A stretch of DNA of 64,000 nt, taken from positions 8,492 through 72,491 of the forward strand of contig JADFXH010000004.1 in NCBI GenBank assembly GCA_015233675.1. Direction: 5' to 3'. This document shows positions 1 to 64,000 of this stretch, piece after piece (position 1 is the stretch's first letter; every line of letters begins with the position of its first letter). The position numbers and the translations under genes were made by a program. Origin of the DNA: Candidatus Omnitrophota bacterium (GTDB lineage: Bacteria > Omnitrophota > Gorgyraeia > Zapsychrales > Fredricksoniimonadaceae). A model generated the notes under the pieces. It saw only the letters and a program-made list of their open reading frames with translations, was not told where the DNA came from and ran no database searches.

Positions 1-719
1 ATACCTGAACAACTGCCCGTCCCCTGCAATACCCCAAACCATGTATAAAAATCCTTTTCTTCCTGCTCACGCGGCCGCTCGCCGGTAAGGATACGACACC
101 CTGACAACGCCCTATACCATTTAGGCCCCCATTGAGGGCCGTACGCGCCAACGTAGTCCTTTATATAGTTCTCGCATGATTCCGCAGATCCCCTTAAAGC
201 CAAAAGGGATGCTCCTCCTTCAACCAAATGCTCTTCCTTAGCATTTAAATCCGAAAGTTGGGTCAAGACTGCTTGCCTTGTTAAATGGCTGGGAGATGCT
301 ATTAACGAACAAAACGCTAAGTTTATATGCTCTTGGACTTCTTTTGAGTATTTATCGGCAACCCCCTCAAAACAATCCAGCGGTTTTTTGCTTTTATCTT
401 TCCCGTCACATGCTCCTGCCGCACAAACCCAAGATTTAATCCGCTTCGCATGCCCTAAACAACCCTGATCATCAGCGCACAATGACAAATTGCCAGTCCA
501 GACAACTTCATATTCCTTAAGAGCCAAATGATTAATGAGAATTTTTCTTGACTCCGTCGCTTCGTTAACTACGGCCCCATTTGGATCTGACGCGGGCGTC
601 ATTATCTGTTGTTGTGAATTATTAGCATCCTGCTGGGCTATGGCCATGCTGCCAATGGTGCTGGCAAAGAACAGCCAAACAAAAGCCCTGATGACTGTTA
701 GACAAAATCGAAGGCTCAT
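1..719 (-). CDS. Secreted Cys-rich hypothetical protein. The 3' end runs off the window; it is absent from the ORF track because no stop lies in the window.
   Basis: Own translation of the minus strand. ATG at 719-717 with GGAAGGAG 4 nt upstream. N-terminus MSLRFCLTVIRAFVWLFFASTIGSMAIAQQ looks like a signal peptide. The frame stays open to position 1. Several Cys pairs (CADDQGC, CAAGAC). No family recognised. Confidence 0.55.
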   Translation of the reverse strand, partial: MSLRFCLTVIRAFVWLFFASTIGSMAIAQQDANNSQQQIMTPASDPNGAVVNEATESRKILINHLALKEYEVVWTGNLSLCADDQGCLGHAKRIKSWVCAAGACDGKDKSKKPLDCFEGVADKYSKEVQEHINLAFCSLIASPSHLTRQAVLTQLSDLNAKEEHLVEGGASLLALRGSAESCENYIKDYVGAYGPQWGPKWYRALSGCRILTGERPREQEEKDFYTWFGVLQGTGSCSG

Positions 720-759
720 AATACTCCTTCCCCCTCCCACAAGGGAAATTCCTATATTA

Positions 760-1029
760 TTAATATGACGTGTGCGTCGTGACATTTGTGTGCTGCACAC
801 AATTGGCAGTACCGGAGTTGGCGACCGCATTAGTATGCGTTGCTGTATTTTGACCGGAAGAAATATCAGTCAACGCGCCTGCTATCCCCAATGCGGCAAC
901 GGTTGACAAGCCGACCTTTAAAATGGTCTCCTTGCTGACAAAACCATCCTCATCTTTCATCAACTCGCCCAGAGATTTGGAGAGCGGAACTGTTCTATTA
1001 ACGATCTTATTTTTTATTTTCTTTTTCAT
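760..1029 (-). CDS. Small (89 aa) protein with a prepilin-like G|FVSKE motif or degenerate Tat-like signal and a His/Thr/Asn-rich C-terminus
   Basis: ORF 760..1068. The internal ATG at 1029 has AAGGAG 6 nt upstream, so I prefer that start. Sequence ...MKDEDG FVSKE TILKVGLSTVAALGIAGAL... then THTN/QHTN/THTS repeats. Last gene of the pilus-motor operon. Confidence 0.55.
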   Translation of the reverse strand: MKKKIKNKIVNRTVPLSKSLGELMKDEDGFVSKETILKVGLSTVAALGIAGALTDISSGQNTATHTNAVANSGTANCVQHTNVTTHTSY

Positions 1030-1155
1030 TAGGAGCTCCTTGTGGCCGGCGATGAGAAATTTCCGCACTGATATGTCAAGATCTGCTACAAGCGCAAATT
1101 TCCCTTTTTTGCAGACCTTGGGAATCTTTTTTGGACTTAACCCTTACTACTTAAA

Positions 1156-1184
1156 AGTTTACACTATTACTAAATTATTGGCAA
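1156..1184 (-). promoter_or_regulatory. Putative sigma70-type promoter for the small pilin-like gene
   Basis: Minus strand reads TTGCCA-N17-TAAACT (-35 at 1184..1179, -10 at 1161..1156), about 125 nt upstream of the ATG at 1029. Confidence 0.3.
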
Positions 1185-1204
1185 TAATTTTCAAGAATCC
1201 ACAT

Positions 1205-2191
1205 TCAAGGCATCTGCTTGATCATCAAGTCCAGACGGGATTTACGTTTGTCCAAATCAACCATTTGCGAACGTAATGCATCTAAATCAGCCCTAAGTCC
1301 TGTTCCCTGATGGTTTAAATCATCAAGGCTGCTCTGTAGTTTATCCCCTTCAATATGCTGGCCGACCGTCAGCCGGGAGCTCTGGACCTTCTTGGTCATT
1401 TGTTCCATCAAAACTTTGAGCTGAGAATAATTTTGTTCTGAGAATTTTAACTCTGATTCCAACTGACGCAGTTGGGCATCGTCCCATTGATCGGCATCTG
1501 CTGAAGGCTTTTCGGATGGGTAACGGGCTATCTCAATTTCCAGGCCCTTGATCTGTTCTTTTAAAAGCTGTTGGTGGGCCAAAGCGCCGGCCGCCGGCAG
1601 CAAAGGTGTGTTTTTATGAAATTCCAGGATAGATTTATGCAGGGCCTCTTGCCTCTGCTGGCTGTCATAAATCATTTTCATCAACATTAATTTTTCTTTT
1701 TGGCGATGGGTCCCGGCTTGGGATTCCGGGGATTGGACATCGGACAGCGGCAAATTTTGCATGCCTTTTAGCTGCAAAAGCAGTTTTTGTTCTTGCTGGT
1801 ATCTCGCCTCCAAAGATTGTTGGATCAATTTGATGCTGTCTTCAATTTTTTGACTACGATTGTCCCAATAAAGGTTCTTTTCTTCTAAATTTGCGATCTG
1901 CCGGGCACGCCCGGGGTTTTGATCCTTCAACCTGTTTAATTCCTTATTAAAAAGGTCCCCTTGGGCCTCCAGACGCCCCAACTGCATCTGTAACTGCAAA
2001 ACCTGCTGTTTCATAGCATTGTTACGCACAACTAATCGATCATTATCTACGCTCAGTTTTCCTACACTCTGTTTTAAATTAGACAATACGGACTGCAAAG
2101 AAGAGGTTGCTGTCTGGACATTATCCTCTTGCGCCCGGCCGCAACAAGAAAAAAATACCATCCCTAAAATAACAGCAAAAAATAAACGCAT
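1205..2191 (-). CDS. Coiled-coil protein with lipoprotein-like signal peptide
   Basis: N-terminus MRLFFAVILGMVFFSCCG (hydrophobic signal followed by Cys). The rest is Q/L/E/K-rich heptad-like sequence. GAAGGA RBS upstream. Immediately downstream of pilC. Confidence 0.7.
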   Translation of the reverse strand: MRLFFAVILGMVFFSCCGRAQEDNVQTATSSLQSVLSNLKQSVGKLSVDNDRLVVRNNAMKQQVLQLQMQLGRLEAQGDLFNKELNRLKDQNPGRARQIANLEEKNLYWDNRSQKIEDSIKLIQQSLEARYQQEQKLLLQLKGMQNLPLSDVQSPESQAGTHRQKEKLMLMKMIYDSQQRQEALHKSILEFHKNTPLLPAAGALAHQQLLKEQIKGLEIEIARYPSEKPSADADQWDDAQLRQLESELKFSEQNYSQLKVLMEQMTKKVQSSRLTVGQHIEGDKLQSSLDDLNHQGTGLRADLDALRSQMVDLDKRKSRLDLMIKQMP

Positions 2192-2205
2192 ATATTTTCA
2201 TCCTT

Positions 2206-3423
2206 CTATTTTATAGCTGATGTCATACTTAAAATAGGCATGAACAAAGCAACGACAATAAATCCTACCACTATCCCTAAAAATCCGATGATCAAAGGCT
2301 CTATCAGCTTAGTCAGGCCTTCGACTGCCGTATCCACCTGTTCATCATAGAATTCAGCCACTTTGGATAACATTTTTTCTAATTGCCCGGACTTCTCACC
2401 GACAGAGATCATACGGGTAACCATCAGCGGGAAAATAGAGCTTTTAGACAACGGCTCGGCAATGCTATTGCCCTCCTTGACGCTGACCTTGATTTCGTCG
2501 ACTAAAATTTCAATAACCCTGTTACCGCAGGTCTTGCCAACAATATCCAAAGATTCCAAAATAGGCACACCGCTTTGACTTAAAGTGGCGAAGGTCCGGC
2601 AAAAACGGCTGACCGAAACCTTGCAAATCAAATCTCCGAATACCGGCATCTTTAAAAGCATGGTATCCACTTGAATATGGCCGGCGGGAGTCTTTTTATA
2701 CTTGTTAAAAAGAAATACGGCAACAAAACCACCAGCGATCAAGAACGGAAGATCGTGCTGGAGTAAATTACTGAAATCGATCAACATCTGAGTCATGACC
2801 GGCAATTTTTGTCCCAGGGACGCATAAATCTGGGAAAAGGTAGGAACCACCTTGACGAGCAACCCCACGGTGATCAACATCGCCATGCTCACAACTACCG
2901 CCGGATAGATCATTGCTCCCTTTACTTTTTGACGGAGCCGTTCGCTTTTTTCCAAATAGATAGCCACCCGCTCAAGGATTGTGGTGAGAATTCCGCCGCT
3001 TTCCCCAACCCGGATCATATTCACATATAACTGATCAAAAATTTTAGGATGCTTGGCAAAAGAACCGGAAAGGCTGCCGCCTGTCTGTATGTCTTCACGA
3101 ATAGTAACAAGTGCCGCTTTAAAAGTCGGATTAGCGGTTTGTTCGCTCAACGCTTCCAAAGATTGCAAAATGGGTATCCCCGCATCCACCATGGTGGCAA
3201 ACTGGCGGGTAAAAATAACCAGGTCTTCCGGCTTAATTCTTTTCCCGCCTCGAGGCTTAGAGACGTTTTTTTTAAAAGCAGATTCCTTTTCTTCCGCAAC
3301 GCTTAAGATCATCAAATTGCGTTTACGCAACTCGGCTACGATCGCTGATTCATTTTCTGCAGAAATCCGCCCGACGACGTTTTTCCCCTCCTGGTCACGG
3401 GCAGTGTATTTATACGTAGGCAT
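2206..3423 (-). CDS. pilC: Type IV pilus / T2SS platform protein (GspF/PilC family)
   Basis: 405 aa with two T2SSF-type repeats (…GESGGILTTILERVA… and …GEKSGQLEKMLSKVAEFY…) and three hydrophobic segments. Adjacent to GspE-type ATPases. Confidence 0.9.
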   Translation of the reverse strand: MPTYKYTARDQEGKNVVGRISAENESAIVAELRKRNLMILSVAEEKESAFKKNVSKPRGGKRIKPEDLVIFTRQFATMVDAGIPILQSLEALSEQTANPTFKAALVTIREDIQTGGSLSGSFAKHPKIFDQLYVNMIRVGESGGILTTILERVAIYLEKSERLRQKVKGAMIYPAVVVSMAMLITVGLLVKVVPTFSQIYASLGQKLPVMTQMLIDFSNLLQHDLPFLIAGGFVAVFLFNKYKKTPAGHIQVDTMLLKMPVFGDLICKVSVSRFCRTFATLSQSGVPILESLDIVGKTCGNRVIEILVDEIKVSVKEGNSIAEPLSKSSIFPLMVTRMISVGEKSGQLEKMLSKVAEFYDEQVDTAVEGLTKLIEPLIIGFLGIVVGFIVVALFMPILSMTSAIK

Positions 3424-3502
3424 AATTTATATTCCTGTTATAGATTCCCGCTTTCGCGGGAATGACAAACAATTGTGAATGTTCGGCTTAAGGATCAAAA
3501 TG

Positions 3503-3931
3503 CTAATAATTGCGCGCAATGGCTTCTTCGATTTCGGCTTTAGTAGAAATAAAAGTAGCAATACGGCATTTAGTCAACATTTCCAAATAATTTTTCTTGT
3601 CATCAGACAAAGGATTAACCATAACAACACTTAAAACTTCGCCAATGCAATCTAAGGCAATCACTCTTTCTTTTTGAGCTACCTCTTTAGGAATTAAACG
3701 AACAATCTGCGGGTCAATGGCATATTTATTGACAGCGATATATGGCAGACCGCACTGCACAACTAGCGCCACCACAACGTCCCGTTCATCAAGGAGGCCC
3801 AAATTTACAAGAATTTCACCAATAAATCCTCCATTGCCCTTCTGTATCTGCAGGGCAGATTCTAATTGCTGACGAGTGATCCTTTTACGTTGAATCAAAA
3901 TTTCTCCCAACAACGTTTTATAAGCGTCCAT
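3503..3931 (-). CDS. Standalone GspE-N / MshEN-type domain protein
   Basis: 142 aa. Contains LLGEILIQRKRITRQQLESALQIQ-KGNGG-FIGEILVNLGLLDERDVVVALVVQ, i.e. two 24-residue MshEN-like motifs with a 5-residue spacer. No ATPase domain. Confidence 0.8.
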   Translation of the reverse strand: MDAYKTLLGEILIQRKRITRQQLESALQIQKGNGGFIGEILVNLGLLDERDVVVALVVQCGLPYIAVNKYAIDPQIVRLIPKEVAQKERVIALDCIGEVLSVVMVNPLSDDKKNYLEMLTKCRIATFISTKAEIEEAIARNY

Positions 3932-3951
3932 ACAGCCCCCACCTATTTATA

Positions 3952-5676
3952 TTACTCATCTTCAGATGCCACGCGAAAAACTTCTGTCAAAGTCGTTTCG
4001 CCCGCACACATTTTATCAACAACATCATCAAAAAGCAATTTCATCCCCTGATTTCCCTGGGCATAACGAGTTATATCCATGGATGTTTTTTTCTTTAAAA
4101 GCATCTCACGAATGTTATCATCGATTTGCAAGACTTCTGTAACCCCTACACGGCCTTTATAGCCGGTACCACGACAATGTTCACAGCCCTTGCCTTCATA
4201 TAAAACAGTATCAGATTTAATTCGATGCTGAATCTTTTTCAAAATTTCCGGAGTTAAATCCACCGGCTTTTTACAAGAATCACAAATACGGCGGCACAAC
4301 CGTTGGGCGCAGACTAAAACTAAACTGGAGGCCACTAAAAAAGGCTCTAAGCCCATATCTACCAAACGAGTCACGGCACCAGCCGCGCTGTTAGTATGCA
4401 AAGTCGAAAGGACCAGCTGTCCCGTGAGAGATGCTTTGATCGCAATGTCTGCCGTCTCAGCATCCCGAATTTCACCCACCATCACCACATCCGGTGACTG
4501 ACGCAAAACTGCGCGCAGCCCGGTGGCAAAATCGAGCCCTATGTCCGGCCTGACTTCAATTTGAGTCAGGCCATCCACTAAATATTCTACCGGCTCTTCA
4601 ATGGTAATTATATTTCTATCCGATGTATTTAATTTGCTGATCAGTGAGTACAGAGTCGTCGATTTCCCGCTGCCGGTAGGTCCGGTCACAAGGATCATCC
4701 CATATGGCTTATAAATAGACTCTTCTAAGACACTCCTGGCATTTTTTGAGAACCCTAATTTAGACAGCCCCACTGAAAGATTATTTTTATCCAGCACGCG
4801 CATGACTATTTTCTGGCCAAAGGTTGTGGGCAGCAAAGATACACGAAAATCCACTTCCTGCTGTCCCACCTTCATTTTAAAGCGACCGTCCTGGGGGGTT
4901 TGGGTATTGGTGATATCCAGATTCGCCATGAGCTTAACCCGCACTCCCACCGCATTTTTACTTTCCTTGGGGATAGTTAATATGTCCTGCAATATACCGT
5001 CAATACGAAAACGGACACGCATCCCCTGTTCCAGAGGTTCTATGTGAATGTCTGATGCCCTTTGATGCAGAGCTTCCTTGATGACCAGATTAACGATGCG
5101 AATGACCGGCGCTTCATCATCGACTGATATCCCCCCTTGTTCTTGCAAAACGTCTTGTTTGCTGTCCTTTTTCTGCAGTATTTCGAAATCCTTGGATTCA
5201 GTGCTCTGGGCCTCTTCAGCCATTCTCGCAGAGGATGATTCATACAGCCGGCCAATACTGTGCAATATCTGACTTTCAGAAGCGATCACGATCTCAATTT
5301 CCTTGCCTGTCACATTACGCAAGTCATCCAGAGCAAATACATTTAACGGGTCAGCGATTGCCACTGTCAGCGTTGTCCCCAGCAACGAAAGAGGCATCGC
5401 CAGATACTGACGCGCAGTCTTCTCCGTTAGAATATCTTTAAGACGGCCATCGAAGCGGTATTTAGTCAGGTCAATGGAAGGTATATGAAGTTCCCTCATC
5501 AAGAGAGCAATCAAATCCTGTTCAGGGATAATCCCCTGTTTAACCAATGCTTTGACTAAACTGATATTTTTATCCTGCTGGGCTTCTATCAACGCATCAA
5601 CATCTGCCGGATTGATATTAGGCAGTTCTTTGAGAGTTCTTAAAATCCGTTCTTGAGTCGTGTCCATGAGCTCCAT
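3952..5676 (-). CDS. pilB: GspE/PilB-family secretion ATPase (copy 1)
   Basis: Walker A GPTGSGKST, Walker B/Asp box DVVMVGEIRD, His box GQLVLSTLHTN, tetracysteine CDSC…CEHC. N-terminal GspE-N domain present. Confidence 0.9.
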   Translation of the reverse strand: MELMDTTQERILRTLKELPNINPADVDALIEAQQDKNISLVKALVKQGIIPEQDLIALLMRELHIPSIDLTKYRFDGRLKDILTEKTARQYLAMPLSLLGTTLTVAIADPLNVFALDDLRNVTGKEIEIVIASESQILHSIGRLYESSSARMAEEAQSTESKDFEILQKKDSKQDVLQEQGGISVDDEAPVIRIVNLVIKEALHQRASDIHIEPLEQGMRVRFRIDGILQDILTIPKESKNAVGVRVKLMANLDITNTQTPQDGRFKMKVGQQEVDFRVSLLPTTFGQKIVMRVLDKNNLSVGLSKLGFSKNARSVLEESIYKPYGMILVTGPTGSGKSTTLYSLISKLNTSDRNIITIEEPVEYLVDGLTQIEVRPDIGLDFATGLRAVLRQSPDVVMVGEIRDAETADIAIKASLTGQLVLSTLHTNSAAGAVTRLVDMGLEPFLVASSLVLVCAQRLCRRICDSCKKPVDLTPEILKKIQHRIKSDTVLYEGKGCEHCRGTGYKGRVGVTEVLQIDDNIREMLLKKKTSMDITRYAQGNQGMKLLFDDVVDKMCAGETTLTEVFRVASEDE

Positions 5677-5743
5677 CCTACAACACTCTTTTCGTTTCTT
5701 TCGTCATTGGTTCAGAATAGCCCCCAACGAAGTCTAATAAGCA

Positions 5744-7465
5744 TTAGTCGGGTGCCGTCAATCGGATTACTTCTTCTAAAGTCGTCAACCCCAAAGAGGC
5801 CTTGATGACAGCGTCTTCCCGCATCGTTTTCATGCCTTGAGCGCGCGCCTCATTTTTAATTTCAGCCTCTGAACTCGAAATTAAAATCAACTCTTTAACT
5901 TTATTGGTCAGCATTAACGTTTCGGTGATCCCCACCCTTCCCTTATAACCCGTATTCAAACATTTATCGCACCCTTTGGGCCTGTAAAACTGCCCATTAT
6001 GATTCGGCAACAATTCTTTAAGATGAAATTCTTTAACGATCTCATTTCCAGCCGTGTAAGGCTCACGGCAATTCTGACATACCCGGCGTACCAGACGCTG
6101 GGCAACAATAGCGATCACCGAAGATGTGATCAAAAACGGTTCAATGCCCATATTGATCATACGGGTGATGGACCCTGGCCCCGTCGTAGTATGCAGGGAA
6201 GAAACCACCAGATGGCCGGTCAAAGCTGCCTTGACCGCGATATCCAGGGTTTCCGAATCCCGGATCTCACCGATGAGGATCACATCAGGGTCTTGACGCA
6301 AAATGGAACGCAAAGCCGCCGGAAAAGATAAACCGAATTCAGTGCGGATATTAACCTGATTAAACCCTTTCATTTGAAATTCCACAGGGTCTTCCACGGT
6401 CACAATATTTCTTCCGGGGGAATCAATATATTTAAGGATCGCATACAAGGTCGTGGTCTTACCGCTGCCGGTAGGCCCGCAGGCCAAAATCATGCCGTGA
6501 GGCTTATGACAGCACTCTTTTAATCTCTCCAGGGAGTCACTTTCAAAGCCCAGCTTATCAATATCCGCCATGTCCTGATTCTTATCCAAAACGCGTAAAA
6601 CAATTTTTTCACCCATAGCGGTAGGCAGCACATTAACCCGGAAATCCACCTCTTTCTTCCCTTTACTGGTCACAATTCGAAACCTCCCGTCTTGTGGAAG
6701 ACGGTGTTCGGCAATATCCAGGTTTGAAATGACTTTAATGCAAGAAATCAAAGGGAAATGCAGGCTCTTGGACATGCGGTCGATTTCCCTGATAAACCCG
6801 TCAACTCGATATCGAATACGCAGGCAATTTTCCATGGGCTCAATAAAAACATCACTGGCCTTTGCCTCTACCGCCTGATGGATAATCTTATTTGTCAACG
6901 TGATGATCGGAGCTTCCGCGCTGATATTTTCAACGGCTCTCTTATCAGGATGAGAATGATCTTTGATTAATTCAAGGCCCTGCGCCTCCTCTTTAATGTC
7001 CTGAAAAATTTCCTCAAGATCCGAAGAGTTATTATCCGCATAACTTCGCTCAAGAGCAGCACGCATCTCTTTAGGCCTGGCCAAAACAACGCTCACCGAC
7101 ATGGAAGTCATGGCCTTGACGTTATCAATGGTCAACATATCCATAGGATCAACCATGGCAATGGTCAACTGATCGTTGAGCCTGGAAATGGGAATCAATA
7201 ATGATTTCTTAGCTGTTTCCTTAGGGATCAATTTTAAAAGAGAGGGGTCGATCCTAAATAAATTCAAGTTGATCAAGGGTAATTGCAATGCTTCACTTAA
7301 GACGACGCTTAACTCATCCTCGGCGATTAATTTAAGCCTGAGAAGTATACGGCTTAATTCCCCTCCGGATCTTTCTTGTTCTTCAATGGCTCTATTGAGA
7401 TCTTCGGGGGCTACGATATGGTCACGCAAAAGAATTTCTTTGAGAGTATCTTGTGTGGGCAACAT
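5744..7465 (-). CDS. pilB: GspE/PilB-family secretion ATPase (copy 2)
   Basis: Walker A GPTGSGKTT, DVILIGEIRD, GHLVVSSLHTT, CQNC…CDKC. N-terminal GspE-N domain present. Confidence 0.9.
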   Translation of the reverse strand: MLPTQDTLKEILLRDHIVAPEDLNRAIEEQERSGGELSRILLRLKLIAEDELSVVLSEALQLPLINLNLFRIDPSLLKLIPKETAKKSLLIPISRLNDQLTIAMVDPMDMLTIDNVKAMTSMSVSVVLARPKEMRAALERSYADNNSSDLEEIFQDIKEEAQGLELIKDHSHPDKRAVENISAEAPIITLTNKIIHQAVEAKASDVFIEPMENCLRIRYRVDGFIREIDRMSKSLHFPLISCIKVISNLDIAEHRLPQDGRFRIVTSKGKKEVDFRVNVLPTAMGEKIVLRVLDKNQDMADIDKLGFESDSLERLKECCHKPHGMILACGPTGSGKTTTLYAILKYIDSPGRNIVTVEDPVEFQMKGFNQVNIRTEFGLSFPAALRSILRQDPDVILIGEIRDSETLDIAVKAALTGHLVVSSLHTTTGPGSITRMINMGIEPFLITSSVIAIVAQRLVRRVCQNCREPYTAGNEIVKEFHLKELLPNHNGQFYRPKGCDKCLNTGYKGRVGITETLMLTNKVKELILISSSEAEIKNEARAQGMKTMREDAVIKASLGLTTLEEVIRLTAPD

Positions 7466-7983
7466 CAGCGCGTTTCGTAATAACGATTGATGGCACTATT
7501 AATTTCCGTCGCAGTACTGACAAATGCCTGGACTGAACAGCTGGTAGACTTCTCAACATCTTCCAAAGCCTGGACATTTAAAGGGTTGGACATGGCTAAG
7601 GTCAGACTACGTCCGATTTTATCAATAGGAACCAGGCAGTAAAGCTTACATAAATTCAGAGGAACGGCCGCTACGACTTCGGGAGCAATTTCATAATTAG
7701 CCAATGGCAGATAGGGAAACCCGTATTGGCAAGTCAAGGCCTGCACCACATCCTCCTCGGTTCCCAATTTCATCTGAACTAACGCCTCACCAAACAGAAT
7801 GCCTTTTTCTTTTTGGTAAACCAAAATCGTTTCCATTTGAGCACGTGAAATAACACCGCGTTCAAGTAAAATTTCACCCAATTGCTTATTAACTGTTTTA
7901 TGAAACTGTCTCATGCCTTTACTATACCGATTACATAATAAATTGTCCAGCCCTGCGTTAAATCTTTGCTTTAAGCCTTCCAT
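7465..7983 (-). CDS. Standalone GspE-N / MshEN-type domain protein
   Basis: 172 aa. QLGEILLERGVISRAQMETILVYQ-KEKGI-LFGEALVQMKLGTEEDVVQALTCQ matches the tandem MshEN motif. Its stop overlaps the downstream ATPase start by 1 nt. Confidence 0.8.
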   Translation of the reverse strand: MEGLKQRFNAGLDNLLCNRYSKGMRQFHKTVNKQLGEILLERGVISRAQMETILVYQKEKGILFGEALVQMKLGTEEDVVQALTCQYGFPYLPLANYEIAPEVVAAVPLNLCKLYCLVPIDKIGRSLTLAMSNPLNVQALEDVEKSTSCSVQAFVSTATEINSAINRYYETR

Positions 7984-8042
7984 CTCACTGGAAATTACCC
8001 CTTACGCTCAGTCGAATGGGACAGGCAAATCTTATCTAACCA

Positions 8043-9155
8043 TTAAAAAATAGTCCGTTTTTTACTCAAATTCAATAAAAAACCTATCAATATGGCAAAA
8101 ACCATAAAAGAAGTTCGGCCATAACTGATTAACGGCAAGGTAATTCCCACCACCGGTAAAAGCCCCATGACCATGCCGATATTGATCACCACCTGCATGG
8201 CTAAAATACTGACGATGCCAACGGCAACCAGCTGCCCGAAAGGATCTTTGTTGTACCGGGCGATCTCAAAACCACAATAAATGATGACACCGTAACAATA
8301 GACTAAAATAATCCCCCCCAAAAGCCCCCACTCCTCGCCAATGACGGAAAAAATAAAATCCGTGTGTCTCTCCGGTAAGAAATTTAATTGATTCTGTGTT
8401 CCGGCAAGCCAGCCTTTTCCTAAAAGTTCACCGGAGCCAACGGCAATCTTTGATTGTGTAATGGTATAACCCGCGCCCAAAGGGTCACGGCCGGGATCAA
8501 GAAAAACTAACAACCGGTCTTTTTGATATGACTTTAAAATATGCCAAGCCAATGGCATCAGCAAAGCCATCAACCCCAGCAATCCCCAAAAATACCTGAG
8601 CGCTACCCCGCTGGCATAAAGCATGACCAAAAAAATGCCCATCACTAAAATAGCGGTCCCTAAATCCGGCTGTTTAAAAATAAGGGCCATTGAAATACCT
8701 ATCAATATCAACGGCCAAATCAAATCACCCCAAAACTCACGTAAAGAACTGGAAAAATCAAAAGACAGCTTCGGCCTGCGCTGAGAAAAATAACGGCCTA
8801 AAAAAAAGATGATAGCAAGCTTGCTAAACTCAGAAGGCTGAAAGCTAAAACCGGCGACTGAGAACCAACGAGTGGCCCCCAGAGCTTGACGCCCCATCAC
8901 CAATACCAGAATCAGGAAAACCACACTGACGCCGTAAACAATATACGCCACATCAAAAAATTTACGATAATCCCCTTGTGCCAATAAAAACATCAGTAAA
9001 ATCCCCAACACAGCACAAAAAAGCTGATCGTAAAATACAGAAACCCCCACCACATTATTATTAAAGGAAGCACTATAAAGAGCAAGAAGTCCTATTATTA
9101 TTATTAAAATGGTGTGGATCCAAATGATCCTGGGAATATGCCGCGCGGAAATCAT
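8043..9155 (-). CDS. rodA: SEDS-family peptidoglycan polymerase (RodA/FtsW)
   Basis: 370 aa polytopic membrane protein with SEDS blocks RWFSVAGFSFQPSEFSKL and PERHTDFIFSVIGEEWG. Confidence 0.8.
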   Translation of the reverse strand: MISARHIPRIIWIHTILIIIIGLLALYSASFNNNVVGVSVFYDQLFCAVLGILLMFLLAQGDYRKFFDVAYIVYGVSVVFLILVLVMGRQALGATRWFSVAGFSFQPSEFSKLAIIFFLGRYFSQRRPKLSFDFSSSLREFWGDLIWPLILIGISMALIFKQPDLGTAILVMGIFLVMLYASGVALRYFWGLLGLMALLMPLAWHILKSYQKDRLLVFLDPGRDPLGAGYTITQSKIAVGSGELLGKGWLAGTQNQLNFLPERHTDFIFSVIGEEWGLLGGIILVYCYGVIIYCGFEIARYNKDPFGQLVAVGIVSILAMQVVINIGMVMGLLPVVGITLPLISYGRTSFMVFAILIGFLLNLSKKRTIF

Positions 9156-9318
9156 AAATGAACACCTTATCGCTATTTCTCTCGTCCTGTAACTTTTTTA
9201 AGCTCTATTAAAAATCAGGGAGGCACAGGGCATCCTAATTAGATAGTTCTACAAATTCCGTTGATTAATAATCAAAATATGTTATCATATTCATCAACTT
9301 AACGCCCCGGCAGCTTTT

Positions 9319-10788
9319 TTATTTTTCTGCGAATACATCAGCGGTGAAAACGTAAAGGGAGATGTTGGGGTCTTTCCAGGCGTCCCTCGGCAGGCCTGCT
9401 TTTTGACTGCAAAGCTCGGATAAAAATTCTTCCTTGCTCCAACCGGTTTCATCCGCGACCTGCGGAAGAAAAACTCCTTGATGAATTCCATCACTAACAA
9501 TCACACCATGCTTGCTTAATTTAATCTCTGAGGAATCTTTAACGCGGCGGGGTTTTGATAAAACAGATATTTCAAGATTGATATCTTTTAATTCCGCTGC
9601 TGTCAGGGGGGGGAAACGCGGGTCCTGGGAAGCCGCGGCCACAGCCATGTTGCGTACGGTTTCATACAAGGGCTCTCTACCTATTATATTGCCAATACAG
9701 CCCCGCAAGGCCCCATGCTTACTGATAGTCACAAAGGCCCCTTCGATTTCATTAAGCCTCACATCCTTAAGGGCGATATCCGCTGCCTTACCGGTTCTAA
9801 CAAAAGTTTCAATGCTGTTGCGGGCAATTTTCAAAAGCTCTTTTTTTTCCCCGGGACTTAACGCCTTTACCCCCTCTTCCTGGGTTTTACTTGTGCCTAA
9901 AAGATCGGAATAGAAAATTACCGACGAGTATCCTACCACACGGGATTTGTCACCGGATGTATCTCCGGAATTCGCATGCTTCAACACTTCCACGTGTTTG
10001 ATCCCACGTAATTGGGCATAGATCAAAGCGGTGGTCACAGGCGCAAATCCGCACATTTCCATTTTGCGGCTCATGCATCCTTCAAAGAATTTCTTGGGAT
10101 CAATCTCTTTGATCGCTTGCAGAGCATCAGCATCCATGCGATTAGCCACATCATAGGTATAATAATGCGACATATCTGAAGATATCAAAATCAAAACATC
10201 ATCGCGCTGGCCTATAAGCTTATCCAAAGCCGCCGCCAAGTCCCGGCAGACTTGAGGATCCGGCTCCCCCATCAGGATAGGAACAATACTCACATGATCA
10301 AAAGTCTTTTGTAAAAATGGCAACTCTACTTCAAGCGCATGCTCACGTTCAAAAACCTGGGGCAAATATTGAAATTTGGGATTCTCTTTCAAAAGGGCTA
10401 TGGCAAAATCGTTGTCAACGCCAACAACGCCCAGCGGCGTTTTAAAGCCTCCCTTGGGCCAAATTGAAATGCCCTCAAAAGGGAAAAAATGACTGGGGGC
10501 GATAATCACCACTGTTTTATAATGATTACGCAGAATGGCTTTGAAGGTAAAAGCCGCCACCGGCCCTGAGTACGGATACCCCGCATGCGGAGAAATGGCT
10601 ATTTCTACTTTCCGGTCAGCCGGCACTTCTCCGGCAGACTTTTTAAAATAGTCAATTGAATCAGAAAGCTCTTTTGGATTGGCACTATAAAAACTACCAG
10701 CCACATTAGGTTCTTTGACCATATCCTCCCCCCAGGATTGAGCGGGAAAAACCACAAGCACCATCAAAAAAAAGGCGATTCTTCTCAT
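9319..10788 (-). CDS. Memo-like (AmmeMemoRadiSam protein B) fused to AMMECR1 (protein A), with an N-terminal signal peptide
   Basis: Signal MRRIAFFLMVLVVFPAQSWG. Memo motifs SPHAGYPYSG, HALEVELPFL, SSDMSHYY. AMMECR1 motif GALRGCIGNI in the C-terminal third. Confidence 0.85.
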   Translation of the reverse strand: MRRIAFFLMVLVVFPAQSWGEDMVKEPNVAGSFYSANPKELSDSIDYFKKSAGEVPADRKVEIAISPHAGYPYSGPVAAFTFKAILRNHYKTVVIIAPSHFFPFEGISIWPKGGFKTPLGVVGVDNDFAIALLKENPKFQYLPQVFEREHALEVELPFLQKTFDHVSIVPILMGEPDPQVCRDLAAALDKLIGQRDDVLILISSDMSHYYTYDVANRMDADALQAIKEIDPKKFFEGCMSRKMEMCGFAPVTTALIYAQLRGIKHVEVLKHANSGDTSGDKSRVVGYSSVIFYSDLLGTSKTQEEGVKALSPGEKKELLKIARNSIETFVRTGKAADIALKDVRLNEIEGAFVTISKHGALRGCIGNIIGREPLYETVRNMAVAAASQDPRFPPLTAAELKDINLEISVLSKPRRVKDSSEIKLSKHGVIVSDGIHQGVFLPQVADETGWSKEEFLSELCSQKAGLPRDAWKDPNISLYVFTADVFAEK

Positions 10789-11222
10789 ACCTTGTCAAAA
10801 TATGAATCCAGACTGAATTTTTTGGTGTAGAAAAACTTGCGAAGCAATACAAACGTCAACAATAAATTTAAACTGTCCAAGATGATAACCGTCTGGGGTT
10901 TTAAATGAATCCACTCACCAAAACAACCGCAACTCTCCAGCGGCAACCCTCTAAGCAAAGCCTGCCCTACCACAATCACAAAAATGCCGAATAAAATTCC
11001 CGCCCCTTTTAAACCCCAATCTGTCCACAAGCCTAAAATAACAAAAACCCCGACAATCAATTCTATGGATGGAAAAACCCGGGCGGTTAGTGCTTCGGCC
11101 CACGAAGGAAAAATCTGATAAGATTGTATCACGTACAAAAAATTCTGATAAGGAGAAAATAATTTCCCCAAACCGGAAATCAAAAAAATACTACCAATAA
11201 AAATACGCAATACACACCACAT
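10785..11222 (-). CDS. MauE/DoxX-family membrane protein
   Basis: Four hydrophobic helices, FLISGLGKLFSP and ESCGCFG motifs. I prefer the ATG at 11222 (MWCVLRIF…), 1 nt after the dsbA-like stop, over the ORF-track start at 11276. Confidence 0.7.
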   Translation of the reverse strand: MWCVLRIFIGSIFLISGLGKLFSPYQNFLYVIQSYQIFPSWAEALTARVFPSIELIVGVFVILGLWTDWGLKGAGILFGIFVIVVGQALLRGLPLESCGCFGEWIHLKPQTVIILDSLNLLLTFVLLRKFFYTKKFSLDSYFDKV

Positions 11223-11223
11223 A

Positions 11224-11838
11224 CTATTTACCGGTTGGGAAGTATGTGCTAATCTCATCCTGCAAAGATTTCGCACCTACCACCATTTTATTATTGATAA
11301 AATATGTCGGTGTAGAAATGATCCCTAACGACTGGCCCAGGGACTTCTCGTTATTGATCACTTGGCGAGCATCAACTGAGGCCAGACAGGCGTTTAACTG
11401 CTTTGGATCTATCCCCGCCTGTAGCGCCATAGACTGAAAAATAGGTTCCGGACTGATCAACTGTGCCCACTGACTCTGTTGAGGCATCATCAAATCATCC
11501 AAAGCCCAAAATTTCCCCTGACGAGCGGCGCATTCGCTGTAAAGCGCGCTTACCATGGCATGACGATGCATTTTTGTCAAAGGGAAATACCTCACCTGCA
11601 GGTAAATATCGTTAGGATGTTTGTCAAAAAATGTTTTTAAAAATTTTACACCATAGGCGCAAGCCGGGCATTGAAAATCAATATATTCAACAATCTTGAC
11701 ACGGGCCTGAGAGTTACCTTTGGCCCTGGCCGTTTGTAAATTAATCCCATCTTTCTTTGGCACCAAAAATAATTTAGCTCCCGCTATAAATACGATTAAA
11801 ACTAAAACAATCACTAAGGTTGCCCGTAGTTTATTCAT
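11224..11838 (-). CDS. DsbA-family thiol:disulfide oxidoreductase (membrane-anchored/secreted)
   Basis: N-terminal hydrophobic anchor, thioredoxin-fold active site DFQCPACAYG, C-terminal STPTYFIN block. Confidence 0.85.
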   Translation of the reverse strand: MNKLRATLVIVLVLIVFIAGAKLFLVPKKDGINLQTARAKGNSQARVKIVEYIDFQCPACAYGVKFLKTFFDKHPNDIYLQVRYFPLTKMHRHAMVSALYSECAARQGKFWALDDLMMPQQSQWAQLISPEPIFQSMALQAGIDPKQLNACLASVDARQVINNEKSLGQSLGIISTPTYFINNKMVVGAKSLQDEISTYFPTGK

Positions 11839-11839
11839 A

Positions 11840-13384
11840 TTAAATACCCCTGTCTGTTTTTTTCATAATATGAGATATCTTTTGGCTTAACTTTGACGTC
11901 AAAGCATTGGCTCTTAGCCGCCATTGCCAGTTATTGACCTTGGTAGCTGGCGTATTCATACGGCCTTCTTCCCTTAGGCCCAAAAAATCAGGCATGGGGA
12001 TAATGATGGTTTCGGCTTTTGAGCGCATCAGAACTTCAATCATCGTCCAATGCAAATTTCGAGACGTAAATTTCGTTTGCAAAACCCGGGCTATGTTGGC
12101 CTTTTCATGCGGATTAGCCTCTTTTTGGTACCATCCTTGAATGGTATTGTTATCATGTGTTCCGCTATAGGCGACACAGGAAACAGGATAATTAACAGGC
12201 ACATGCGGATTGGAATTAATGTCTCCGTTAAAAGCAAACAACAATACCCGCATACCCGGAAAACCAAATTTTTTCATTAATTCAACGACATCCGGCGTGA
12301 TTTCTCCCAAATCCTCAGCAATAATAGGAAGTGTTTTAAAACGTTTAGCCAGCGCCTTAAAAAAAGATTCTCCCGGCCCTTTGACCCAACGCCCGAAAAC
12401 TGCCAACTTTTCGTACGCAGGAATTTGCCAAAAACCGGCGAACCCGCGGAAATGATCAATACGCAGATAATCAAACATTTTTAAATCATGCGCGATGCGC
12501 TCAGTCCACCAGTTATACTTGACCTTTTTTAAATGTGCCCAGTTGTATACCGGATTTCCCCAACGTTGACCGGTTCTTGAAAAATAATCCGGGGGGCATC
12601 CGCTGATAAATTTCAACTGCCCTTTTCTATCGACTTTAAAGAATGACGGGTGACACCAGACATCCACACTGTCATAATTAACATAAATGGGGATGTCCCC
12701 GATGATAGCAACATTTTTACTATTGGCATAACCTTTAAGCTTATGCCACTGACGGAAAAATAAATACTGAATGAACTTAATCCGCTCTATATCCGAAGAA
12801 TTCTTGCGGGCAAATGTCCTGAGGGCTTGAGGTTTGCGGTTTTTCAAAACTCTGGGCCATTCATTCCAGCCTAGGCCGCCATAGGCAGATTTTATAACCA
12901 TGAATAAAGCAAAATCTTCAAGCCAATAGTGCTGGGTTTTAACAAATTGGTCAAAATCCTCCCGTAACGACATTTCCTTACAGGGGCACACCGCTTGGGA
13001 CACAAGCCTGACGGGACTCTTTTGAAAACGCCGATAAGCGGCATTAAATATCTTCTCTTTAAAAAGCCTCACCCTGGCATAATCCACTTTCCCCTCATCT
13101 AAAACCACCGGGATATTAACATCGCAAGGCCGCAGGAAGCCTTCAATCACCATCATCTCAGGGCTTATCAGCAGCGGGTTCCCCCCAAAAGCTGAAGAGC
13201 AACTGTACGGCGAATTGCCATTAATCCCATCGGTGGGATTGATCGGTAAAATCTGCCAGTACTTTTGTCCGCAAGCAGCCGCAAAGTCAACAAAAGCATA
13301 GGCAAAAGAACCCATATCCCCTATACCGTACTTAGAAGGTAACGAAGTGACATGCAACAAAATACCGCTATTACGTTTATACAT
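11840..13384 (-). CDS. malQ: 4-alpha-glucanotransferase (GH77)
   Basis: GILLHVTSLPSKYGIGDMG N-terminus, LRIDHFRGF, IIAEDLG, and the YSGTHDN block typical of MalQ. Confidence 0.9.
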   Translation of the reverse strand: MYKRNSGILLHVTSLPSKYGIGDMGSFAYAFVDFAAACGQKYWQILPINPTDGINGNSPYSCSSAFGGNPLLISPEMMVIEGFLRPCDVNIPVVLDEGKVDYARVRLFKEKIFNAAYRRFQKSPVRLVSQAVCPCKEMSLREDFDQFVKTQHYWLEDFALFMVIKSAYGGLGWNEWPRVLKNRKPQALRTFARKNSSDIERIKFIQYLFFRQWHKLKGYANSKNVAIIGDIPIYVNYDSVDVWCHPSFFKVDRKGQLKFISGCPPDYFSRTGQRWGNPVYNWAHLKKVKYNWWTERIAHDLKMFDYLRIDHFRGFAGFWQIPAYEKLAVFGRWVKGPGESFFKALAKRFKTLPIIAEDLGEITPDVVELMKKFGFPGMRVLLFAFNGDINSNPHVPVNYPVSCVAYSGTHDNNTIQGWYQKEANPHEKANIARVLQTKFTSRNLHWTMIEVLMRSKAETIIIPMPDFLGLREEGRMNTPATKVNNWQWRLRANALTSKLSQKISHIMKKTDRGI

Positions 13385-13422
13385 AAAAATAAAATGGCCT
13401 TACGACCTGCCTGCTAAAAAGT

Positions 13423-15846
13423 TTAAGTAATATTAACATGAAGGATTTCACCTAACTGTTTAAAATGTTTCACCCAGAGGCCCGCCAACTCATCAGTCCC
13501 TGCCTGAGAAATGATGCCCGGATATGTTTTCCGGCCCATGGCAAAATAAATATTTTGCGTCTTCCATAGATCCAAATCCAGACTCAATTGTCCCAAAACC
13601 CCCAAAATAGCAATAATTTTCTCCATGCTTTGAATATTATCCGGATGCTCTGACAAATGGTTCATCAGACTGCTGATCCTCTGACTCGCCAAAAAAGTAA
13701 AATTGGCCTGGTCACGCTTGAAAGACCATCGTTTCATCTCTTCTACCAATTGTTTAAAGCGGTTAATGTCCACCTCTTCGGCTTCAAGAACATCACTGAT
13801 GTCCCGATTAAGGACAAATTCTACAATGGTCATCAGCATACGCGGTAAAGGCAAACTGATCTCATTTTTAATCTGCATCAAGGGATAATGGTGATCGTAA
13901 ATCTGACGGAAACTCGTTTCAATATCTTCCATCGTCGATCCTAAGACCTGATTAAGGATTTTTCGCTGTTCTTCTTTAAACAGATGCCAAAGCGAATAAT
14001 TGTGATGCTTAAAATAATCTTTGATGAACCCGATCACACTGGGAATATCGCTCTCTAAAAAAGCATTCGTCATAAAAGAGCGCATTTTAGAGAACTCATC
14101 CGCATTTAAATAATCAACCCCTCCGATAAAATTATGGTCGCCTAAATGCAATACCGCAAAACATATATACGCCTGTTCCCATGTATCTTTAGAACGCACC
14201 TTTGCGCGTCCTACGGCAAGCCTCAGGCGTCCCGCTTCTTTAAGATCATACTGTTCGCTTTTGACGGTATAACTATACATATTAGTTTGAGGCGCGTATT
14301 GCTCAAATAAAGACGTCATCGCAAAATGAGCCCCCACACGCAAAAGATCCACAACCGAAGGCTTGACCATGGTGCGGTAAATTTGAGCTCCGTCCTTTAA
14401 TTCTGGGACATTGCTGACCACCCCGGACAAACGGGAGATGAACCCCTCTTCCAAGCCTACACTGGAGACGTCCTGAGCCAGCTGGATGGCTCGTGCCGCA
14501 TATTTAAGAGTCTGCACTGTCTCAATACCTGAAACCTCGTTAAAGAACCAACCGCAGGACGTATACATCAACATGGCATTTGTCTGCATTTCCAACAGTT
14601 TGAGAATTTTAATTTTCTCTTCTTCCCTGAGATCCCGACCGGTGACGTTTTGTAAAAACCTTTCTATATTCTCTTCACTGCGATCCAAAATGATTTCGGC
14701 ATATCTATCACGGACTCCCCAAGGGTCATTGGTAAAAGCAGCCATTTGATTCTCATACAAAGGCCCCAGCTGATCTCGCAGCCAATCCAATGACTGGCGC
14801 AAGGGAGCGCGCCACTTTTGATTCCATCCCGATTGGCCGCCGGTTGCACAGCCGCAATCCGAACGCCAGCGCTCAATTCCATGATTACAGCTCCATGACG
14901 AATTCTCTACAATTTCCACTTCTTGAGTCGGAGGGAATTTTTGCAAAAATTCCCCATAAATGGTCAACTGGGCCAAATGATTACTGCCAATATAATGCAG
15001 GCAATATGCCAGGGCCATATCGCCAAATTTATGGTGATGGCCATAGGTTTCTCCGTCAGTCGCAATATTAACAATTTGGGCGCCGGGATTACCAACGCTA
15101 AATTCATTCGTCAACCGCCTGGCAAACTGCTCGCCATTATTAAGCAAACCCTCAAATGCAACCCCGAGGGCAATCGGCCCATCATAAAAGAAAATACAAA
15201 TTTGCCTCCCTGAGGGCAGATAACAACGGTAAGGCACACGAGGATCAACCTTGGCTACAGAAACATCACGCCACAGCATTTCTTGGTCGCTATTCTTAAC
15301 TCGTCTGGCTTGGTGGGGAGCTAAAATGGTAAACTTAATTCCCTGTTCTGCCATCAAATCTAATGATTCCAGATCAACCGCAGTTTCAGCCAGCCACATA
15401 CCCTCAGGTTTCCGCTTAAATCTCGACTCAAAATCTTTAATTCCCCAAATGATCTGTGTGCGCTTGTCTTTCGAATTGGCCAGCGGCATGATCATGTGAT
15501 TATAAACCTGAGCGATCGCGCTGCCATGACCGGAAAATTGCTGTTGGCTTAATCGGTCAGCCTCCAAAATAGCCGCATAAATTTCAGGATCTTTATCCTG
15601 CATCCACGACAAAAGGGTAGGCCCGAAATTAAAACTGATCTTGGAATAATTGTTAACAATATCAACGATGCGGCGATTGTTGTCTAATATACGCGCGGCC
15701 ACATTACGGGCATAGCATTCTGCTGTGACCTTTTCATTCCAATCGTGATAAGGATAAGCGGAATCCTGCACTTCAACTTTATCCAGCCATGGATTTTCCC
15801 GCGGAGGCTGATAAAAATGGCCGTGTATACAAATAAATTTATTCAA
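13423..15846 (-). CDS. GH57-family glycoside hydrolase with a long C-terminal domain (DUF3536-type architecture)
   Basis: GH57 blocks IHGHFYQPPRENPW, GMWLAETAV (nucleophile Glu), ATDGETYGHHH. 807 aa. Confidence 0.85.
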   Translation of the reverse strand: MNKFICIHGHFYQPPRENPWLDKVEVQDSAYPYHDWNEKVTAECYARNVAARILDNNRRIVDIVNNYSKISFNFGPTLLSWMQDKDPEIYAAILEADRLSQQQFSGHGSAIAQVYNHMIMPLANSKDKRTQIIWGIKDFESRFKRKPEGMWLAETAVDLESLDLMAEQGIKFTILAPHQARRVKNSDQEMLWRDVSVAKVDPRVPYRCYLPSGRQICIFFYDGPIALGVAFEGLLNNGEQFARRLTNEFSVGNPGAQIVNIATDGETYGHHHKFGDMALAYCLHYIGSNHLAQLTIYGEFLQKFPPTQEVEIVENSSWSCNHGIERWRSDCGCATGGQSGWNQKWRAPLRQSLDWLRDQLGPLYENQMAAFTNDPWGVRDRYAEIILDRSEENIERFLQNVTGRDLREEEKIKILKLLEMQTNAMLMYTSCGWFFNEVSGIETVQTLKYAARAIQLAQDVSSVGLEEGFISRLSGVVSNVPELKDGAQIYRTMVKPSVVDLLRVGAHFAMTSLFEQYAPQTNMYSYTVKSEQYDLKEAGRLRLAVGRAKVRSKDTWEQAYICFAVLHLGDHNFIGGVDYLNADEFSKMRSFMTNAFLESDIPSVIGFIKDYFKHHNYSLWHLFKEEQRKILNQVLGSTMEDIETSFRQIYDHHYPLMQIKNEISLPLPRMLMTIVEFVLNRDISDVLEAEEVDINRFKQLVEEMKRWSFKRDQANFTFLASQRISSLMNHLSEHPDNIQSMEKIIAILGVLGQLSLDLDLWKTQNIYFAMGRKTYPGIISQAGTDELAGLWVKHFKQLGEILHVNIT

Positions 15847-15899
15847 ATTAAATTTTCCTTTTTATTCCTGCTTCCTGGATCAAAGGAGAGACAGACGCC

Positions 15900-16199
15900 T
15901 TACTTACGAGTCTTAGGCTTACCGTTACCAGACCCGCTATTGGCAGAAGAAGCCTGCTCATTGATCTTGTAGACAATTGAGTTAAAAGCGTGCAATTCAC
16001 CTTCGACCAGAGAAACAAAAGTACGGCGATTTTTTACGGTATACGCGATTTTATCTTCGCGAGCCAGCCAACCCAAAGCCTGTAAAACAATTTCATCTTT
16101 CTCTTTGAGAGACTGCACCAACCGGCTGACATTGGTTTGTCCATTTTGCCCCAAATATCGCCATGTTTTTCCAGCTACTTCAATGATTTTGTCTTTCAT
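15900..16199 (-). CDS. Small winged-helix protein (DUF2582-like)
   Basis: 99 aa. The pattern AGKTWRYLGQNG…VSRLVQSL…LQALGWLAREDKI resembles the winged-HTH DUF2582 family. Basic tail. Confidence 0.55.
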   Translation of the reverse strand: MKDKIIEVAGKTWRYLGQNGQTNVSRLVQSLKEKDEIVLQALGWLAREDKIAYTVKNRRTFVSLVEGELHAFNSIVYKINEQASSANSGSGNGKPKTRK

Positions 16200-16457
16200 A
16201 GCACCCCTCCCAGTCTTCTTTAAAGTAGTATTCTAATCTCAAGAGCAACCATCGTCAACACCGGACTTTACTAACACTTTGAACTTAGTTGATAACGCCT
16301 GTTCGGCATCAATTTATTTTTCTATGTTCACGACATTGTATTCCCTTCGCAGGCAATGCGTCATTTTTTAGCGTTAAAAAAATGACCCCAGGAGCAAAAA
16401 GAATAAATTTAGCCCTTATAATGCCTGCGCACACTGGAAATGTTCATCAGGAAGAAC

Positions 16458-17414
16458 TCAGGGCTGTTGAGCTAGACGAGTGGCTCCTAGTATGACGGCA
16501 TCATCGCCGAGCTTGGAAGGTAAAACACGGCAGGTGTTGAATTTCTTAAAAAAAGGATCCGCACTGACTTCTTTGGCAATAACAGGTAAAATAAAATTAC
16601 CGCAAGCCTTGATGACCCCACCGCCAAAAATAATAGCCTGCGGATTAAATATATGATTCAAAGAAACAGCTGTTTTGCCCAGGACCACCGCTGCTTTAGT
16701 CATGACTGATTTGACCACCGCGTCATTTTTAGCCAACGCTTCCTTTAAAATCCGGCTTTTGATCATGTTTAAATTTCCGTCATTAAGCTCTGTGACAATT
16801 GTCTTCCTGCCGGATTTAACAGCTAAACGGATATCGCGTTCAATGGCCCAACGGCTGGTCAACGCCTCAAGGCACCCACGATTGCCGCAATGACACATCG
16901 GGCCATCCAAATCCATGATCACATGGCCTAACTCCGTAGCTGCCCCCTGAGATCCTAATAATAATTTACCATCAATAATAACTGCCCCACCGACACCGGT
17001 TCCGGGAAAAATACCCACAACATGCGAAAGGCCTTTGGCCGCTCCCAGCCAAAGCTCACCTAATAGCCCTGCATTAACATCATTGGCGATGACCACCCGC
17101 ATGCGGTATTTCCGCTTTAAAGAAGCAACAAGAGGAAAACCGGTAAGAGCGATATTAGGCGCAGCCAAGATACGGTGATTGAGCGTATCCACAATACCAG
17201 GAACGCCCGCCCCGATACCCTTGATGGACGCGCGGCTAATGCTGTCCGTGCGGATCAATTCATCGATAGCATCGGACACGCAATTATAAATATCACGGGA
17301 CTTGACTTTTTTAGGGGTAGATATCTTAATGCGCGTCAAGATATTGCCCGACGCTGAAACTAAAGCCGCCGCGATCTTGGTGCCGCCTATATCAATCCCA
17401 ATATAGTAGTTCAT
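16458..17414 (-). CDS. ROK-family sugar kinase (glucokinase-like)
   Basis: GIDIGGTKI ATP-binding N-terminus and the ROK zinc motif CHCGNRGCLE. Its start overlaps the ppk1 stop (ATGA). Confidence 0.85.
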   Translation of the reverse strand: MNYYIGIDIGGTKIAAALVSASGNILTRIKISTPKKVKSRDIYNCVSDAIDELIRTDSISRASIKGIGAGVPGIVDTLNHRILAAPNIALTGFPLVASLKRKYRMRVVIANDVNAGLLGELWLGAAKGLSHVVGIFPGTGVGGAVIIDGKLLLGSQGAATELGHVIMDLDGPMCHCGNRGCLEALTSRWAIERDIRLAVKSGRKTIVTELNDGNLNMIKSRILKEALAKNDAVVKSVMTKAAVVLGKTAVSLNHIFNPQAIIFGGGVIKACGNFILPVIAKEVSADPFFKKFNTCRVLPSKLGDDAVILGATRLAQQP

Positions 17415-19429
17415 CGTGTGTAGTGATTGATAAAATATTCCTGAACGTCAAAAGCCACGCCTTCTTTTCTAATACGCCCGTAGCTGTGGTCACTTCTTAA
17501 AACCCTTGCCTTACGGGTGTCTTTTAAATAACTGTCCAGCATAAATTGCAGGTGACTTTTGATCTCAGGCTTGGTAATCTCAAACAAGAGTTCAATACGA
17601 CGGTCAAAATTTCTTGTCATCCAGTCCGCCGATGACAAAAATACACGGCCATTACCATTGTTATTAAAATAAAAGACCCTGGAATGCTCCAGAAAACGGT
17701 CCACAATGCTGCGCACTTCGATATTCTCACTTAATCCCTCGACCCCCGGCACAAGCGAACAAATGCCCCTTACGATCATCTTGATTTTAACACCTGCCTG
17801 AGAGGCCTCGTATAATTTTTCAATAATTTGAGTATCTTCCAAGGCGTTCATTTTAGCAATAATCAAACCGTTCTTGTATAACTGTTGGGCTTCAATTTCC
17901 TTGTCGATCAGATCAACGAAATATTTACGCAGATCATGCGGAGAGGAAATGACCCTCTTCCATGGGCTGGGAAGAGAATAACCGGTAATGACGTTAAACA
18001 CATCCGCGATGTCGCGGGCAAAATCGTCATTAGCCGTAAAAAACCCGATATCCGTATAAACATTGGCTGTTTTTTCATTATAATTCCCCGTTGCTAAATG
18101 CACATAACGGCGGATACGTCCTTCTTCCTTACGCACGATCAATGTCATCTTGGAATGGATCTTAAGCCCCGCGATCCCGTAAATCACATGACAGCCCGCC
18201 TGCTCTAGTTCACGCGACCATTGAATATTCTTTTCTTCTTCAAACCGAGCCTTGATCTCAACGACCACGGTCACCTGTTTACGGTTTTTAGCCGCCTCCA
18301 TCAAAGCCTTGATAATGGCTGAATCTTCATTAGTACGGTAAAGCGTCATCTTAATGGCCAGAACATCCGGGTCACGCGCCGCCACGGCAATGAGCTCACA
18401 GGTCGGCACAAAAGATTGAAAAGGCACATGGATAATAAAATCTTCCTCTTTGATCTTTTCAAAAATATTGTCATAAGCAAATTTTACCGGGGTAAAACTA
18501 GCATAACGCAGCTGCGGCTTTTCGATCGAGGCAGCCAGATCATAAAGGAAGGTCAGGTCCAAATCAGAAGCAATAAACGCAACCTCTTCTTTAGGGAAAT
18601 CGATACCATTACATAAAACTTCCAGAAGTTCGGGGGTGGTATCCTTTTCCATCTGTAAATACACGGACTTGGCGTTCGAACGTTTTTTTAATTCTTTTTC
18701 CAAAGCTTTGAGCAGATCGGGAGCGAAGCCTTCGTCAACTTCCAGCTCACTATCACGTAAAACCCTAAAAAGCGAAGCATCCTTAATCTTATAACCTTTA
18801 AAAAACTGTGTTAAATTGTCTTTGATCAGATGATCGGTCAGCACATACACCGATTCCTCTCCTTCCGCCGGTACTTTCAACAAACGGGGTACGGATTTCG
18901 GGATGGGAATAATCGCCAGATGATTCTTCTCAGAACGGATAATGTTGGCCGCAAAGGCAATGGTACGCGAAGGCAGTACCGGAAAAGGATGCCCGCCGTC
19001 CACGGCCATGGGAGTAATGATAGGATACAGAGTGGTATCAAAAAACCGCTGCACGTATTTTTTTTGTTCCGGGCTTAAGTTCTCCGGCTTTTTAATAAAG
19101 ATCTTCTCACCTTCCAAAGAGTCCCTGACAGAACCCTGATATACTTCATAAAATCTTTTCACCAGATCATCTGTACGCGTTTTGATTTCCGCAGAAAGTT
19201 CTTGGGGATAAAACCCGAACTGATCGCGCTTATTATAACCAGAAGCCATAAGTTTTTTGGCTCCTGACATCCTTACCATAAAGAATTCGTCGAGATTACT
19301 GGTAAAAATTGCTAAGAATTTGATGCGTTCCAAAAGCGGATTGCGTTCATCAGCGGCCTCTTCCAAAACCCGGCGGTTGAATTCCAGCCAGCTTAAATCC
19401 CTGTGAATAAATTTTTCTTTAATTTCCAT
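17411..19429 (-). CDS. ppk: Polyphosphate kinase 1
   Basis: RDLSWLEFNRRVLEEA N-terminus, two PLD-like halves (…KIHSKMTLIVR…). 672 aa. Confidence 0.95.
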   Translation of the reverse strand: MEIKEKFIHRDLSWLEFNRRVLEEAADERNPLLERIKFLAIFTSNLDEFFMVRMSGAKKLMASGYNKRDQFGFYPQELSAEIKTRTDDLVKRFYEVYQGSVRDSLEGEKIFIKKPENLSPEQKKYVQRFFDTTLYPIITPMAVDGGHPFPVLPSRTIAFAANIIRSEKNHLAIIPIPKSVPRLLKVPAEGEESVYVLTDHLIKDNLTQFFKGYKIKDASLFRVLRDSELEVDEGFAPDLLKALEKELKKRSNAKSVYLQMEKDTTPELLEVLCNGIDFPKEEVAFIASDLDLTFLYDLAASIEKPQLRYASFTPVKFAYDNIFEKIKEEDFIIHVPFQSFVPTCELIAVAARDPDVLAIKMTLYRTNEDSAIIKALMEAAKNRKQVTVVVEIKARFEEEKNIQWSRELEQAGCHVIYGIAGLKIHSKMTLIVRKEEGRIRRYVHLATGNYNEKTANVYTDIGFFTANDDFARDIADVFNVITGYSLPSPWKRVISSPHDLRKYFVDLIDKEIEAQQLYKNGLIIAKMNALEDTQIIEKLYEASQAGVKIKMIVRGICSLVPGVEGLSENIEVRSIVDRFLEHSRVFYFNNNGNGRVFLSSADWMTRNFDRRIELLFEITKPEIKSHLQFMLDSYLKDTRKARVLRSDHSYGRIRKEGVAFDVQEYFINHYTR

Positions 19430-19433
19430 GATC

Positions 19434-20969
19434 TTAATCCTGCGTTTTTACAGTCAGCGTCAATTTGTTACCCGTAATTTCTTCAAACAACTCTTTCTTT
19501 TCCAGGAAATTTCCTTTTTCCAACAAAAAATTCTCATGTGTATAGGCCACGATCGTCGCATCACCTGCCGCATTAAACTTAACTTCCAGTTTTTTAATTT
19601 TCTGTTTATGTGAACGGTCCAAAGAATTGGCAATACGCAAAAGAGCGCTTAATTTCTGCACTAAAATCTGCTCCGGTGACGCCAGAGAATTATATAACAG
19701 ATGCGATTTTAAAGGCGCCGAGCGCCTGTGATAACGGGCGATACAGGCAATGATATTGATCTCATGCTCAGTCAGCCTGAATAGATTTAAGGAACTAATG
19801 ACGTATTCGCTGTGCTTGTGATGCGAGCGGTTATTGACAAACGTCCCTATATCATGCAAATAAGAAGCCAAAAGAAGATACAAACGGTCTTTTTCTTCCA
19901 GGCCCAAGATGCCCTTGAAAGCGCCAAAAAGCTGATCTGTCAAAGAAGCCACGTGTTTAAGATGGTTTAAATCCATGCCGTATTTACGGCAAATAAAATG
20001 CGCCACTGACACCAACTGGCTTAACTTATTGTCACCTTCCTCCATGTCGAATTTAAAAAGTAAATGCGCCAGAATTGCCTCAGACAAAGAAGCCTCGAGA
20101 ATGTAGACATATTCATTTTTATTAAGTTTAAACATGGTGTTAAGAATAATGGCATACCCTGTAATGGTGGAGGCAATATCCCCAGGGACATTGTAGGTGC
20201 TGGCAATCTCTTCGACGTTCATCTGCTTTAGGCGCGCAAGTAATTCCTGGGCTTCACTGGCTTTAAATTTAAAAAAGTCTGAGTCACGACGCTTATTAGG
20301 CAGCACATTCTGGATAAAAACAGAATAGTTCTCATCAATGAGAATAATATCGTCAATACTCAAATTAATATTATTTTTCTTAAGGAAAAATATTTCATTC
20401 TCGATGTACTCTTCGGTGGCTTCGTGCACCTCCTGCATTGACCCATCCAGATTCTGCATAAATTGTGAAAGACGCAGCGTTCCAATAGGAAAACCGATAT
20501 TCATAAGGGTAAGCCCTTTTTCCATGACCGAGATATCCAAAGAGCCGGCGCCTAACTCCGCGATCAACAAGTTTTTCTTGTCCACCGGATAGGTTTCCTT
20601 TAACTTATGGCTGAGGAAATAATCAATATAGTAAACAACATCTCCCGTGTTTAGAACATCAATCTTAAACCCTGTCTTACGCAGAACCGTATCAAGGAAA
20701 ATATCGCGGTTACGCGCTTCGCGCACAGCGGTGGTGGCAATGACCATGACATTTTCGACATCGTATTCTTTGAGAGATTCTTTGTATTTCTGTAATACCG
20801 CGGCGGTTTGATTGATGATAGTCTGAGGGATACGGCCCTTAAGGAATACGTGCTTGCCTAAAGGGATACTGTTTTTAAGCGACTCGATGATCTTGACATT
20901 TTCCCCGTGACTTTCAGCGATCAAGAGCTTAATAGTAGAAGAACCAATATCTATAACGGCAACTCGCAT
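19434..20969 (-). CDS. ppx: Exopolyphosphatase, Ppx/GppA family, with a C-terminal HD domain
   Basis: VAVIDIGSSTIKLLI actin-like fold start, LGAGSLDIS, HD-domain block LLASYLHDIG…HHKHS. Confidence 0.9.
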   Translation of the reverse strand: MRVAVIDIGSSTIKLLIAESHGENVKIIESLKNSIPLGKHVFLKGRIPQTIINQTAAVLQKYKESLKEYDVENVMVIATTAVREARNRDIFLDTVLRKTGFKIDVLNTGDVVYYIDYFLSHKLKETYPVDKKNLLIAELGAGSLDISVMEKGLTLMNIGFPIGTLRLSQFMQNLDGSMQEVHEATEEYIENEIFFLKKNNINLSIDDIILIDENYSVFIQNVLPNKRRDSDFFKFKASEAQELLARLKQMNVEEIASTYNVPGDIASTITGYAIILNTMFKLNKNEYVYILEASLSEAILAHLLFKFDMEEGDNKLSQLVSVAHFICRKYGMDLNHLKHVASLTDQLFGAFKGILGLEEKDRLYLLLASYLHDIGTFVNNRSHHKHSEYVISSLNLFRLTEHEINIIACIARYHRRSAPLKSHLLYNSLASPEQILVQKLSALLRIANSLDRSHKQKIKKLEVKFNAAGDATIVAYTHENFLLEKGNFLEKKELFEEITGNKLTLTVKTQD

Positions 20970-21089
20970 AATATCCCCTATAAATGTAATAGCCTGAAAA
21001 TATTATAATATGATAAAAATTACGTTAATTTTACAAGAGTATAGCACATTCTGTATAAAAGAAAATATTTAATGTCGCCCGGACTTACG

Positions 21090-21773
21090 TTATTTGTGCT
21101 TTTCTAGCCTGTCGAGCATGCGAAGTAGTCCGTCAAGGATAGTCAAAGGGTGCGGCGGACAGCCTGGGATAAAAAGATCAACAGGGATAATGGTGTCAAG
21201 CCCCCTGGAGGCTTGCGGGCTATCACAAAATATCCCTCCTGAGATTGCACAACCCCCTATCGCAATGACCAGCTTAGGATCAGGAGTAGCCTCATAGGTT
21301 TTAAGCAGCGCCTCGTGCATGTTCTTTGTAATAGGGCCGGTCACAACAATACCGTCAGCATGCCTGGGAGACGCCACAAACTGGATACCAAATCGGGAAA
21401 GATCAAAAACCGGAGTATTTAAAACATTTAGATCTAATTCGCAGGCGTTGCATCCTCCGGCTGAGACCTGCCTTAGCTTAAGCGAACGGCCAAAAATTTT
21501 CAACATACGGTCATTCAAAGCGCGGGCTAATACCATATCTCGCTTATGAAATAAAATCAAATCTTCACGTTTAGACACAGCCATTCGGTAATCATTCGAA
21601 TACACAACATCGCTATCAGGATTAAAAGATATTTCCCCAAGATCAACACTGCCGCTTGGATCCGCAACCACAGGACGCCCGCGATAACGCAAAGGCAAAG
21701 CCGGTGCGGGGGTCTTGGGAAAAAGCAAGGTCCTGCAGCCTTGTTTAAAACGAGTTTTAAGAATTTTTAACAT
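21090..21773 (-). CDS. NuoB/HycG-like small subunit of a group-4-hydrogenase-related (Ehr-like) complex
   Basis: Four Cys for the proximal [4Fe-4S] cluster are retained (GGCNACELD, GGCAISGG, PGCPPHP). The ATG at 21773 is preceded by GAGGGG, so I prefer it over 21797. Confidence 0.85.
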   Translation of the reverse strand: MLKILKTRFKQGCRTLLFPKTPAPALPLRYRGRPVVADPSGSVDLGEISFNPDSDVVYSNDYRMAVSKREDLILFHKRDMVLARALNDRMLKIFGRSLKLRQVSAGGCNACELDLNVLNTPVFDLSRFGIQFVASPRHADGIVVTGPITKNMHEALLKTYEATPDPKLVIAIGGCAISGGIFCDSPQASRGLDTIIPVDLFIPGCPPHPLTILDGLLRMLDRLEKHK

Positions 21774-21829
21774 AATGTTATCCCCTCTCTGATACAAAAT
21801 AAATATTGCGGCGGGCGCTAAGAATCTAT

Positions 21830-23341
21830 CTATAGATCATGCCCGCTATAAGACAAATTGAAACTCTTGTTACACAAGGGAAAATCAGAAATCTCCTGGC
21901 CCCGCATGGACAAAGCTAGCCCAAACCAGTTATGGAATGATGGGTCTTTGATCTTATAACGGGCAAATCCGCCCTGAGCGTCGCTTATACCCACATGCAT
22001 GATTTCCCCTCGCCATCCTTCGACCAAGGCCACGGCAAGTGTATCCGGTTTCATGGGACCAGGGGCTGCGAAAATATCTCCTGCCGGCAATGAAGGTAAA
22101 ACTCTAAGCAAGAATTCCAAAGACCTTAAGACCTCCTGGTTTCTAACCAAGGCTCTGGCATACACATCTCCGGTTGCCCCTAGAGAAATAGGCACATGTT
22201 GAAACTGCCACATCCCTGAAGCATAATTTATCCTGACATCACATTCCAGCTGACTGGCACGTCCAACCGGCCCCACGAGCCCTATCTCTTTGGCGTCTTT
22301 TAAGGCAATCACCCCTACCCCTTCAAAACGCGCTAACACCGACGGTCTGGCAAACAAAAGATCGCTTACGTCTTTAAATTCTTCCCTGTACTTTTTAAGC
22401 TTAAAACAAAAATCATCTGCCATTTTGGCATCGATATCAAACAGGACTCCCCCTGGCCTGCAGAGTCCTTTGCCAAAACGATTCCCTGTCAAAGCTAAAA
22501 GCAAATTCAAATAATCCCCTCGCATACGTCCAAAATAACCGCTCGTGGGTAAAAATCCCGCATCCATGCCTAGCGCTCCTAAATCCCCCACATGATTGGC
22601 TAATCTCTCCAGCTCTAAGGCAACAGCCCGAATCGCCTGGGCACGGGCAGAGATGCTGCATCCTGTTAAAGATTCCACCACTTCACAAAAAGCCGTAGAA
22701 TGGCCGATAGATGTATCTCCGGCAATTGATTCACTTAAAAGCATATTTCGCCTCAGGTCCCTGCCTGCCATGAGCCCTTCAATGCCCCGATGCTGATACC
22801 CTAACTGGATCTCCAAATGCATGACTGCTTCCCCATGGCATTGAAAACGAAAATGACCGGGTTCAATAATTCCAGCATGAACCGGCCCTACGCCAACTTC
22901 ATGGACTTCTTCACCATCAACCGCGTAAAAAGGATATTCCCCCGGGATCGTCTTATTTGCAATATTTTTCCAAATGTCAGACGCTGCCCTATAATTGGAA
23001 TGATACCTTAAAGGCTTAAGCCATGGGTGCCCCAGAGGCCGTATAGCCCACTGCTCTGCAATTTCCCGCTCAAATAAGTGCGCTTGTGGCAAATCTTTTG
23101 TTAAAGATTCGTACTGCGGGGATTCCGGAGAAATAATTGTCGATAAAATTTCAAGTTCGGCATCCTCATCCATACCCATAATGGCCAAAATCCTTATTTT
23201 TCCGTTTGCTTCTAAATTCCCGAATAAATTCACCAAACGGGCTGCTGCATGACAAGATTCAAGAATACGGTTCCGGAACTCTTGCACAGCTAAAACTTTT
23301 ATATTTGATAAAGCTATTTGCCCACCATTAAACAGTTCCAT
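21830..23341 (-). CDS. NuoC-NuoD/HycE-like large subunit lacking the [NiFe] cysteine ligands (Ehr-like)
   Basis: NuoC-like N-terminus (LFEREIAEQWAIRPLGHPWLKPLR). Conserved GPVHAGIIEPGHFRF and LGYQHRGIE. L1 position reads SESIAGDTSIGHSTAF and the C-terminus reads SFNLSYSGHDL (no CxxC). The ATG at 23341 has GGGAGGA 10 nt upstream. Confidence 0.85.
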   Translation of the reverse strand: MELFNGGQIALSNIKVLAVQEFRNRILESCHAAARLVNLFGNLEANGKIRILAIMGMDEDAELEILSTIISPESPQYESLTKDLPQAHLFEREIAEQWAIRPLGHPWLKPLRYHSNYRAASDIWKNIANKTIPGEYPFYAVDGEEVHEVGVGPVHAGIIEPGHFRFQCHGEAVMHLEIQLGYQHRGIEGLMAGRDLRRNMLLSESIAGDTSIGHSTAFCEVVESLTGCSISARAQAIRAVALELERLANHVGDLGALGMDAGFLPTSGYFGRMRGDYLNLLLALTGNRFGKGLCRPGGVLFDIDAKMADDFCFKLKKYREEFKDVSDLLFARPSVLARFEGVGVIALKDAKEIGLVGPVGRASQLECDVRINYASGMWQFQHVPISLGATGDVYARALVRNQEVLRSLEFLLRVLPSLPAGDIFAAPGPMKPDTLAVALVEGWRGEIMHVGISDAQGGFARYKIKDPSFHNWFGLALSMRGQEISDFPLCNKSFNLSYSGHDL

Positions 23342-23348
23342 AAATTTT

Positions 23349-24851
23349 TTATCCTCCCAAGAGTCCCGCGGCCTTATGTAAGTCATTATCAAGGAACGGC
23401 GGGATATAAAAACCAAGAATAAGAACTATGACGATTAAAATCAAGATTGGCATGATCATACTTAAACTTTCCCTTGTCTTCATTCTAAGCCCTAAGGGCG
23501 AAGGATCTTTATTCACATTAAGATCCTTCGCGCAGTTTACCCCCGAATGTTTTAATCGGGGGCTCATGATGACAGAAGAGACAGATTGTCCCTGAATCAT
23601 TTTTAAAATTATGTCTGCAATCCCTATAAAAATAAGGGCCAAAAACAAACAGTAAAAAAACGCGACTAAGTAATGATGTCCTATCAAGGCTGCGTACAGA
23701 ATCAATAATTCACTGATAAAAGTTCCGAAGGGAGGCATTGCGCTTACAGCCAAAAAAGCGGCTAAAAGAAAAATACCTGTAATCGGGAACTCACGAAGCA
23801 CCCCCCTGACATCATTGACTTTTTTGCTTTTATATTGCTTGTATAAATTGCCCGTCACCAAGAAAGCAAAACCCTTGGTAAAAGCGTTATTAATCACATG
23901 AAGGAGGCTGCCATAAATACCTATTGGCCCAAGGCCAATACCAATAGCTAAAATTCCCATATGCTCCACACTGGAGTAGGCAAACATCCTCTTATAATCT
24001 TCCTGACCCAAGATAAACACATAAGCCACGCCCAGAGAGATAATCCCTAAGAGTATGAGCATGGATGAAAAAAATGGAGTTTGGCCCGCGGCAAAACACA
24101 CCTGTCCGACTCTTAAAATACTTAAAAAAGCACAGTTTAATAAACATCCGGAAAGCAGCGCGGAAATTGGCGACGGCGCTTGTGAATGGGCGTCAGGCAG
24201 CCAAGTATGCATGGGAGCAAGCCCCATCTTAGTCCCGCATCCAATAAGCAAGAAAATTACGCTTATTTTAAGCCAAGGCACAGAAAGCTCCTTGGCATGG
24301 TTTAAAAGTTTATCAATAAAAAGGCTTTGAACATTATCGAAGCCCGCAACAGCAAGAAAATATGTCCCCAAAAGAGCCAAAGCTATCCCAATTAAACAAA
24401 TCATTAAAAATTTCCAGGTAGCTTCAATGCTTTGCCTGGTTTTTACAAAATTGATCAACGGCACACTGGATAAAGTCGTGGCTTCGATGCCGATTAATAA
24501 AAGCCCAAAATGCCGGCTGATAGTGACCAAAGTCATAAAAGAAAGGAAAAACAATAAGAATCCGATAAAAATACGATGGGAAACATCTGACTCATTTTTA
24601 AAATAACCCATCAAATAAAATGAGACCATTAAAAAAAGCACACTAACAACTGAAAGGACAAGAAGCCCTAAAGCATCCAGGCCTAAAAATCCATTTAAAA
24701 CAAAAGCCGGTTGAAACTTCCAGAAGCTAAACACGCAAGCCGTATGCAAAAATGCTGTAAAAAAGAGCATCCTGTTGCGGGATTTTTGTTCTGCAAGGAT
24801 GAAAACTGATCCCCCAACAATCAAAGGGAATAAAACCAAAAAAATCAACAT
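23349..24851 (-). CDS. Antiporter-like subunit (NuoN/HyfF-like), set 1
   Basis: 500 aa polytopic, Mrp/NuoLMN-family blocks (…[26 protein letters not shown]…, …YSSVEHMG…). Confidence 0.85.
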   Translation of the reverse strand: [500 protein letters not shown]

Positions 24852-24854
24852 AGA

Positions 24855-25499
24855 TCAATCCTTCAACGTGGTCAGCTGGGTCGTGTCCGTATTATTAAAT
24901 TCTACACTGATATGATTCACCACGATCCCCATGACCAGGGCGGCGATAAAAAGGTCCAAAAGAATGCCCATCTCAACTAACAGAGGCATTTTCTTCAACA
25001 ATAAAATAGCAAAAAGGAAAATACCATTTTCCAAAACTAAATATCCAATAACTTGGCTAATGGCTTTGTTACGGCCGACTAAAAGCAAGAATCCCATAAT
25101 AATTAAAGAAAATGAAGATGGGATCACCATGTCTGATCCTATCTTTACCGGAAAAATAAGTTTAGAAGCAAGCAAAAAGGCTCCTGCAATAGCAAAACCG
25201 CTTAATAATAAAGTCGTCCCTGTCCCTATTAGAGGGCTCACTTCACTGCGGACAGATACGTGCCTGATCGCCCAAAAAAGAAAATAAGGCATAATAAGGC
25301 CTCGAAGCACCATCGCAGCTAAACAGACAAAAATGATATAAAGCTCCATTTCTTTAGCATACAAAAAAAACGGCACACAGCCTAAAAACAAAGACTGCAG
25401 GCCGAAGATATGTATCATCGTTCCCAGACGGGTACTTGCCACAATAAAAAGGCCGAGAATTACAATTAAAATTAAGATAGCATCTAACCAAACATTCAT
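24855..25499 (-). CDS. HyfE/NuoK-like small membrane subunit, set 1
   Basis: 214 aa, about 7 hydrophobic helices, YLVLENGIFLFA block typical of HyfE-type subunits. TAATG overlap with the upstream gene. Confidence 0.8.
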   Translation of the reverse strand: MNVWLDAILILIVILGLFIVASTRLGTMIHIFGLQSLFLGCVPFFLYAKEMELYIIFVCLAAMVLRGLIMPYFLFWAIRHVSVRSEVSPLIGTGTTLLLSGFAIAGAFLLASKLIFPVKIGSDMVIPSSFSLIIMGFLLLVGRNKAISQVIGYLVLENGIFLFAILLLKKMPLLVEMGILLDLFIAALVMGIVVNHISVEFNNTDTTQLTTLKD

Positions 25500-26419
25500 T
25501 AATGCCCCCGAACTAAAATAACGATAAATCCAAAAACGGAAAATATAAACGCGGAAAATAATAAAAAAGAGACCTTGTTCAAACGTAAACGGGCCATTGT
25601 TGATTCAACGATACCGATCAAAACGGCAAAAGCAATGATTTCAAGAATAAAAAAGGCTGTGTCTATTAAAGAATCCCCAGTCCTAAACGTAATAATAATG
25701 GAAACAAGCATCGTGCCAAAAATAAAAAGTTTTACAGCCTTGCCATAAAGAATGTAGGCCAAATCGACCCCGCTATGGTCCAAGACCATGACTTCATGGA
25801 TCATGGTAAGTTCTAAATGGGTCTCAGGATCGTCAACGGGAATACGGGAATTCTCAACCAGAAGGATCAAAAAAAAGCTGACAACCACTAAAATTAAAAC
25901 CGGCCCAACCAAAAGCCAGGAAGAGGACAATCCACCCAGAAATATTTCAGATAAAGAAAGGTTTCTGGATAATAACGCCAAAATTGTCAAATTGAGGAAC
26001 ATGGTGATCTCTGACAAACACCCAAAAGTTGCTTCTCTGCTGGCCCCCATCCCTTCAAAACTTGATCCTGTATCTAAAGCGGCCAGAATAATAACGAAGC
26101 GGGCCAAAGCGAACAAATAAACAAAAAGAATCATGTCTCCCCAGAATTGGACCGGCGGCTTCATAGCCGCAATAGGCATCAGGATACCAGCGGATAAAAT
26201 GGCAGCTAAAGAAACCATGGGCGCCGCCCTAAATATCCAATTAGTAGTAACACTATAAACAGATGCCTTACGCATTAATTTATAAAGATCATAATACGGC
26301 TGGAGTAAAGGCGGGCCAATGCGGCCGGCAAAAAAAGCCTTAGTTTTTCCTATAAATCCCAAAAGCAAAGGAGGAAAAAAAATAAGAATAGTTAAATGTA
26401 ATAATAAAAGAATAGTCAT
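25499..26419 (-). CDS. NuoH/HycD-like membrane subunit, set 1
   Basis: 306 aa. Blocks KAFFAGRIGPPLLQPYYDL, AALDTGSSFEGMGASREA, HLELTMIHEVMVLDHSG as in HycD/HyfC. Confidence 0.85.
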   Translation of the reverse strand: MTILLLLHLTILIFFPPLLLGFIGKTKAFFAGRIGPPLLQPYYDLYKLMRKASVYSVTTNWIFRAAPMVSLAAILSAGILMPIAAMKPPVQFWGDMILFVYLFALARFVIILAALDTGSSFEGMGASREATFGCLSEITMFLNLTILALLSRNLSLSEIFLGGLSSSWLLVGPVLILVVVSFFLILLVENSRIPVDDPETHLELTMIHEVMVLDHSGVDLAYILYGKAVKLFIFGTMLVSIIITFRTGDSLIDTAFFILEIIAFAVLIGIVESTMARLRLNKVSFLLFSAFIFSVFGFIVILVRGH

Positions 26420-26501
26420 ATTTATATCACTTGCATTCTATTCGGCCTTTGTTTCTCTTCTCAGGCCAAATCTGCTTGGGCCTATGAGTGAAAGGATAAC
26501 C

Positions 26502-26647
26502 GTTGTTATTAGCGACACGGAAATTTTTTGCCGTCTGCTACGGTTTACAGCTTGGCTGCTATCGCGATAAATCATTCGCGGCATCCAAGCTGTAAATCCT
26601 TGCAGACTTTTGCCAAAAAATTTCTGAATGTGTCGCAAACAACAACG
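26502..26647. repeat. Palindromic intercistronic element, family A, copy 1 (inverted relative to copies 2 and 3)
   Basis: Arms gttgttattagcgacacggaaattttttgccgtctgctacgg … ccttgcagacttttgccaaaaaatttctgaatgtgtcgcaaacaacaac. Its reverse complement aligns along its length with 28958..29138. Confidence 0.75.
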
Positions 26648-26675
26648 TTTATCCTTCTATACATTTTGATAATGT

Positions 26676-26904
26676 GGCAGCAAGGATAAATTTGTTTTTG
26701 TGAGCGACTTGTCATTTTTAGTCAAAAGTTTTTTATTTTTTCGGGAATCCCGAGGCTTTACGCCGAGGGATGTCTGAACTTGTTTGAGCCTGAAGCTTCC
26801 TAAAGAAGCTGAAGGCGAGTTGTTCAGACACCGAAAAAACAAAGAACTTTTGACGTTAAAAGAATGACCCAGGAGCGAACAAAAATAAATTTATCCTTGC
26901 TGCC
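26676..26904. repeat. Long nested palindromic element, family B
   Basis: Left arm ggcagcaaggataaatttgtttttgtgagcg… Right arm reverse-complements to ggcagcaaggataaatttatttttgttcgctcc… Inner inverted repeat gtctgaacttgtttgagcctgaagcttc / gaagctgaaggcgagttgttcagac. Partial relatives near 16362..16416 and 51455..51497. Confidence 0.65.
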
Positions 26905-26931
26905 TTCGTCACGAATGATTTCAAACCCCCT

Positions 26932-28929
26932 TCAATGCAACTTCCACGCCAATAAAACGAAAAGAAAAAAAAGAATATACAGTATATAGATTTGCGTGTG
27001 CCCGCTTTGGATCCATTTAAATCTTCTGGAAAATCTTTTAATAATAAAAAAAATCGGCCGGAACAATAAATATTCTGAAACGTCTTTTACAGAAGAACTT
27101 AAACGGGCCTGAACAGGGAAATAGCCTTTTGGCCTGACAGTCTCAATCTTAAAATATAAAATTGTCCTGAAAATTTTTAAGATCGGTTTGGCAAATGAAG
27201 AGGAGGTGTACTGCATACGGGCTGTAACGTTTGCATATCCACACACCCAGGTTTCTGTCAATTTCATTGGATAGCCCAATATAAGAAATTTACGTAAAAG
27301 AGACAGCCCTACAAAAATTAAACCGCCAAACGATATAACCTTTGTAACCATCAAAAGAGGACCAATGATGGCTTCTATTAAAACATCAGGGATAAGCATG
27401 CCTGTGGCTGCCTGAGTCCCTTGAAACGCGTAATAAACCATGTTAGCCGGGAAAAGTCCAACCCAAAGGCAAATGACTGCCAGCAAAATCATAGGGCCAC
27501 GCATTATTAGATCTCCCTCCTGATAATGATGTTCCTCTGAAGATCTGTTATTACCTAAAAAAATAACACCAAAAGCTTTAGCAAAACAAAGCGCGGCTAA
27601 ACCACCAATAAGGCTTAATGCGACTATGGCCATACTTGAAAAAATAATACCAAAAATATCAAAATGAAAAACCCCTTCCAACAATGATCGAAAAACTAAC
27701 CACTCACTGATAAACCCATTAAAAAGCGGGAGCCCGCAAATAGACAAAGAGCCAATTAAAAAAAGATGTCCTGACCATGGAAGCCGCTTAAAGAGCCCCC
27801 CCATGTGTTCCATATCGCCCGTATGAGTTGAATGGATCACAGAACCGGCACTTAAAAACAAAAGTCCTTTAAATATCGCATGATTAAAAGTATGTAAAAG
27901 TGCCGCCGCATATCCCAGTAAAGCCACTGTGTCCTGATGATACGCATGCCCTATCATTCCTATGCCCAAGCCCAATGCAATAATGCCGATATTTTCAATG
28001 CTGTGATACGCTAACAATTTCTTGATCTCATGTTGGCCCAAAGCATATAACACCCCTCCAACTCCCGAGACAGCCGCCATTATTAAAAGCAGTACTCCGC
28101 ACCACAGGGGAAAATCTTTAACAATGGCCATGGCACGCATCAAGCCATAAATTCCGACTTTAATAACCACCCCTGAAAGTAAAGCAGAAATATAACTAGG
28201 CGCCGCTGGATGAGCATAGGGCAGCCAAATATGAAAAGGCATGAATCCGGCTTTAATGCCGAAACCTATAAACGCCAGCATAAAAAGTAAAGAAGCTAAA
28301 CCCAAAGGAAATGGGGTTGCCCTCATCTGATCAAAATTCATAGACCCGGCTTTGACTCCCATGATCAAAAACATTAAAACCAAACAGAAAACTCCCACAT
28401 GGGTTGCTATCAAATAAATATAACCTGCCTTGCGCACCTGTTCGCTTTCATTGTAAAAGGTGATAAGAAAATAAGAGACTACGGTCATTAGTTCCCACGC
28501 CGCAAGGAATAAAACCGCATTTTTAGCGACTAGAACAAGGATGATGACAATCATGAGCAAATGATAAAGGGCCAAATGCACGCCCACGTTCCTTTGGCCG
28601 GTATATTCACGTAAATAGCCATACGCATAAATGCCGGCGGAAAGCGATACAATGAAAAACAATAAAAGGAAAAACGCGCTTAAAAAATCTATGCCTATAT
28701 AAAATTCAAACAACGGAAGGTGTCCAGACAACCGAAAATCTAGGCCTGTCAACGGCAAGAAAAGCTCCTTTTGGCATAAAACACTTAAGACTGACCAAAG
28801 GCCAAATCCACAAGCCGCAACCAATGACCACAAAAACAGGTAAGCAGAGGTTTTCCTGGAACGACAAAATAAGAATATCAATAAACTTGATATTGTCAGG
28901 ATAGAAAGACTGATTAATAATAGATTCAT
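26932..28929 (-). CDS. HyfB/HycC/NuoL-like antiporter-like subunit, set 1
   Basis: 665 aa. Blocks WELMTVVSYFLI, FHIWLPYAHPAAPSYISALLSG, and the HyfB-type C-terminus TWVCGY…MQYTSSSFAKP. Confidence 0.85.
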   Translation of the reverse strand: MNLLLISLSILTISSLLIFLFCRSRKTSAYLFLWSLVAACGFGLWSVLSVLCQKELFLPLTGLDFRLSGHLPLFEFYIGIDFLSAFFLLLFFIVSLSAGIYAYGYLREYTGQRNVGVHLALYHLLMIVIILVLVAKNAVLFLAAWELMTVVSYFLITFYNESEQVRKAGYIYLIATHVGVFCLVLMFLIMGVKAGSMNFDQMRATPFPLGLASLLFMLAFIGFGIKAGFMPFHIWLPYAHPAAPSYISALLSGVVIKVGIYGLMRAMAIVKDFPLWCGVLLLIMAAVSGVGGVLYALGQHEIKKLLAYHSIENIGIIALGLGIGMIGHAYHQDTVALLGYAAALLHTFNHAIFKGLLFLSAGSVIHSTHTGDMEHMGGLFKRLPWSGHLFLIGSLSICGLPLFNGFISEWLVFRSLLEGVFHFDIFGIIFSSMAIVALSLIGGLAALCFAKAFGVIFLGNNRSSEEHHYQEGDLIMRGPMILLAVICLWVGLFPANMVYYAFQGTQAATGMLIPDVLIEAIIGPLLMVTKVISFGGLIFVGLSLLRKFLILGYPMKLTETWVCGYANVTARMQYTSSSFAKPILKIFRTILYFKIETVRPKGYFPVQARLSSSVKDVSEYLLFRPIFFIIKRFSRRFKWIQSGHTQIYILYILFFLFVLLAWKLH

Positions 28930-28957
28930 TGTTGAGTCTCTTTCAAGCGGCCTATCT

Positions 28958-29138
28958 CTAGCACGGATGAATAACTATTTTGTATTTGGCACGTTCAGGA
29001 ATTTTTTGCCAAAAGTCTGCAAGGTTTTACAGCGCGGATGCCGCGGATGCTTTATCGCGATAGCATCCAAGCTGCAAACCGTAGCAGACGGCAAAAATAT
29101 TCCGTGCCAAATACAAAATAGTTATTCATCCGTGCTAG
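28958..29138. repeat. Palindromic intercistronic element, family A, copy 2 (archetype)
   Basis: Perfect 36-nt terminal inverted repeats ctagcacggatgaataactattttgtatttggcacg (28958..28993) and cgtgccaaatacaaaatagttattcatccgtgctag (29103..29138). The interior is further self-complementary. Lies between the stop at 29151 and the start at 28929. Confidence 0.85.
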
Positions 29139-29150
29139 CATCATGCATAG

Positions 29151-30563
29151 CTAGACAGACACTATCAAGGCAGCCGCATTGTGGAGCAATTTCTCCAAAG
29201 GAGACGGCATCCATAATCCGATACTGATCAATAGTATACCAGCCATTGCAATGGCTACGTTCATGTATATATTCTCTTTCTTGGCAAGGAGAGGCTCTTT
29301 AGGCTGGCCATGAATTACATTAAGAATAATTTTTCCAATACCAATAAACATTAAGCCCAGACAAACAACACCAACCGCGGCCATTAAATAATGCTTGGAA
29401 ATGATGGCCGCGTTAAGGATCAAAAGCTCGCTATGAAAAGTCGCAAAAGGAAACATGCCTGTCCCCGCTAATAGGGCCGCAATTAAAAAAACACCTGTCA
29501 GCGGATATATATGAATGACTCCCCTAATTTCATCAGCGCTCGCGGAGCCGTATTTCTGAGCTAAAGAACCCGCTGTTAAAAACATAACAACCTTGGCCAA
29601 TGCATTATTGATCATATGAAACAAAGCTCCGAACAAACCGACTGTCCCCAATCCAAGCCCCAATACCAAAAGTCCCATATGTTCAATAGAAGAATAGGCA
29701 AATGCTCTTTTAATGTTCCTCTCTCCTAAAATAAACATAGCAGGGACAATCAGTGATAAAACGCCGGATAGGATCAGGATGGAAGAAAAAAAATCAGTTA
29801 GCCCTGTTTTATTACAAATTTGAGCGATTCGAAGCAAAGCTAAAAAAGAACATTGGGTCAATGCCCCTGCCATCAACACCGCCACCATTCCTGGGGCCTG
29901 TCCGTACGCTTCCGGTTTCCAACTATGTGTTGGGGCCAAGCCCATTTTACAACCGTAACCCACAATAAAAAAGATTATACTAAGCTTCAACCAATTTACC
30001 GATAGTAAAGGCGCTCCTTTTAAAAGGGCCGGCAATAAAAGAGTATGCACATCATGGGCCGCAATGGCCAAAAAGAATGTGCCCATCAAAGCTAAAGCTA
30101 TGCCTACGGAACAAATCAACAAATACCGCCAAGTAGCCTGTAAACTTTGCTGACTACGATGGAAACTTATAAGAGGCGCGCTAAAAAGCGTGGTCGCTTC
30201 TATGGCTACCCACAAAAGACCAAAATGATAACTCACCGCAACAAGTGTCATCATTGAGAGCAAAAGGAATAAGCAAGTTACAAAGACACGGTTGCGTCCA
30301 AGCTCATGTTTAAAATAACCTATCATAAAAATAGACACTGACAAAAAAAGAAAACTGATAATCGAAAGCAATATAAGCCCCAAAGAATCAAGCACTAAAA
30401 AACCATGGTATTCCGAAGGGGGGAACTCTTTCCAAAATGAAGCAACAAACAGGCTGTGGGCTAAAGAAACGGCCCCAAAAAGCTTGAGCCTAAAGTATTT
30501 ACTTACCGGTAAAAGAACTCCCAGCGCACATAAAAACGGCATTAAAATCAAAATCGTCAACAT
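29151..30563 (-). CDS. Antiporter-like subunit (NuoN/HyfF-like), set 2
   Basis: 470 aa. Collinear with 23349..24851 (e.g. GLAPTHSWKPEAYGQAPGMVAVLMAG vs [26 protein letters not shown]). Confidence 0.85.
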   Translation of the reverse strand: MLTILILMPFLCALGVLLPVSKYFRLKLFGAVSLAHSLFVASFWKEFPPSEYHGFLVLDSLGLILLSIISFLFLSVSIFMIGYFKHELGRNRVFVTCLFLLLSMMTLVAVSYHFGLLWVAIEATTLFSAPLISFHRSQQSLQATWRYLLICSVGIALALMGTFFLAIAAHDVHTLLLPALLKGAPLLSVNWLKLSIIFFIVGYGCKMGLAPTHSWKPEAYGQAPGMVAVLMAGALTQCSFLALLRIAQICNKTGLTDFFSSILILSGVLSLIVPAMFILGERNIKRAFAYSSIEHMGLLVLGLGLGTVGLFGALFHMINNALAKVVMFLTAGSLAQKYGSASADEIRGVIHIYPLTGVFLIAALLAGTGMFPFATFHSELLILNAAIISKHYLMAAVGVVCLGLMFIGIGKIILNVIHGQPKEPLLAKKENIYMNVAIAMAGILLISIGLWMPSPLEKLLHNAAALIVSV

Positions 30564-31216
30564 TAAAACGTTTCCCCCATATTCGATTGCACAACGGACG
30601 CTGTGTTCTTCTCAAATTCTTCATTGATATGGTTGACCACGATGGCCATGATAAACACAGCAACAAAAATATCCAAAAGGATGCCCATTTCTATAAGGAC
30701 TGGCATGACATCAAACAATGATATAGCGAAAAGAAAAATGCCGTTTTCAAGGATCAAATAACCCAAAACCTGGGTCACGGCACGAGTACGTGTTACCATG
30801 ATCATAAATCCTAAAAGGACCGTTGAAAGAGAACATGGCAGGACCAAGTCAGAGGCGGGCTGACCCGGAATTTTCAAAGATAAAGAAACCCAAAATGCCC
30901 CGGCTATGACTATGGCCCCAAAAATAATGGATGCCCCAAATCCGATGATAGGCTTGATTTCTGAACGCATGGACACATGCCGGATAGCCCAAAATAAAAT
31001 ATATGGCACTAACGCGGCCTTTAAGATCATGGTGACAAGACCAATCATGATATCCCTGCTTGAAATACTAGAGGCATGCAGAAAAAACGGCAATAGCCCT
31101 AAGACAAAAGACTGAAGGGCAAAAACGCCAATCATCGCGGCTACGCGGTGATTGGACAAAATAATAAGCGATAAGAATACAATAACAATACAGATCACAT
31201 CAACCCAACTTGTCAT
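30563..31216 (-). CDS. HyfE/NuoK-like small membrane subunit, set 2
   Basis: Paralog of 24855..25499 (YLILENGIFLFA). I prefer the ATG at 31216 (MTSWVDVICIV…) because the ORF-track start at 31273 overlaps the upstream gene. Confidence 0.8.
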   Translation of the reverse strand: MTSWVDVICIVIVFLSLIILSNHRVAAMIGVFALQSFVLGLLPFFLHASSISSRDIMIGLVTMILKAALVPYILFWAIRHVSMRSEIKPIIGFGASIIFGAIVIAGAFWVSLSLKIPGQPASDLVLPCSLSTVLLGFMIMVTRTRAVTQVLGYLILENGIFLFAISLFDVMPVLIEMGILLDIFVAVFIMAIVVNHINEEFEKNTASVVQSNMGETF

Positions 31217-31220
31217 ACCT

Positions 31221-32144
31221 CTACATCCTCCACATCTTGACGACAAATCCAAAAAAAGCCAAAGCAAAAGCAATCAACAATAAATTATTAACCCTGTTAA
31301 GCCTGAGGCGCGCCATAGTCGATTCTATAATGCCCACCGTGACGGACAAAACCAGCATCCCGCCTAAAAAAATCAGCATATCCCAAGCCGTATTCCCCGA
31401 TTGGACTGGAACAATAATAGGGACCATGATGCTGGCAAAAACAAAAAATTTTATAGCCGCTGCGTAAAGCATATAGCCCAAATCTACCCCGCTGTGGTCT
31501 AAAATCATCACTTCATGGATCATGGTCAATTCCAAATGAGTATCAGGATCATCAATGGGAATGCGGGCGTTTTCTGTCAGAATAACAATAAAAAAACTGC
31601 CTACCACCAAAAGCAAAACTGGCCCCATCAGTGTCCAAGACAAAGGGAAATTAGCCCCTATCATCGCAGATAAAGAAATGCTGTGGCTAACAAACGAAAG
31701 CGTAATGAAATTCATAAATAGCGCCAGTTCAGAAAGGCAGGAAAAAAAAGCCTCACGGCTGGCTCCCATTCCTTCAAAACTAGATCCGGTATCAAGAGCC
31801 GCAGAGATCATAAAAAACCGGGCAAACCCCAAGATATAGGCTGCCAGGAGTATATCACCGGAAAATTTTACAGGAGCTTTAAATGTCCCAAGGGGAACAA
31901 GCGCCGATAAAACCAAAACAGCGGCAAGATTAATGATAGGTGCGGCACAAAAAATCCATGTGGTTGTCCTGCTATAGACAGAATTCTTTTGAAACAGCCG
32001 CTGCAAGTCAAAATACGGCTGAAAAAAAGACGGCCCTTTCTTGCCTGCAAAAAATGCCTTTACTTTTGAAATAATGCCTAAAAATAAAGGTGACAGGGTT
32101 AGGACAATTAGCCAGTGGGATAAAATTAAGAATATAATGTTCAT
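31221..32144 (-). CDS. NuoH/HycD-like membrane subunit, set 2
   Basis: Paralog of 25499..26419 (AALDTGSSFEGMGASREA and HLELTMIHEVMILDHSG are both conserved). The ATG at 32144 forms an ATGA overlap with the upstream stop. The ORF-track start at 32156 is a TTG. Confidence 0.85.
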   Translation of the reverse strand: MNIIFLILSHWLIVLTLSPLFLGIISKVKAFFAGKKGPSFFQPYFDLQRLFQKNSVYSRTTTWIFCAAPIINLAAVLVLSALVPLGTFKAPVKFSGDILLAAYILGFARFFMISAALDTGSSFEGMGASREAFFSCLSELALFMNFITLSFVSHSISLSAMIGANFPLSWTLMGPVLLLVVGSFFIVILTENARIPIDDPDTHLELTMIHEVMILDHSGVDLGYMLYAAAIKFFVFASIMVPIIVPVQSGNTAWDMLIFLGGMLVLSVTVGIIESTMARLRLNRVNNLLLIAFALAFFGFVVKMWRM

Positions 32145-33961
32145 TTCAATTTCCAAACCAGCAAAAATATCAAATACAAGAAAATGTACATCAAGTATAT
32201 TTGGGTATAACGAATACGGTTCATGTCCAGCTTCTTTGAAAAACTTGTCAATCGAGCAAACAAAGGCTTAAATAAGAATTCTTCGGATGCATCATGGACC
32301 GATGACGACATGGATGTTTTAGCTGGAAATTTCCCTTTAACATCCCCCCCTTCACGTCGAAAAAATAGAATTCCTTTTACAAAATCAACAATAAGAAGGG
32401 CAAAGGAAGATGAGGTGTATTGAATCTTAGGCGTCATCTGAAAAAAACCGCAGCCCCAGGTTTCACGAACAGGCTGGGCGTGGCCTTGCAAAAGTTTGCG
32501 ACGTATACCTACAAGGGCCAAAACCAAGGCAAAAAAAAGAAAAACACCGCTAATGACAAGAGATAAGGGGTAAAAAATAGTTCCCATAGGAAGACTTGCA
32601 AGGTCCGTATGTGATAAATAGGCTCCGCCTTGAAAAGCTGCATTGGCCATTATTTGAGGAAAAAGGCCGATCCACAAGCATAACCCTCCCAGGACCAGCA
32701 TGGGAATAATCATTAATAAAGAAATTTTGCCCGTGGATGGCGGTTCTTGCAGATGGCGAGGTTCGCCTAAAAACACGGTGCCATATACCTTGGTAAAACA
32801 AGCCAAGGCTAACGCTCCCATGAGAGCCAATGAAATAATTCCCACAGCACAAGTAAAAGCCCCCTGCAAAGGCAAATGAAAAAGCCCTTGAAAAAGGCCA
32901 AAATAAATAATGAACTCACTGATAAATCCATTAAATAACGGCAGTCCACAAATAGCCAAAGCCCCAACAAGAAATAAAATGCTGACCAACGGCATAGTAC
33001 GGGCGAGTCCTCCCATCAGGTCCATATCACTTGTATGCGTTCTTTGAATAACACATCCCGCACCCATAAACAAAAGCCCTTTAAATATAGCATGGTTTAA
33101 AACGTGCAAAAGTGCGCCGCCAAATCCAAGTACGGATAAAAATGGCATGTGATGGCTCTGCCCCAATAGCCCAACGCCTAAACCCAGCGAAATAATCCCG
33201 ATATTCTCAATGCTATGATAAGCCAACAGCTTTTTAAGTTCATGCTGACCTAAAGCGTACAAAACTCCCATCAGCCCACACACGACACCAATGATTAAAA
33301 TCAAATATCCGCACCAATCCGGTAATACCCCGATTATCCATAACACCCGACAGATGCCGTAAATGCCCATTTTGATAGCCACCCCCGATAAAATAGCAGA
33401 AATATGTGTCGGAGCTGCGGGATGCGCGTGAGGCAGCCAAATATGGACCGGAACAAACCCTGCTTTGATCCCAAAACCAATAATGGCCAAAAGAAGTATA
33501 CTACCCGCAAAAGCAACAGGAAAACTCGAATGACTGATAATCTCAAAGTTCATGGACCCGGCATTATGCGCCATTAAAAAGAACATTAAAATAAGAAGAA
33601 AAGTCCCGCAATGGGACATGATCAAATAAAGGAAGCCAGCACGACGCACAGAGGATTTTTCATCATTAAAAACAATTAAAAAATAGGTAGAAATGGACAT
33701 CATTTCCCAAGCACCTAAGAAAAGAATCACATTATTGGCCAAGACGATCAAAACAAGAGCGGTTGACAAAAGGAAATAAAAAAAGATATGGAGCCCCATT
33801 GACTTGGTGGTCCTATACTGACGCATGTACCCTACAGCGTAAACGCCGGCACATAAAACCAGGATGGTGACTGCGGTAAGAAAGATAAGACTCAAAGAAT
33901 CAAGTTTAAGAGCAAACTCCCCAAAAGGGACATGCCATGGCCATTGAAATGATTCTAGCAT
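32141..33961 (-). CDS. HyfB/HycC/NuoL-like antiporter-like subunit, set 2
   Basis: Paralog of 26932..28929 (WEMMSISTYFLI, VHIWLPHAHPAAPTHISAILSG, TWGCGF…IQYTSSSFALL). I prefer the ATG at 33961 (MLESFQWPWH…), which avoids overlap with the ptsN-like gene. Confidence 0.85.
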   Translation of the reverse strand: MLESFQWPWHVPFGEFALKLDSLSLIFLTAVTILVLCAGVYAVGYMRQYRTTKSMGLHIFFYFLLSTALVLIVLANNVILFLGAWEMMSISTYFLIVFNDEKSSVRRAGFLYLIMSHCGTFLLILMFFLMAHNAGSMNFEIISHSSFPVAFAGSILLLAIIGFGIKAGFVPVHIWLPHAHPAAPTHISAILSGVAIKMGIYGICRVLWIIGVLPDWCGYLILIIGVVCGLMGVLYALGQHELKKLLAYHSIENIGIISLGLGVGLLGQSHHMPFLSVLGFGGALLHVLNHAIFKGLLFMGAGCVIQRTHTSDMDLMGGLARTMPLVSILFLVGALAICGLPLFNGFISEFIIYFGLFQGLFHLPLQGAFTCAVGIISLALMGALALACFTKVYGTVFLGEPRHLQEPPSTGKISLLMIIPMLVLGGLCLWIGLFPQIMANAAFQGGAYLSHTDLASLPMGTIFYPLSLVISGVFLFFALVLALVGIRRKLLQGHAQPVRETWGCGFFQMTPKIQYTSSSFALLIVDFVKGILFFRREGGDVKGKFPAKTSMSSSVHDASEEFLFKPLFARLTSFSKKLDMNRIRYTQIYLMYIFLYLIFLLVWKLK

Positions 33962-33980
33962 ATTAAAAAATCTGCCTTCT

Positions 33981-34664
33981 TTATAAAGCTCTTGCCGTTC
34001 TTGATTCCGCGACTTGAAATGCCGCCAGAATCTCTTCACTTTGCCCTCGGCGCTTTAAAGCCGATATAACTTCTTCGTCCTGCAGGCAAAATGCCAAGCG
34101 TGATAATAAAGACAAGTGCCATTTAAACGATGACGACAAAATGACAAATAAAGTATGCACCCCTTCACCATCGAGTGCAGAAAAATCAACAACCTTTTCA
34201 AGAAAGAAAATTCCAACGATAGGCTCCATTCCAGCCAGCACCACCGGATGTTTAACATGCGGAATAGCAATACCATTGCCAATACCGGTTGTTCCTGCCT
34301 GCTCACGGGACAATAGCATCTCTTTTAAAGAGGCTCTCTGAATATGACCGGGCAAGGGTAATAGATCTAGGACCTTCCCAAGAACTTCTTCCCGTAAAGA
34401 CCCATTGATCCCAAAATATACGCCTCCACGCATAAGTGCCGGGGTGATGATATCCCTGCCTTGACGGGTCTTTTCACAAAGCTTCAATGCACCCGTGGTA
34501 AGACGTATCCGGTTTTTTAAGGCCCACTCTAAAACTTCAACCGAATTAAAATAATACTGGTCATTAGCCTTAATGGCTGGCATACCCTTCTTATTAAGCC
34601 ATTGATAAAGCGTCTCCTCCTCAATTTCAAATGCCTTTTCTATATCACGAAAAGTCAGCTGCAT
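33981..34664 (-). CDS. HTH domain fused to a PTS EIIA(Ntr)/PtsN-type domain
   Basis: N-terminus LTFRDIEKAFEIEEETLYQWLNKKGMPAIK (excisionase/MerR-like HTH). EIIA-2 active-site block GIGNGIAIPHVKH. GAGAGGGA RBS. Confidence 0.8.
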   Translation of the reverse strand: MQLTFRDIEKAFEIEEETLYQWLNKKGMPAIKANDQYYFNSVEVLEWALKNRIRLTTGALKLCEKTRQGRDIITPALMRGGVYFGINGSLREEVLGKVLDLLPLPGHIQRASLKEMLLSREQAGTTGIGNGIAIPHVKHPVVLAGMEPIVGIFFLEKVVDFSALDGEGVHTLFVILSSSFKWHLSLLSRLAFCLQDEEVISALKRRGQSEEILAAFQVAESRTARAL

Positions 34665-34677
34665 GGCGTCCCTCTCA

Positions 34678-36342
34678 TTATGGCTTGCTTTCTTTCAATA
34701 ATTCCTGTGCACGCAGAATTGTTTCTTTCATGCTTGAAAAAACATTTTCTTCGCCTATTAATTCATAAAGATTTGATTTAACCATTTCATTTAACGGCTG
34801 CACATGAAGTCCTGTAATAATCAGGGCGATTTGATCCTTTTTGCATTTATTATAAAAGCTTCTCAATGCGTACATCCCTGTGGAATCAATGACAGGGACA
34901 TCCCTAAATCGCAAGATCCTCACCTTCGGTTTTTCATTGATCTGACGACCAACTTCATCAAACCGGTTGGCTGCTCCAAAAAATAAAGGGCCATTGACTT
35001 CATAAATTTCTACGTGAGCGGGCAGCACAAATCCTGACAATTGACGGTCTTCGCCTTTTTCATCTTCCTCATATTCTTTGGCGATGACCTTAATATGAGT
35101 AGCATCCGCCATGCGTTTCATGAAAACAAACGAGGCCAACACCACCCCCCATTCAATGGCCGCATTCAAATCAACAAAAATGGTCAATAAAAAAGTGGAT
35201 AAAAGAACCATTTTTCCGCCTCGAGACCATTTCAGAAGTTCACAGAAAGACCTCCACTCACTCATATGGTAGGCAACCACTACTAGTATACCCGCTAAAC
35301 AGGCTAATGGAACATATTTGATCCAAATTCCCAAGAACATCATGATCAATAGGACTGTGATGGCATGCATTATTCCTGCAATCGGTGTGCGCCCGCCATT
35401 TTTGATATTAGTTACGGTCCGGGCGATCGCACCTGTAGCCGGCATGCCGCCAAAAAGAGCTGAACCGATATTCGCTATGCCTTGGCCCACAAGTTCTGTA
35501 TTGGAGCGATGTTTCGCGCCAATCATACCATCAGAAACAATAGCTGATAAAAGAGATTCCACGGCGCCTAAAATGGCTATAGTGATCGCAGGCTGGAACA
35601 ACTCACTGATGATTGAAAAACTGATATGAGGGAATACCGGTACCGGTAAGACATGCGGCAATTCTCCAAAACGGCTCCCAATCGTTTCTACTGGCAAATG
35701 AAAATAAGCCACCAGAGACGATACTGAAATCAAAGCTATCAATGCGCCCGGAACACGCTTGGAAATTCTCGGAAACAGGATAATAATCAAGACGGTTAAG
35801 AGTCCTACAATTAACGCGTCATAGTTAACTGTCCCCATATGTTCCATAAAAATCCGCCACTTTTCCACAAATTCCGCCGGCACTTTCTCAATCTTTAGAC
35901 CTAGGAAGTCTTTAACTTGGGAAGAAAAAATGATGACAGCAATACCGCTGGTAAATCCCACTATAACAGAATGCGGTATAAACTTGACCGCGGTCCCAAC
36001 TTTGGCAACTCCCATAATTATAAGAAGGATACCTGCCATTAGGGTGGCAATAATAAGACCATCTACCCCGTGCTTTTGCACAATGCCGTAAACAATGACA
36101 ACAAAAGCCCCGGTGGGGCCGCCAATCTGCACCCGGCTGCCTCCCAGCATTGAAACGAGAAAGCCGGCGATGATAGCGGTAAAAAGACCTTTATCCGGAG
36201 ACACCCCAGACGCAATCGCAAAAGCAATTGCAAGAGGAATAGCCACAATTCCTACAATAAAACCGGAAACACAATCGGTCACGAATTGCTGCTTCGAATA
36301 ATCCTTAAGACAAGTTAACAATTTTGGCGAAAACATAAGCAT
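34678..36342 (-). CDS. SulP-family anion transporter with C-terminal STAS domain
   Basis: 554 aa. SulP blocks GGSRVQIGGPTGAF and NTELVGQGIANIGSALFGGMPATGAIARTV. STAS block ILRFRDVPVIDSTGMYAL. Confidence 0.9.
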   Translation of the reverse strand: MLMFSPKLLTCLKDYSKQQFVTDCVSGFIVGIVAIPLAIAFAIASGVSPDKGLFTAIIAGFLVSMLGGSRVQIGGPTGAFVVIVYGIVQKHGVDGLIIATLMAGILLIIMGVAKVGTAVKFIPHSVIVGFTSGIAVIIFSSQVKDFLGLKIEKVPAEFVEKWRIFMEHMGTVNYDALIVGLLTVLIIILFPRISKRVPGALIALISVSSLVAYFHLPVETIGSRFGELPHVLPVPVFPHISFSIISELFQPAITIAILGAVESLLSAIVSDGMIGAKHRSNTELVGQGIANIGSALFGGMPATGAIARTVTNIKNGGRTPIAGIMHAITVLLIMMFLGIWIKYVPLACLAGILVVVAYHMSEWRSFCELLKWSRGGKMVLLSTFLLTIFVDLNAAIEWGVVLASFVFMKRMADATHIKVIAKEYEEDEKGEDRQLSGFVLPAHVEIYEVNGPLFFGAANRFDEVGRQINEKPKVRILRFRDVPVIDSTGMYALRSFYNKCKKDQIALIITGLHVQPLNEMVKSNLYELIGEENVFSSMKETILRAQELLKESKP

Positions 36343-36576
36343 ACTTTCTGTATTGAAAAATCCCTGCCATTTTTTAATAAAGAGGACTATTCATCCATGC
36401 TATGAATAAAAATAATGGCTTTTAAAATTTTGGCAGAATTTTTAGTGAGGTAAACAGCGTAATGATACCTCCCCTCTTTTAAAAGAGGGGTGAGGGGGAA
36501 TTCCTGAGAAATGCCCAAACTATTAAAATCAAATCACCCTGCTTTGACTGTTTCTTTAAAAAAATTCTTTCCTTGG

Positions 36577-38022
36577 TTAATCTATTATTTCAACATCGGT
36601 ATCTTTTAAAATAAGTTTACGAGCGACCCCCGTTTGATATGCCGCCTGTTCCACGGCCTTGGTCACAGCTTCGACGACACGTTTATCAAAAATACTGGGA
36701 ATAATATATTCACTGCTCAATTGGTTCTCTAGAACAAGATTTGCAATCGCATCGGCGGCAGCTATTTTCATTTCTTCATTGATCACTTTAGCCCGCACAT
36801 TCAACGCTCCCCGAAAAATACCCGGAAATGCCAAAGCATTATTGATCTGGTTCGGAAAATCTGAACGGCCTGTGGCAAAAATCCGGCACACCTTAAAAGC
36901 TTCATGAGGGTCAACTTCGGGATCCGGATTGGCCATGGCAAAAACGATGCGATCCTCTTTCATCCTGTTAAGATCTTTACCTGTCAAAATATTGCCTGCC
37001 GAAACACCAATAAAAACATCTACCGTGCACAAAGCTTCCCTCAAGGTTAAAGAAGGGACATCGAGAGTGGCACATGAAAACAAATCTTTTCGGGCTTGGC
37101 CCAAATTGGTCTCGTCAACAATCAAAACAACCCCTTTTCGATTACACCCATACAGATTCCGCACTCCTGCGGACAACAAAATCCTGCAACAGGCAGCCCC
37201 AGCTGCGCCTAGCCCATTGACGACAACACGGACGCCTTCCATATCTTTCTTAACAATTTTTAAGGCGTTTTTTAAAGCGGCAAGTATAACGACAGCTGTC
37301 CCATGCTGGTCATCATGCATGACAGGAATGGACAGTATCTTTTTAAGCTTCTCTTCAATTTCAAAACAACGAGGGGCGCTGATATCTTCCAAATTTATGC
37401 CGCCAAAAGCCGGAGAAATATTCTGCACTGTTTTTACGATCTCATCGACATCCTGGGTAGCCAAACAAATGGGCCAAGCATCTATATTGGCAAATTCTTT
37501 AAAAATCATGGCCTTACCCTCCATGACAGGCAAGGCGGCTTCCGGCCCCAGGTTCCCCAGTCCTAAAACAGCGGACCCATCAGTAACAATGGCAACACTA
37601 TTACTTTTAATTGTCAGTTTATAAACTTTATCCGGGGTTTCAGCTATGGCTTGAGCCACTTTTGCAACCCCTGGGGTATATGCCATTGAGAGCTGATTAC
37701 GCGTTTGTATCGGTGTTTTATTTTGGACCTGTATTTTCCCGCCCAAATGAAGCAACAATATTTTGTCAGACACCGCAATGGTCTTGACATTCTCCAGTTT
37801 TTCCAGCCCCTTGAGAATCTTGTCAGCATCCTTTTGGTTTGACACATAAAAGGTGACATCACGGATAATCGTATAGGGAGTAACTTCCACAATATCAACG
37901 GCGCCTAAATCCGCTTTTACAGAGGCAATCAGGGTTGCTACCGACGCAAAAACACCGGGTTTATTTACAAGCTCTAAACGAAGAGTAAACCTGTTATTAG
38001 ATAAAAAATCAGCCTTGGCCAT
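36577..38022 (-). CDS. NAD(P)-dependent malic enzyme with N-terminal ACT domain
   Basis: Blocks AYTPGVA, TDGSAVLGLGNLG, GGINLEDISAP, VVNGLGAAGAAC. The ATG at 38022 is preceded by AAGGGGGA. The ORF-track start at 38040 is a TTG. Confidence 0.9.
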   Translation of the reverse strand: MAKADFLSNNRFTLRLELVNKPGVFASVATLIASVKADLGAVDIVEVTPYTIIRDVTFYVSNQKDADKILKGLEKLENVKTIAVSDKILLLHLGGKIQVQNKTPIQTRNQLSMAYTPGVAKVAQAIAETPDKVYKLTIKSNSVAIVTDGSAVLGLGNLGPEAALPVMEGKAMIFKEFANIDAWPICLATQDVDEIVKTVQNISPAFGGINLEDISAPRCFEIEEKLKKILSIPVMHDDQHGTAVVILAALKNALKIVKKDMEGVRVVVNGLGAAGAACCRILLSAGVRNLYGCNRKGVVLIVDETNLGQARKDLFSCATLDVPSLTLREALCTVDVFIGVSAGNILTGKDLNRMKEDRIVFAMANPDPEVDPHEAFKVCRIFATGRSDFPNQINNALAFPGIFRGALNVRAKVINEEMKIAAADAIANLVLENQLSSEYIIPSIFDKRVVEAVTKAVEQAAYQTGVARKLILKDTDVEIID

Positions 38023-38112
38023 CCATCTATCCCCCTTCAACTACAAAGAAACACAAATTTAATATATTTCACTCAATAGGATTAACGAATTCCGCCACAC
38101 CGGAGAGATTAG

Positions 38113-38135
38113 CAAAAGGCATGAGATCCATGCCC
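38113..38135 (-). terminator. Possible intrinsic terminator after glgB
   Basis: Minus strand reads GGCATG-gatct-CATGCC followed by TTTTG, about 95 nt downstream of the glgB stop. The stem is short. Confidence 0.35.
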
Positions 38136-38228
38136 GAAAGGATTTTCCTCTTTTAACCTGAATTATATCCTATATATATGTGAATATTTGAATATAAGGA
38201 TAATATCAGAAAGAAAATGTAATGTCAA

Positions 38229-40193
38229 TTATGGAAGCGTTAAATTTTCCTCAGGAGATATGTCCTTTTTTAAAAGCAAGATCCCCAAAGGCGGAATTGT
38301 TAACGGCAACGAATATGGCTTGCCATGACAGGCTTTAGGCTCTGCCTCCAGGCCTCCTCCATTGCCCTGATTACTACCCCCGTATACACCCGCATCGGAA
38401 TTTAGAATTTCTTTCCAATAGCCCTCTGTAGGAACGCCGATTGAATACCCTTTCCACGTCGAAGGAGTAAAATTACATACAGCCAGCACAACACTCTGCC
38501 CATCCGCTGATTTGCGTAAAAAACTAATAATGCTGTTTTGATAATCTCCGAAATCAATGAATTCAAAGCCCTCCGGGACAAAATCCCTTTCAAATAAGGC
38601 CCGTTCGTTACGGTAGCAATAATTTAAATCCTTGACCCATTTTTGAATGCCCTGATGCGGAGCATATTGCAAAAGATGCCACTCAATACTGTGTTCGTGT
38701 TTCCATTCGGCCCATTGGGCAAGTTCCGCTCCCATAAAATGAAGTTTTTTCCCAGGATGGGCAAACATATACCCCAACAACAAGCGCAAATTAGCTAATT
38801 TCTGCCATTTGTCTCCGGGCATTTTTCCTGCTAAAGCACCTTTTCCATGCACAACTTCATCATGGGACAAAGATAATAAAAAATTCTCTGAATAAGCATA
38901 TAAAAATGAAAACGTCAGATCATTATGATGATATTTACGGTAAATCGGGTCTTTGGACATGTACACAAGAGTGTCATGCATCCAGCCCATGTTCCATTTC
39001 ATGCCAAACCCAAGCCCGCCAACAAAAGTCGGACGGGACACACCTCCCCATGCGGTTGATTCTTCGGCAATCATCTGGGTATCAGGGAAATTGGCATAAA
39101 TAGTTTCATTAAGCTTTCGAATAAAGAAAATGGCTTCTATGTTCTCCCGTCCGCCATACTGATTGGGGATCCAAGCATCTCCTCGGGAATAGTCCAAATA
39201 AAGCATGGAAGCGACAGCATCCACGCGCAGGCCGTCCGCATGAAACTTGTCCATCCAAAACATAGCTGAAGAAATTAAAAACTCCCTCACCTCATTGCGC
39301 CCATAATTAAAAATGGAACTCTTCCAATCAGGATGATACCCTTTTCTTGAATCCGCATGTTCAAATAGATGCGTACCGTCAAAATATACCAGTCCATGTT
39401 CATCGGTAGGGAAATGCGACGGCACCCAATCAAGGATAACACCTATACCGTGCTGATGAAGACAATCCACTAAATACATAAAATCTTGAGGAGTGCCAAA
39501 ACGGCTGGTGGGAGAAAAATAACCTAAAGTCTGATACCCCCAAGAGCCGTAAAACGGATACTCCATCACCGGCAAGAATTCGACATGGGTATAGCCCATA
39601 TACTCCAAATACTCAGGAAGCTCAACAGCCAGTTCCCTATAGGTCAAAGGACGATGGCCTTCTTCCACAACCCTTTTCCATGAACCTATATGCATTTCAT
39701 AAATGGATATTGGCGCATTGAGACTATTGTTTTGATGACGGTCCTTCATCCATTGAGTATCGCGCCACTCATAATCAAGCTGCCAAACAATAGACCCGAA
39801 ATGCGGAGCAACTTCATTATAAAAAGCGAAAGGATCCTGCTTCTCCACCTTATAATGACCATTACCGGAAGTAATGAAATATTTATATACTTCGCCTTTA
39901 TTCAAATCCGGAATAAAACCTTCCCAAATACCTGAAGAATTCCAGCGAAGACTTAAAGGGTGAGATTCTCTCTGCCAATTATTAAAATTACCTATAACCG
40001 AAACTTTTTTAGCGTTGGGCGCCCAAACAGCAAAATGCACACCTGAGCGTCCATCAACGACTGTCAGATGGGCCCCTAGCTTCTCATAAAGTTTAAAATG
40101 GTTGCCCTCTTTAAAAAGATGGGTATCGTGATCTGTAATAAAAGGATCCGGTTTTATAATTGCCAGCTCATTCATAAGTGGTCCTGTTTCCAT
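38229..40193 (-). CDS. glgB: 1,4-alpha-glucan branching enzyme (GH13)
   Basis: GH13 regions DWVPSHF, GLRVDAVASMLY, IAEESTAW, LSHDEVVHGK. An alternative ATG at 40175 forms an ATGA overlap with the upstream stop. Confidence 0.92.
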   Translation of the reverse strand: METGPLMNELAIIKPDPFITDHDTHLFKEGNHFKLYEKLGAHLTVVDGRSGVHFAVWAPNAKKVSVIGNFNNWQRESHPLSLRWNSSGIWEGFIPDLNKGEVYKYFITSGNGHYKVEKQDPFAFYNEVAPHFGSIVWQLDYEWRDTQWMKDRHQNNSLNAPISIYEMHIGSWKRVVEEGHRPLTYRELAVELPEYLEYMGYTHVEFLPVMEYPFYGSWGYQTLGYFSPTSRFGTPQDFMYLVDCLHQHGIGVILDWVPSHFPTDEHGLVYFDGTHLFEHADSRKGYHPDWKSSIFNYGRNEVREFLISSAMFWMDKFHADGLRVDAVASMLYLDYSRGDAWIPNQYGGRENIEAIFFIRKLNETIYANFPDTQMIAEESTAWGGVSRPTFVGGLGFGMKWNMGWMHDTLVYMSKDPIYRKYHHNDLTFSFLYAYSENFLLSLSHDEVVHGKGALAGKMPGDKWQKLANLRLLLGYMFAHPGKKLHFMGAELAQWAEWKHEHSIEWHLLQYAPHQGIQKWVKDLNYCYRNERALFERDFVPEGFEFIDFGDYQNSIISFLRKSADGQSVVLAVCNFTPSTWKGYSIGVPTEGYWKEILNSDAGVYGGSNQGNGGGLEAEPKACHGKPYSLPLTIPPLGILLLKKDISPEENLTLP

Positions 40194-41875
40194 TTCTCAG
40201 CGTATTGCTTGAGCCAATTTTCCCGGGCCCATTCATAGCCAACATCACGCCCGGCTTTCTCGCTCTCACACCATTTATGTTTTTCAATTTCCTGAATAAC
40301 TTCCGGAATGCTGAGTAAGTCCTTTATCGAACAACTGTGAGTGTCCGGCTTGGGGGCTTTGCCCTCAGGTTGTTTTGAAACACTTTGAGGAGATTGAAAA
40401 ACCCGCGCCGTATTGACGGAGCCTTGAAGCGGTGCGGACGTCTTTCCCTTTTCAATGACTTCCATACCTCTGCGGCAAAGCTCCCTGGCGTAATCCGTCC
40501 ACACGCCCTGACCCCAGTAACGAAAACAGCTTGTTTGAGACAAAAGAAGATACAGCATGGCTTCCTTATACGAGCGTGAAGTCAGGTCTGTATTTTTTTG
40601 ATCAAATTTCTCATGAAAAGCCGCGCTCAATTGGTTAATGGGATCCATAACATGCTCGTATCCTTTAACCCAATTACGGTCGCTGGTCCATGAACCTTTA
40701 TCAAGGTTAAATGAATTATCCTGCTTTTGAAGCTCTTGTATTGCCCTGTTCACGGATTGCGGTTCGAATTTCTTAACCTTTTCCCAAATGCGATGCTGAG
40801 AGATCGGCTGTACCGGCGTGAAATCAGCAGAATTGATACCCATCTCTTCTAAAAATTCCAGATATTCTGAACCATTCAAAGCAACCGTACCTTCCGTGGA
40901 AATGCTTTGAATAGATTGAGTGTACATGGGGGGAAACTCATTCATCATCACACCGCCATTTTCACCGTCACCGATCTGACAAACAAACGGAGGGATCAGC
41001 TTCCCGCAATACTCCCGTCTGGACAGCCCGCGCGCCTCTGATAAAGGCTGCATTTGGGCAACAAGCTTTGTATCAGACCCCTGGGTTTTAATAAGGACAG
41101 TGATCTCTTGAGTTTGCCCCAGGGAATTTCTTGCGACAAGCTTATGAGGGAAATGAGGATTATTTATGCTGCGGCCGTTAAGATTTTCAATGGTATGTTC
41201 CTGCACCATAAGCCACTCATAACCGCATTCCTTTAACGCTTTGACATATTCGAAGCAGACATCCGGATGGATAGGTAAATGCATCTCAGGCGCGGAAAAT
41301 CCTTTAATGCGCTCCTCTGCCTCTTTTCCAAAAATGGAAGCAAAATGATGACGGAATGCCGATATATGAAGCTTAATATCCGGCACTGGTGTGGACGTAA
41401 CCACAGAATGCGACCACATTGTCCCAAGCCATTCGACGTAGGGATAATAAAACTTATCACAGGTGATTTTCTTTAAATTTTCAAGCGCTTCTCCCCCATT
41501 GATCTGGCGCATCCCCCAAAGAAGATTACCGGAATAATCCAACATGATACGGGGACTTTTCCCTTCTCTAACCAAGTCGGGTATAATCCGGGACAATCGT
41601 TGGTAACAATCAAAAAATACTCCAGCATTGTGATTATCGCCTATTCCCTGATTTTCAAACATGTTCTGCAGGTTTGAAACCAGATTAGCATGGCGCAGAT
41701 CCCCGCCTCCGGCCGGAATTGTCGGCTGATGCATGTGAAGCGCGATACCAAAAGAGGACCTTACTTTTTTAAAATCGACATTTGAACAAACCCTGTACAG
41801 ATTTCTTTTCTTTATACCGTAAGATTCATTCGCATCGGGATAAATATTGGGCAAATTATCGATAATATCACTCAT
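40172..41875 (-). CDS. GH57-like glycoside hydrolase with a C-terminal KWCESEKAG module
   Basis: GH57-type blocks IALHMHQPT, GFSAPEMHLP (Glu), QIGDGENGG (Asp). The last ~55 aa (…IQEIEKHKWCESEKAGRDVGYEWARENW…) resemble the standalone ORF 47563..47808. Confidence 0.7.
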   Translation of the reverse strand: MSDIIDNLPNIYPDANESYGIKKRNLYRVCSNVDFKKVRSSFGIALHMHQPTIPAGGGDLRHANLVSNLQNMFENQGIGDNHNAGVFFDCYQRLSRIIPDLVREGKSPRIMLDYSGNLLWGMRQINGGEALENLKKITCDKFYYPYVEWLGTMWSHSVVTSTPVPDIKLHISAFRHHFASIFGKEAEERIKGFSAPEMHLPIHPDVCFEYVKALKECGYEWLMVQEHTIENLNGRSINNPHFPHKLVARNSLGQTQEITVLIKTQGSDTKLVAQMQPLSEARGLSRREYCGKLIPPFVCQIGDGENGGVMMNEFPPMYTQSIQSISTEGTVALNGSEYLEFLEEMGINSADFTPVQPISQHRIWEKVKKFEPQSVNRAIQELQKQDNSFNLDKGSWTSDRNWVKGYEHVMDPINQLSAAFHEKFDQKNTDLTSRSYKEAMLYLLLSQTSCFRYWGQGVWTDYARELCRRGMEVIEKGKTSAPLQGSVNTARVFQSPQSVSKQPEGKAPKPDTHSCSIKDLLSIPEVIQEIEKHKWCESEKAGRDVGYEWARENWLKQYAEKWKQDHL

Positions 41876-41878
41876 GAT

Positions 41879-43615
41879 CTACCTCCCTGCTGGAAGTTTC
41901 CCCAGAAGTTTTCGAGACTTCGCACGCGGTAAGGCTAGAGGAAAACGTACGGCATCCCCTTTAAGCATGCGTTGAATCGAATTTTGTTTTTCTAAATAAT
42001 ATTTAACACAATTCATGCTCCAAAACACATTATCTCTATCTTCAATTTCTTTAAGCCAGGTTTCGTCTATAGAGTCCTTTTCTAAACTATTTAATAATTT
42101 ATAAAACCGGTTTAAATGCACCTTCAATCTCTTTTCTGCATAAGCAACCATCGTACCCGCTTTCATGATAAATGGCCAGTCGCTGGATTCGGCTAAAAGA
42201 AGTTCGCGCGCGGCCTGGTTAAGGGCCCTGTAACGCAAAGCGGATTTATATATATTGTTCCTGAAATCACCTTTGATCAAATCGGAATTCCTTAGCGCCA
42301 AATCTTTCATAAGCCGTCCGGCTTCATGAAGATAAGGATAAACCCAACTGTTTGAGCCCTCGAGCCAAAACTCACTGAATCCCTTATATCCCCAGCTTGA
42401 TTGGCTGGGCATGGCCACTTGATTGGTTGAATACTCTTTCAAATACTCAGAAGGAGTGATCATTTCGATGGTGTTTTGGTCATAAAAAATCTTTCTGGCT
42501 AAAAAATCGATCCATTGAGGACCTTCAAACCACCAATGGCCGAATAATTCCGCATCATAAGGCGCGACAATAACCGGTTTACGGCCCATCTGATGGAAAA
42601 AATGTTCAATTTGTTTCTGGCGGTTAAAAAGGAAATTCCCTGCATGCACCGCGGCCTTCTCTTTGGCCCGTTGCGGCTGATAAGGCTCTTTATATTGTGT
42701 ATTACCGCTAATGCGCCAATACTTGATTCCCGTATTAATGCGGATGCCATCGGGATGGATATAAGGTTTGATGTATTCAAAATCCAGCGTAAATCCGATA
42801 TCACGGTAATATTCACGATAGTCCGGATCGCCGGGATAACCTTCCTGCGAACTCCATACCTGTTTAGAAGATTCCCAGTCCCGTCCGAAAGCAGCGACCC
42901 CGCTGGGACAATAAACAGGAGCATAAACACCAAATTGCGGCTGTGGATCGGCATTCATGATCCCATGGGAATCACAAAAGAAATATTTAATCCCTGCTTC
43001 TTTGAGCAGACGATCCAGGCCAGGATAAAAGCCGCATTCAGGAAGCCATATCCCTTTGGGGGTCATGCCAAAATGATTACGGTATTGGTCTATTCCAATT
43101 TCAATCTGTGCCCTGACGGAAGTTTCGTTGATATTTAAATTCGGCAGAAAACCGTGTGTCGCGCAACAAGTAATGATCTCCAGGAACCCCGCTTCCTGAA
43201 ATTTCTTAAACGCGTTAATTAGATTTTTCTGATAATGATTAATAAAGACGTCACGGGCATCCACAAACCGGTTGTAATACATCAGGGCCAGGCCGTGATA
43301 CTGCGGATCGTGTGACGTGCGGTCCAATTCTTTTTCTGCCAGTTCAATAAGCTTGTTAATATGACGCACGTAGCGGTCCTGCAACAGAGGGTCGACCATC
43401 ATGGCGGCCAGTGTCGGGCTGATCGACATGGTCACGCGAAAATCAACATCATCGCCTACCAACGATTCAAAAACCCGGATCAAAGGTATGTAGGTCTCGG
43501 TAATGGCTTCAAACAGCCAGTTCTCCTCGAGAAAATAATTTTCTTCCGGATGGCGGACAAATGGCAAATGAGCGTGAAGGACAAGAGCAAGATACCCTTT
43601 TGGCTTTTTATCCAT
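41879..43615 (-). CDS. GH57-type alpha-glucan branching enzyme-like protein
   Basis: LVLHAHLPFVRHPE, GIWLPECGF, APYDAELFGHWWFEG, plus a helical C-terminal domain, as in GH57 branching enzymes. Confidence 0.85.
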   Translation of the reverse strand: MDKKPKGYLALVLHAHLPFVRHPEENYFLEENWLFEAITETYIPLIRVFESLVGDDVDFRVTMSISPTLAAMMVDPLLQDRYVRHINKLIELAEKELDRTSHDPQYHGLALMYYNRFVDARDVFINHYQKNLINAFKKFQEAGFLEIITCCATHGFLPNLNINETSVRAQIEIGIDQYRNHFGMTPKGIWLPECGFYPGLDRLLKEAGIKYFFCDSHGIMNADPQPQFGVYAPVYCPSGVAAFGRDWESSKQVWSSQEGYPGDPDYREYYRDIGFTLDFEYIKPYIHPDGIRINTGIKYWRISGNTQYKEPYQPQRAKEKAAVHAGNFLFNRQKQIEHFFHQMGRKPVIVAPYDAELFGHWWFEGPQWIDFLARKIFYDQNTIEMITPSEYLKEYSTNQVAMPSQSSWGYKGFSEFWLEGSNSWVYPYLHEAGRLMKDLALRNSDLIKGDFRNNIYKSALRYRALNQAARELLLAESSDWPFIMKAGTMVAYAEKRLKVHLNRFYKLLNSLEKDSIDETWLKEIEDRDNVFWSMNCVKYYLEKQNSIQRMLKGDAVRFPLALPRAKSRKLLGKLPAGR

Positions 43616-44690
43616 CGAACTCCTTTAACAGCTTTGGAAAATCAATTGTTTTTTCACGTTCAACGCGCGTATAGATATGACGCTCTTCAACACCGTCTGA
43701 AGATTGGGCGATAAATTTAAGAGAGATTTCACCGTCAGGAAGAGAGTAGCGTAAAGAGAATGTCCCGTCAGGGTTTAATTGGATCCCCTTTTGACCAAGC
43801 CAGACAGCCGCATCGGGCTCGGTTCTGCCATGAACAATCAACTCCGTCCAAATTTCAAAGAAGAACTTTCTCTTGTTTAATCTTCCTTCACTCGATTGCG
43901 CCTGAGAGCTAAATAGGTTTTCACTGGCACCTTTTTTCTCTAATCCCGGCTGGGAAGAACCCGGATGAGTGCGTGTTATCAAATCAGAAATAGTAATTAG
44001 AGGACGGACTTTTTGCCAAGACCCTCCTCTAAATCGTCCTTTTAGGATGTCTTCAAGTGAAGGGGCATTGCCCATACCCCTGAGCCTCCTTTTGCCTCTT
44101 CTTGAAACTCTGGAAAAAAGCTTCATATAATAAGCCCGAATGTCTTGGGCCGTTAAATAGTGGATCCTTGCCTTTTTAGTTTTCTTGGCCAAGTGCGATT
44201 TTTTTCCTGATAACTGCTGCTTGATAGCGATGTTTTCTTTTAGATAGGGCAGGGATTCACTGTGGGCTTTAATATCCTGCCAAATTAAATCATCCCTCTT
44301 CGAGGAAGATTTAGGAGGCGTGCGCACGATGTTAGACCGCGTCAGAGGGATAAAATGATCTTCACCGCAACTAACACCTAGCTCGGCACAGTAATCCGCG
44401 TTGTCTTGCCATACATGAATATACCAGTCTTTGGTTGAAAAACCCACATCCAGATCCCAGGTATGATTCGCATTTGAACCGTTAAAATCTATAAGAGTAA
44501 TATCATAAACGCGAAGAACAAGCCGGGAGTCCCCGCTTTCGAACTTAAGCTGATTACGGGCCCTGTCAATATCTTCCCCGGTGTAATCCCAATAAGCGTA
44601 AATAAAATTAGGGTCCCTGGGGATAAGAACACAATGGGTACGGGGCTCTAAGACGGGAAGATCTGTTGAGTCAAAACTAGATTGTGGCAT
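43608..44690 (-). CDS. DUF4912-type protein
   Basis: N-terminal LIPRDPNFIYAYWDYT block typical of DUF4912. Basic, low-complexity middle region. 8-nt overlap with the downstream GH57 gene. Confidence 0.7.
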   Translation of the reverse strand: MPQSSFDSTDLPVLEPRTHCVLIPRDPNFIYAYWDYTGEDIDRARNQLKFESGDSRLVLRVYDITLIDFNGSNANHTWDLDVGFSTKDWYIHVWQDNADYCAELGVSCGEDHFIPLTRSNIVRTPPKSSSKRDDLIWQDIKAHSESLPYLKENIAIKQQLSGKKSHLAKKTKKARIHYLTAQDIRAYYMKLFSRVSRRGKRRLRGMGNAPSLEDILKGRFRGGSWQKVRPLITISDLITRTHPGSSQPGLEKKGASENLFSSQAQSSEGRLNKRKFFFEIWTELIVHGRTEPDAAVWLGQKGIQLNPDGTFSLRYSLPDGEISLKFIAQSSDGVEERHIYTRVEREKTIDFPKLLKEFDG

Positions 44691-44701
44691 ACCAGTACCC
44701 T

Positions 44702-45859
44702 TTAACTATAAATGGTAAGAGTTTCGTCAGCAATAACATCCCATGAAAAAGCTGTCTCAACAGTTATTCGGCCATTATTCCCCATCCATCTGGCGTGATC
44801 AAAATCCCCAAAAACTTCCGTGATCCCCCAAGCGATGGACTGGGAATTGTCCTGAATTTTCAACCCGTTGACATCATGCCAAATAATTTCATTAGGCCCG
44901 CCATTGATCGTGGCAATTACAGGTTTTCCTGCACACCAAGCCTCCAGAATAACGATGCCAAAAGGCTCATTACGGCTGGGAACACATACGCAGTCAGTGG
45001 CCTTAAGAAGGTCTCTGACAGCCAAAGGGTTTTTCTTGCCTAAAAAACGTGTCGCGTGAGATACTCCCATGTTGCAGGCCTGTTGTTCAACTTCATGGCG
45101 CATTTCCCCATCACCCGCAAAAACAAACTTGGCATTAGGATAATCGTTTAAAATATAAGGGATAGCACCAACGAGCAAATCCGGCCCCTTTTGGTAAACC
45201 ATGCGGCCAACAATAAGCACCATGGGATCCATGGGGCCAATCCCGTACTGACATCTGACATCCCCGGGGTCAACCCAGCTATCAAAATCTGAATAAGAGA
45301 CACCGTTATAAATAACATCCGTTTTAGACTCAGGGATGCCATAAATCCACATAGCTTCGTTTTTCAAAGCATTAGATACGGTTATGACATGGTCACTGCA
45401 ATAGGTTCCTAACCACTCCAAGTGACGGATACGCTGGGAGTTGCCTTCAAAGAAATTATTTCCACAGCGGCCATATTCCGTTGAATGAATGGTAAAAATG
45501 GTGTTGTGGCGCCTTACTTTATTGATCCATTCCAGGGCCTGGGCAGTCAGCCAGTCGTGCCCGTGGACCACATCAAATGGGCCGATATAATTCTCTGTCG
45601 CAAGGAAATTGTCCACAAAAGAACGACACATATTTGCGACTTCTTCTATAAAGTCAGAATTGCCAACATATGAGCAACGATGATAATGAACGCCATGGAC
45701 ACACTCATAATGCAGGTGATCATGATACGCCATACGCGTAAAGACATGCACTTCATGGCCTTTGCGCTCCAAGGCACAGGCCAGCTCAGTGATATGAACA
45801 CCTATCCCTCCCACAAACACTGAATGGACCGCTTCCCAGGAAAATAATGCAATTCTCAT
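44702..45859 (-). CDS. Glycogen-synthase-like GT-B glycosyltransferase (GT4/GT5)
   Basis: MRIALFSWEAVHSVFVGGIGVHITELA N-terminus, E-x7-E region NEPFGIVILEAWCAG. First gene of the glucan operon. Confidence 0.75.
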   Translation of the reverse strand: MRIALFSWEAVHSVFVGGIGVHITELACALERKGHEVHVFTRMAYHDHLHYECVHGVHYHRCSYVGNSDFIEEVANMCRSFVDNFLATENYIGPFDVVHGHDWLTAQALEWINKVRRHNTIFTIHSTEYGRCGNNFFEGNSQRIRHLEWLGTYCSDHVITVSNALKNEAMWIYGIPESKTDVIYNGVSYSDFDSWVDPGDVRCQYGIGPMDPMVLIVGRMVYQKGPDLLVGAIPYILNDYPNAKFVFAGDGEMRHEVEQQACNMGVSHATRFLGKKNPLAVRDLLKATDCVCVPSRNEPFGIVILEAWCAGKPVIATINGGPNEIIWHDVNGLKIQDNSQSIAWGITEVFGDFDHARWMGNNGRITVETAFSWDVIADETLTIYS

Positions 45860-45902
45860 CTCTAACCCTTTGTTAATAAAAGAGTAATATAAAGGAGATT
45901 TG

Positions 45903-45930
45903 ATTATAGCAAAACTTTTTAATATTACAA
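45903..45930 (-). promoter_or_regulatory. Putative sigma70-type promoter of the glucan operon
   Basis: Minus strand reads TTGTAA-N16-TATAAT (-35 at 45930..45925, -10 at 45908..45903), about 45 nt upstream of the ATG at 45859. Confidence 0.4.
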
Positions 45931-45966
45931 TTTATTTTCAACAGCCAAGGTAAGTTTCTCGTGTAT

Positions 45967-46051
45967 CGTCATGCTGAGCGCAGCGAAGCATCTTAAAGTC
46001 AATTATATTCGAACTTTATGATCCTTCGCCCCTAAGTAGCTCAGGATGACG
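45967..46051. repeat. Long imperfect palindrome (gtcatSctgagc type) downstream of arsR
   Basis: cgtcatgctgagcgcagcgaagcatcttaaagt … actttatgatccttcgcccctaagtagctcaggatgacg. The arms pair over about 35-40 nt with bulges. Confidence 0.6.
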
Positions 46052-46084
46052 GTGTTCTTACCGGACAATTCAAGGGTAAAACTG

Positions 46085-46414
46085 TCAATCTTTCCCTAGT
46101 GTAACCAGCATTTTTTCGGAAGCTTTAAATTTTTTGCGGAGCATCACTGCGATGGGACGTAAAACAAAGTAAATATCATGATCTGCTATATTGTAATATA
46201 CTGTCGTCTTTTCTTGCCGTGAGGATAAAACTCCTGCATTACGCAAAGCAAGAAGATGGCGGGAAATGCTTGACTGTCCGATCTTAAATTTGTCTACAAG
46301 GCATCCTACACTCTTTTCTCCGTGTTTAAGCTCTTCAATCAGTTTTAAACGTACAGGATGTCCCAAAACCTTCAGAAAATCTGCTTTAATCTTATAAATT
46401 ATATCTTGTGACAT
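46085..46414 (-). CDS. ArsR/SmtB-family transcriptional regulator
   Basis: 109 aa. LKVLGHPVRLKLIEELKHGEKSVGCLV winged-HTH pattern. Confidence 0.85.
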   Translation of the reverse strand: MSQDIIYKIKADFLKVLGHPVRLKLIEELKHGEKSVGCLVDKFKIGQSSISRHLLALRNAGVLSSRQEKTTVYYNIADHDIYFVLRPIAVMLRKKFKASEKMLVTLGKD

Positions 46415-46458
46415 AGGAAAATATTATTATCTTTGTGCAGACATGGGAGCCTTTTAAA

Positions 46459-46968
46459 TTAGCCAATGCCTCCCACCTTCTTGTTTTTCATTATCATGTA
46501 CTGAACCAGAGCTTCATTAGATTGACGCAATCTTCTGGCCGTCTCTCTCGCAATATTAAGGATCAATATACCAAACACTTCCGGGTCTGTTTCAAAGATG
46601 CTTAATAAACTGCCGGGCTCCAATACAATTAATTCTGTTGGTTTTACAGCCAATGCGCTTGATGAATGAGATTGGATCCCAATAACCGAGGTCTCCCCAA
46701 AACAATCTCCCTGCCTAAAAGAAATTAATTCTAAAAATACATCTTCATTATCAATCACCATCTTAACTTCGCCTTGCTTGATAATATAAATGTAGCTTGA
46801 AGCATCCCCTCTTTTATATATAAATTCACCTTCACCATACTTGACGGTCTTTAGTAATTTAAATACTTCCTGAAGTTGACTGTTGTTTAAACTGCCAAAT
46901 ACAGAAATTTTATTTAAAAGGGCGCTGACTTCGTCGATAGCGATTAGCGGATAATATACTTTTTCCAT
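46459..46968 (-). CDS. Cyclic-nucleotide-binding domain protein (no DNA-binding domain)
   Basis: cNMP-binding beta-roll (…GEFIYKRGDASSYIYIIKQGEVKM…FGETSVIG…). I prefer the ATG at 46968 (MEKVYY…) because the ORF-track start overlaps slyD. Confidence 0.8.
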   Translation of the reverse strand: MEKVYYPLIAIDEVSALLNKISVFGSLNNSQLQEVFKLLKTVKYGEGEFIYKRGDASSYIYIIKQGEVKMVIDNEDVFLELISFRQGDCFGETSVIGIQSHSSSALAVKPTELIVLEPGSLLSIFETDPEVFGILILNIARETARRLRQSNEALVQYMIMKNKKVGGIG

Positions 46969-46972
46969 TAAC

Positions 46973-47464
46973 TTAACAACTGCCCTCCCCGCCGCATTCA
47001 TGGCCGTGGCCCGTACCATGCACATGGCCATGGGCCAACTCTTCTGCAGTGGCCGGTCTTTTATTGACGATCTCAACCGTAAAGGTCAAGTCTTCTCCGG
47101 CCAATGGATGATTACCGTCTAAGGTTATCTCATCACCATTAATGGCAGTAATGGTGACCGCCGAAAAACTGCCTCCTTGCCCCACTTCAAACATATCACC
47201 GATTTTAATTTCTGGAGCAGGCAGTTTGGAACGATTGACTTTATAAACCAACCGCTCATCATAAATCCCATAAGCCTCTTTGGCCTCAACGGTTACTGTT
47301 TTTTTCTGGAGAGGCTGCATTTCTGACAAAATAGATTCCAATCCCGAAATGATCTGGCCCCTGTCAGTAATAAATATCAAGGGCTTGCCCTTGGTGGAAG
47401 CATCAATGACTCTGCCATCTTTGGCAGTTAATACATAATCAAAAGAAATCACCTGATTGCTCAT
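46973..47464 (-). CDS. slyD: SlyD-type FKBP peptidyl-prolyl isomerase with a His/Cys-rich tail
   Basis: FKBP plus IF-domain layout (VISFDYVLTAKDG…GNHPLAGEDLTFTVEIV) and metal-binding tail HGHVHGTGHGHECGGEGSC. Confidence 0.85.
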   Translation of the reverse strand: MSNQVISFDYVLTAKDGRVIDASTKGKPLIFITDRGQIISGLESILSEMQPLQKKTVTVEAKEAYGIYDERLVYKVNRSKLPAPEIKIGDMFEVGQGGSFSAVTITAINGDEITLDGNHPLAGEDLTFTVEIVNKRPATAEELAHGHVHGTGHGHECGGEGSC

Positions 47465-47490
47465 AAATGTTCCTTATATGGGAGGTTAAA

Positions 47491-47548
47491 ATAAGAATGA
47501 CGGACACTTTTAAAAAAAACTTGCGTGTAAAAGCGTCCGTCATCTTAT
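47491..47548 (-). terminator. Hairpin between the small KWCESEKAG ORF and slyD (possible terminator/attenuator)
   Basis: Arms ataagaatgacggacactttta / taaaagcgtccgtcatcttat (about 20 bp, one bulge, one mismatch). On the minus strand only a short TTT follows. Confidence 0.4.
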
Positions 47549-47562
47549 TCCATCGCCTTTAT

Positions 47563-47808
47563 TTATCGTAATGTTTTTATTTCCTTATTTAAAATACTGT
47601 AAATCGGCTGCGATTTGAGCCATAGAACGGCTAATTTTTTGGTATGTTGGTTGAGATATTGCTTAGAGCAGGTATTAATCCACTCCCTGGAAGCTCTCTC
47701 AAACCCAATGTCACACCCTGCTTTCTCGCTTTCACACCATTTATACCTGTTGATCTCATTTACGATATCTTTATCTTTAAGTAATTCCGCGCTATTTATA
47801 GATGGCAT
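47563..47808 (-). CDS. Small protein carrying the KWCESEKAG module
   Basis: 81 aa. LLKDKDIVNEINRYKWCESEKAGCDIGFERASREWI aligns with the C-terminus of 40172..41875. Confidence 0.6.
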   Translation of the reverse strand: MPSINSAELLKDKDIVNEINRYKWCESEKAGCDIGFERASREWINTCSKQYLNQHTKKLAVLWLKSQPIYSILNKEIKTLR

Positions 47809-47958
47809 TTCGTCCTCCTTTTTTTATTTTTTTTATTCTATCATTACGCAAAATAGGAGTAAATAAGAATATTATCAAAATCATGAAATCACACTATAAA
47901 TCGACACAAATGTTTAAGAATTCTTGCATGATACCAAAGGATGCTTTAATATTAAGCC

Positions 47959-48858
47959 ATGATTACCCAAAATTCCGGTCACCAAAGCCGCTTTGACCGC
48001 GGTATCAGCAGTATGCTCATTGGACTATGTTCAAATGTCTTTTTAGCGGCGATTAAAATCACCGCTGGAATCTTAGGAAATTCTTATGCTTTAATAGCAG
48101 ATGGTATTGAGTCTACAATGGATATTTTTTCATCCGTGGTGGTTTTAGGCGGCATCAAAATCAGTTCCCTTCCCGCGGATGAAACCCATCCTTACGGTCA
48201 CGGCAAAGCGGAGTCTCTTGCCGCCATGATCGCATCAACGGCGCTTTTGTTGGCGGGTATAGGCATTGCCATCAAAAGCATCATTGAAATTCCGCACCCT
48301 CGCCATGCTCCTGCGGCTTTTACCCTGATCATTTTAGTCTTAGTCATCGCCATCAAAGAAACTTTATTCCGGTATCTATTTTCCGTCGGAAACTCAGTCA
48401 ACAGCCTTTCGATAAAAACAGCGGCATGGGACCAACGTTCGGATGTCTTTACTTCCTTGGCTGCCTTTATCGGAATATCTATCGCTATCATAGGTGGCAG
48501 GGGTTATGAACACGCGGATGACTGGGCGGCGCTGGCAGCCAGCGGGATCATTCTTTTTAACGGTATTAATTTGCTTCGGCACGCCATCAAGGAAATTATG
48601 GACGCAGCTGTCAACCCCGAAACAGAAGAAGCCATCCGCAGCATCGCCCAACGGGTCCCAGGAGTTGTTGCTATTGAAAAATGCCGGGTGCGCAAAAGCG
48701 GGCTCAATTTATTCGTAGATATTCATGTGGAAGTTAACGGCGGCATGCAAGTCCACGAAGCCCACCGTATCGGCCATGAAGTCAAAGACGCCCTCATCTT
48801 ATCTTCTTTAGGCATAGCTGATGTGCTGGTGCACATTGAGCCTGCGAAAGTTCTCTAA
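47959..48858 (+). CDS. Cation diffusion facilitator (CDF) metal efflux transporter
   Basis: ALIADGIESTMDIFSS (TM2 metal site), HPYGHGKAESLAA, cytoplasmic C-terminal domain. The only substantial plus-strand gene before 61.8 kb. Confidence 0.9.
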   Translation: MITQNSGHQSRFDRGISSMLIGLCSNVFLAAIKITAGILGNSYALIADGIESTMDIFSSVVVLGGIKISSLPADETHPYGHGKAESLAAMIASTALLLAGIGIAIKSIIEIPHPRHAPAAFTLIILVLVIAIKETLFRYLFSVGNSVNSLSIKTAAWDQRSDVFTSLAAFIGISIAIIGGRGYEHADDWAALAASGIILFNGINLLRHAIKEIMDAAVNPETEEAIRSIAQRVPGVVAIEKCRVRKSGLNLFVDIHVEVNGGMQVHEAHRIGHEVKDALILSSLGIADVLVHIEPAKVL

Positions 48859-48864
48859 ATCACA

Positions 48865-49050
48865 CTATTTTTGCACAGGAGCGCTCAAGGGACAAAAATT
48901 GTGATTTGAATGACAGCAAGATTTTGCAAACCACATGCCAGAGGCAAAAATAAATGCGCCAATCAAAAGACCAGCCATAAATTTGATCCATGAACAACAG
49001 TTGTGCCCTTTAGTTGAACAGCACCCTTCTTCTTTCTTTTCTTCGGTCAT
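48865..49050 (-). CDS. Small Cys-rich single-pass membrane protein
   Basis: ATG at 49050 with AAAGGAAAA upstream. MTEEKKEEGCCSTKGHNCCSW-[TM IKFMAGLLIGAFIFASGMWFA]-KSCCHSNHNFC. Convergent with, and 6 nt from, the CDF gene. Confidence 0.5.
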   Translation of the reverse strand: MTEEKKEEGCCSTKGHNCCSWIKFMAGLLIGAFIFASGMWFAKSCCHSNHNFCPLSAPVQK

Positions 49051-49179
49051 AATGTTTTCCTTTCTATCAAGAGCCAAGCATGGCACCCTCATCACCCTTT
49101 GTCTAAATAGCTATACGCTTCCATACGTCAAGTCAAGAACGTGGAGATGACTTCCAAGATTATACCACCTTCGTATTAG

Positions 49180-50283
49180 TTACGTCATCCTTTTGGAAAA
49201 ACGCCGTATGCTAAAGACAATGACCAAAACAGCCATAAGCAGCAAGGGCCAGACCTGATCGATCAGATCAAAAAAGCCCATGCCTTTAAGAATAATACCC
49301 CTGACAATTTTTAAGAAATAGGTCATAGGAATAAAATAACCTATGTCTCTAACCCAAACGGGCATGCCTTCCCGGGGAAAAATAAAACCCGAAAGTAAAA
49401 TCGAAGGCATGGCGAAAAACATGACGATTTGCCCTGCCTGCTGCTGATTGTCCGCTATCGTTGACGCCCACAACCCTATGCCTAAGCATACAACCAAATA
49501 AACCAGAGTCAAAAAAAACAGCGTCATCACACTGCCATGGATTGGCACCATGAATAGAAAATGCATGATCGTGATAATACTTGAGGCAATGAGCACGCCA
49601 AGGGCTATATAAGGAAGTATTTTCCCTATGATCAATTCATACGACTTGATAGGGGTCACTAAAAGCTGTTCGATATTGCCTCTTTCTTTTTCGCGTACAA
49701 TGGCTGTAGCTGTAATCATAGGAACTAAAAATTGCAAAAGCAAACCAACCAACCCGGGAAGCATAAAATACGAGCTTTTAAGGTCGGGATTATACCAAAG
49801 CCGCGGACGAAAATCGATGGGCAACAGCTGGACGGGAACCAATTTTTCATTTTGCATAAAAGCGTTGATAATCGCCTGGCTGGAATTAAGCGCCACATTT
49901 GCAGGAGTTGAATCCGTGCCATCAATTATAAGCTGGACCTGCACGCCTTTTTTCTTTAATAAATTCGCGGTAAAATCAGGAGGTATAATCAAGGCTGACT
50001 GGGCCAGACCACGGTCTAAAGCCGAATACACCTGTCCAAGGGAAGCGGCCTGGGTCTTGACGGTAAAATAGTCGCTTTGAGTAAAAGCATTGATCAAACG
50101 GCGGCTTAAATAAGTGCGGTCCTGGTCATACACATAGGTTGGCAGATGTTTGACGTCAGTGTTGATGCCGTAACCATAGATCATCAACTGCATCAATGGC
50201 ATAACAATAAGCAGCGTCAATGTGCGTCGATCGCGCAAAATATGAATAAATTCTTTAAAAGCAACAGCTCTAATGTTTCGCAT
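49180..50283 (-). CDS. ABC-2-type transporter permease
   Basis: One N-terminal TM helix, a large periplasmic loop, then 5 C-terminal TM helices. I prefer the ATG at 50283 (MRNIRAVAFKEF…). Confidence 0.85.
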   Translation of the reverse strand: MRNIRAVAFKEFIHILRDRRTLTLLIVMPLMQLMIYGYGINTDVKHLPTYVYDQDRTYLSRRLINAFTQSDYFTVKTQAASLGQVYSALDRGLAQSALIIPPDFTANLLKKKGVQVQLIIDGTDSTPANVALNSSQAIINAFMQNEKLVPVQLLPIDFRPRLWYNPDLKSSYFMLPGLVGLLLQFLVPMITATAIVREKERGNIEQLLVTPIKSYELIIGKILPYIALGVLIASSIITIMHFLFMVPIHGSVMTLFFLTLVYLVVCLGIGLWASTIADNQQQAGQIVMFFAMPSILLSGFIFPREGMPVWVRDIGYFIPMTYFLKIVRGIILKGMGFFDLIDQVWPLLLMAVLVIVFSIRRFSKRMT

Positions 50284-51208
50284 CCGGCCTTTCCGAATCC
50301 AAATCAGAAAACACATCTTCCAAAGAGGCGCCAATGGGTCTGATAGAGATGATTTCCACCCCTTCCCTGGCCGCGGCATCAACCACACGGGCTGAAACCG
50401 CCTTCTGGTCGTTCACGTTTAGATTTAATGTAGTACCATACACCGTAATGCCGCGCACCCCTTCCAATGTTAAAAAAAGGCGGGAAGCCTTCATCAAAGG
50501 CTGACAAGCCACTTCCAGGATCTTGGCGCTCAACTGATGCCTCAAATCTGCAGGCCGGCCAATCCTTAAAATCTTTCCGTCGCTAATAAAGGCAATGGTG
50601 TTGCAGCGCTCAGCCTCTTCCATATAATGGGTGGTTACAAAAAGCGATGTGCCCTGCTCGGCCAGGCTGTACAAAAGCTCCCATATGGACCTTCGGGCCA
50701 GAGGATCCAGCCCGGCGGTAGGCTCATCGAGAAAAATAATTTTAGGTTTATGCAAAATAGCATTGGCAATGGCTAATTTTTGTTTCATGCCCCCGGAGAG
50801 ATCACCGGAAAGGCGCTGACAAAAGCGGTACAGACCGGTCATTGTCAAAACTTCTTCAATACGACGCGATAAAGACTCCCGCTTAAGACCGTAAATCTGC
50901 CCGTAAAAAGACAGGTTTTCAATAACGGTTAAATCCGAATAAAGGCTGAAACGCTGGGAAACATAACTGATGACAGTTTTGATCTGCTCCGGCTGGGTCT
51001 GCACGTCGAAGCCGCCCACCTTCCCATTGCCGCTCGTCGGCTCTAAAATACCGCAGAGCATGCGGATGGTAGTACTTTTCCCGGCGCCGTTAGCCCCCAG
51101 AAACCCAAAAATAGACCCATAAGGGATTTCAAAAGAAACCTCATCGACAGCAGTGAATTTGCCAAACCTTCTGGTCAACTTGTCCGCGCTAATGGCAATG
51201 TCCGGCAT
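50270..51208 (-). CDS. ABC transporter ATP-binding protein
   Basis: Walker A GANGAGKST, signature LSGGMKQK, Walker B IIFLDEPTAGLD. The ATG at 51208 has AAGAGG upstream. The ORF-track N-terminal extension runs into repeat copy A3. Confidence 0.9.
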   Translation of the reverse strand: MPDIAISADKLTRRFGKFTAVDEVSFEIPYGSIFGFLGANGAGKSTTIRMLCGILEPTSGNGKVGGFDVQTQPEQIKTVISYVSQRFSLYSDLTVIENLSFYGQIYGLKRESLSRRIEEVLTMTGLYRFCQRLSGDLSGGMKQKLAIANAILHKPKIIFLDEPTAGLDPLARRSIWELLYSLAEQGTSLFVTTHYMEEAERCNTIAFISDGKILRIGRPADLRHQLSAKILEVACQPLMKASRLFLTLEGVRGITVYGTTLNLNVNDQKAVSARVVDAAAREGVEIISIRPIGASLEDVFSDLDSERPDAKH

Positions 51209-51259
51209 ATTAAACCTCTTGTTAATCCCCCTGCCCGCCAAAAGGATAATCACTATTAT

Positions 51260-51450
51260 GCGCGATGAGACAGGAGGAAGAAATTTATTTTTATTCGGTA
51301 CGTTCAGGAATTTTTTGCCAAAAGTCTGCAAGGAGTTATGGCTATAATGTTCCAAATGAAGAGAAACTTTAGAACATTATAGCCATAAACCGAAGCAGAC
51401 GGCAAAAATATTCCGTGCCGAATACATAATACCTGTTCATCCATCACGCA
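51260..51450. repeat. Palindromic intercistronic element, family A, copy 3 (boundaries approximate)
   Basis: ggtacgttcaggaattttttgccaaaagtctgcaagg and cgaagcagacggcaaaaatattccgtgccgaatac are nearly identical to copy 2. The inner hairpin differs (gttatggctataatgttc … gaacattatagccataac). Confidence 0.8.
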
Positions 51451-51498
51451 ACAAATTGCGCCAGAAGCAGAAAGAACGAATTTATCCCTGCTGCCTCA

Positions 51499-52170
51499 CT
51501 AGTTAAACTTCACATCCGCGGCTACACCGGCGTGCAGATGATCATCTGCGTCATCGACGGCAATTTTAACGGCGAATGTTTGGGTAACGCGCTCTTCGGG
51601 AGTCTGCACATTACGCGGGGTAAATTCGGCCTTATCCGCGATAAAAGTCACATGGCCTTTATACGTTCTATCGCTTCCATCCACCGTAATGCTGGCCGTC
51701 TGATTGATGCTCAACTGATGCATCAGGTCTTCAGAAACAAAAATTTTGACCCACTGGTCAAACGGGTCTCCGACAACCACGACCCCGCCTCCGGCCGGAA
51801 TGATTTCACCCGTCTGTGCGCTTTTAACCAAAACAACCCCGTATAAAGGAGAAATCACCTGCTGGTCTTCCATGGCTAATTTGGCATTTTCCAAAGACTG
51901 CTGATTAGCCCCGCCATTCTGATATAAAACACCGACGCGTTCATAATCTTTTTTATTTTGTTCAAAACGATCAAACGTCGCCAATAGCTGGCCTTTCTGG
52001 ACCTTGTCCCCTTCTTTAACATTAAGCGTTGTCAGCCGTCCCGCTGCCTTAACCCCCAGTACATGCTCAGTCATCTCCATGGTCCCTGAAAAAATCATGT
52101 GCTTAAAATCATTTTTCCCAGAACACCCGCTAATTAAGGCAACTGCCAATAATACTATTAAAATTCGCAC
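51499..52170 (-). CDS. HlyD/membrane-fusion-family periplasmic adaptor (lipoprotein)
   Basis: Lipobox LISGCSG, barrel-sandwich hybrid pattern (…VKEGDKVQKGQLLATFD…). Between tolC-like and ABC genes. Confidence 0.8.
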   Translation of the reverse strand: MRILIVLLAVALISGCSGKNDFKHMIFSGTMEMTEHVLGVKAAGRLTTLNVKEGDKVQKGQLLATFDRFEQNKKDYERVGVLYQNGGANQQSLENAKLAMEDQQVISPLYGVVLVKSAQTGEIIPAGGGVVVVGDPFDQWVKIFVSEDLMHQLSINQTASITVDGSDRTYKGHVTFIADKAEFTPRNVQTPEERVTQTFAVKIAVDDADDHLHAGVAADVKFN

Positions 52171-52172
52171 AA

Positions 52173-53498
52173 TTATTTTCCTCTCCGGCTAACCAACATC
52201 CTTAAACGGCCCTGAGCATGAAGTAAATCAATATGGCTCATTACCCAAAGGGCTTGGGCCTCATTGTATTGATCTTCAGCTATTGCTAAATCTGCTTTTT
52301 CCCGCATCACTTCTAACACCGTGCCGCTGCCAGTCTTCTGGGCCTGAAAAGCAATGAGCAAAGACCTTTGAGCTGTCTGCCGATTTTGAATTTTCGCTTC
52401 TATTAGATAATCAGCCTCCGCAATAGCCGCGATAGCCTTGGCTGTGTTAACCTGTTCCTGCTGACTGGCATCTAAAAAATTTTCCTGAGCTTCTTTAATC
52501 TTTTGCTTGACTTCTTTGACATTGGATTGTTGTGATCCGCCTTCCCAAAGGGGCACAGTTGCCTGCAAACCAGCAAAATACGTATTACTGCCATGCCCCG
52601 GGGATCCGCCGGAACGCCCGTAATCAGCAGTGCCTGAAACCTTTGGTAAGAAATCTGCATAAGCGATTTTTTGATCAGCCTTACGGGCTTCCAGCAAAGC
52701 AGACGCCATGGCCATATCGGCATTAGTCGTGTTATTAAAATTAATAACAGCATTGCTTCCCAACGCTTTCAATAAATCTTTATCATCAAGAAATAATAAA
52801 GGCATATTGACAGGCAGTTGCAAGGCAGCGGACAAATCCAGGCGGGCATCTTCAGCCTGAAGTTTAGCCTGCTGATATAAAAATTTAGTTTGTTCCAGCT
52901 GTGAATTTAATTTATTTGTATCCAATAACGTCCCCGTGCCCTGCGCCAGGGCATCTTCACTTAATTCATAAGCCTTTTGATCTTTTTCCAATAGAGTTTG
53001 CAAAAGACGGAAGGTTTGCTGCTTACGTTGAGCATCAACAAATAAAGTTGCCACCAATGCCAAAATATCTTCACGAGTTTTCTCTAGCTGGGCCTCGGAA
53101 AGAGACTCCCCCTTTTTAGCTGCTTGAAATCTTTCAAAAGCTGAAGGGTCAAAAAGCGCTATGGTTACACGAAGACGGGCATCAAAAGTATTATAAGGTC
53201 CGATATGAGTCCCTAGGCCCGGAAACTGGATGCCTTCGGCGCGCAAATCAACCGTCTGTCGCCCTCCGCTGACAACACCATCGAAGTGTGGCAGTAAATC
53301 TGATTGCGCTTGAGATATACGGGTTATAGCCTGCTCAAGCCTGGCACTTGCCATCATCACCTGAAGATTAACGGTATCTACTTTGTTCAGGGCTTCTGCC
53401 AGAGTTAAACGTAAAGGCGCTTTTTGCTCCTGAGCTAAGCTCACCAAGGGCAAACCCAAGCAAAACCCTATCAAAATAAAAAATCTTGTCAAATGCAT
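52173..53498 (-). CDS. TolC-family outer-membrane efflux protein
   Basis: Signal MHLTRFFILIGFCLGLPLVSLAQE from the ATG at 53498. Two OEP-type coiled repeats. Confidence 0.85.
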   Translation of the reverse strand: MHLTRFFILIGFCLGLPLVSLAQEQKAPLRLTLAEALNKVDTVNLQVMMASARLEQAITRISQAQSDLLPHFDGVVSGGRQTVDLRAEGIQFPGLGTHIGPYNTFDARLRVTIALFDPSAFERFQAAKKGESLSEAQLEKTREDILALVATLFVDAQRKQQTFRLLQTLLEKDQKAYELSEDALAQGTGTLLDTNKLNSQLEQTKFLYQQAKLQAEDARLDLSAALQLPVNMPLLFLDDKDLLKALGSNAVINFNNTTNADMAMASALLEARKADQKIAYADFLPKVSGTADYGRSGGSPGHGSNTYFAGLQATVPLWEGGSQQSNVKEVKQKIKEAQENFLDASQQEQVNTAKAIAAIAEADYLIEAKIQNRQTAQRSLLIAFQAQKTGSGTVLEVMREKADLAIAEDQYNEAQALWVMSHIDLLHAQGRLRMLVSRRGK

Positions 53499-53643
53499 AG
53501 ATCCCCTATTAGACCACCTTATTCTAATGCCTGAGCGGTCCAAATGGAATGAGAAATTAGAATACGTATTCACTGAATATTTACGCGGGGTTTCCCTCTG
53601 CTGCCGGTACTAAGCCGTAAAATAATAATTCAATGCCCCTGTT

Positions 53644-55659
53644 TTAAAACTTCACTTTGATACCCGCCTCTGCATTGCGTCCGGGGGCGGGCCAATAATA
53701 ATTGCCATAAGGGCCTTCAGTAACTCCATAGATATAATATTTAGCACTAAATATGTTCTGTAAAGTGAACCATAATTCAATGTTCTTAATACCGTATTTA
53801 ATGTTCCAATCAACGGTATCATATCGCTTTAATTTAGATTGAGTATTAGCTTGATCAGCATCCAGGAATTCTTTGCCGACAAAATGCGTTGTAAACGACA
53901 TGCTTAGACGGTCTAAAGGCCTAAAGGAGATACCTGCATTAGCTAGATGGTCCGGCACATAAGGAAGCACATTGCCTGAATATTTTCCCTTAACAAACTC
54001 AGATTGCTGGAAGGTAATGTTCGCAAATGGTTCAATTTTCTTATTAAACAAATCAACAGAAGCAGCTGCTTCTTCACTATAATGCCGAGTCCTGCCATCA
54101 TAGTTAACATTCGCCGGGTAAGGTAACGCATTGGGATCATAAAAGATCTCATTTTTATACTGGACCTCTGTAAAAGTAGCACCTAAATGAATACCTTTAA
54201 AACTTTGGTCTTTAACACCTAATTGATATTGATTACCAACTTGGTACGTGACTCCAGCGTTCACTTGGGCTGGATATTCCAACCCGGAGACATAGTAAGG
54301 GCTTTGGAAGTATTCATCTATATTCGGCAGACGATAGGAATGAGAATAATCTACAAACACTTTTGAATCAGGATTGTATTTATATCCCAAGCCCCCGTCA
54401 TATCCTTCCGTTGTATCGCAACGTCCCAATTTAGCAGTTGCCTGTTGGGTTTGGTCAAAAACGTAATCTGCCCATGCCCCCCTGACACCGGCATTAAGCA
54501 GCCATTTCTGGTCAAGGGTTAGTTCATCCAACAAATAAACGTTTTGTGATGCCTCGGTTATATAATAAACATCCTCAGGATTAGCATAACTTCTCCGGTC
54601 TTCATGATTGTAAATATAATCATACCCTGAAGTTAATTTGCTATCCAAACGGTCTGTTAAAGGAGTTGATACGATGAGCTTCGGTTGGAATTCATAAGAT
54701 TCTGTTTCATAGTTTAACGATTCATCATCATAACCCGGCCAAATAGAATCGGTCACTCTCTTTCTAGCTGAAGCAAACAAGGAAAAATCGAAATGGCTTG
54801 TCCCCGCGTCAAATTTCATATACGGGGTCACATCAAAATGTGAGTCTGAGGCAGTATTAATGGCAGGGCCAGACACTTGATCTAAACCAGTGGGGCCAAC
54901 TAAATTAATATCATCAATGGTCAATCCCCCGGGAGTCCGATAACGGTCCAAGTGATACCCTTGCGAAAAATCAACACCAAAAATATCAGTAGGATTATAA
55001 TTTAAATGTGTATTGTACTCATTGGCCCAATAATTATCAAAGGTGCGATAATTATCGTTTTGTTGACGGTCATAATTAAATTGATACGTCAATTGGGGAA
55101 GCCCGCCGCTTAAAGCTATCCCGTCTTTATTTCCTTTATAACTATCTACCTCACTGGTTAATGTCACTGATGGCTTGGTGTTTTCCGTACCTTTTTTGGT
55201 GACAATATTAATGACCCCGCCGCTGGCATTGTCCCCGTAAAGCACCGTACCAGCCCCTTGAATGACCTCAATATGATCGACAGAATTTAAATCAATCAGC
55301 GACAAATCCGGCCCGGATAAATCAGGCTCATTCAAACGACGGCCATCAACCATCACCAATACGTTGGATGTGCTCGTAACCCCAAAACCACCAATATCCG
55401 TATATGATGGATCATGAATGTTACCAGCGATAGTTCCATGGACCCCTGGTATGGCACTCAACAACTCCGGCAAACTTTTAGCCGGTGAAATGGTAATATC
55501 CCCAGATGAAATGATGCTTACATTTTTGTTCATATCGCTCACAACATCATTGCTGCGGGAAGCTTCTACGACTATTTTGCCCAAATCAACCGCCTCCTGG
55601 GCAAGCCCTCTGCTCAAAAATAATGCTAAGAAGATGATCATTAGACTGAAAAACTTCAT
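53644..55659 (-). CDS. TonB-dependent outer-membrane receptor (BtuB-like by context)
   Basis: Signal peptide, plug domain (…IEVIQGAGTVLYGDNASGGVINIVTK…), C-terminal beta-barrel ending AGIKVKF. Downstream of the btuFCD-like genes. Confidence 0.85.
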   Translation of the reverse strand: MKFFSLMIIFLALFLSRGLAQEAVDLGKIVVEASRSNDVVSDMNKNVSIISSGDITISPAKSLPELLSAIPGVHGTIAGNIHDPSYTDIGGFGVTSTSNVLVMVDGRRLNEPDLSGPDLSLIDLNSVDHIEVIQGAGTVLYGDNASGGVINIVTKKGTENTKPSVTLTSEVDSYKGNKDGIALSGGLPQLTYQFNYDRQQNDNYRTFDNYWANEYNTHLNYNPTDIFGVDFSQGYHLDRYRTPGGLTIDDINLVGPTGLDQVSGPAINTASDSHFDVTPYMKFDAGTSHFDFSLFASARKRVTDSIWPGYDDESLNYETESYEFQPKLIVSTPLTDRLDSKLTSGYDYIYNHEDRRSYANPEDVYYITEASQNVYLLDELTLDQKWLLNAGVRGAWADYVFDQTQQATAKLGRCDTTEGYDGGLGYKYNPDSKVFVDYSHSYRLPNIDEYFQSPYYVSGLEYPAQVNAGVTYQVGNQYQLGVKDQSFKGIHLGATFTEVQYKNEIFYDPNALPYPANVNYDGRTRHYSEEAAASVDLFNKKIEPFANITFQQSEFVKGKYSGNVLPYVPDHLANAGISFRPLDRLSMSFTTHFVGKEFLDADQANTQSKLKRYDTVDWNIKYGIKNIELWFTLQNIFSAKYYIYGVTEGPYGNYYWPAPGRNAEAGIKVKF

Positions 55660-55877
55660 GTTTTCTCCTGATAGTCGTCAAGGTTCTGCCCACATTAAAC
55701 TTTTATCACTATCTACGGGGCCTGGCTCGGAGTTGATGTTCAGGGGCTCCTAATTCGAGGGCCGCCCTATCAGCATCCAGAACAGAGATTTCCCTTAATA
55801 GCCCCAGTGAGCAGTCACCGTCCGCCCCTGAACATCAACTCCGAGCCACCCGTTCATTCTTGACATATCTTTTGTCA
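55660..55877 (-). promoter_or_regulatory. Structured 5' leader of the TonB-dependent receptor; possible atypical cobalamin riboswitch
   Basis: 218-nt gap. A perfect 24-bp stem (55724..55747 with 55824..55847) encloses 76 nt containing AAGGGAAAUCUCUGUUCUGGAUGCUGAUAGGGCGG, which resembles the core of the E. coli btuB leader. No clear B12 box. Confidence 0.35.
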
Positions 55878-56678
55878 CTACCCTCGTTTATTTTTTATTA
55901 ATTCTTCCCCAGGGACGATCAAAACGTGCGGTTTGGCTGAAATAGGATTTTGATTTACCACCACGACTGTCTGATACACTTTTTCGATGACCCGGTAGTC
56001 AATCACTTCCCAAGGGGTCCCGGTTTTATAAACAGTCCCCTGACTGATTAAAGTCAGACGGTCACAGTATTCGCTGGCCAGGTTCAAATCATGCAAGACC
56101 ATGACGACCGTGAGATTCAGTTCCCGTACCAGTTTCTTAAGCAAATCCATTATTGCCACCTGATGGGTGATATCCAAATGGGCTGTCGGCTCATCTAATA
56201 AAACCAATTTAGGTTCCTGAGTGAAGGCGCGGGCAATCTGGACTAATTGCCTCTCTCCGCCGCTTAAATGCTGGATTGGTTTGTCCTTCAGCCGTAAAAC
56301 ATCCGTTAACTCCATGCATTGATACGCCACTTCACGGTCATGCCTTGATTCTATAAACTGCATACGCCCAAAATACGGAATCCTGCCTAACAGGACAAAT
56401 TCCTCCACAGTCAATTGCGCCAAAGGAAACAGTTGAGAAACCACCGCCACCCCACGTGAAAAATCCTGGAGCGAGATACTCCCAAACTCCTTTTTATCCA
56501 AAAAAATTTTACCACTCATAGGCTGGATGACCCTGGACAAAGCCCTTAGAAGTGTGGTCTTGCCTGAACCATTAGGCCCGATGACACCAAAAAATTCGCC
56601 ACTCTTGACTTCAACACTGACAGAAGAAACAACAGCTTTTTTATCATACCCGCATGTCAGGGCCTCGATCTCAAGCAT
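55878..56678 (-). CDS. btuD: ABC ATPase of an iron-siderophore/cobalamin-type importer
   Basis: Walker A GPNGSGKTT, LSGGERQ, LVLLDEPTAHLD. Follows a FecCD permease. Confidence 0.8.
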   Translation of the reverse strand: MLEIEALTCGYDKKAVVSSVSVEVKSGEFFGVIGPNGSGKTTLLRALSRVIQPMSGKIFLDKKEFGSISLQDFSRGVAVVSQLFPLAQLTVEEFVLLGRIPYFGRMQFIESRHDREVAYQCMELTDVLRLKDKPIQHLSGGERQLVQIARAFTQEPKLVLLDEPTAHLDITHQVAIMDLLKKLVRELNLTVVMVLHDLNLASEYCDRLTLISQGTVYKTGTPWEVIDYRVIEKVYQTVVVVNQNPISAKPHVLIVPGEELIKNKRG

Positions 56679-57673
56679 TAGGAAATATCCTCTTTGGCCA
56701 AGGCATATACAAAAATACTGCCTCCAACGATTCCTGTGACCACCCCCACAGGCAGTTCTACGGGCGCTATAATAATCCGCGCAACCGTGTCACAAACGAT
56801 CAAAAAAATAGCACCAGCCAAAAAAGACGAAACAAGAAGTATCCGATGATCATGCCCTACGACCCTTCTCATAAAATGCGGGACCACTAATCCCACAAAA
56901 CCGATCATACCTGCCGCGGAAACACAAAAACCCGTCAGGAGAGAAGAGGCCAAAAAAAGGATGCGTTTGGTCGACTCGACCGGTATGCCTAAGTGATGGG
57001 CTTCTTCTTCTCCCAACGCGAATGCATTGAGATGATGGCAAAATAAATAGGACACCGCCAGCAAACCTAAAGAAGCCGCTAACATAATTTGAATAAGCGT
57101 CCCATCCGACTCTGCCAGGGATCCCATGATCCAAAACACAATCCCATGCAAGCTGTCCATGCTTGATAACGACATCAAAAGCATGACCAAGGATGATGAT
57201 ATAAAACTGATCATGATCCCGATTAAAAGTAAGCGTTGAAGATTGATCCTGACTTTTTTAAGGCTTAAAAGATAAAGGATGCCGATGACCATCGACGCTC
57301 CCAGGGAGCCGAACAATGGAAATGTAAAACGACTTATCGCTGCCAGCCCCAAAACAATGCTTATGGATACCCCTAAGGCTGCCCCTCCTGAAATCCCCAA
57401 CGTGTAGGGCTCAACTAAAGAGTTGCGAAACATCCCCTGTAAAAGCACGCCGGCCAGGCTCAAAGATCCTCCGACGGCAAAAGCCAAAATGATCCGGGGC
57501 AGACGGATATCAAATATAATACTGTATTCCGTGCTGCCGGGGCCATGAAGAAAAACAGAGACCATCTTACCCGCCGGGATCCCTGCCACTCCCAATGTTA
57601 AGGAAAAAATAACTATGATCACCAAAAACGTGATCAAAGTTAAAACCCAAAATATGATGTATTTTAAACTCAT
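56678..57673 (-). CDS. btuC: FecCD-family permease (BtuC-like)
   Basis: 331 aa, about 10 TM helices, FecCD blocks (…DIRLPRIILAFAVGGSLSLAGVLLQGMFRN…EPYTLGISGGA…). Confidence 0.85.
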   Translation of the reverse strand: MSLKYIIFWVLTLITFLVIIVIFSLTLGVAGIPAGKMVSVFLHGPGSTEYSIIFDIRLPRIILAFAVGGSLSLAGVLLQGMFRNSLVEPYTLGISGGAALGVSISIVLGLAAISRFTFPLFGSLGASMVIGILYLLSLKKVRINLQRLLLIGIMISFISSSLVMLLMSLSSMDSLHGIVFWIMGSLAESDGTLIQIMLAASLGLLAVSYLFCHHLNAFALGEEEAHHLGIPVESTKRILFLASSLLTGFCVSAAGMIGFVGLVVPHFMRRVVGHDHRILLVSSFLAGAIFLIVCDTVARIIIAPVELPVGVVTGIVGGSIFVYALAKEDIS

Positions 57674-58509
57674 AAAAGCATTTCAGGATGAAGGTCACGA
57701 ATAATTGTCTTTAAAGTCTCGACAAAAGTAATCGGCGTAGGGCTGCACAAAAGATACTGGTCAATGATAAAGATCTTATGAATTTTGACTGCGTTTAAAG
57801 ACACCCATTTCTCCCAGTTTTTTTTCTCATGCTCTCCCTCAAAACCCATACTGGAAATTAATAACACATCCGGGTTGCTCACTAACACCTGTTCCTTAGA
57901 GTACTGCAAGTACCCTTGTTCCGTCACAACATTGGTGCCACCCGCAAGTTCAATAAAATCATTCGCAAAAGAATCCTTTCCGATGGTAACCAATGGGTTT
58001 ACCCCTACTTGGATGAACACCTTGACCCTTGGGGCCATACGCAATCTGGCCTTTAAGGCATCAACTTTCTTTTGAGCTTCAACAATGATGGTGCGGGCCT
58101 TATTTTCCTTGCCCAAGATTTTCCCCAGTTTCAAAAATGAATCGCAAATTTCTTCAAAATTCCTGGCATTCGGAACACTGATCACCCGGATCCCTAAGCT
58201 GCGCAATTTCTCTTGGGCCCTGGGATCGGTCAATTCAGTAGCCAGGACCACATCAGGTTTTAAAGCCACGATCTTCTCTAAATTAACTTCCTGGACATTC
58301 CCCACCTTCTCCTTCTTTTTTGCTGCCGGTGGCCTTTGACAGAAGCTCGTGCATCCAACCAATTTATTCTCACTCGAAAGCAAATACATCTCCTCGGTAA
58401 TGACCGGCCCCAGAGAAATGATCCTTTGGATAGGCTGATTTTGGGCCCCGGCCGCAGAGGCGAAAAGAATAACAATAGCAATAAGAATGAATAAACTGTG
58501 TATCTTCAT
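57670..58509 (-). CDS. btuF: Periplasmic substrate-binding protein (BtuF-like, cluster A-2)
   Basis: Signal peptide, RIISLGPVITEEMY and KPDVVLA blocks typical of cobalamin/siderophore binding proteins. 4-nt overlaps on both sides. Confidence 0.75.
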   Translation of the reverse strand: MKIHSLFILIAIVILFASAAGAQNQPIQRIISLGPVITEEMYLLSSENKLVGCTSFCQRPPAAKKKEKVGNVQEVNLEKIVALKPDVVLATELTDPRAQEKLRSLGIRVISVPNARNFEEICDSFLKLGKILGKENKARTIIVEAQKKVDALKARLRMAPRVKVFIQVGVNPLVTIGKDSFANDFIELAGGTNVVTEQGYLQYSKEQVLVSNPDVLLISSMGFEGEHEKKNWEKWVSLNAVKIHKIFIIDQYLLCSPTPITFVETLKTIIRDLHPEMLL

Positions 58510-59300
58510 TTCAATAAAATCAAACCATAAAAAAGAATACTTAGTTCCGCGATTTCACTGACAGCCCCTACTGTATCGCCTGTCATGCCGTCAATTTTCT
58601 TCTCTAAAAATTTTATAAGCAGGGCCACTGGAAAAAGAGCAGCCAAGAAAACAAAAATCCCTTTTAGGCCGAATAAAATAAAAATAAAAAGCAGACTGGA
58701 CGCGGCACCCATAGCCGTATCTTTAACATTTGCGTACTTAAAGAAAAGTTTAGCTTTCCCGTCACTGCGTGCATACATACAGTGAGAACAAACCATGGCC
58801 TGGACCCAACGGCTAAACACAGGGACTAAAATGAACATTTTCCATAACAACTCCTTGGGAAAACTTGCAATAAATGCAAACTTAAGGATGAGTGCCATAC
58901 ACACCCCAACAGCTCCAAAAGTGCCGATGCGGCTGTCTTTCATGATCTCAAGAATTTGCTCTTTTGATTTTCCGCTAAAAAACCCGTCACAAGTATCGGC
59001 TAAACCATCCAGGTGCAATGCCCCCGTCATCACAATATAAACAGCCAGCACGCTGGCTACCATGGCCAAATGCGGCAAGGGTTCCATCACGAATGTCAGG
59101 GGCGCTAAAATCAGGCCAATGCACGCACCGGCCAGAGGAAAAAAGGCGCAAACTGACTTAAAGTCTTCTTCTTTAAACCGGACATTTGTCCGGATAGGCA
59201 GGATTGTTAAGAATTGAAGGGCCAATAATAATTTCTTCACAGTTTCAGCCCTAACTTTCTTTTTGACTGACTTGGGCAGATTCAAAAGTGGCCATTTCAT
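58506..59300 (-). CDS. cobS: Adenosylcobinamide-GDP ribazoletransferase (cobalamin synthase)
   Basis: LQFLTILP start block, polytopic, HLDGLADTCDG motif. A GTG at 59240 would remove the 50-nt overlap with cobT. Confidence 0.88.
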   Translation of the reverse strand: MKWPLLNLPKSVKKKVRAETVKKLLLALQFLTILPIRTNVRFKEEDFKSVCAFFPLAGACIGLILAPLTFVMEPLPHLAMVASVLAVYIVMTGALHLDGLADTCDGFFSGKSKEQILEIMKDSRIGTFGAVGVCMALILKFAFIASFPKELLWKMFILVPVFSRWVQAMVCSHCMYARSDGKAKLFFKYANVKDTAMGAASSLLFIFILFGLKGIFVFLAALFPVALLIKFLEKKIDGMTGDTVGAVSEIAELSILFYGLILLK

Positions 59301-60309
59301 TTAAAATTTTGACACCAGCCTCGATCACGCCTATCGCTAATGCAGCTCCCGTGCCTTCTCCTAATCTCAAATCCAAATTTAAGATTGGCTTGAGTCCCAG
59401 ATAAGCACAAACAACTTTATGGCCTTGTTCCACAGAGGCGTGCCCGGCGATCATATAGTCTTTGACTTTAGGTTCAATGGTATAAGCAATGAGGGCCGCG
59501 GCTGAGGAGATAAAACCATCAACGACAATCGGCAATCGTCTTGAGGCCGCCGCAAGAATAACTCCTGCCAATCCCCCAATCTCATATCCGCCGACCTTCA
59601 TTAACACATCAATGCCGTCCTTAGCGTTGGGTTTATTAATTTCTATCGCTTTTTTGATAACAGCCACTTTACGTTCCCAAGCTCCATCATCAATACCTGT
59701 GCCACGGCCGGTAACAGCTTCGGGAGATTGGCCGGTGATGAGTGAAACAATGGCACTGGAAGGTGTAGTGTTGCCGATCCCCATTTCCCCTGTTGCTGCG
59801 ATGCTGATGCCTCTTTTAAATTCTTCTTCGAAGATGGTGATCCCGTTTTCAACGGATCTAACGGCTTCTTCCCTGGTCATGGCCGGGCCTTTAGCCATGT
59901 TCTTTGTGCCATAATTAATTTTGCGTGATAATAATTGCGGATGGGGCTTTAAATCAACCGCCACCCCCAAATCCGCGACCACGACCCTTGCCCCCACATG
60001 TTTGGCCAAAACGTTGATCCCCGCCCCGCCTTGAAGAAAATTATAAACCATCTGCGGCGTCACTTCTTGGGGAAAAGCACTGATCCCTTCCTGTGTCACG
60101 CCGTGGTCCCCTGCCATGACAAAAATCACTTTATGCGGCAAGCTTGGGTTTTTAACACGCGTGATCTCAACAATTTGCTTGGCAAGTTCTTCTAGCCTGC
60201 CTAAACTGCCTTGCGGTTTGGTCAAAAAATCAAGCCGTTTTTGTGTGTCCGCACCTAAAGAAAAATCTATTTTTTCTATTTTTGCGATAGTTTCATTGAA
60301 TAGTTTCAT
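59251..60309 (-). CDS. cobT: Nicotinate-nucleotide--dimethylbenzimidazole phosphoribosyltransferase
   Basis: LTKPQGSLGRLEE, GEMGIGNTT, LRLGEGTGAALA blocks. Confidence 0.92.
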   Translation of the reverse strand: MKLFNETIAKIEKIDFSLGADTQKRLDFLTKPQGSLGRLEELAKQIVEITRVKNPSLPHKVIFVMAGDHGVTQEGISAFPQEVTPQMVYNFLQGGAGINVLAKHVGARVVVADLGVAVDLKPHPQLLSRKINYGTKNMAKGPAMTREEAVRSVENGITIFEEEFKRGISIAATGEMGIGNTTPSSAIVSLITGQSPEAVTGRGTGIDDGAWERKVAVIKKAIEINKPNAKDGIDVLMKVGGYEIGGLAGVILAAASRRLPIVVDGFISSAAALIAYTIEPKVKDYMIAGHASVEQGHKVVCAYLGLKPILNLDLRLGEGTGAALAIGVIEAGVKILNEMATFESAQVSQKES

Positions 60310-60842
60310 TGGTCAGTCCTCTTTCCCTTAAGTTTCGTTGGTATTCCCAATTGCATAAGGATAACTTCATCGGCAACTTGGGCCATGATTTGATTTAATC
60401 TGCCAAGAAGGTCCCTGAATCTTCTCCCCATTGCCGTTGGCGGCACCACACCGCAACCAACCTCGTTAGATACGACGATGACCAGCCCCTGGGCCTCCGT
60501 GATGGCCCGGGTAAATTTTTCAAATTCAGCTTCCAGAGATTCATCCTGAGGATGAAATTCCATCAGATTGGCCACCCACATCCCCAAACAATCAACCAGG
60601 ATGGTTGTGGTTGGGCTTGAGAATTTCTCTAACACATCACCTATTTTTTGTCCTTCGGTGATCACTTCCCATGAAGCAGGACGGGAGCCTTGGTGGCGTT
60701 TGATTCTCTCTTTCATCTCATCGTCATAAAATGTGCAGGTGGCTAGAAAAATGACTTTTTGTCCACCGCTCTTGGCCAAATTCACGGCGTGACTGCTTTT
60801 GCCGCTGCGTGCGCCACCAACGATAAAAACCATTTTTTTCAT
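60306..60842 (-). CDS. cobU: Adenosylcobinamide kinase / adenosylcobinamide-phosphate guanylyltransferase
   Basis: P-loop GGARSGKS, 178 aa. ATGA overlap with cobT. Confidence 0.9.
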   Translation of the reverse strand: MKKMVFIVGGARSGKSSHAVNLAKSGGQKVIFLATCTFYDDEMKERIKRHQGSRPASWEVITEGQKIGDVLEKFSSPTTTILVDCLGMWVANLMEFHPQDESLEAEFEKFTRAITEAQGLVIVVSNEVGCGVVPPTAMGRRFRDLLGRLNQIMAQVADEVILMQLGIPTKLKGKRTDQ

Positions 60843-60854
60843 AAACTCGCCTTT

Positions 60855-61460
60855 CTATCCATTCAAATACGCCGTTTCATTCATAACTGTCACAACCGGA
60901 TCTTGGCCCCAAGGGTATTCAATCACATTGAGTGCGGCATTGTCCTGCTGGATCGACCAAAAATCTTTAACCCCGCGCTTCAAAGCATCACAGAGGATGA
61001 CCCTGATGGGGCCCCCGTGTGACACCACAGCGATCGATTGCCCTCTATGATGCGATAACAAAGAAGACAGCCCATCCATGACCCGATGACAAAAATCTAT
61101 AAAAGCTTCCCCATTGGGGATCTTTACGTCCCATGGGGCATGGATCCATGCCTCATAAATTTGGGAATAATTCTTCATGGCCTCTTCGTACTTTAATCCC
61201 TCGAGAACCCCAAAATCCATCTCGCGAAAACAATTTTGCTTGACAATTTTTTCATTTTCAAAAGCGATCGCAGCTGTTTCAAAAGCTCTTTGCAGATCAC
61301 TCGAATAGACGGCATCAAAATGCGCACCTTGAAAATAGCGGGCTATTTTCAAGGCCTGCTTGCGACCTTCATCATTCAGGTCAACATCTAATGAACCGCA
61401 ATACTTTCTTTCAAGGCTAAAATCAGTTTGCCCGTGGCGAAGTAGAAAAATTTTAGTCAT
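60855..61460 (-). CDS. cobC: Histidine-phosphatase family protein (alpha-ribazole phosphatase by context)
   Basis: LLRHGQTDFS catalytic-His motif, SDLQRA, VVSHGGPIR. First gene behind the riboswitch. Confidence 0.8.
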   Translation of the reverse strand: MTKIFLLRHGQTDFSLERKYCGSLDVDLNDEGRKQALKIARYFQGAHFDAVYSSDLQRAFETAAIAFENEKIVKQNCFREMDFGVLEGLKYEEAMKNYSQIYEAWIHAPWDVKIPNGEAFIDFCHRVMDGLSSLLSHHRGQSIAVVSHGGPIRVILCDALKRGVKDFWSIQQDNAALNVIEYPWGQDPVVTVMNETAYLNG

Positions 61461-61503
61461 AAAATAAAAAAATCCTTAGGCTTTCTAAAAAAGCTTAAGG
61501 ATT
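61461..61503 (-). terminator. Riboswitch expression platform: an intrinsic terminator hairpin that also contains the cobC Shine-Dalgarno sequence
   Basis: Minus strand reads AATCCTTAAGC-loop-GCCTAAGGATT followed by TTTTTTTATTTT and then the ATG. The AAGGA in the 3' stem arm is the only SD-like sequence. Confidence 0.7.
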
Positions 61504-61544
61504 TACCCGAACTTGTCCTTACTCTCATTAGGATACTGTCTCAC

Positions 61545-61700
61545 GCAGTATTCGACTACACCCAATAGGCTGGTGTTCTGACTTCCGAAGGTTTAACTTC
61601 AACCCCCGGCTACAGCGGCGGGACCGTTCCTGATTGTTAGCCCAAGAGCCATGTCACAGGATTTCCCAATTAAGTTCCCCAACAGGAACGCCTATCTCGA
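61545..61700 (-). promoter_or_regulatory. Cobalamin riboswitch aptamer
   Basis: Minus strand contains AAUUGGGAAAUCC, GGUCCCGCCGCUGUAG (the CCCGC-ACUGUA core) and a B12 box GAAGUCAGAACACCAGCC (61585..61568). Upstream of the cobalamin salvage/uptake genes. Confidence 0.8.
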
Positions 61701-61710
61701 ATTTTATTAT

Positions 61711-61739
61711 ACAATATATGAATCTAATAATCTTGTCAA
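61711..61739 (-). promoter_or_regulatory. Putative promoter of the riboswitch-controlled operon
   Basis: Minus strand reads TTGACA-N17-TATTGT (-35 at 61739..61734, -10 at 61716..61711), immediately upstream of the aptamer. A divergent TTGACT-N16-TATGAA on the plus strand (61753..61780) could serve the PEGA gene. Confidence 0.4.
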
Positions 61740-61797
61740 TATAGCTGCTCTATTGACTTCAAATAATTATTTGTTATGAATTTTCCCTATTGCTTGC

Positions 61798-62973
61798 TTG
61801 GGCAACCTGAGCTATGATTTGGTCATGCTTTGGCTCAGGAAGATTATTTTCTATATTTTTTCCCTTTTATACCTGATCTTTTGCCCCTTGATCGTCCTTA
61901 GAATGCTGGGGTTTGACATCAACCCGCTGACGCTTCGCCTAGTCAAAACCGGTCTAATCTATGTTTCCACCAATCCGCCGGGAGCCACCGTTTATATTGA
62001 CGGTCGAATGGCCTCTCAAAAGACCCCGACAGCATTGAGGGACCTTCATCCGGGAGAACATTTTATCCGTATTGAACTTAACGGTTATAACGATTGGGAG
62101 AGGAGTATCCCTGTCATAGGCAAAAAAGCCACTGTACTAGCCAATGCCCTGCTCATTCCCGAAGAATGGCCTATTAAAACAATTTCTAAAGGCCCTTATC
62201 AAAATATCTTCATTGCCGCAGATAATATTTTGATCACAACCAACCCCATACTCAAAAACATCGATACCTTTCATACCGCTTTTGGTGTTGAGAAAAATTT
62301 CTACGAAAAAAAACCTTTGTTCTCTGCAAACTCCATTTATGCCTATGGGAAGTTGGTACGCCTTTATAACGCCCCCCAAAGCCCTTTTATTCTTCTGGAA
62401 GCGGACATCAAGACCAAGCATAAGTTCTTATGGATCAACTTGAAAGATAATCCGCCTGTCATTGAAGACATCAGCGATCTTTTTTTTGAAATCCCAAACC
62501 TCATCACTTGGGATAACACTGATAATACAAATATTTTCGCCTTTAACCCGAAAAATATTTACCGTATTAACATCAAGGACAAGGCTATTTTCCACCAGAA
62601 TGCCAACTTCCTGCCTAAAAGGCTAAATTTACATTACATTGAAAATCAACAGGAACAATTTCTCATTAATGATAAGAATGACTTGCTCATCCGTAAGGGA
62701 AGTTGGATACAAATCTACCCTAAAGAGAATTTTGGCGACCCTCAAATGTATAAAATAGCCAAATCCAATCCGGCGACCAATATGTATTTCGAAGAAAAAA
62801 CCGGAGAACTTTTTTATATAGATAACGAAGCCAGAAACCTATGCGCAGCCCAAATATTGCCATATCATCCTATATTAAATATCCCTATTCCCGAAACACT
62901 GAGGAATGAAATTGAAACAAAAGGCCCCACAACCTTGCAGTCAAATGGAAATACCGGGTCAAACAAAGTATGA
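61798..62973 (+). CDS. PEGA-domain membrane-anchored protein
   Basis: N-terminal TM helix (IIFYIFSLLYLIFCPLIVL), PEGA domain PPGATVYIDGRMASQKTPTALRDLHPGEHFIRIELNGYNDWE. The start is uncertain (TTG at 61798 or ATG at 61825). Confidence 0.75.
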   Translation: MGNLSYDLVMLWLRKIIFYIFSLLYLIFCPLIVLRMLGFDINPLTLRLVKTGLIYVSTNPPGATVYIDGRMASQKTPTALRDLHPGEHFIRIELNGYNDWERSIPVIGKKATVLANALLIPEEWPIKTISKGPYQNIFIAADNILITTNPILKNIDTFHTAFGVEKNFYEKKPLFSANSIYAYGKLVRLYNAPQSPFILLEADIKTKHKFLWINLKDNPPVIEDISDLFFEIPNLITWDNTDNTNIFAFNPKNIYRINIKDKAIFHQNANFLPKRLNLHYIENQQEQFLINDKNDLLIRKGSWIQIYPKENFGDPQMYKIAKSNPATNMYFEEKTGELFYIDNEARNLCAAQILPYHPILNIPIPETLRNEIETKGPTTLQSNGNTGSNKV

Positions 62974-64000
62974 TATTTTATTATTCTAAAGAGAACTTGA
63001 AGCCACGACAAGCTAAGCTGCAAAGATTACTGGAAGTACTCCCCGGGGCTTGCAGCTGGAGCATTTTGCTTGGCCTCATATTCCTTTCAATCTTCTTCCC
63101 CTTTAGTGCGGCTATCCTCATCGTCGCTTTTTATCTGTCATGGATCATGAGGCTTTTGTATTCCACCATTTTTCTGGTACTTTCTACCCTTCAGCTGAAC
63201 ATTGAGGGCAATACTGATTGGATGCGGCGCATTCGAGGCATTGATAATTTAGCCGGCTATTTAAAAGAAATTTCTTCTATAAAATTCGGACTGCATTGGC
63301 GTCAGCGCATTTCACACAAAATTCATCTGCATCAATTGAACGAACTAAAAAAATGTAAAATTTTACCGCCGGCATCCAAAGATATCTACCATTTAGTCAT
63401 TTTCCCGGTCATCAAAGAAGGCCGTGATATCCTGGAGCCTGCTATTGACGCCATCAGCCGCCAAAATCTTAATCTCAAACAAATAGTCGTTATTTTTGCT
63501 TTGGAAGAACGCGCCCTGCCGCCTGTCCAAAACGCCGTACGCGAATTGGAAAAATTTTACAAAAATGTATTTTTCGAATGCATGACCGTCCTGCATCCGG
63601 CTGTTGTCCCCGGAGAGGCCCGTGTTAAAGGAGCCAATGCCACCTGCGCGGCCAAACAGGCCGCGAATTTCTTCCAAGAACATCAAATACCTTTTGAGAA
63701 TGTGATCATTTCCTGTTTTGATGCGGACACCGTTGTCAGCCCCAATTATTTTGCCTGCTTGACATATCACTTTATGGTCTACCCGGGGCGTCAGCATGCC
63801 AGTTTCCAGCCTATTCCGGTTTACCACAATAATATATGGATTGTTCCCGGCTTTGCCCGTGTCGTTGAAACAGGTTCCTCATTTTATCAATTAATCGAAT
63901 CCACTAATCCCGAAAAATTAGTCACTTTCTCGAGCCACAGCATGAGCTTCAAGGCGCTGGTTGATGTGAATTACTGGCCTGTGGACATGATATCCGATGA
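62970..64000 (+). CDS. Membrane-bound family-2 glycosyltransferase (partial; runs off the window end and is not in the ORF track)
   Basis: Own translation. The ATG at 62970 overlaps the PEGA stop (ATGA). MIFYYSKENLKPRQ…, two TM helices, then a GT-A region HLVIFPVIKEG…ISCFDADTVVSPNYF. The frame is open to 64000. Confidence 0.7.
   Translation, partial: MIFYYSKENLKPRQAKLQRLLEVLPGACSWSILLGLIFLSIFFPFSAAILIVAFYLSWIMRLLYSTIFLVLSTLQLNIEGNTDWMRRIRGIDNLAGYLKEISSIKFGLHWRQRISHKIHLHQLNELKKCKILPPASKDIYHLVIFPVIKEGRDILEPAIDAISRQNLNLKQIVVIFALEERALPPVQNAVRELEKFYKNVFFECMTVLHPAVVPGEARVKGANATCAAKQAANFFQEHQIPFENVIISCFDADTVVSPNYFACLTYHFMVYPGRQHASFQPIPVYHNNIWIVPGFARVVETGSSFYQLIESTNPEKLVTFSSHSMSFKALVDVNYWPVDMISD

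Follow-up and report, generated by a model that had tools for sequence, protein, structure and literature searches.

MshEN is one of the few widespread receptor domains for c-di-GMP and is currently seen as a cis-regulatory domain of PilB/GspE ATPases and some glycosyltransferases. How ligand binding by MshEN controls pilus assembly is unclear, since ATPase activity is unaffected in vitro. The c-di-GMP motif comprises two 24-residue motifs separated by a 5-residue spacer. Substitutions in V. cholerae MshE identify its critical residues: G11L abolishes c-di-GMP binding, G40I weakens it 72-fold and Q61A 12-fold (PMC5013675 Suppl. Table 1). Some motors carry several modules in a single (MshEN)2-4-T2SSE polypeptide, e.g., T. 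thermophilus PilF, Clostridia Cthe_1107 and Nitrospirota PilB (PMC5013675 Suppl. Table 4; PMC11731258). [quoted passage not shown] A motor can also receive the signal in trans: in Xanthomonas and Pseudomonas, a motif-less PilB N-domain gets it from docked proteins, with the degenerate EAL domain of FimX as the receptor, bridged by a non-binding PilZ (PDB 7LKO; PMC8389850).

Here we describe a locus in which small, free-standing MshEN proteins, S1 and S2, flank two PilB/GspE-type ATPases, A1 and A2, within a 64,000-nucleotide stretch of DNA from a Candidatus Omnitrophota bacterium that was analysed as a whole (the window). S1 and S2 share the two-subdomain fold of V. cholerae MshE (5HTL), M. 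xanthus PilB and C. perfringens PilB2, and, with MshE-type domains, the 24+5+24 layout, the contact positions Gly3 and Gln24 and the hydrophobic triads. By contrast with MshE-type PilB, they are separate proteins of 142-149 aa, the MshEN domains of the ATPases themselves are degenerate, and the Arg at position 1 of the motif is replaced. As in the multi-MshEN ATPases, several modules serve a motor and presumptive binding and non-binding copies coexist; here, however, the modules predicted to be binding-competent have their own genes, only the degenerate copy stays fused, and the second free module adjoins PilC rather than an ATPase. The functional logic proposed below is that of FimX-PilZ-PilB, but the resemblance is functional only, the candidate receptor being an MshEN paralogue.

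Two further systems invite comparison. P. aeruginosa PA3740, likened to S1 and S2 by description, is a small protein made up of MshEN_N and a divergent T2SSE_N1, without an ATPase domain, listed among the experimentally characterised c-di-GMP-binding proteins and linked to swarming motility (PMC5013675). A. baylyi PilB and TfpB are, like A1 and A2, two extension ATPases apparently serving one machine (PMC11656802), but A1 and A2 reach only 432-440 bits against the TfpB model cut-off of 850, and no free MshEN cofactor is described in that system. Cyanobacterial CdgR was considered as a free MshEN precedent and rejected: it is a ComFB-family protein. An open-access literature search on stand-alone MshEN, PA3740 and Omnitrophota PilB found no description of the arrangement, and a free MshEN beside motor ATPases with degenerate MshEN domains seems to be undescribed.

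Gene order and protein architecture

The operon runs RodA, S1, A1, A2, S2, PilC on the minus strand (Table 1), with two assembly-type ATPases and a single PilC. An earlier note on this DNA had read the order MshEN-ATPase-ATPase-MshEN: the four open reading frames are present as it described them, the peptide segments it quoted are exact, and the 24+5+24 spacing is found in all four proteins. Its 172-aa version of S1 corresponds to the longest open reading frame (7983..7465) and has to be shortened: the start is almost certainly Met24 at coordinate 7914, giving 149 aa, the length in the NCBI annotation (HQL12_03945) and in all of the more than 120 orthologous clusters.

Table 1. Position and assignment of the operon genes and of the motif regions within them
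Feature	Coordinates	Strand	Assignment or sequence
RodA/FtsW-family protein	8043..9155	minus	Pfam FTSW_RODA_SPOVE 1.6e-101
S1, free-standing MshEN protein, 149 aa	7465..7914	minus	Pfam MshEN 7.4e-18; NF053729
S1 predicted c-di-GMP site, 53 residues	7726..7884	minus	QLGEILLERGVISRAQMETILVYQ-KEKGI-LFGEALVQMKLGTEEDVVQALTCQ
A1, PilB/GspE-type ATPase, 573 aa	5744..7465	minus	Pfam T2SSE 2.5e-130, MshEN 4.8e-21
A1 degenerate motif region	7289..7447	minus	TLKEILLRDHIVAPEDLNRAIEEQ-ERSGG-ELSRILLRLKLIAEDELSVVLSEA
A2, PilB/GspE-type ATPase, 574 aa	3952..5676	minus	Pfam T2SSE 1.4e-132
A2 degenerate motif region	5491..5649	minus	RILRTLKELPNINPADVDALIEAQ-QDKNI-SLVKALVKQGIIPEQDLIALLMRE
S2, free-standing MshEN protein, 142 aa	3503..3931	minus	Pfam MshEN 2.8e-13; NF053729
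S2 predicted c-di-GMP site, 53 residues	3755..3913	minus	LLGEILIQRKRITRQQLESALQIQ-KGNGG-FIGEILVNLGLLDERDVVVALVVQ
PilC/GspF platform protein, 405 aa	2206..3423	minus	Pfam T2SSF 2.2e-67; NCBIfam PilC and GspF models
328-aa coiled-coil protein, hydrophobic N-terminus	1205..2191	minus	downstream of PilC

S1 and S2 consist of a four-helix MshEN_N bundle followed by an alpha/beta MshEN_C (T2SSE_N1) subdomain, and both exceed the cut-off of Pfam PF05157. The alignment to MshE structures that had been suggested bears out this assignment: in Foldseek searches, the AF2 models of S1 (pLDDT 90.3) and S2 (pLDDT 91.4) both have MshE with bound c-di-GMP (5HTL) as their best PDB match, over 138-141 columns, with TM scores of 0.80-0.85 for S1 and 0.83-0.85 (rmsd 2.2 Å) for S2; c-di-GMP complexes of PilF GSPII-B come second.

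The two ATPases are 39% identical, and the N-terminus of each is a complete but degenerate MshEN domain. A1 has canonical catalytic motifs throughout (Walker A, Asp box, Walker B, His box and tetracysteine). A2 has Walker A, the Asp box and the four Cys of the tetracysteine, with TGQ instead of TGH in the His box and SPD instead of DPD ahead of Walker B. Both fall below the cut-offs of the PilB equivalog TIGR02538 (603-605; cut-off 675.65) and the GspE equivalog TIGR02533 (565-590; cut-off 630.25), so neither a T4aP nor a T2SS subfamily can be called.

The order S1-A1-A2-S2-PilC is held in nearly all loci with sufficient flank, even where S2 identity has dropped to about 46%. Translation of S1 and A1 is coupled, the S1 stop overlapping the A1 start codon (ATGA); across loci, the median S1-to-A1 gap is -1 nt and stop and start overlap in 59%. 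S2 lies directly upstream of PilC, its constant downstream neighbour, with a median gap of 10 nt (71 loci), and stands apart from A2, at a median of 76 nt and up to 5 kb. The suggestion of one adaptor per ATPase fails on this account, and also because in other lineages a single free MshEN accompanies two ATPases (L079, L082, L084-L087, L121). The 328-aa coiled-coil protein, for which a Pfam search returned no significant match, has homologues after PilC in about 25 loci, i.e., in a subset of relatives.

The conserved neighbourhood bears on a reading in which S1 and S2 are c-di-GMP receptors with a target other than the motor, such as RodA-dependent cell-wall growth, transcription or c-di-GMP buffering, and lie beside the ATPases for historical reasons. 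Synteny places a RodA/FtsW gene upstream of the module, as its conserved neighbour, in nearly all loci with sufficient flank, some free MshEN genes elsewhere do not adjoin ATPases (L078, L081, L083), and Omnitrophota also have other families of free MshEN proteins, about 214 aa long. We nonetheless hold this reading to be very improbable, given the gene order kept nearly everywhere, the S1-A1 overlap, a fusion of an S-type domain to an A1-like ATPase in a relative, and the adjacency of free MshEN to PilB in other phyla too.

Residues at the c-di-GMP-contact positions

With 11 scored positions in each of the two motifs, strict matching gives 9+6 for S1, 8+8 for S2, 7+7 for A1 and 4+8 for A2. 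The almost perfect fit once claimed for S1 is therefore overstated, its motif II being a weak match (6/11). Match counting, strict or relaxed, was rejected as a classifier: 15-16/22 for S1 and S2 against 12-14/22 for the ATPases hardly discriminates, and the comparison accordingly rested on the experimentally critical positions. Scores on the NCBIfam c-di-GMP-motif model NF053729 (curated cut-off 38 bits) were likewise set aside as a classifier: S1 (48.0-50.4 bits) and S2 (51.3-53.8 bits) lie above the cut-off and A2 (20.0 bits) is separated, but A1 is not cleanly so, its scores straddling the cut-off (37.5 bits for the whole protein, 42.4 bits for the isolated N-terminus) and leaving it borderline by HMM. 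Given the latter score, and with only a Ser at the Gly40-equivalent, A1 may bind weakly.

Gly3 of motifs I and II corresponds to G11 and G40 of V. cholerae MshE. Both S1 and S2 have Gly at position 3 and Gln at position 24 of both motifs. In S1 orthologues, the two Gly are kept in 49/50 and 48/50 and the two Gln in 50/50 and 48/50; in S2 orthologues (70 orthologous loci), Gly3 is present in 74/74 at both positions and Gln24 in 73/74 and 74/74. The triads at positions 2, 17 and 21 are hydrophobic: L/M/L and F/V/L in S1, L/L/L and I/V/L in S2. The ATPase N-domains, as the earlier note had seen, keep the spacing and lack the signature residues. A1 has K and S at the Gly3 positions and Q and A at the Gln24 positions; in its orthologues, Gly occurs at the first Gly3 position in none of 47 aligned and at the second in 2 of 49, and the second Gln24 position is never Q. 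A2 has L and V, followed by Q and E; among its orthologues, the first Gly3 position is Gly in 0 of 30 aligned and the second in 5 of 58, while E occupies the second Gln24 position in 58.

The central claim, that the predicted binding determinants are intact in the two free-standing proteins and lost from the ATPase domains, thus holds across the roughly 70 species-level Omnitrophota genomes or loci surveyed for conservation. As a pattern of residues it is far beyond chance; it is conserved in these genomes and recurs in other lineages. Among 44 diverse free MshEN proteins, the two Gly are the only invariant columns. Since the fold signature (Pfam MshEN) persists in the ATPase domains without the Gly and Gln, conservation of these residues in S1 and S2 points to ligand binding rather than folding.

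Position 1 departs from the MshE-type motif: it is Q in motif I and L in motif II of S1, and L in motif I and F (F/Y in orthologues) in motif II of S2. PilF GSPII-B, whose wild-type motif II begins with Leu, binds c-di-GMP at 2 nM as the K167L variant (PMC11731258), and by analogy a non-Arg residue (L, F/Y) at this position may be compatible with binding; the extended consensus allows Arg, Lys or Leu, and the Gln of S1 and the Phe/Tyr of S2 fall outside it.

The missing Arg is one of the features that would suit S1 and S2 as ligand-independent structural subunits or chaperones, their Gly and Gln serving packing or a protein interface, much like the non-binding PilZ of Pseudomonas and Xanthomonas or PilF GSPII-A, where motifs mispredicted binding. 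In addition, no GGDEF, EAL or HD-GYP genes were found among the scanned proteins of the 64-kb window. Several observations make this reading quite improbable: the ATPase MshEN domains fold without the Gly and Gln, so the fold does not need them, the invariant columns of the 44 free proteins are exactly the two ligand-contact Gly, a subclade carries GGDEF genes inserted into this operon, and the cis and trans configurations are complementary.

Recurrence in other lineages and origin of the free modules

The spread of the arrangement, which the note had proposed to survey, covers about 70 Omnitrophota species plus further lineages. Where an ATPase lies downstream of a free MshEN in Auribacterota or in unassigned metagenomic lineages, the Gly pair is missing from every MshEN domain of the ATPases (15/15); conversely, none of the 36 loci with intact ATPase MshEN domains has a free MshEN neighbour. 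Because this metagenome sample was chosen via the intact-motif pattern, the fair control is limited to the partner ATPases that were not selected, and it is small (n = 3): where tandem ATPases lack a free MshEN, both are intact in 3/3 loci (Fisher p = 0.0012). These counts support the view that a free MshEN neighbour and a predicted intact motif on the ATPase exclude each other in independent lineages.

The earlier note had proposed that sensing was split off into separate adaptor proteins. Taken literally this fails: both ATPases keep a complete, degenerate MshEN domain, and the identity between S1 and S2 (40%) exceeds that of either to the ATPase N-domains (23-30%), so fission of A1 and A2 is rejected. 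Judged by sequence relationship, S1 and S2 are extra paralogous modules, not fission products; their divergence rate is the same as that of the ATPases, PilC and RodA, a further tie to the motor. Nor are S1 and A1 one gene broken by a frameshift or an assembly error: each has a start and a stop codon of its own, both in the window and in 46 loci, the ATGA overlap and the separate open reading frames recur in dozens of independent metagenome-assembled genomes, A1 has a complete MshEN of its own, and both NCBI and JGI call two genes. In these loci the two do not form a (MshEN)n-T2SSE polypeptide; the fused form is found only in a relative, whose protein P0252 (locus L080) has an intact MshEN at the distal position, a degenerate one at the proximal position and then an A1-like ATPase (43% identity), with PilB and PilC following.

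A link to c-di-GMP turnover appears in six loci of one subclade, where a gene for a GGDEF(AGDEF)-STAND-HEAT protein of 1375-1425 aa lies between A2 and S2, preceded in 4/6 by a REC-GGDEF gene (GGEEF). Together, the P0252 fusion and these diguanylate cyclase insertions connect S1 and S2 with both the motors and c-di-GMP, and the case that S1 and S2 act on the motors in trans is indirect but convergent.

A proposed detached sensor for a two-motor module

The reading we favour, with a probability of about 0.6, is that the locus encodes a motor module for a pilus or a secretion system, conserved in Omnitrophota, in which S1 and S2 would be the c-di-GMP receptors and the MshEN domains of the ATPases would have only a structural or docking role. 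S1 and S2 would each bind one c-di-GMP in the four-helix bundle, as the invariant Gly, the Gln, the hydrophobic triads and the fold suggest. Once loaded, they would join the motor in trans, S1 most likely pairing with A1 in the role of a distal MshEN repeat detached from a (MshEN)2-PilB, and S2 most likely acting at the PilC platform and/or with A2. This association may gate the assembly activity of both ATPases on the single PilC, in a direction, positive or negative, that we can only infer. The c-di-GMP sensor thus probably works as a detachable part beside the pilus motors. Counting against this reading are the imperfect predictive power of the motif, the weak motif II of S1 and the Gln that opens its motif I, the borderline score of A1, the absence of c-di-GMP enzymes among the window proteins scanned, and the free MshEN genes that do not adjoin ATPases.

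Competition could replace activation by association while the ligand premise stays the same: S1 and S2 would mimic the docking domain of the ATPases and compete with A1 and A2 for a platform site, on a PilM/GspL-like protein or PilC, with c-di-GMP shifting their affinity and thereby picking the motor. Both proteins keep the whole MshEN_C/N1 subdomain, which binds GspL in GspE (2BH1 and 4PHT are partial structural matches) and belongs to the PilZ-binding domain in X. citri PilB (7LKO); two assembly-type ATPases share one PilC, and S2 is tied to PilC, not to A2. We regard this competition as unlikely, since in P0252 an S-type domain is part of the same polypeptide as an A1-like ATPase, as would be expected of a subunit more than of a competitor, the translational coupling of S1 and A1 suggests that they co-assemble, and the operon has no PilM or GspL gene. 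PilZ and FimX genes are also absent from the operon, and PilZ, pilins and PilMNOQ were looked for within the 64-kb window and none was found.

A further reading is speculative and, on balance, doubtful: the free MshEN would be a diffusible, c-di-GMP-loaded "clutch" or selector that chooses which of two PilB-type motors engages PilC, S1 arming A1 and S2 on PilC admitting or excluding A2, with its non-canonical His box. If so, this would be a widespread, undescribed way of controlling pilus motors, used by Omnitrophota, Auribacterota and other uncultured lineages, and an evolutionary alternative to the classical cis-sensing PilB.

A free MshEN would add a new class to the PilB cofactors, of which a 2024 review does not mention such a protein. 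A ligand module that is a separate polypeptide offers a clean separation of sensing from the motor, with parts that can be titrated, mutated and imaged independently. Counts of c-di-GMP receptors in genomes of uncultured phyla would overlook the receptor if they scored only PilB. Members of the Omnitrophota are ultra-small and probably host-associated, and pili are thought to be central to their lifestyle, which makes the control of their pilus motors of ecological interest.

Gene module and fold of the small proteins

Between 9155 and 2206 of the window lie six co-directional minus-strand genes, in which two small open reading frames that carry MshEN alone (S1 and S2) flank a pair of PilB/GspE-type ATPases (A1 and A2). 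The T2SSE domain is matched by both ATPases with E = 1e-130 to 1e-132 in Pfam, and both fall under the PilB and GspE equivalog cut-offs; the machine they serve may be a type IV pilus or a type II secretion-like system. The catalytic motifs of A1 are all canonical; in A2, the His box reads TGQ vs the canonical TGH and SPD vs DPD precedes Walker B (residues ~394-428). These variants are present in 53-58 of 59 orthologues, and catalysis by A2 may differ from that of A1.

S1 and S2 (142 aa) are identical to hypothetical proteins at NCBI (HQL12_03945 and HQL12_03930, respectively) from a 'Candidatus Omnitrophica bacterium' MAG. Because the NCBI annotation and more than 120 related clusters have a length of 149 aa, the real start of S1 is very probably Met24 of the 172-aa frame, at 7914, where AAAGG lies four bases 5' of the ATG; the upstream extension of 23 codons is probably untranslated.

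Features of the window
Feature	Coordinates	Strand	Description
RodA/FtsW-family gene	9155..8043	-	
S1	7983..7465	-	172-aa ORF, MshEN alone (Pfam); probable start 7914, 149 aa
5' extension of S1 ORF	7915-7983	-	probably untranslated
A1	7465..5744	-	ATPase, 573 aa, T2SSE + MshEN (Pfam)
A2	5676..3952	-	ATPase, 574 aa, T2SSE + MshEN (Pfam)
S2	3931..3503	-	MshEN alone (Pfam)
PilC/GspF platform gene	3423..2206	-	
Coiled-coil protein	1205-2191	-	328 aa, hydrophobic N-terminus; without Pfam family
102-aa ORF	760-1068	-	weak HxsA3 match
Glycogen/alpha-glucan and polyphosphate genes	11840-20969 and 38229-45859	-	
Mrp-antiporter/complex-I-like genes	21090-34039	-	two consecutive sets
cNMP_binding protein	46459-47076	-	205 aa

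AlphaFold2 models based on homologue alignments (pLDDT 90.3 for S1 and 91.4 for S2) place an alpha/beta subdomain after four helices. The top PDB match of both is V. cholerae MshE with c-di-GMP (5HTL; TM 0.80-0.85, rmsd 2.2-2.5 Å over 138-141 columns); second-best are PilF GSPII-A and GSPII-B and the X. citri PilB N-domain in its PilZ complex. The modeled fold and the 5HTL match thus indicate that each small protein is a complete MshEN domain (MshEN_N plus MshEN_C) with nothing more attached. S1 and S2 share 40% identity with each other and 23-30% with the ATPase N-domains.

Genes for pilins, PilM/N/O or a secretin were not found in the window. The coiled-coil protein encoded 3' of PilC has homologues at the same place in ~25 related loci and is possibly another part of the machine. 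The 102-aa frame weakly resembles the His-Xaa-Ser repeat protein HxsA3 (NF038309; 19.9 bits vs a cut-off of 65). Elsewhere, the window is rich in storage-polymer genes, as judged from its glycogen/alpha-glucan genes (GH77, GH57 twice, branching enzyme, GT4/GT5 synthase, DUF4912) together with polyphosphate kinase, Ppx/GppA phosphatase and ROK kinase. The two sets of Mrp-antiporter/complex-I-like membrane subunits (Proton_antipo_M, NADHdh), the first of which also has 20-kDa and 49-kDa subunit genes, suggest duplicated membrane-bound hydrogenase or Mrp-type complexes.

Ligand-contact residues in the small proteins and the motors

The MshEN site consists of two 24-residue motifs (I and II). The peptides quoted in the earlier note are exact, and the 24+5+24 spacing is found in S1, S2, A1 and A2. 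An almost perfect fit of S1 to the published signature, as claimed there, is too generous: of 11 specified positions per motif, S1 matches 9+6 and S2 8+8, as compared to 7+7 in A1 and 4+8 in A2. These counts fail to discriminate because the hydrophobic positions, required by the four-helix bundle itself, are kept in all four proteins. The discriminating positions are polar and steric ligand contacts, and here the proposed loss of signature Gly and Gln from the ATPases holds: glycines at position 3 of both motifs (Gly3) and the glutamine at position 24 of motif II (Gln24) differ between the small proteins and the motors, and Gln24 of motif I is Q in all four.

Ligand-contact residues: residue in the window protein, then conservation in the 70 Omnitrophota loci, all MshEN domains being aligned to one profile
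Protein	Gly3-I	Gly3-II	Gln24-I	Gln24-II
S1	G; 49/50	G; 48/50	Q; 50/50	Q; 48/50
S2	G; 74/74	G; 74/74	Q; 73/74	Q; 74/74
A1	K; 0/47 aligned (K in 36)	S; 2/49 (S in 41)	Q; mostly Q	A; 0/49 (A/G/S)
A2	L; 0/30 aligned (L/I)	V; 5/58 (D/V/E)	Q; mostly Q	E; 1/61 (E in 58)

In V. cholerae MshE, where Gly3-I and Gly3-II are G11 and G40, G11L makes binding undetectable, G40I weakens it 72-fold, Q61A 12-fold and Q32A 9-fold (PMC5013675, Suppl. Table 1), and XpsE, a natural non-binder, has G11V and G40L. A2, with Leu at the G11 position, therefore bears the very substitution that abolishes binding; A1 has a bulky Lys there. The curated NCBIfam model NF053729, which covers the 53-residue site and has a cut-off of 38 bits, scores S1 at 48.0-50.4, S2 at 51.3-53.8 and A2 at 20.0 bits. 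A1 gives 37.5 bits as a whole protein and 42.4 bits as an isolated N-terminus, a borderline case by profile score alone, and the argument against c-di-GMP binding by A1 comes from specific residues rather than from the score.

Both small proteins lack the canonical position-1 Arg (Q and L in S1, L and F in S2). In Thermus PilF, Leu at position 1 is tolerated with even better affinity (K167L binds at 2 nM), wild-type motif II starts with Leu, and the consensus has been widened to R/K/L (PMC11731258). In PilF GSPII-A, motif-based prediction of binding failed.

A survey of the arrangement, using one genome per GTDB species, found 70 loci with an S2 relative (41-86% identity), all in Omnitrophota MAGs, and the RodA-S1-A1-A2-S2-PilC order recurs in nearly every locus having sufficient flanking DNA. 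Many module-bearing MAGs (L006, L008, L011 and others; S2 identity up to 86%) carry the record label 'uncultured Planctomycetales bacterium', which probably comes from a pipeline default at submission and not from a real assignment. In 36 complete loci, S1 and S2 have diverged as fast as RodA, PilC and the ATPases, mean identities to their window counterparts being 63-68%; they are core components rather than decaying fragments. Among 44 diverse free MshEN proteins, only the columns of the two Gly are invariant, and conservation at the two Gln exceeds 90%. Such strict retention is best explained by ligand binding, which is therefore predicted for the free proteins, since the ATPase-fused domains hold the fold without these residues.

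Links of the small proteins to motors and to c-di-GMP

Four independent lines connect S1 and S2 with the motors and with c-di-GMP: operon structure, a fusion, cyclase insertion and the arrangement seen beyond Omnitrophota. At the S1-A1 junction, stop and start codons overlap in 59% of 46 loci (median gap -1 nt); the other median gaps are 4 nt for A1-A2, 76 nt for A2-S2, the loosest junction, and a tight 10 nt for S2-PilC. By gap size, the module reads as [S1-A1-A2] + [S2-PilC]. A 765-aa metagenomic protein (P0252, L080:6001-8298, JGI 3300009514), followed by a second PilB and then PilC, carries two MshEN domains, one intact (37-38% identity to S1 and S2) and one degenerate, together with an A1-like ATPase (43% identity to A1); by these similarities, it is the S1-A1 pair as one polypeptide, a natural fusion.

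In one Omnitrophota subclade (L039, L043, L044, L047, L048, L055), a GGDEF(AGDEF)-AAA_16/STAND-HEAT gene encoding 1375-1425 aa sits at the A2-S2 junction (L047:1807-6966), preceded in four of the six loci (L039, L043, L047, L055) by a REC-GGDEF diguanylate cyclase gene whose GGEEF site is intact; S2 remains next to PilC in all six. In L047, PilC is followed by a gene for a type IV pilin-like protein with an N_methyl motif. In another clade (L029-L041, L050; e.g., L030:1335-2762), a ~475-aa protein upstream of the RodA-S1 module has a GGDEF-like C-terminal domain with a degenerate 'GDHEF' site. Since no c-di-GMP-metabolising gene was found in the window, we infer the presence of c-di-GMP in this organism from its relatives; the cNMP_binding protein is the sole other second-messenger-related gene noticed.

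Outside the phylum, a 184-aa free MshEN of 'Ca. Tritonobacter lacicola' (Auribacterota) overlaps the start of PilB, with PilC-PilS-PilR following, and another contig reads MshEN-PilB-PilB-PilC; in both, the Gly pair is present in the free MshEN and absent from the ATPases. A metagenome scan added 80 loci, a sample seeded by the intact-motif pattern. Of 17 free MshEN genes there that are complete and encode the Gly pair, 10 directly precede PilB-type ATPases; the pair is missing from 15/15 MshEN domains of these ATPases, and no free MshEN gene lies beside the ATPases in the 36 loci with intact ATPase-borne MshEN. In tandem-ATPase loci that lack a free MshEN, the MshEN of either ATPase is intact (3/3 loci); for unselected partner ATPases, the contrast in Gly pairs (3/3 vs 0/15) gives a Fisher p = 0.0012, with a control kept small by the seeding.

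Free MshEN proteins are abundant in sequence space: ~66 of the 150 closest cluster representatives are ≤215 aa, some of these being contig-end fragments. A further Omnitrophota family of free MshEN proteins, ~210-220 aa long (P0397-P0403, P0262, P0400), has no member in the window; a few of its proteins have extra precomputed Pfam matches (PF10415, PF14332), and in some representatives two separate stretches match the query, suggestive of an additional MshEN_N-like repeat.

Proposed sensing by separate MshEN proteins

Sensing by separate proteins, with the motors' own domains blind, is the core idea of the earlier note and finds good support in comparative data. The earlier note also proposed that sensing had been split off into one adaptor per ATPase. 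Literal splitting does not stand, as the N-domain is still complete in both ATPases and S1 and S2 are paralogous modules in addition to it; nor does the pairing, as S2 keeps to PilC, not to A2, and a single free MshEN accompanies two ATPases in other lineages.

The closest functional analogue is FimX-PilZ-PilB, where the c-di-GMP signal reaches PilB in trans and the MshEN-like N-domain of that PilB lacks the motif; the receptor in that system is an EAL domain, with PilZ as the bridge, whereas the candidate receptor here is an MshEN paralogue (PMC8389850). Among characterised MshEN proteins, P. aeruginosa PA3740 (MshEN_N plus a divergent N1) lacks an ATPase domain, and binding and non-binding MshEN copies lie side by side in Thermus PilF (PMC11731258). 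S1 and S2 compare best to the distal repeats of multi-MshEN ATPases, (MshEN)2-4-T2SSE (Wang et al., PMC5013675). Plain free MshEN is absent from the main text and architecture table of that study and is not mentioned in a 2024 review of PilB cofactors; no description of this arrangement was found in the open-access full-text literature.

c-di-GMP binding by S1 and S2, and their interactions, are predicted from comparison. A serious alternative is competition, in which the free MshEN domains would act as decoys contesting the docking site of the ATPase N-domains. In the preferred model, S1 would be a detachable distal MshEN of A1 and S2 would work at the PilC platform and/or A2, both being loaded by c-di-GMP that, in some lineages, would be made by operon-encoded cyclases.

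Follow-up and report, generated by a model that had tools for sequence, protein, structure and literature searches.

The name Ehr, which stands for Ech-hydrogenase-related, reportedly goes back to Coppi 2005, and the family is said to have been defined by Marreiros et al. 2013. In architecture Ehr is predicted to resemble E. coli hydrogenase 4/formate hydrogenlyase and the complex I core, as a compact membrane complex that would consist of a NuoH-like, a HyfE-like and two antiporter-like subunits together with a fused NuoC-NuoD-type large subunit (EhrL) and a NuoB-type small subunit (EhrS). Pyrococcus furiosus offers a precedent for a new reaction beside the proximal cluster: its MBS/Mbx sulfane-sulfur reductase (PDB 6U8Y) derives from a hydrogenase and no longer performs H2 chemistry, yet keeps the NuoB-type cluster and ion-translocating modules. 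MBS differs from Ehr in having 13 subunits, with an Mrp module and a NuoI-like protein as a subunit of its own. Loss of the [NiFe] cysteines from the large subunit is the published defining trait of Ehr and, because the family was already described in earlier literature for Geobacter, is not a discovery of this work. The Geobacter sulfurreducens complex GSU0739-0745 (EhrA-1, EhrC, EhrL and EhrS among its named subunits) has the same subunit types and order as the locus analyzed here and, by description, likewise combines a large subunit lacking the [NiFe] cysteines with a small subunit that has a cluster. Ehr is widespread, yet it has been without an assigned function for roughly two decades, and the open-access literature calls its function unknown (PMC6349859, PMC10284858, PMC7894505).

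Analysis of a 64 kb stretch of DNA from Candidatus Omnitrophota (hereafter the window) revealed a gene cluster that, judged from its sequence, is an unusually stripped Omnitrophota copy of the known Ehr complex, with one predicted Fe-S site and two putative alternative sets of membrane subunits. The earlier note had described a six-gene locus running from an antiporter-like gene through NuoH-like, NuoK-like and antiporter-like genes to the large and small subunit genes. This order was correct, but the cluster comprises ten genes: two paralogous four-gene membrane modules followed by a single large/small pair. The features are as follows.

33981..34664, minus strand: putative regulator with HTH_17 and PTS EIIA-2 (PtsN-like) domains, directly upstream of the cluster (Pfam and NCBIfam matches)
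32141..34039, minus strand: B1, HyfB/NuoL-like antiporter-like subunit of module 1 (Proton_antipo_M 7.8e-55; 48% identical to B2)
31221..32156, minus strand: C1, NuoH/HyfC-like subunit of module 1 (NADHdh 5.6e-30; 55% identical to C2)
30563..31273, minus strand: E1, HyfE-like subunit of module 1 (49% identical to E2; pairwise match to E. coli HyfE)
29151..30563, minus strand: F1, HyfF/NuoN-like antiporter-like subunit of module 1 (Proton_antipo_M 2.4e-36; 45% identical to F2)
26932..28929, minus strand: B2, HyfB/NuoL-like antiporter-like subunit of module 2 (Proton_antipo_M 1.3e-49)
26420..26931, no strand: 513-bp non-coding insertion between B2 and C2 (inverted repeats, RNA fold)
25499..26419, minus strand: C2, NuoH/HycD-like subunit of module 2 (NADHdh 4.2e-33)
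24855..25499, minus strand: E2, HyfE-like (NuoK-related) subunit of module 2 (weak Oxidored_q2 match)
23349..24851, minus strand: F2, HyfF/NuoN-like antiporter-like subunit of module 2 (Proton_antipo_M 2.8e-46)
21830..23341, minus strand: EhrL, fused NuoC-NuoD/HycE-type large subunit without [NiFe] ligands (PDB, Foldseek and Pfam comparisons)
22688..22735, minus strand: former L1 motif of EhrL, residues 203-218, SESIAGDTSIGHSTAF (Cys to A207, Cys to T210; new conserved D209)
21833..21865, minus strand: former L2 motif of EhrL, residues 493-503, SFNLSYSGHDL (Cys to S497, Cys to G500)
21090..21773, minus strand: EhrS, NuoB/HycG-type small subunit (Oxidored_q6 7.1e-31; MbhJ 8e-41, HycG 3.8e-35)
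21459..21773, minus strand: N-terminal ~105 residues of EhrS, a HycF/NuoI ferredoxin vestige (both CxxCxxCxxxCP motifs lost)

EhrL, translated from 23341..21830 on the minus strand, has 503 aa; a longer open reading frame starting at TTG 23416 was dropped because the homologues also have 503 aa. HMMER searches of PDB sequences matched EhrL to HycE (7z0s_E, 1.7e-43), MbhL (1.4e-42) and Nqo4 (6.5e-33) and much more weakly to MbsL (4.9e-19), Foldseek likewise placed 7z0s_E first, and the Pfam match was to Complex1_49kDa (1e-34). The claim that all four [NiFe] cysteine ligands are substituted was borne out by the HMMER alignment with E. coli HycE (7z0s_E), in which EhrL 'lsesiAgdTsighstaf' lies against 'lsdrvCgiCgfahstay' at L1 and 'fnlSysG' against 'ldpCysC' at L2, placing A207, T210, S497 and G500 at the ligand positions and giving the CGIC to AGDT and CYSC to SYSG replacements that had been proposed. 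The family blocks GPVHAGIIEPGHFRF, LGYQHRGIE and ISDFPL are present, as had also been noted. The same alignment contained no shifted CxxC, and EhrL has neither the L1 RxCGxCxxxH nor the L2 DPCxxCxx[HR] motif of group 4 [NiFe] hydrogenases. Since the four ligand cysteines are replaced, EhrL cannot bind a [NiFe] center through the canonical ligands; the protein ends at the former L2 motif, with no C-terminal extension or maturation protease site.

These replacements are a conserved property of the family. A homologue search returned 6299 cluster representatives at E <= 0.001, and alignment-based tables showed AGD[TS] together with NKSFNLSYxGxDL in 80 of 80 genome loci, spread across several phyla and all lacking the four [NiFe] cysteines, and in ~95 of 113 full-length cluster representatives, with all four cysteines present in just five of the 113. 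Within the 95 Ehr representatives S497 is 99% and G500 100% conserved, and the former active-site region is among the best-conserved parts of EhrL. All ten cluster genes are under purifying selection, with dN/dS of ~0.07-0.13 overall and 0.07-0.09 for EhrL against four relatives, figures that are approximate because dS is near saturation. The recurrence of the motifs in all 80 loci and the low dN/dS of EhrL put the cysteine replacement far beyond chance or sequencing error and indicate that it does not reflect decay. Carriers of Ehr include cultured Geobacter, Anaeromyxobacter and Desulforhopalus, among them Anaeromyxobacter soli SG29 and Desulforhopalus singaporensis DSM 12130. A Geobacteraceae MAG locus (L031), compared through its large subunit, encodes one that is 50% identical to EhrL and has the same AGDT and NKSFNLSYCGFDL motifs, and a 90% identical relative comes from the MAG CAVYLG01. 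Together with the small, NuoH-like and antiporter-like subunits encoded in the same operon, a NuoD-type large subunit without ligands supports the proposal of an Ehr complex, and we consider it nearly certain that the locus is a member of the Ehr family and does not encode a [NiFe] hydrogenase.

The best matches for every subunit were to E. coli hydrogenase 4 (HyfABCDEFGHI) or formate hydrogenlyase (HycBCDEFG; PDB 7Z0S), namely HycE, HycD, HycG, HycF, HyfB, HyfE and HyfF, and the fused NuoC-NuoD large subunit is common to these systems and the window locus. Unlike them, the window locus lacks [NiFe] ligands, HyfA/HycB, a separate HycF/HyfH, HyfD and formate dehydrogenase, and EhrL is 30% identical to E. 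coli HyfG. Respiratory complex I (NuoB, NuoCD, NuoH, NuoI, NuoL/M/N) has a homologous core, likewise without [NiFe] cysteines, and shares with Ehr the Asp139 of Nqo4, the APSF proline and the antiporter residues. In contrast to complex I, the Ehr locus lacks Tyr87, His38 and NuoA/J/E/F/G; EhrL is 23% identical to NuoCD, and all NCBIfam Nuo equivalogs scored below cutoff (NuoD, 183 bits vs 360). The nearest Cys-bearing hydrogenases (P0222, P0233, P0246, P0256 and P0264), which are 32-35% identical to EhrL and possibly belong to HydDB group 4f, share most conserved blocks with Ehr as well as the frame NKSFxLxYxxxD[RL] at the C terminus, and they have CxxC in both motifs and a DR end. Ehr has been reported to be close to group 4f (PMC10284858), and the 'EhrL' of Desulfotomaculum ruminis bears four cysteines (PMC3569383).

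The membrane subunits are also closest to their hydrogenase 4 and formate hydrogenlyase counterparts. The top NCBIfam matches were hydrogenase 4 subunit B for B2 (575 bits, cutoff 667), HyfE for E2 (88 bits, under cutoff) and hydrogenase 4 subunit F for F2, whereas C2 had HycD as top PDB match (1.5e-32), with the LDTGSxF..GASRE block and loop glutamates aligned. Charged residues of antiporter-like subunits are used for ion translocation, and B1, B2, F1 and F2 all keep the TM5 Glu, TM7 Lys, TM11 Lys and TM12 Glu, with the TM8 Lys also kept in B1. The GTG start of B1 runs into the regulator gene, and the true start is therefore probably further downstream. Module 1 (34039..29151) lies directly upstream of module 2, and their paralogues are 45-55% identical. 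This arrangement of a double membrane module with one large/small pair was seen in just two further loci; other Omnitrophota have a module 1-type or a module 2-type arm alone beside an orthologous large/small pair, so that either arm can be the sole one encoded there. From gene arrangement, we see an even chance that the single pair serves two alternative arms, module 1 or module 2, forming two isoforms.

As had been claimed, the small subunit EhrS retains all four [4Fe-4S] cysteines (C108, C111, C175 and C205 in the MbhJ and HycG alignments), and these NuoB-type cysteines are conserved in every complete relative. The N-terminal extension, searched as a single sequence against PDB, gave a non-significant match of two collinear segments (E 0.087); a significant HycF match required a profile built from relatives, which matched HycF (3.8e-19), NuoI (2.6e-14) and MbhN (1e-11). 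In the alignment 24 residues are deleted and LGRCxFCxxC has become LGEISFNPD, and the window extension has one cysteine in 107 residues and no cluster motif. In contrast, Anaeromyxobacter-type EhrS has two CxxCxxCxxxCP motifs (two clusters' worth of cysteines) and Desulfobacterales EhrS has CxxCxxC plus CP (one cluster's worth), a reduction from two to one to zero that leaves the NuoB-type [4Fe-4S] site as the only predicted cofactor site in the window copy. The earlier note had stated that the locus lacks a HycF-type subunit, formate dehydrogenase and hyp genes. The first part is true only functionally, since the EhrS N-terminus is a HycF/NuoI remnant without its two Cys motifs; as for the rest, no formate dehydrogenase, NuoEFG or hyp domains were found among the ORFs scanned in the 64 kb window (most of those of at least 120 aa, a size above that of HypA and HypC).

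Conserved aspartates have been gained in the rebuilt pocket. D260, which aligns with Nqo4 Asp139, the partner of His38 in complex I, is 86% conserved in Ehr and Gly in the nearest Cys-bearing hydrogenases, and P467 aligns with the APSF proline of complex I. Six residues are specific to Ehr, namely D209, D260, D466, P467, S497 and G500; at the first four of these the nearest Cys-bearing hydrogenases have V, G, S and A, respectively. The proton-relay-like E160 and H214 are retained. An AF2 monomer model of EhrL (40-sequence alignment) had a sound fold (pTM 0.78) but pLDDT <50 at residues 110-183 and 481-503 (the beta1-beta2 loop and the C-terminal motif), and it therefore says nothing about spatial clustering of D209, D260 and D466.

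Taken as a whole, the data are best explained, with a probability of roughly 0.6, by an Ehr complex that would act as a redox-linked ion translocator not handling H2. The Omnitrophota complex would neither make nor consume H2; instead, it would couple the transport of H+ or Na+ by its membrane modules to a redox (or redox-sensed) event at the lone [4Fe-4S] cluster and the polar/acidic pocket next to it (E160, D209, T210, D260, D466 and S497). With no Fe-S wire left, a soluble donor such as ferredoxin would need to pass electrons straight to the cluster. We count in favor of this explanation that G. sulfurreducens expresses its Ehr subunits, with higher abundance on formate (PMC7894505). The NuoB-type cluster is present throughout the series in which the ferredoxin clusters fall from two to zero, which argues that the essential chemistry takes place at that cluster and pocket, and the one or two extra clusters in many lineages imply that electrons had a route in the ancestral complex and still have one in most present-day forms. 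With both clusters gone, the Omnitrophota lineage could have abandoned electron transfer, and on the narrower question of a redox-linked translocator rather than a redox-independent antiporter we find the scales level.

The alternative that fares best, although we judge it unlikely, is a redox-independent or merely redox-gated Mrp-like cation/proton antiporter for pH, Na+ or K+ homeostasis, with the peripheral pair as a structural or regulatory cap and the Fe-S cluster as a structural element or sensor. It would account for the loss of both the HycF-type clusters and the [NiFe] site alongside intact antiporter residues, and no electron donor or acceptor gene was conserved beside the operon among the recurrent neighbors of the 80 genome loci. 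Those neighbors are the PtsN-like EIIA-HTH regulator (directly upstream in 25 of the 73 related loci with enough upstream DNA), anion transporters (SulP/DauA-like, DASS and CLC) and CBS proteins, a set that fits ion homeostasis and redox chemistry equally. Against it stand the retention of the four NuoB-type cysteines in every lineage, the extra ferredoxin-type clusters carried by the same polypeptide in many lineages and the strong conservation of the former active-site region.

We regard as improbable a minimal ferredoxin:quinone oxidoreductase that reduces menaquinone, as in complex I, at the interface of EhrL, EhrS and the NuoH-like subunit. The NuoH-like subunit and N2-type cluster are retained, D260 and P467 occupy complex I positions in a way that the nearest Cys-bearing hydrogenases do not, and the family is often found in Desulfobacterales, Geobacteraceae and Anaeromyxobacter, which contain menaquinone. 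However, Tyr87 and His38, the quinone head-group ligands of complex I (T. thermophilus numbering), are replaced in the ungapped HMMER alignment by G208 (96% conserved Gly in Ehr) and I159, the locus has neither NuoA nor NuoJ, the subunits lining the quinone tunnel of complex I, and the NuoD equivalog score was far under its cutoff. Quinone biosynthesis is, moreover, patchy in Omnitrophota (PMC10066038). A genuine group 4 [NiFe] hydrogenase whose ligands are shifted or non-canonical, or a pseudo-hydrogenase in decay, is refuted at the level of sequence despite the Hyf/FHL-type fold and operon and the retained E160 and H214, given the missing alternative CxxC, the near-invariant S497 and G500, a Pfam NiFeSe_Hases score of 16.6 bits (cutoff 25.8), no hyp genes among the window ORFs scanned and, for decay, the cross-phylum conservation and dN/dS of ~0.08.

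Two further ideas were dropped. A CO2-hydration/bicarbonate pump, by analogy to NDH-1MS/CupA or DAB, was prompted by the SulP neighbors and by a left-handed beta-helix protein that adjoins ~30 Desulfobacterales loci. It was rejected because the helix protein, which the Omnitrophota loci do not have, is a member of the 'putative acetyltransferase' family of PDB 3C8V and matched no carbonic anhydrase, and because the SulP neighbor scored higher against DauA (514 bits) than against BicA (265 bits). As to a formate dehydrogenase-Ehr association (PMC6349859), neither the window ORFs scanned nor the recurrent neighbors of the 80 loci included an fdhA/nuoEF-like gene.

Three results make the function of Ehr more testable: the reduction series of the ferredoxin clusters, the Ehr-specific residues as a short list of mutagenesis targets, and the relatives that pair the same large/small subunits with differing membrane modules, which represent natural arm swaps. 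A more specific reading of the Omnitrophota Ehr, which we hold to be a rather long shot, is a cofactor-minimal complex I relative in which one [4Fe-4S] cluster and the rebuilt acidic pocket (D209, D260, D466 and the hydrogenase-type E160) would form a new catalytic or sensing site, in a pair common to two interchangeable arms. If true, Ehr would offer a natural minimal system for N2-type redox or protonation driving antiporter-like subunits and would be an extant intermediate linking hydrogenases with complex I. A survey of Omnitrophota took PF00346 as a marker of 'respiratory complex I' (PMC10066038); EhrL matches PF00346, suggesting that some of the inferred Omnitrophota respiratory chains may be Ehr instead.

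Finally, a promoter/terminator scan of 20800-36500 gave counts no higher than shuffled controls and is thus uninformative about operon structure. The non-coding insertion between B2 and C2 has no equivalent in relatives, in which B and C abut, and its terminal repeat was searched for in other loci and not found there. The insertion holds two hairpins, a smaller one at 26533-26607 and a 229-nt one at 26676-26904, for which the RNA fold had a predicted energy of -107 kcal/mol (z -12.7).

The gene cluster encodes an Ehr (Ech-hydrogenase-related) complex, of a family whose name reportedly originates with Coppi 2005 and whose definition is said to come from Marreiros et al. 2013. Best matches for the subunits were E. 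coli Hyf/Hyc, though under every NCBIfam equivalog cutoff. Ehr complexes, first identified in Geobacter (GSU0739-0745 in G. sulfurreducens, with named subunits EhrA-1, EhrC, EhrL and EhrS), are related to Ech/group 4 hydrogenases and complex I, lack the [NiFe] ligands, and have a function described as unknown (PMC7894505, PMC8691401, PMC3569383, PMC6349859, PMC10284858). This description, missing ligands included, matches the locus, as the earlier note had proposed. All genes of the cluster are coded on the minus strand; B, C, E and F denote HyfB-, NuoH/HyfC-, HyfE- and HyfF-like membrane subunits, numbered by module:

34664..33981, minus, PtsN-like HTH-EIIA gene, preceding the whole cluster
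34039..32141, minus, B1, 48% identical to B2
32156..31221, minus, C1, 55% identical to C2
31273..30563, minus, E1, 49% identical to E2
30563..29151, minus, F1, 45% identical to F2
23341..21830, minus, large subunit EhrL, 503-aa translation
21773..21090, minus, small subunit EhrS, matching MbhJ (8e-41) and HycG (3.8e-35)

We placed the EhrL start at ATG 23341 rather than TTG 23416 because the nearest relatives in the database share its length of 503 aa. The best PDB matches to EhrL (phmmer) were E. coli HycE (7z0s_E, E 1.7e-43) and P. furiosus MbhL (1.4e-42), with T. thermophilus Nqo4 third (E 6.5e-33). Alignment with HycE set lsesiAgdTsighstaf opposite lsdrvCgiCgfahstay at the N-terminal L1 motif and fnlSysG opposite ldpCysC at the C-terminal L2 motif and revealed no displaced CxxC; therefore all four cysteine ligands are replaced, by A207, T210, S497 and G500, just as had been read by eye. 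Pfam assigned Complex1_49kDa (1e-34), with Complex1_30kDa borderline and NiFeSe_Hases under its cutoff. The AF2 model (mean pLDDT 72, pTM 0.78) matched HycE first and, after it, the NuoCD fusion proteins from E. coli and Aquifex, confirming a fused NuoC-NuoD architecture. EhrL shares 30% identity with HyfG, 23% with NuoCD and 32-35% with its nearest Cys-bearing relatives, which score higher against HyfG than against EhrL, fitting the reported placement of Ehr beside group 4f hydrogenases (PMC10284858).

The substitutions are widely conserved. The best EhrL homologues (57-88% identical) came from Candidatus Omnitrophota MAGs, and AGD[TS] together with S[FY]NLSYxGxDL occurred in every large subunit of 80 loci from species-representative genomes, covering Omnitrophota, Anaeromyxobacter, Eisenbacteria, Gemmatimonadota, Lindowbacteria, Brocadiaceae, Geobacteraceae and many Desulfobacterales, with Anaeromyxobacter soli SG29 and Desulforhopalus singaporensis DSM 12130 as cultured carriers. 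An HMMER scan across all 1.84 billion cluster representatives returned 6299 EhrL relatives at E <=0.001; among the 113 full-length sequences of the top 150, about 95 had the Ehr pattern and only 5 all four cysteines. For each of the cluster's ten genes dN/dS was 0.07-0.13 (Nei-Gojobori, against four relatives), ratios that are approximate at dS of about 1-1.5, yet clearly far below 1. The ligand loss in EhrL reflects neither chance nor decay.

Comparison of 95 Ehr representatives with five Cys-bearing relatives suggested a rebuilt pocket. Positions at least 85% conserved in Ehr, with the residue of the nearest hydrogenases in brackets, were D209 (V), D260 (G), D466 (S), P467 (A), S497 (C), G500 (C) and L503 (R); the L1 ligand positions are A/S at 207 and T/S at 210, and the hydrogenase-type residues E160, H163, R165 and H214 are still present. 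In an ungapped HMMER alignment with T. thermophilus Nqo4, whose numbering recovers well-known residues, Tyr87 and His38, the complex I quinone ligands, fell opposite G208 and I159, so these ligands are absent from EhrL. Asp139 of Nqo4 aligned with D260, and the complex I APSF motif with DPSF of EhrL. Two pocket-region residues are thus common to Ehr and complex I and missing from the nearest hydrogenase relatives. The AF2 model is unreliable exactly in the segments with the three aspartates, whose spatial grouping is a candidate only.

The small subunit keeps the four cluster cysteines attributed to it earlier, all placed in the MbhJ/HycG alignment, and the four NuoB-type cysteines are retained in all complete EhrS sequences. 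About 105 residues precede its NuoB domain. Alone, this extension matched E. coli NuoI weakly, in two collinear pieces skipping the cluster-binding core; the equivalent extension of relatives has ferredoxin motifs, and a profile of 16 extensions matched the first 110 residues of HycF (3.8e-19) and also NuoI (2.6e-14) and MbhN (1e-11), which identifies EhrS as a HycF-HycG fusion. Thus, the earlier note was right that a stand-alone NuoI/HycF-type ferredoxin subunit is absent, but a HycF remnant is fused within EhrS. The HycF-like domain has two full Cys motifs in Anaeromyxobacter, Lindowbacteria, Brocadiaceae and Desulfomicrobium; CxxCxxC and a single CP, sufficient for one cluster, in most Desulfobacterales; and decayed motifs in Eisenbacteria and Gemmatimonadota. 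In Omnitrophota, including the window, a 24-residue deletion and the change of LGRCxFCxxC to LGEISFNPD leave no motif. With these motifs gone and the NuoB cysteines kept, the window encodes the form poorest in cofactors: only one [4Fe-4S] site is predicted, and no FeS wire runs to it.

The six genes described earlier are all present, but a second complete membrane module, B1-C1-E1-F1, lies directly upstream and had been missed, making ten genes. Most relatives have one membrane module only. The module 1 type stands beside the large/small pair in the Omnitrophota loci L002 and L004-L009, and the module 2 type in L001 and L010-L014, as well as in L081, L082 and L086; these last three are syntenic, with the glycogen genes, EIIA and Ppx-Ppk-ROK context in common. 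Among about 160 loci, the window's gene order recurs only in L085, and L003 has the order module 1, large, small, module 2. Purifying selection acts on both modules; aligned with NuoL/M/N and HyfB/D/F of E. coli, the four antiporter-like proteins all retain the Glu of TM5 and TM12 and the Lys of TM7 and TM11, and the NuoH-like subunit is HycD-like with its acidic loop present. To our knowledge, a NuoH-like subunit docks one peripheral arm only. Since, in addition, each module type occurs alone beside an orthologous pair, the simplest reading, drawn from gene arrangement alone, would be two alternative isoforms with common EhrL and EhrS.

Two further features of the modules were observed. In F1 (29151-30563), HSWKPEAYGQAP replaces the usual HTWLPDAHSQAP of module 2, a Leu-to-Lys and a His-to-Tyr change adjoining TM7/8. 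The 513-bp B2-C2 gap (26420-26931) holds two hairpins: a near-perfect one of 229 nt, built of nested inverted repeats (26676-26904; RNA fold -107 kcal/mol, z -12.7), and another at 26533-26607. Because the two genes abut in relatives, the gap resembles a MITE-like insertion within the operon. Its ~45-nt core (TAAACCGnAGCAGACGGCAAAAA..TTCCGTG) and terminal-repeat word recur in the window at 51385-51498, in the intergenic region separating genes for an ABC ATPase and a HlyD-like protein; none of the 162 fetched loci contained the word.

Pfam analysis of most window ORFs of at least 120 aa found no FDH, NuoEFG, hyp or stand-alone ferredoxin domains. Genes around the cluster serve glycogen and polyphosphate metabolism or encode a ROK kinase, an ACT-malic enzyme, a DauA-like SulP transporter and type IV pilus ATPases, and there is a cobalamin salvage operon. 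The EIIA-HTH regulator lies directly upstream in 25 of the 73 loci with enough upstream DNA; anion transporters recur beside Ehr (SulP in Omnitrophota, DASS in Desulfobacterales, and CLC), as do CBS-domain proteins across phyla. No redox partner gene was conserved among recurrent neighbours across phyla. The commonest neighbour in Desulfobacterales is a 473-aa left-handed beta-helix protein (L059, 12614-14035, and about 30 other loci), closely homologous (E 2e-156) to PDB 3C8V, a structural-genomics entry named 'putative acetyltransferase'.

EhrL has neither a canonical [NiFe] site nor the complex I quinone ligands, but the complex has an N2-type cluster site, its antiporter residues are intact, and all its parts are under selection. 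We infer that it would not handle H2 and that an event at the single cluster and adjoining polar/acidic pocket may be linked to ion movement; as the HycF domain has lost its motifs, a soluble donor would have to pass electrons straight to the cluster. We give a probability of about one half to the window complex still being a redox-driven translocator. A redox-independent or merely redox-gated antiporter, about half as probable, would suit the loss of clusters and a neighbourhood rich in transporters and regulators. A minimal ferredoxin:quinone oxidoreductase, hinted at by D260 and P467, is improbable with the Tyr and His, as well as NuoA/J, missing. True hydrogenase identity and pseudogene status for EhrL were excluded at the sequence level.

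Cysteine loss is a published hallmark of Ehr, so that finding alone adds one more member to a known family. What appears new is that the whole membrane arm is duplicated in tandem and that the fused ferredoxin domain has eroded completely, neither of which we found described in an incomplete search of the open-access literature, outside which the founding papers lie. The comparative series and short list of Ehr-specific residues make an old question experimentally tractable. Moreover, a survey of Omnitrophota scored respiratory complex I by the marker PF00346 (PMC10066038), which EhrL matches strongly (1e-34), so some of these calls may be Ehr complexes instead.

Elsewhere in the window, a 567-aa ORF (40172-41875) inside the glycogen gene cluster and a 328-aa ORF (1205-2191) had no Pfam match at E <=1e-4. 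Upstream of the EIIA-HTH regulator, 34678-38040 encodes the SulP/STAS transporter (514 bits to the DauA model, under that model's cutoff) and the ACT-domain malic enzyme. Two tandem T2SSE/PilB-type ATPases adjoin a T2SSF/PilC gene (3503-7983), flanked by two short proteins with little beyond an MshEN domain. A cobalamin riboswitch (61551-61710, minus strand, 62 bits) precedes an operon (53644-61460) encoding a CobC-like histidine phosphatase, CobU, CobT, CobS, BtuF/C/D-like ABC parts and a TonB-dependent receptor.

Follow-up and report, generated by a model that had tools for sequence, protein, structure and literature searches.

Among the repeats that lie between genes and can fold into palindromic structures, ERIC sequences (also known as IRU) are imperfect palindromes of ~130-200 nt that are non-coding, occur in multiple copies and are limited to intergenic transcribed regions, including operon junctions (PMC2229807). 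They are conserved across a broad clade and are co-transcribed with neighbouring genes, and their effects on the stability of the neighbouring mRNA depend on orientation (PMC2229807). The YPAL (RU-2) elements of Yersinia measure ~168 bp, show dyad symmetry, lack TA termini and are not AT-rich (PMC2229807). Comparison of empty and filled sites indicates that YPAL was recently mobile, with target duplications of variable length, ranging from 3 to 26 bp (PMC2229807). The Correia elements of Neisseria (CREE, also called NEMIS) are small mobile repeats that form hairpins, occupy sites between genes and are transcribed together with them; RNase III acts on the stem, and the elements are able to provide outward promoter elements (PMC2229807, PMC2649163). 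The RAYT-mobilised REP, BIME and REPIN sequences are extragenic palindromes that for the most part follow a gene, where the two adjacent ORFs are unidirectional or convergent; they often form inverted pairs and have been linked to mRNA stabilisation (PMC3733652).

In this work we analysed a stretch of 64,000 nt from a Candidatus Omnitrophota bacterium (the window), in which a 512-nt spacer filled with large palindromes interrupts an operon for a respiratory-type complex. The best explanation, and a decidedly probable one, is that two types of element, A and B, which are relatives sharing one architecture and having similar terminal arms on one side, were inserted into this ten-gene Ehr/Hyf-like operon. 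The literature collection that was searched contained no paper on such repeats in Omnitrophota. The A/B repeat family looks undescribed so far, while elements of this kind are already known.

Structure of the spacer

The cluster around the spacer consists of ten complex-I/Hyf-like genes on the minus strand, from 21090 to 34039. Upstream of the gap lies the gene for a NuoL/HyfB-like antiporter-type subunit (26932..28929, minus strand, 665 aa; Pfam PF00361 at 1.3e-49, and PF00662), and downstream of it the gene for a NuoH-like subunit (25499..26419, minus strand, 306 aa; Pfam PF00146 at 4e-33). The 512-nt gap that a sequence-only reading had described between the two is indeed present at 26420..26931. 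The same reading considered all other junctions in the locus to be short, and most of them do overlap or measure at most 32 nt, but the junction at 28930-29150 is 221 nt long. This second long junction also contains a family A copy, designated A2.

RNA folding confirmed that the gap is highly structured. On the operon strand the minimum free energy is -214.4 kcal/mol, compared with -119.3 ± 6.1 kcal/mol for dinucleotide shuffles (z = -15.6), and an equally stable fold was obtained in 0 of 100 shuffles. The large palindromes were found at the places where they had been reported, with inverted repeats at 26676-26701/26879-26904 (26 nt, 96% complementary), 26712-26744/26831-26863 (33 nt, 82% complementary) and 26533-26559/26581-26607 (27 nt, 85% complementary). 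The family A palindrome exists as described, but it extends over 26491-26657 and is longer than the 26502-26647 given before. The two 'families' named in the sequence-only reading are true repeat families, A with three full copies in the window and B with a remnant in the window and two copies in metagenomes. As that reading proposed, the spacer is almost wholly made up of repeat-family palindromes, which is exceptional for this operon.

Followed in the direction of the operon, the spacer starts with a 27-nt head, AGGGGGTTTGAAATCATTCGTGACGAA (26905..26931, minus strand), which adjoins the TGA stop codon of the HyfB-like gene. The head is unique sequence: neither the window nor ~1 Mb of collected loci contains a significant match, and the flanks of other B copies are not significantly similar to it. 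It is followed by the family B element, a nested palindrome of 229 nt (26676..26904) that was delineated by its inverted repeats and fold and lies on the plus strand, antisense to the operon. A linker of 18 nt (26658..26675, minus strand), for which no further copies were found in the window or in ~1 Mb of collected loci, forms a small ACAUU/AAUGU hairpin in the fold. Beyond the linker is A1 (26491..26657, minus strand), a family A copy recognised by model, core pattern and fold as a 167-nt imperfect hairpin with its polar core in the sense orientation relative to the operon. The covariance-model match to A1 covers 26493-26647 on the minus strand with 131.5 bits (E 5e-36), versus 44.7 bits on the opposite strand. 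B and A1 are arranged head-to-head, with their 'left' ends facing each other, and two copies at locus L067 have the same arrangement.

The part between A1 and the NuoH-like gene consists of two segments. The first (26450..26490, minus strand) comprises CACTCATAGGCC and a 35-nt GGCC...GGCC hairpin segment visible in the fold, and compared with the matching flank of a B copy on metagenome contig L069 this segment looks inserted or duplicated. The second is a 30-nt tail of repeat-family and not host sequence, GCCGAATAGAATGCAAGTGATATAAATAT (26420..26449, minus strand), that adjoins the NuoH-like ATG and forms an AU-rich, unpaired leader lacking a Shine-Dalgarno (SD) sequence and including a -10-like TAGAAT. 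The tail resembles the sequence after the L069 B copy (score 38, equalled by 0 of 2000 shuffles), where the downstream gene is unrelated to the NuoH-like gene and has its own GGAGG SD. Because the tail is common to both loci and the downstream genes are unrelated, it travels with the element, and the present NuoH-like leader up to the start codon is element-derived.

Empty junctions in related operons

We compared the locus with eight orthologous operons from three lineages, of which the HyfB-like proteins are 83% (L001-L003), 77% (L004-L006) and 67% (L007-L008) identical to that of the window. The sequence-only reading proposed to check whether related genomes lack the spacer, and all of these do: in 8 of 8 loci (L001-L008) the junction between the HyfB-like and NuoH-like genes is a single nucleotide, in the form TAA/TGA-N-ATG. 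The orthologues have lengths of 665/665/661 aa (HyfB-like) and 306-307 aa (NuoH-like), and both genes in the window are intact and unchanged in length. At the junction 5' of the HyfB-like gene, L004 and L005 have 2 nt versus 221 nt in the window, and the HlyD-like/ABC-ATPase junction is 27 nt in L001 versus ~269 nt.

All three expanded junctions of the window contain a family A copy, and searches with the family A covariance model (R1) found zero copies in the orthologous Ehr loci. A2 (28958..29138, plus strand, antisense to the operon) is a hairpin of 181 nt, of which the 36-nt outer arms are perfect, matched by the model at 28975-29128(+) with 116.5 bits, and its 221-nt spacer at 28930-29150 separates a 470-aa PF00361 gene from the HyfB-like gene. 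A3 (51266..51498, plus strand), located in the HlyD-like/ABC-ATPase junction, differs in its apical hairpin and has outermost arms resembling those of B, with a model match at 51284-51439(+) of 117.1 bits. The nearest relative with an empty junction has 83% protein identity, and exact-protein look-ups for same-species assemblies that might display insertion polymorphism returned none on record. We conclude, with a probability of about 0.78, that the spacer arose in this lineage when two non-autonomous mobile repeats able to form hairpins were inserted, head-to-head, into a former 1-nt stop/start junction.

Copies and anatomy of families A and B

The exact pattern GTCTGCAAGG-N45-75-GCAGACGGCAAAAA, for which ~0.1 chance matches are expected in the genome collection, detected 59 family A stretches in 27 MAGs and genomes, including the complete genome of Ca. 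Velamenicoccus archaeovorus. One candidate copy, L026 from a Lachnospiraceae MAG, was discarded as a chance pattern match with flanks lacking similarity. Model R1 retrieved 6 further copies from ~0.5 Mb of copy flanks, which brings the total to 65 copies or more, spread over 27 divergent genomes of Omnitrophota. Some MAGs are labelled Planctomycetales, but these are syntenic with Omnitrophota MAGs and have 57-97% protein identity, and the family therefore looks confined to Omnitrophota. Local clustering of copies was observed, with three within 3 kb in L031 and pairs in L028, L035, L044, L047 and L067.

The A/B elements are dispersed, non-coding units of 165-230 nt. Between copies in the same genome, similarity stops abruptly and delimits a unit of ~200 nt. 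Elements at non-orthologous sites of different genomes are 83-93% identical with flanks that are ~37% identical, and host proteins are often only 44-78% identical. Elements this similar amid divergent flanks and host proteins indicate that the family has been moving or has been exchanged in each lineage.

The core of family A can be written as ..ATTTTTTGGC, a bulge of 3-4 or 14-20 nt, GTCTGCAAGG.TTTAC, an apical hairpin, and GTAAACCGyAGCAGAC-GGCAAAAA.. The bulge normally has 3-4 nt and is 14-20 nt long in 17 copies. In the aligned copies the core is invariant and strand-polar with conserved mismatches, its fixed asymmetries being the bulge, an A/GUA-type internal loop and a G.G mismatch that is found in 28 of 39 copies. 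R1 scores for family A copies are 59-146 bits on one strand versus 24-45 bits on the other, showing that the element is polar. The apical hairpins belong to at least five exchangeable types, each found across genomes. The outer arms are only 31-67% identical between copies, yet 85% Watson-Crick paired inside each copy, so that the termini are the least conserved part of the element and the centre is the most conserved. In the explicit structure 85.6% of the cells are paired versus 37-50% when partners are slid, and 87 cells have compensatory double changes versus 33 ± 4 in shuffles, a number reached by 0 of 500 shuffles.

The fold of family B is a long stem with a three-way junction at its end and has a minimum free energy of -118 kcal/mol for the plus strand and -103.5 kcal/mol for the minus strand. 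On the plus strand its layout is a T-run with CGG, a side hairpin, GTCTGAAC...GTTCAGAC, and CCG with an A-run. This is the same layout as in A, with an extra hairpin in B at the position where A has its bulge. Two more B copies were found on metagenome contigs (L068 and L069), one of them from the same sample as relative L001; in these the side hairpin is invariant and the apical hairpin is compensated. The window also has a B-type remnant with a deletion (16337..16414, plus strand), located between a ROK-family gene and a small downstream gene, which is 84% identical over 50 nt to the right arm of B by blastn and scores 18.2 bits with R1 (E 0.0075).

The left arm of B aligns with the left arm of A1 with a quality equalled in only 3 of 2000 shuffles. 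The right arms have only AAGGATAA in common, and B was not detected in the family A covariance model search. A common origin of A and B is plausible from the shared layout and the left-arm similarity, which are the grounds for it.

Genomic context and mobility

Of the 54 copies for which both neighbours were called, 45 lie between co-directional ORFs; relative to the genes, 34 of these are antisense and 11 are sense (binomial p = 8e-4). The usual site is within a few tens of nucleotides of the upstream stop codon. The neighbours are housekeeping genes, for example those encoding RodA/FtsW, PBP2, RuvB, RF-1/2, MetRS, TatD, PdxA, KsgA, UvrC and RibF. No transposase or integrase occurs among the 25 most recurrent of the 188 Pfam families in 114 immediate neighbours, a list that holds families with at least two members and no single-neighbour families. 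A linked mobility gene was rejected on this result and because every protein family was confined to at most 4 of 58 loci. A transposase was not found in the window, and no insertion sequence with matching ends was seen in ~0.5 Mb of flanks, consisting of the 8-kb flanks of copies. The sole cluster-mate gene on the plus strand in the window encodes a CDF transporter.

A TA..TA target duplication is possible in the JBBTLH subfamily and in A2, and is absent or unclear for A1, B, L019, L020 and L049; a target-site duplication consistent across subfamilies could not be defined from the aligned copies. The following observations speak against a mobile repeat. The conservation of the centre and not of the termini is atypical of a MITE recognised by a transposase, and neither a consistent target-site duplication nor an autonomous partner or mobilising enzyme was found in the copies and their flanks.

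Several other readings were considered and rejected. Viral contigs, phage records and plasmid records gave 0 matches, which disfavours a phage or plasmid origin. Insertion into the apex of existing host hairpins does not agree with the 1-2 nt junctions in relatives of the A1 and A2 sites, and in the JBBTLH copies the arms travel with the unit. Ancient orthologous retention was examined for two pairs of loci. The flanks of L032 and L063 are unalignable, while L023 and L067 occupy the same site (PBP2-RodA-[element]-radical SAM) with elements that are only 49% identical, which makes independent insertion equally likely. A guide-like role of the 14-20 nt bulge was dismissed since, in the 17 copies with a long bulge, shuffled bulges match the flanks equally well. 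With Rfam, the only hit above gathering score in the whole window was a cobalamin riboswitch located elsewhere, and a permissive scan of 26380-29200 gave only sub-threshold miRNA-precursor hairpins, e.g., 27 bits against a gathering score of 90.

Possible function of the element strand

The polar core, an excess of G:U pairs and a bias in stability leave room for a function exerted by the element's own strand, either as RNA or as folded single-stranded DNA. In the fast-evolving arms, juxtapositions of G:U and A:C number 55 versus 27 in element orientation, counts that are not independent because the copies are related. When the same juxtapositions are polarised by mRNA sense the counts become 21 versus 40, and the excess therefore does not track the mRNA. 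RNA in element orientation is the more stable one in 57 of 62 copies.

These features could be explained if A, and B as well, were functional structured RNA genes or modules with expression from the strand of the element itself, in many cases antisense to the genes on either side. The multi-copy state would then reflect function and not parasitism, and the spacer would carry one sense and one antisense copy. The invariance of the core across genomes with proteins of only 44-78% identity, the strong polarity (116-146 versus 24-45 bits by strand), and the combination of conserved mismatches with covarying stems all agree with this possibility. We nevertheless consider it unlikely, as inspection of the alignment and a scan revealed neither promoter-like nor terminator-like signals conserved within the element or next to it, Rfam has no match, and the variable bulge has no guide-like match to the flanks. 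Furthermore, landing in operon junctions of 1-27 nt and local clustering are the behaviour of mobile DNA. A related and likewise doubtful reading is that A/B is a phylum-wide, strand-polar structured module, RNA or folded single-stranded DNA, that serves a conserved Omnitrophota protein. The invariant internal-loop core, the swappable apical domains, the insertion-tolerant bulge and the extra invariant hairpin of B might be features of such a module, which could for example be a domesticated site organising mRNA processing at operon junctions, or a new single-strand transposition system that recognises hairpins.

Possible consequences for operon expression

For the insertion of mobile repeats, which we prefer, the following sequence of events can be proposed. 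Movement would take place in trans, through an enzyme for which the conserved asymmetric core of the element, probably when folded, is the recognition site. Insertions would survive only where genes stay unbroken, which would explain the positions in operon junctions. Both units would be transcribed within the polycistronic mRNA because the spacer has no terminator; a terminator scan of the operon strand within 26420-26931 detected no GC-rich stem followed by a U tract. The transcribed units are predicted to fold into two long imperfect double-stranded stems, which by analogy with ERIC, Correia and REP sequences are plausible substrates for double-strand-specific or 3'-exonuclease-blocking steps of RNA decay.

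The sequence-only reading anticipated that the structures would alter subunit stoichiometry, through termination, RNase protection or processing, or loss of translational coupling, and of these routes the loss of coupling is supported by a comparison of the start regions. The relatives have the stop-N-ATG junction and, within the upstream gene, a weak SD for the NuoH-like gene (-3.3 kcal/mol). In the window there is the 512-nt gap and essentially no SD (-1.2 kcal/mol, with a window median of -4.3 kcal/mol). The ancestral ribosome-binding site of the NuoH-like gene is thus lost together with its 1-nt coupling junction. The insertion would abolish hyfB-nuoH coupling and give the nuoH-like gene an AU-rich, SD-less leader supplied by the element. 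By analogy with the known repeats, expression upstream and downstream of the spacer has probably been uncoupled, as a side effect and not through an evolved regulator.

A dedicated function in the operon would be expected if the spacer had evolved as an internal regulator, such as an attenuator, a processing site or a stability determinant, that sets the ratio of the Ehr-like membrane subunits. The extreme stability of the fold, the site between genes of one complex, and the precedents of REP and ERIC for modulating expression inside operons are in line with such a role. It is quite improbable, however, given that the spacer is missing from every orthologous operon examined, the same sequences occur beside unrelated genes, and the perfect 36-nt arms of the neighbouring A2 suggest recent arrival. 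The earlier view of the spacer as a structure of the operon itself is therefore misleading, since the same elements are found between unrelated housekeeping genes in 27 genomes; this makes mobile-repeat insertion the primary explanation and any effect on expression a by-product.

Termination in the spacer, also put forward in the sequence-only reading, does not fit the operon strand, which has no terminator-like site. Hairpins acting as transcription terminators or insulators could in principle divide the cluster into separate transcription units, and TTTT or ATTT comes after the inner stem GTCTGC..GCAGAC in the genomic orientation that is more frequent. Copies also lie mostly just 3' of stop codons, and a weak -10-like TAGAAT precedes nuoH. 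But A1 has the orientation without the U run, the short U run falls inside a longer stem, and complete hairpins have no U tract after them. The scan gave 11 promoter-like matches versus 7.2 ± 2.9 expected, which is not above chance, and this also applies to the weak CTGAGA-18-TAGAAT in the 30-nt tail. Division of the cluster by terminators is accordingly very improbable.

Sigma-70 promoters or terminators in the spacer were rejected, with counts not above those in shuffles and a terminator-free operon strand. On inspection, a sigma-54 -24/-12 reading of TGGCA..CTGCA was also discarded, as GG and GC are spaced by 9 instead of 10 and GCC is present in many of the copies. Finally, it is scarcely credible that the palindromes are artefacts of assembly or amplification (fold-back chimeras) or that the region is protein-coding, even though the source is a metagenome-assembled genome and small ORFs of 61-83 aa overlap the spacer. 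The same family occurs in 27 genomes that were assembled independently, among them the complete isolate-level NZ_CP019384.1, and the genes on either side of the spacer are intact and keep their synteny. Moreover, copies differ in length by numbers not divisible by three (83-99 nt cores, 3-20 nt bulges), and the small ORFs are located within palindromes.

The results account for an odd operon feature by the insertion of mobile elements. They also provide a calibrated model and an anatomy for an apparently undescribed repeat family of the Omnitrophota, which as a phylum are known almost exclusively from metagenomes. Repeats of this kind break assemblies, mislead gene callers and can rewire operon expression. 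Spurious ORFs and mis-set start codons were seen at 50270-51355 and several other loci. The combination of an invariant polar centre and rapidly covarying arms offers a handle for finding the enzyme that moves the family, and the locus is a natural experiment on broken translational coupling inside the operon of a respiratory complex.

Comparison with known systems

ERIC sequences have their conserved part in the centre, and size variants arise from insertions at fixed internal sites. Like ERIC, the A/B elements are multi-copy imperfect palindromes that occur in operon junctions across a broad clade. They differ from ERIC in host phylum, in outer arms that diverge much faster, and in a TA duplication that is not demonstrable for A/B; a search with the ERIC2 primer consensus gave 0 matches at up to 3 mismatches. 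YPAL resembles A/B in size, dyad symmetry, a composition that is not AT-rich and the existence of empty and filled sites, whereas its sequence is unrelated, no consistent target duplication was identified in A/B, and the apical domain of A/B is modular. The element-derived TAGAAT leader before nuoH is reminiscent of promoter donation by Correia elements, a promoter activity that has no statistical support here. In contrast to A/B, of which the termini are least conserved, Correia elements have conserved terminal inverted repeats of 24-26 bp, a TA duplication and an IHF site.

More distant likenesses exist with other systems. The head-to-head pair of B and A1 and the pair in L067 resemble REP dimers, but REP sequences are 20-40 nt long and have a GTAG or CGTC tag, whereas the A/B unit is 165-230 nt. 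GTAG occurs within CCGTAGCAGAC, where about half of the family A copies have GCAG instead. With classical MITEs, A/B shares a small, dispersed, non-coding unit and filled versus empty sites (512, 221 and ~269 nt versus 1, 2 and 27 nt); the arms of A/B are inverted repeats, but they are 31-67% identical between copies. Inspection of aligned copies showed no integron attC R''/R' boxes (RYYYAAC / GTTRRRY) at the arm ends. Unlike attC sites, A/B elements have housekeeping or operon genes and not cassettes as neighbours, and an integrase is absent among the recurrent families of the 114 neighbours. The guide-bearing RNAs of transposons (bridge or seek RNA, omega RNA) differ in that A/B has no flank-matching bulge, and neither a recombinase nor TnpB is among the recurrent neighbour families. 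The closest analogues of the A/B family are ERIC, YPAL and Correia elements, and it behaves like them while being a member of none.

Family A and family B repeats

Copy A2 of the family A hairpin repeats is particular in its outer arms (28958-28993 and 29103-29138; 36 nt each), which are 100% complementary, whereas the arms of the other family A copies carry mismatches. This suggests either a very recent insertion of A2 or hairpin-templated correction of its arms. Perfect palindromes of great length are usually unstable in bacteria.

The tail of copy A1 (26450-26490, minus strand) contains 35 nt that are extra relative to the matching flank of the family B copy on metagenome contig L069. The extra segment has GGCC direct repeats at both ends, GGCC-CAAGCAGATTTGGCCTGAGAAGAGAAACAAA-GGCC, and appears to have arisen within the element tail secondarily, through micro-insertion or slippage duplication. 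It accounts for the small GGCC-stem hairpin recognized in the sequence-only reading.

Family A copies also cluster locally. In locus L031, three copies lie in the same orientation within 3 kb (2533-5470), with small ORFs of 136-316 aa in between, and in L067 a head-to-head pair (4011-4437) occupies the intergenic site that separates rodA from a radical-SAM gene. Ca. Velamenicoccus archaeovorus (L023) has this site filled too, by a different family A subtype.

Effects on annotation

ORF calls are inflated by repeat copies, both for the ABC ATPase of the window and at several other loci. The ABC ATPase ORF (50270-51355, minus strand; 361 aa, TTG start) extends into copy A3 (51266-51498). Because the orthologue in the related locus L001 has 319 aa, the real start is probably near 51229. 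Spurious ORFs run across an element in L013, L028, L045, L050 and L057.

Among the MAGs carrying family A, those labelled uncultured Planctomycetales/Planctomycetia (L010, L013, L017, L018, L025, L030, L031, L034, L036, L039, L048, L056, L061, L063 and L067) share gene order with Omnitrophota MAGs at 57-97% protein identity, e.g., L010 with L055 and L039 with L023. These labels are probably wrong.

Other structured elements

The spacer 55660-55877, upstream of a 671-aa gene (53644..55659), holds a palindrome unlike families A and B (55723-55848), with a perfect 25-bp stem and a branched 76-nt interior. Folded as RNA, it reaches -90.7 kcal/mol, whereas shuffled sequences give -61.6 +/- 4.5 kcal/mol (z = -6.4). 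The palindrome lacks the GTCTG..CAGAC core, and a search with the family A covariance model R1 gave no match to it. Gene 60855..61460, on the minus strand, is preceded by a cobalamin riboswitch (RF00174, 61551-61710, minus strand; 62 bits, E 6e-13), the sole Rfam match at gathering level in the whole window.

Layout of the Ehr/Hyf-like cluster

The Ehr/Hyf-like cluster (window 21090-34039; L004 5279-17202; L007 2863-14974) has its membrane module in two tandem sets, each comprising a NuoL-like, a NuoH-like and a NuoN/M-like gene and a subunit of ~215 aa. The clusters of the window and of L004 contain just one NuoCD-like and just one NuoB-like gene each; in L007, the catalytic pair is placed between both membrane-module sets. 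The arrangement is conserved among relatives, but permuted.
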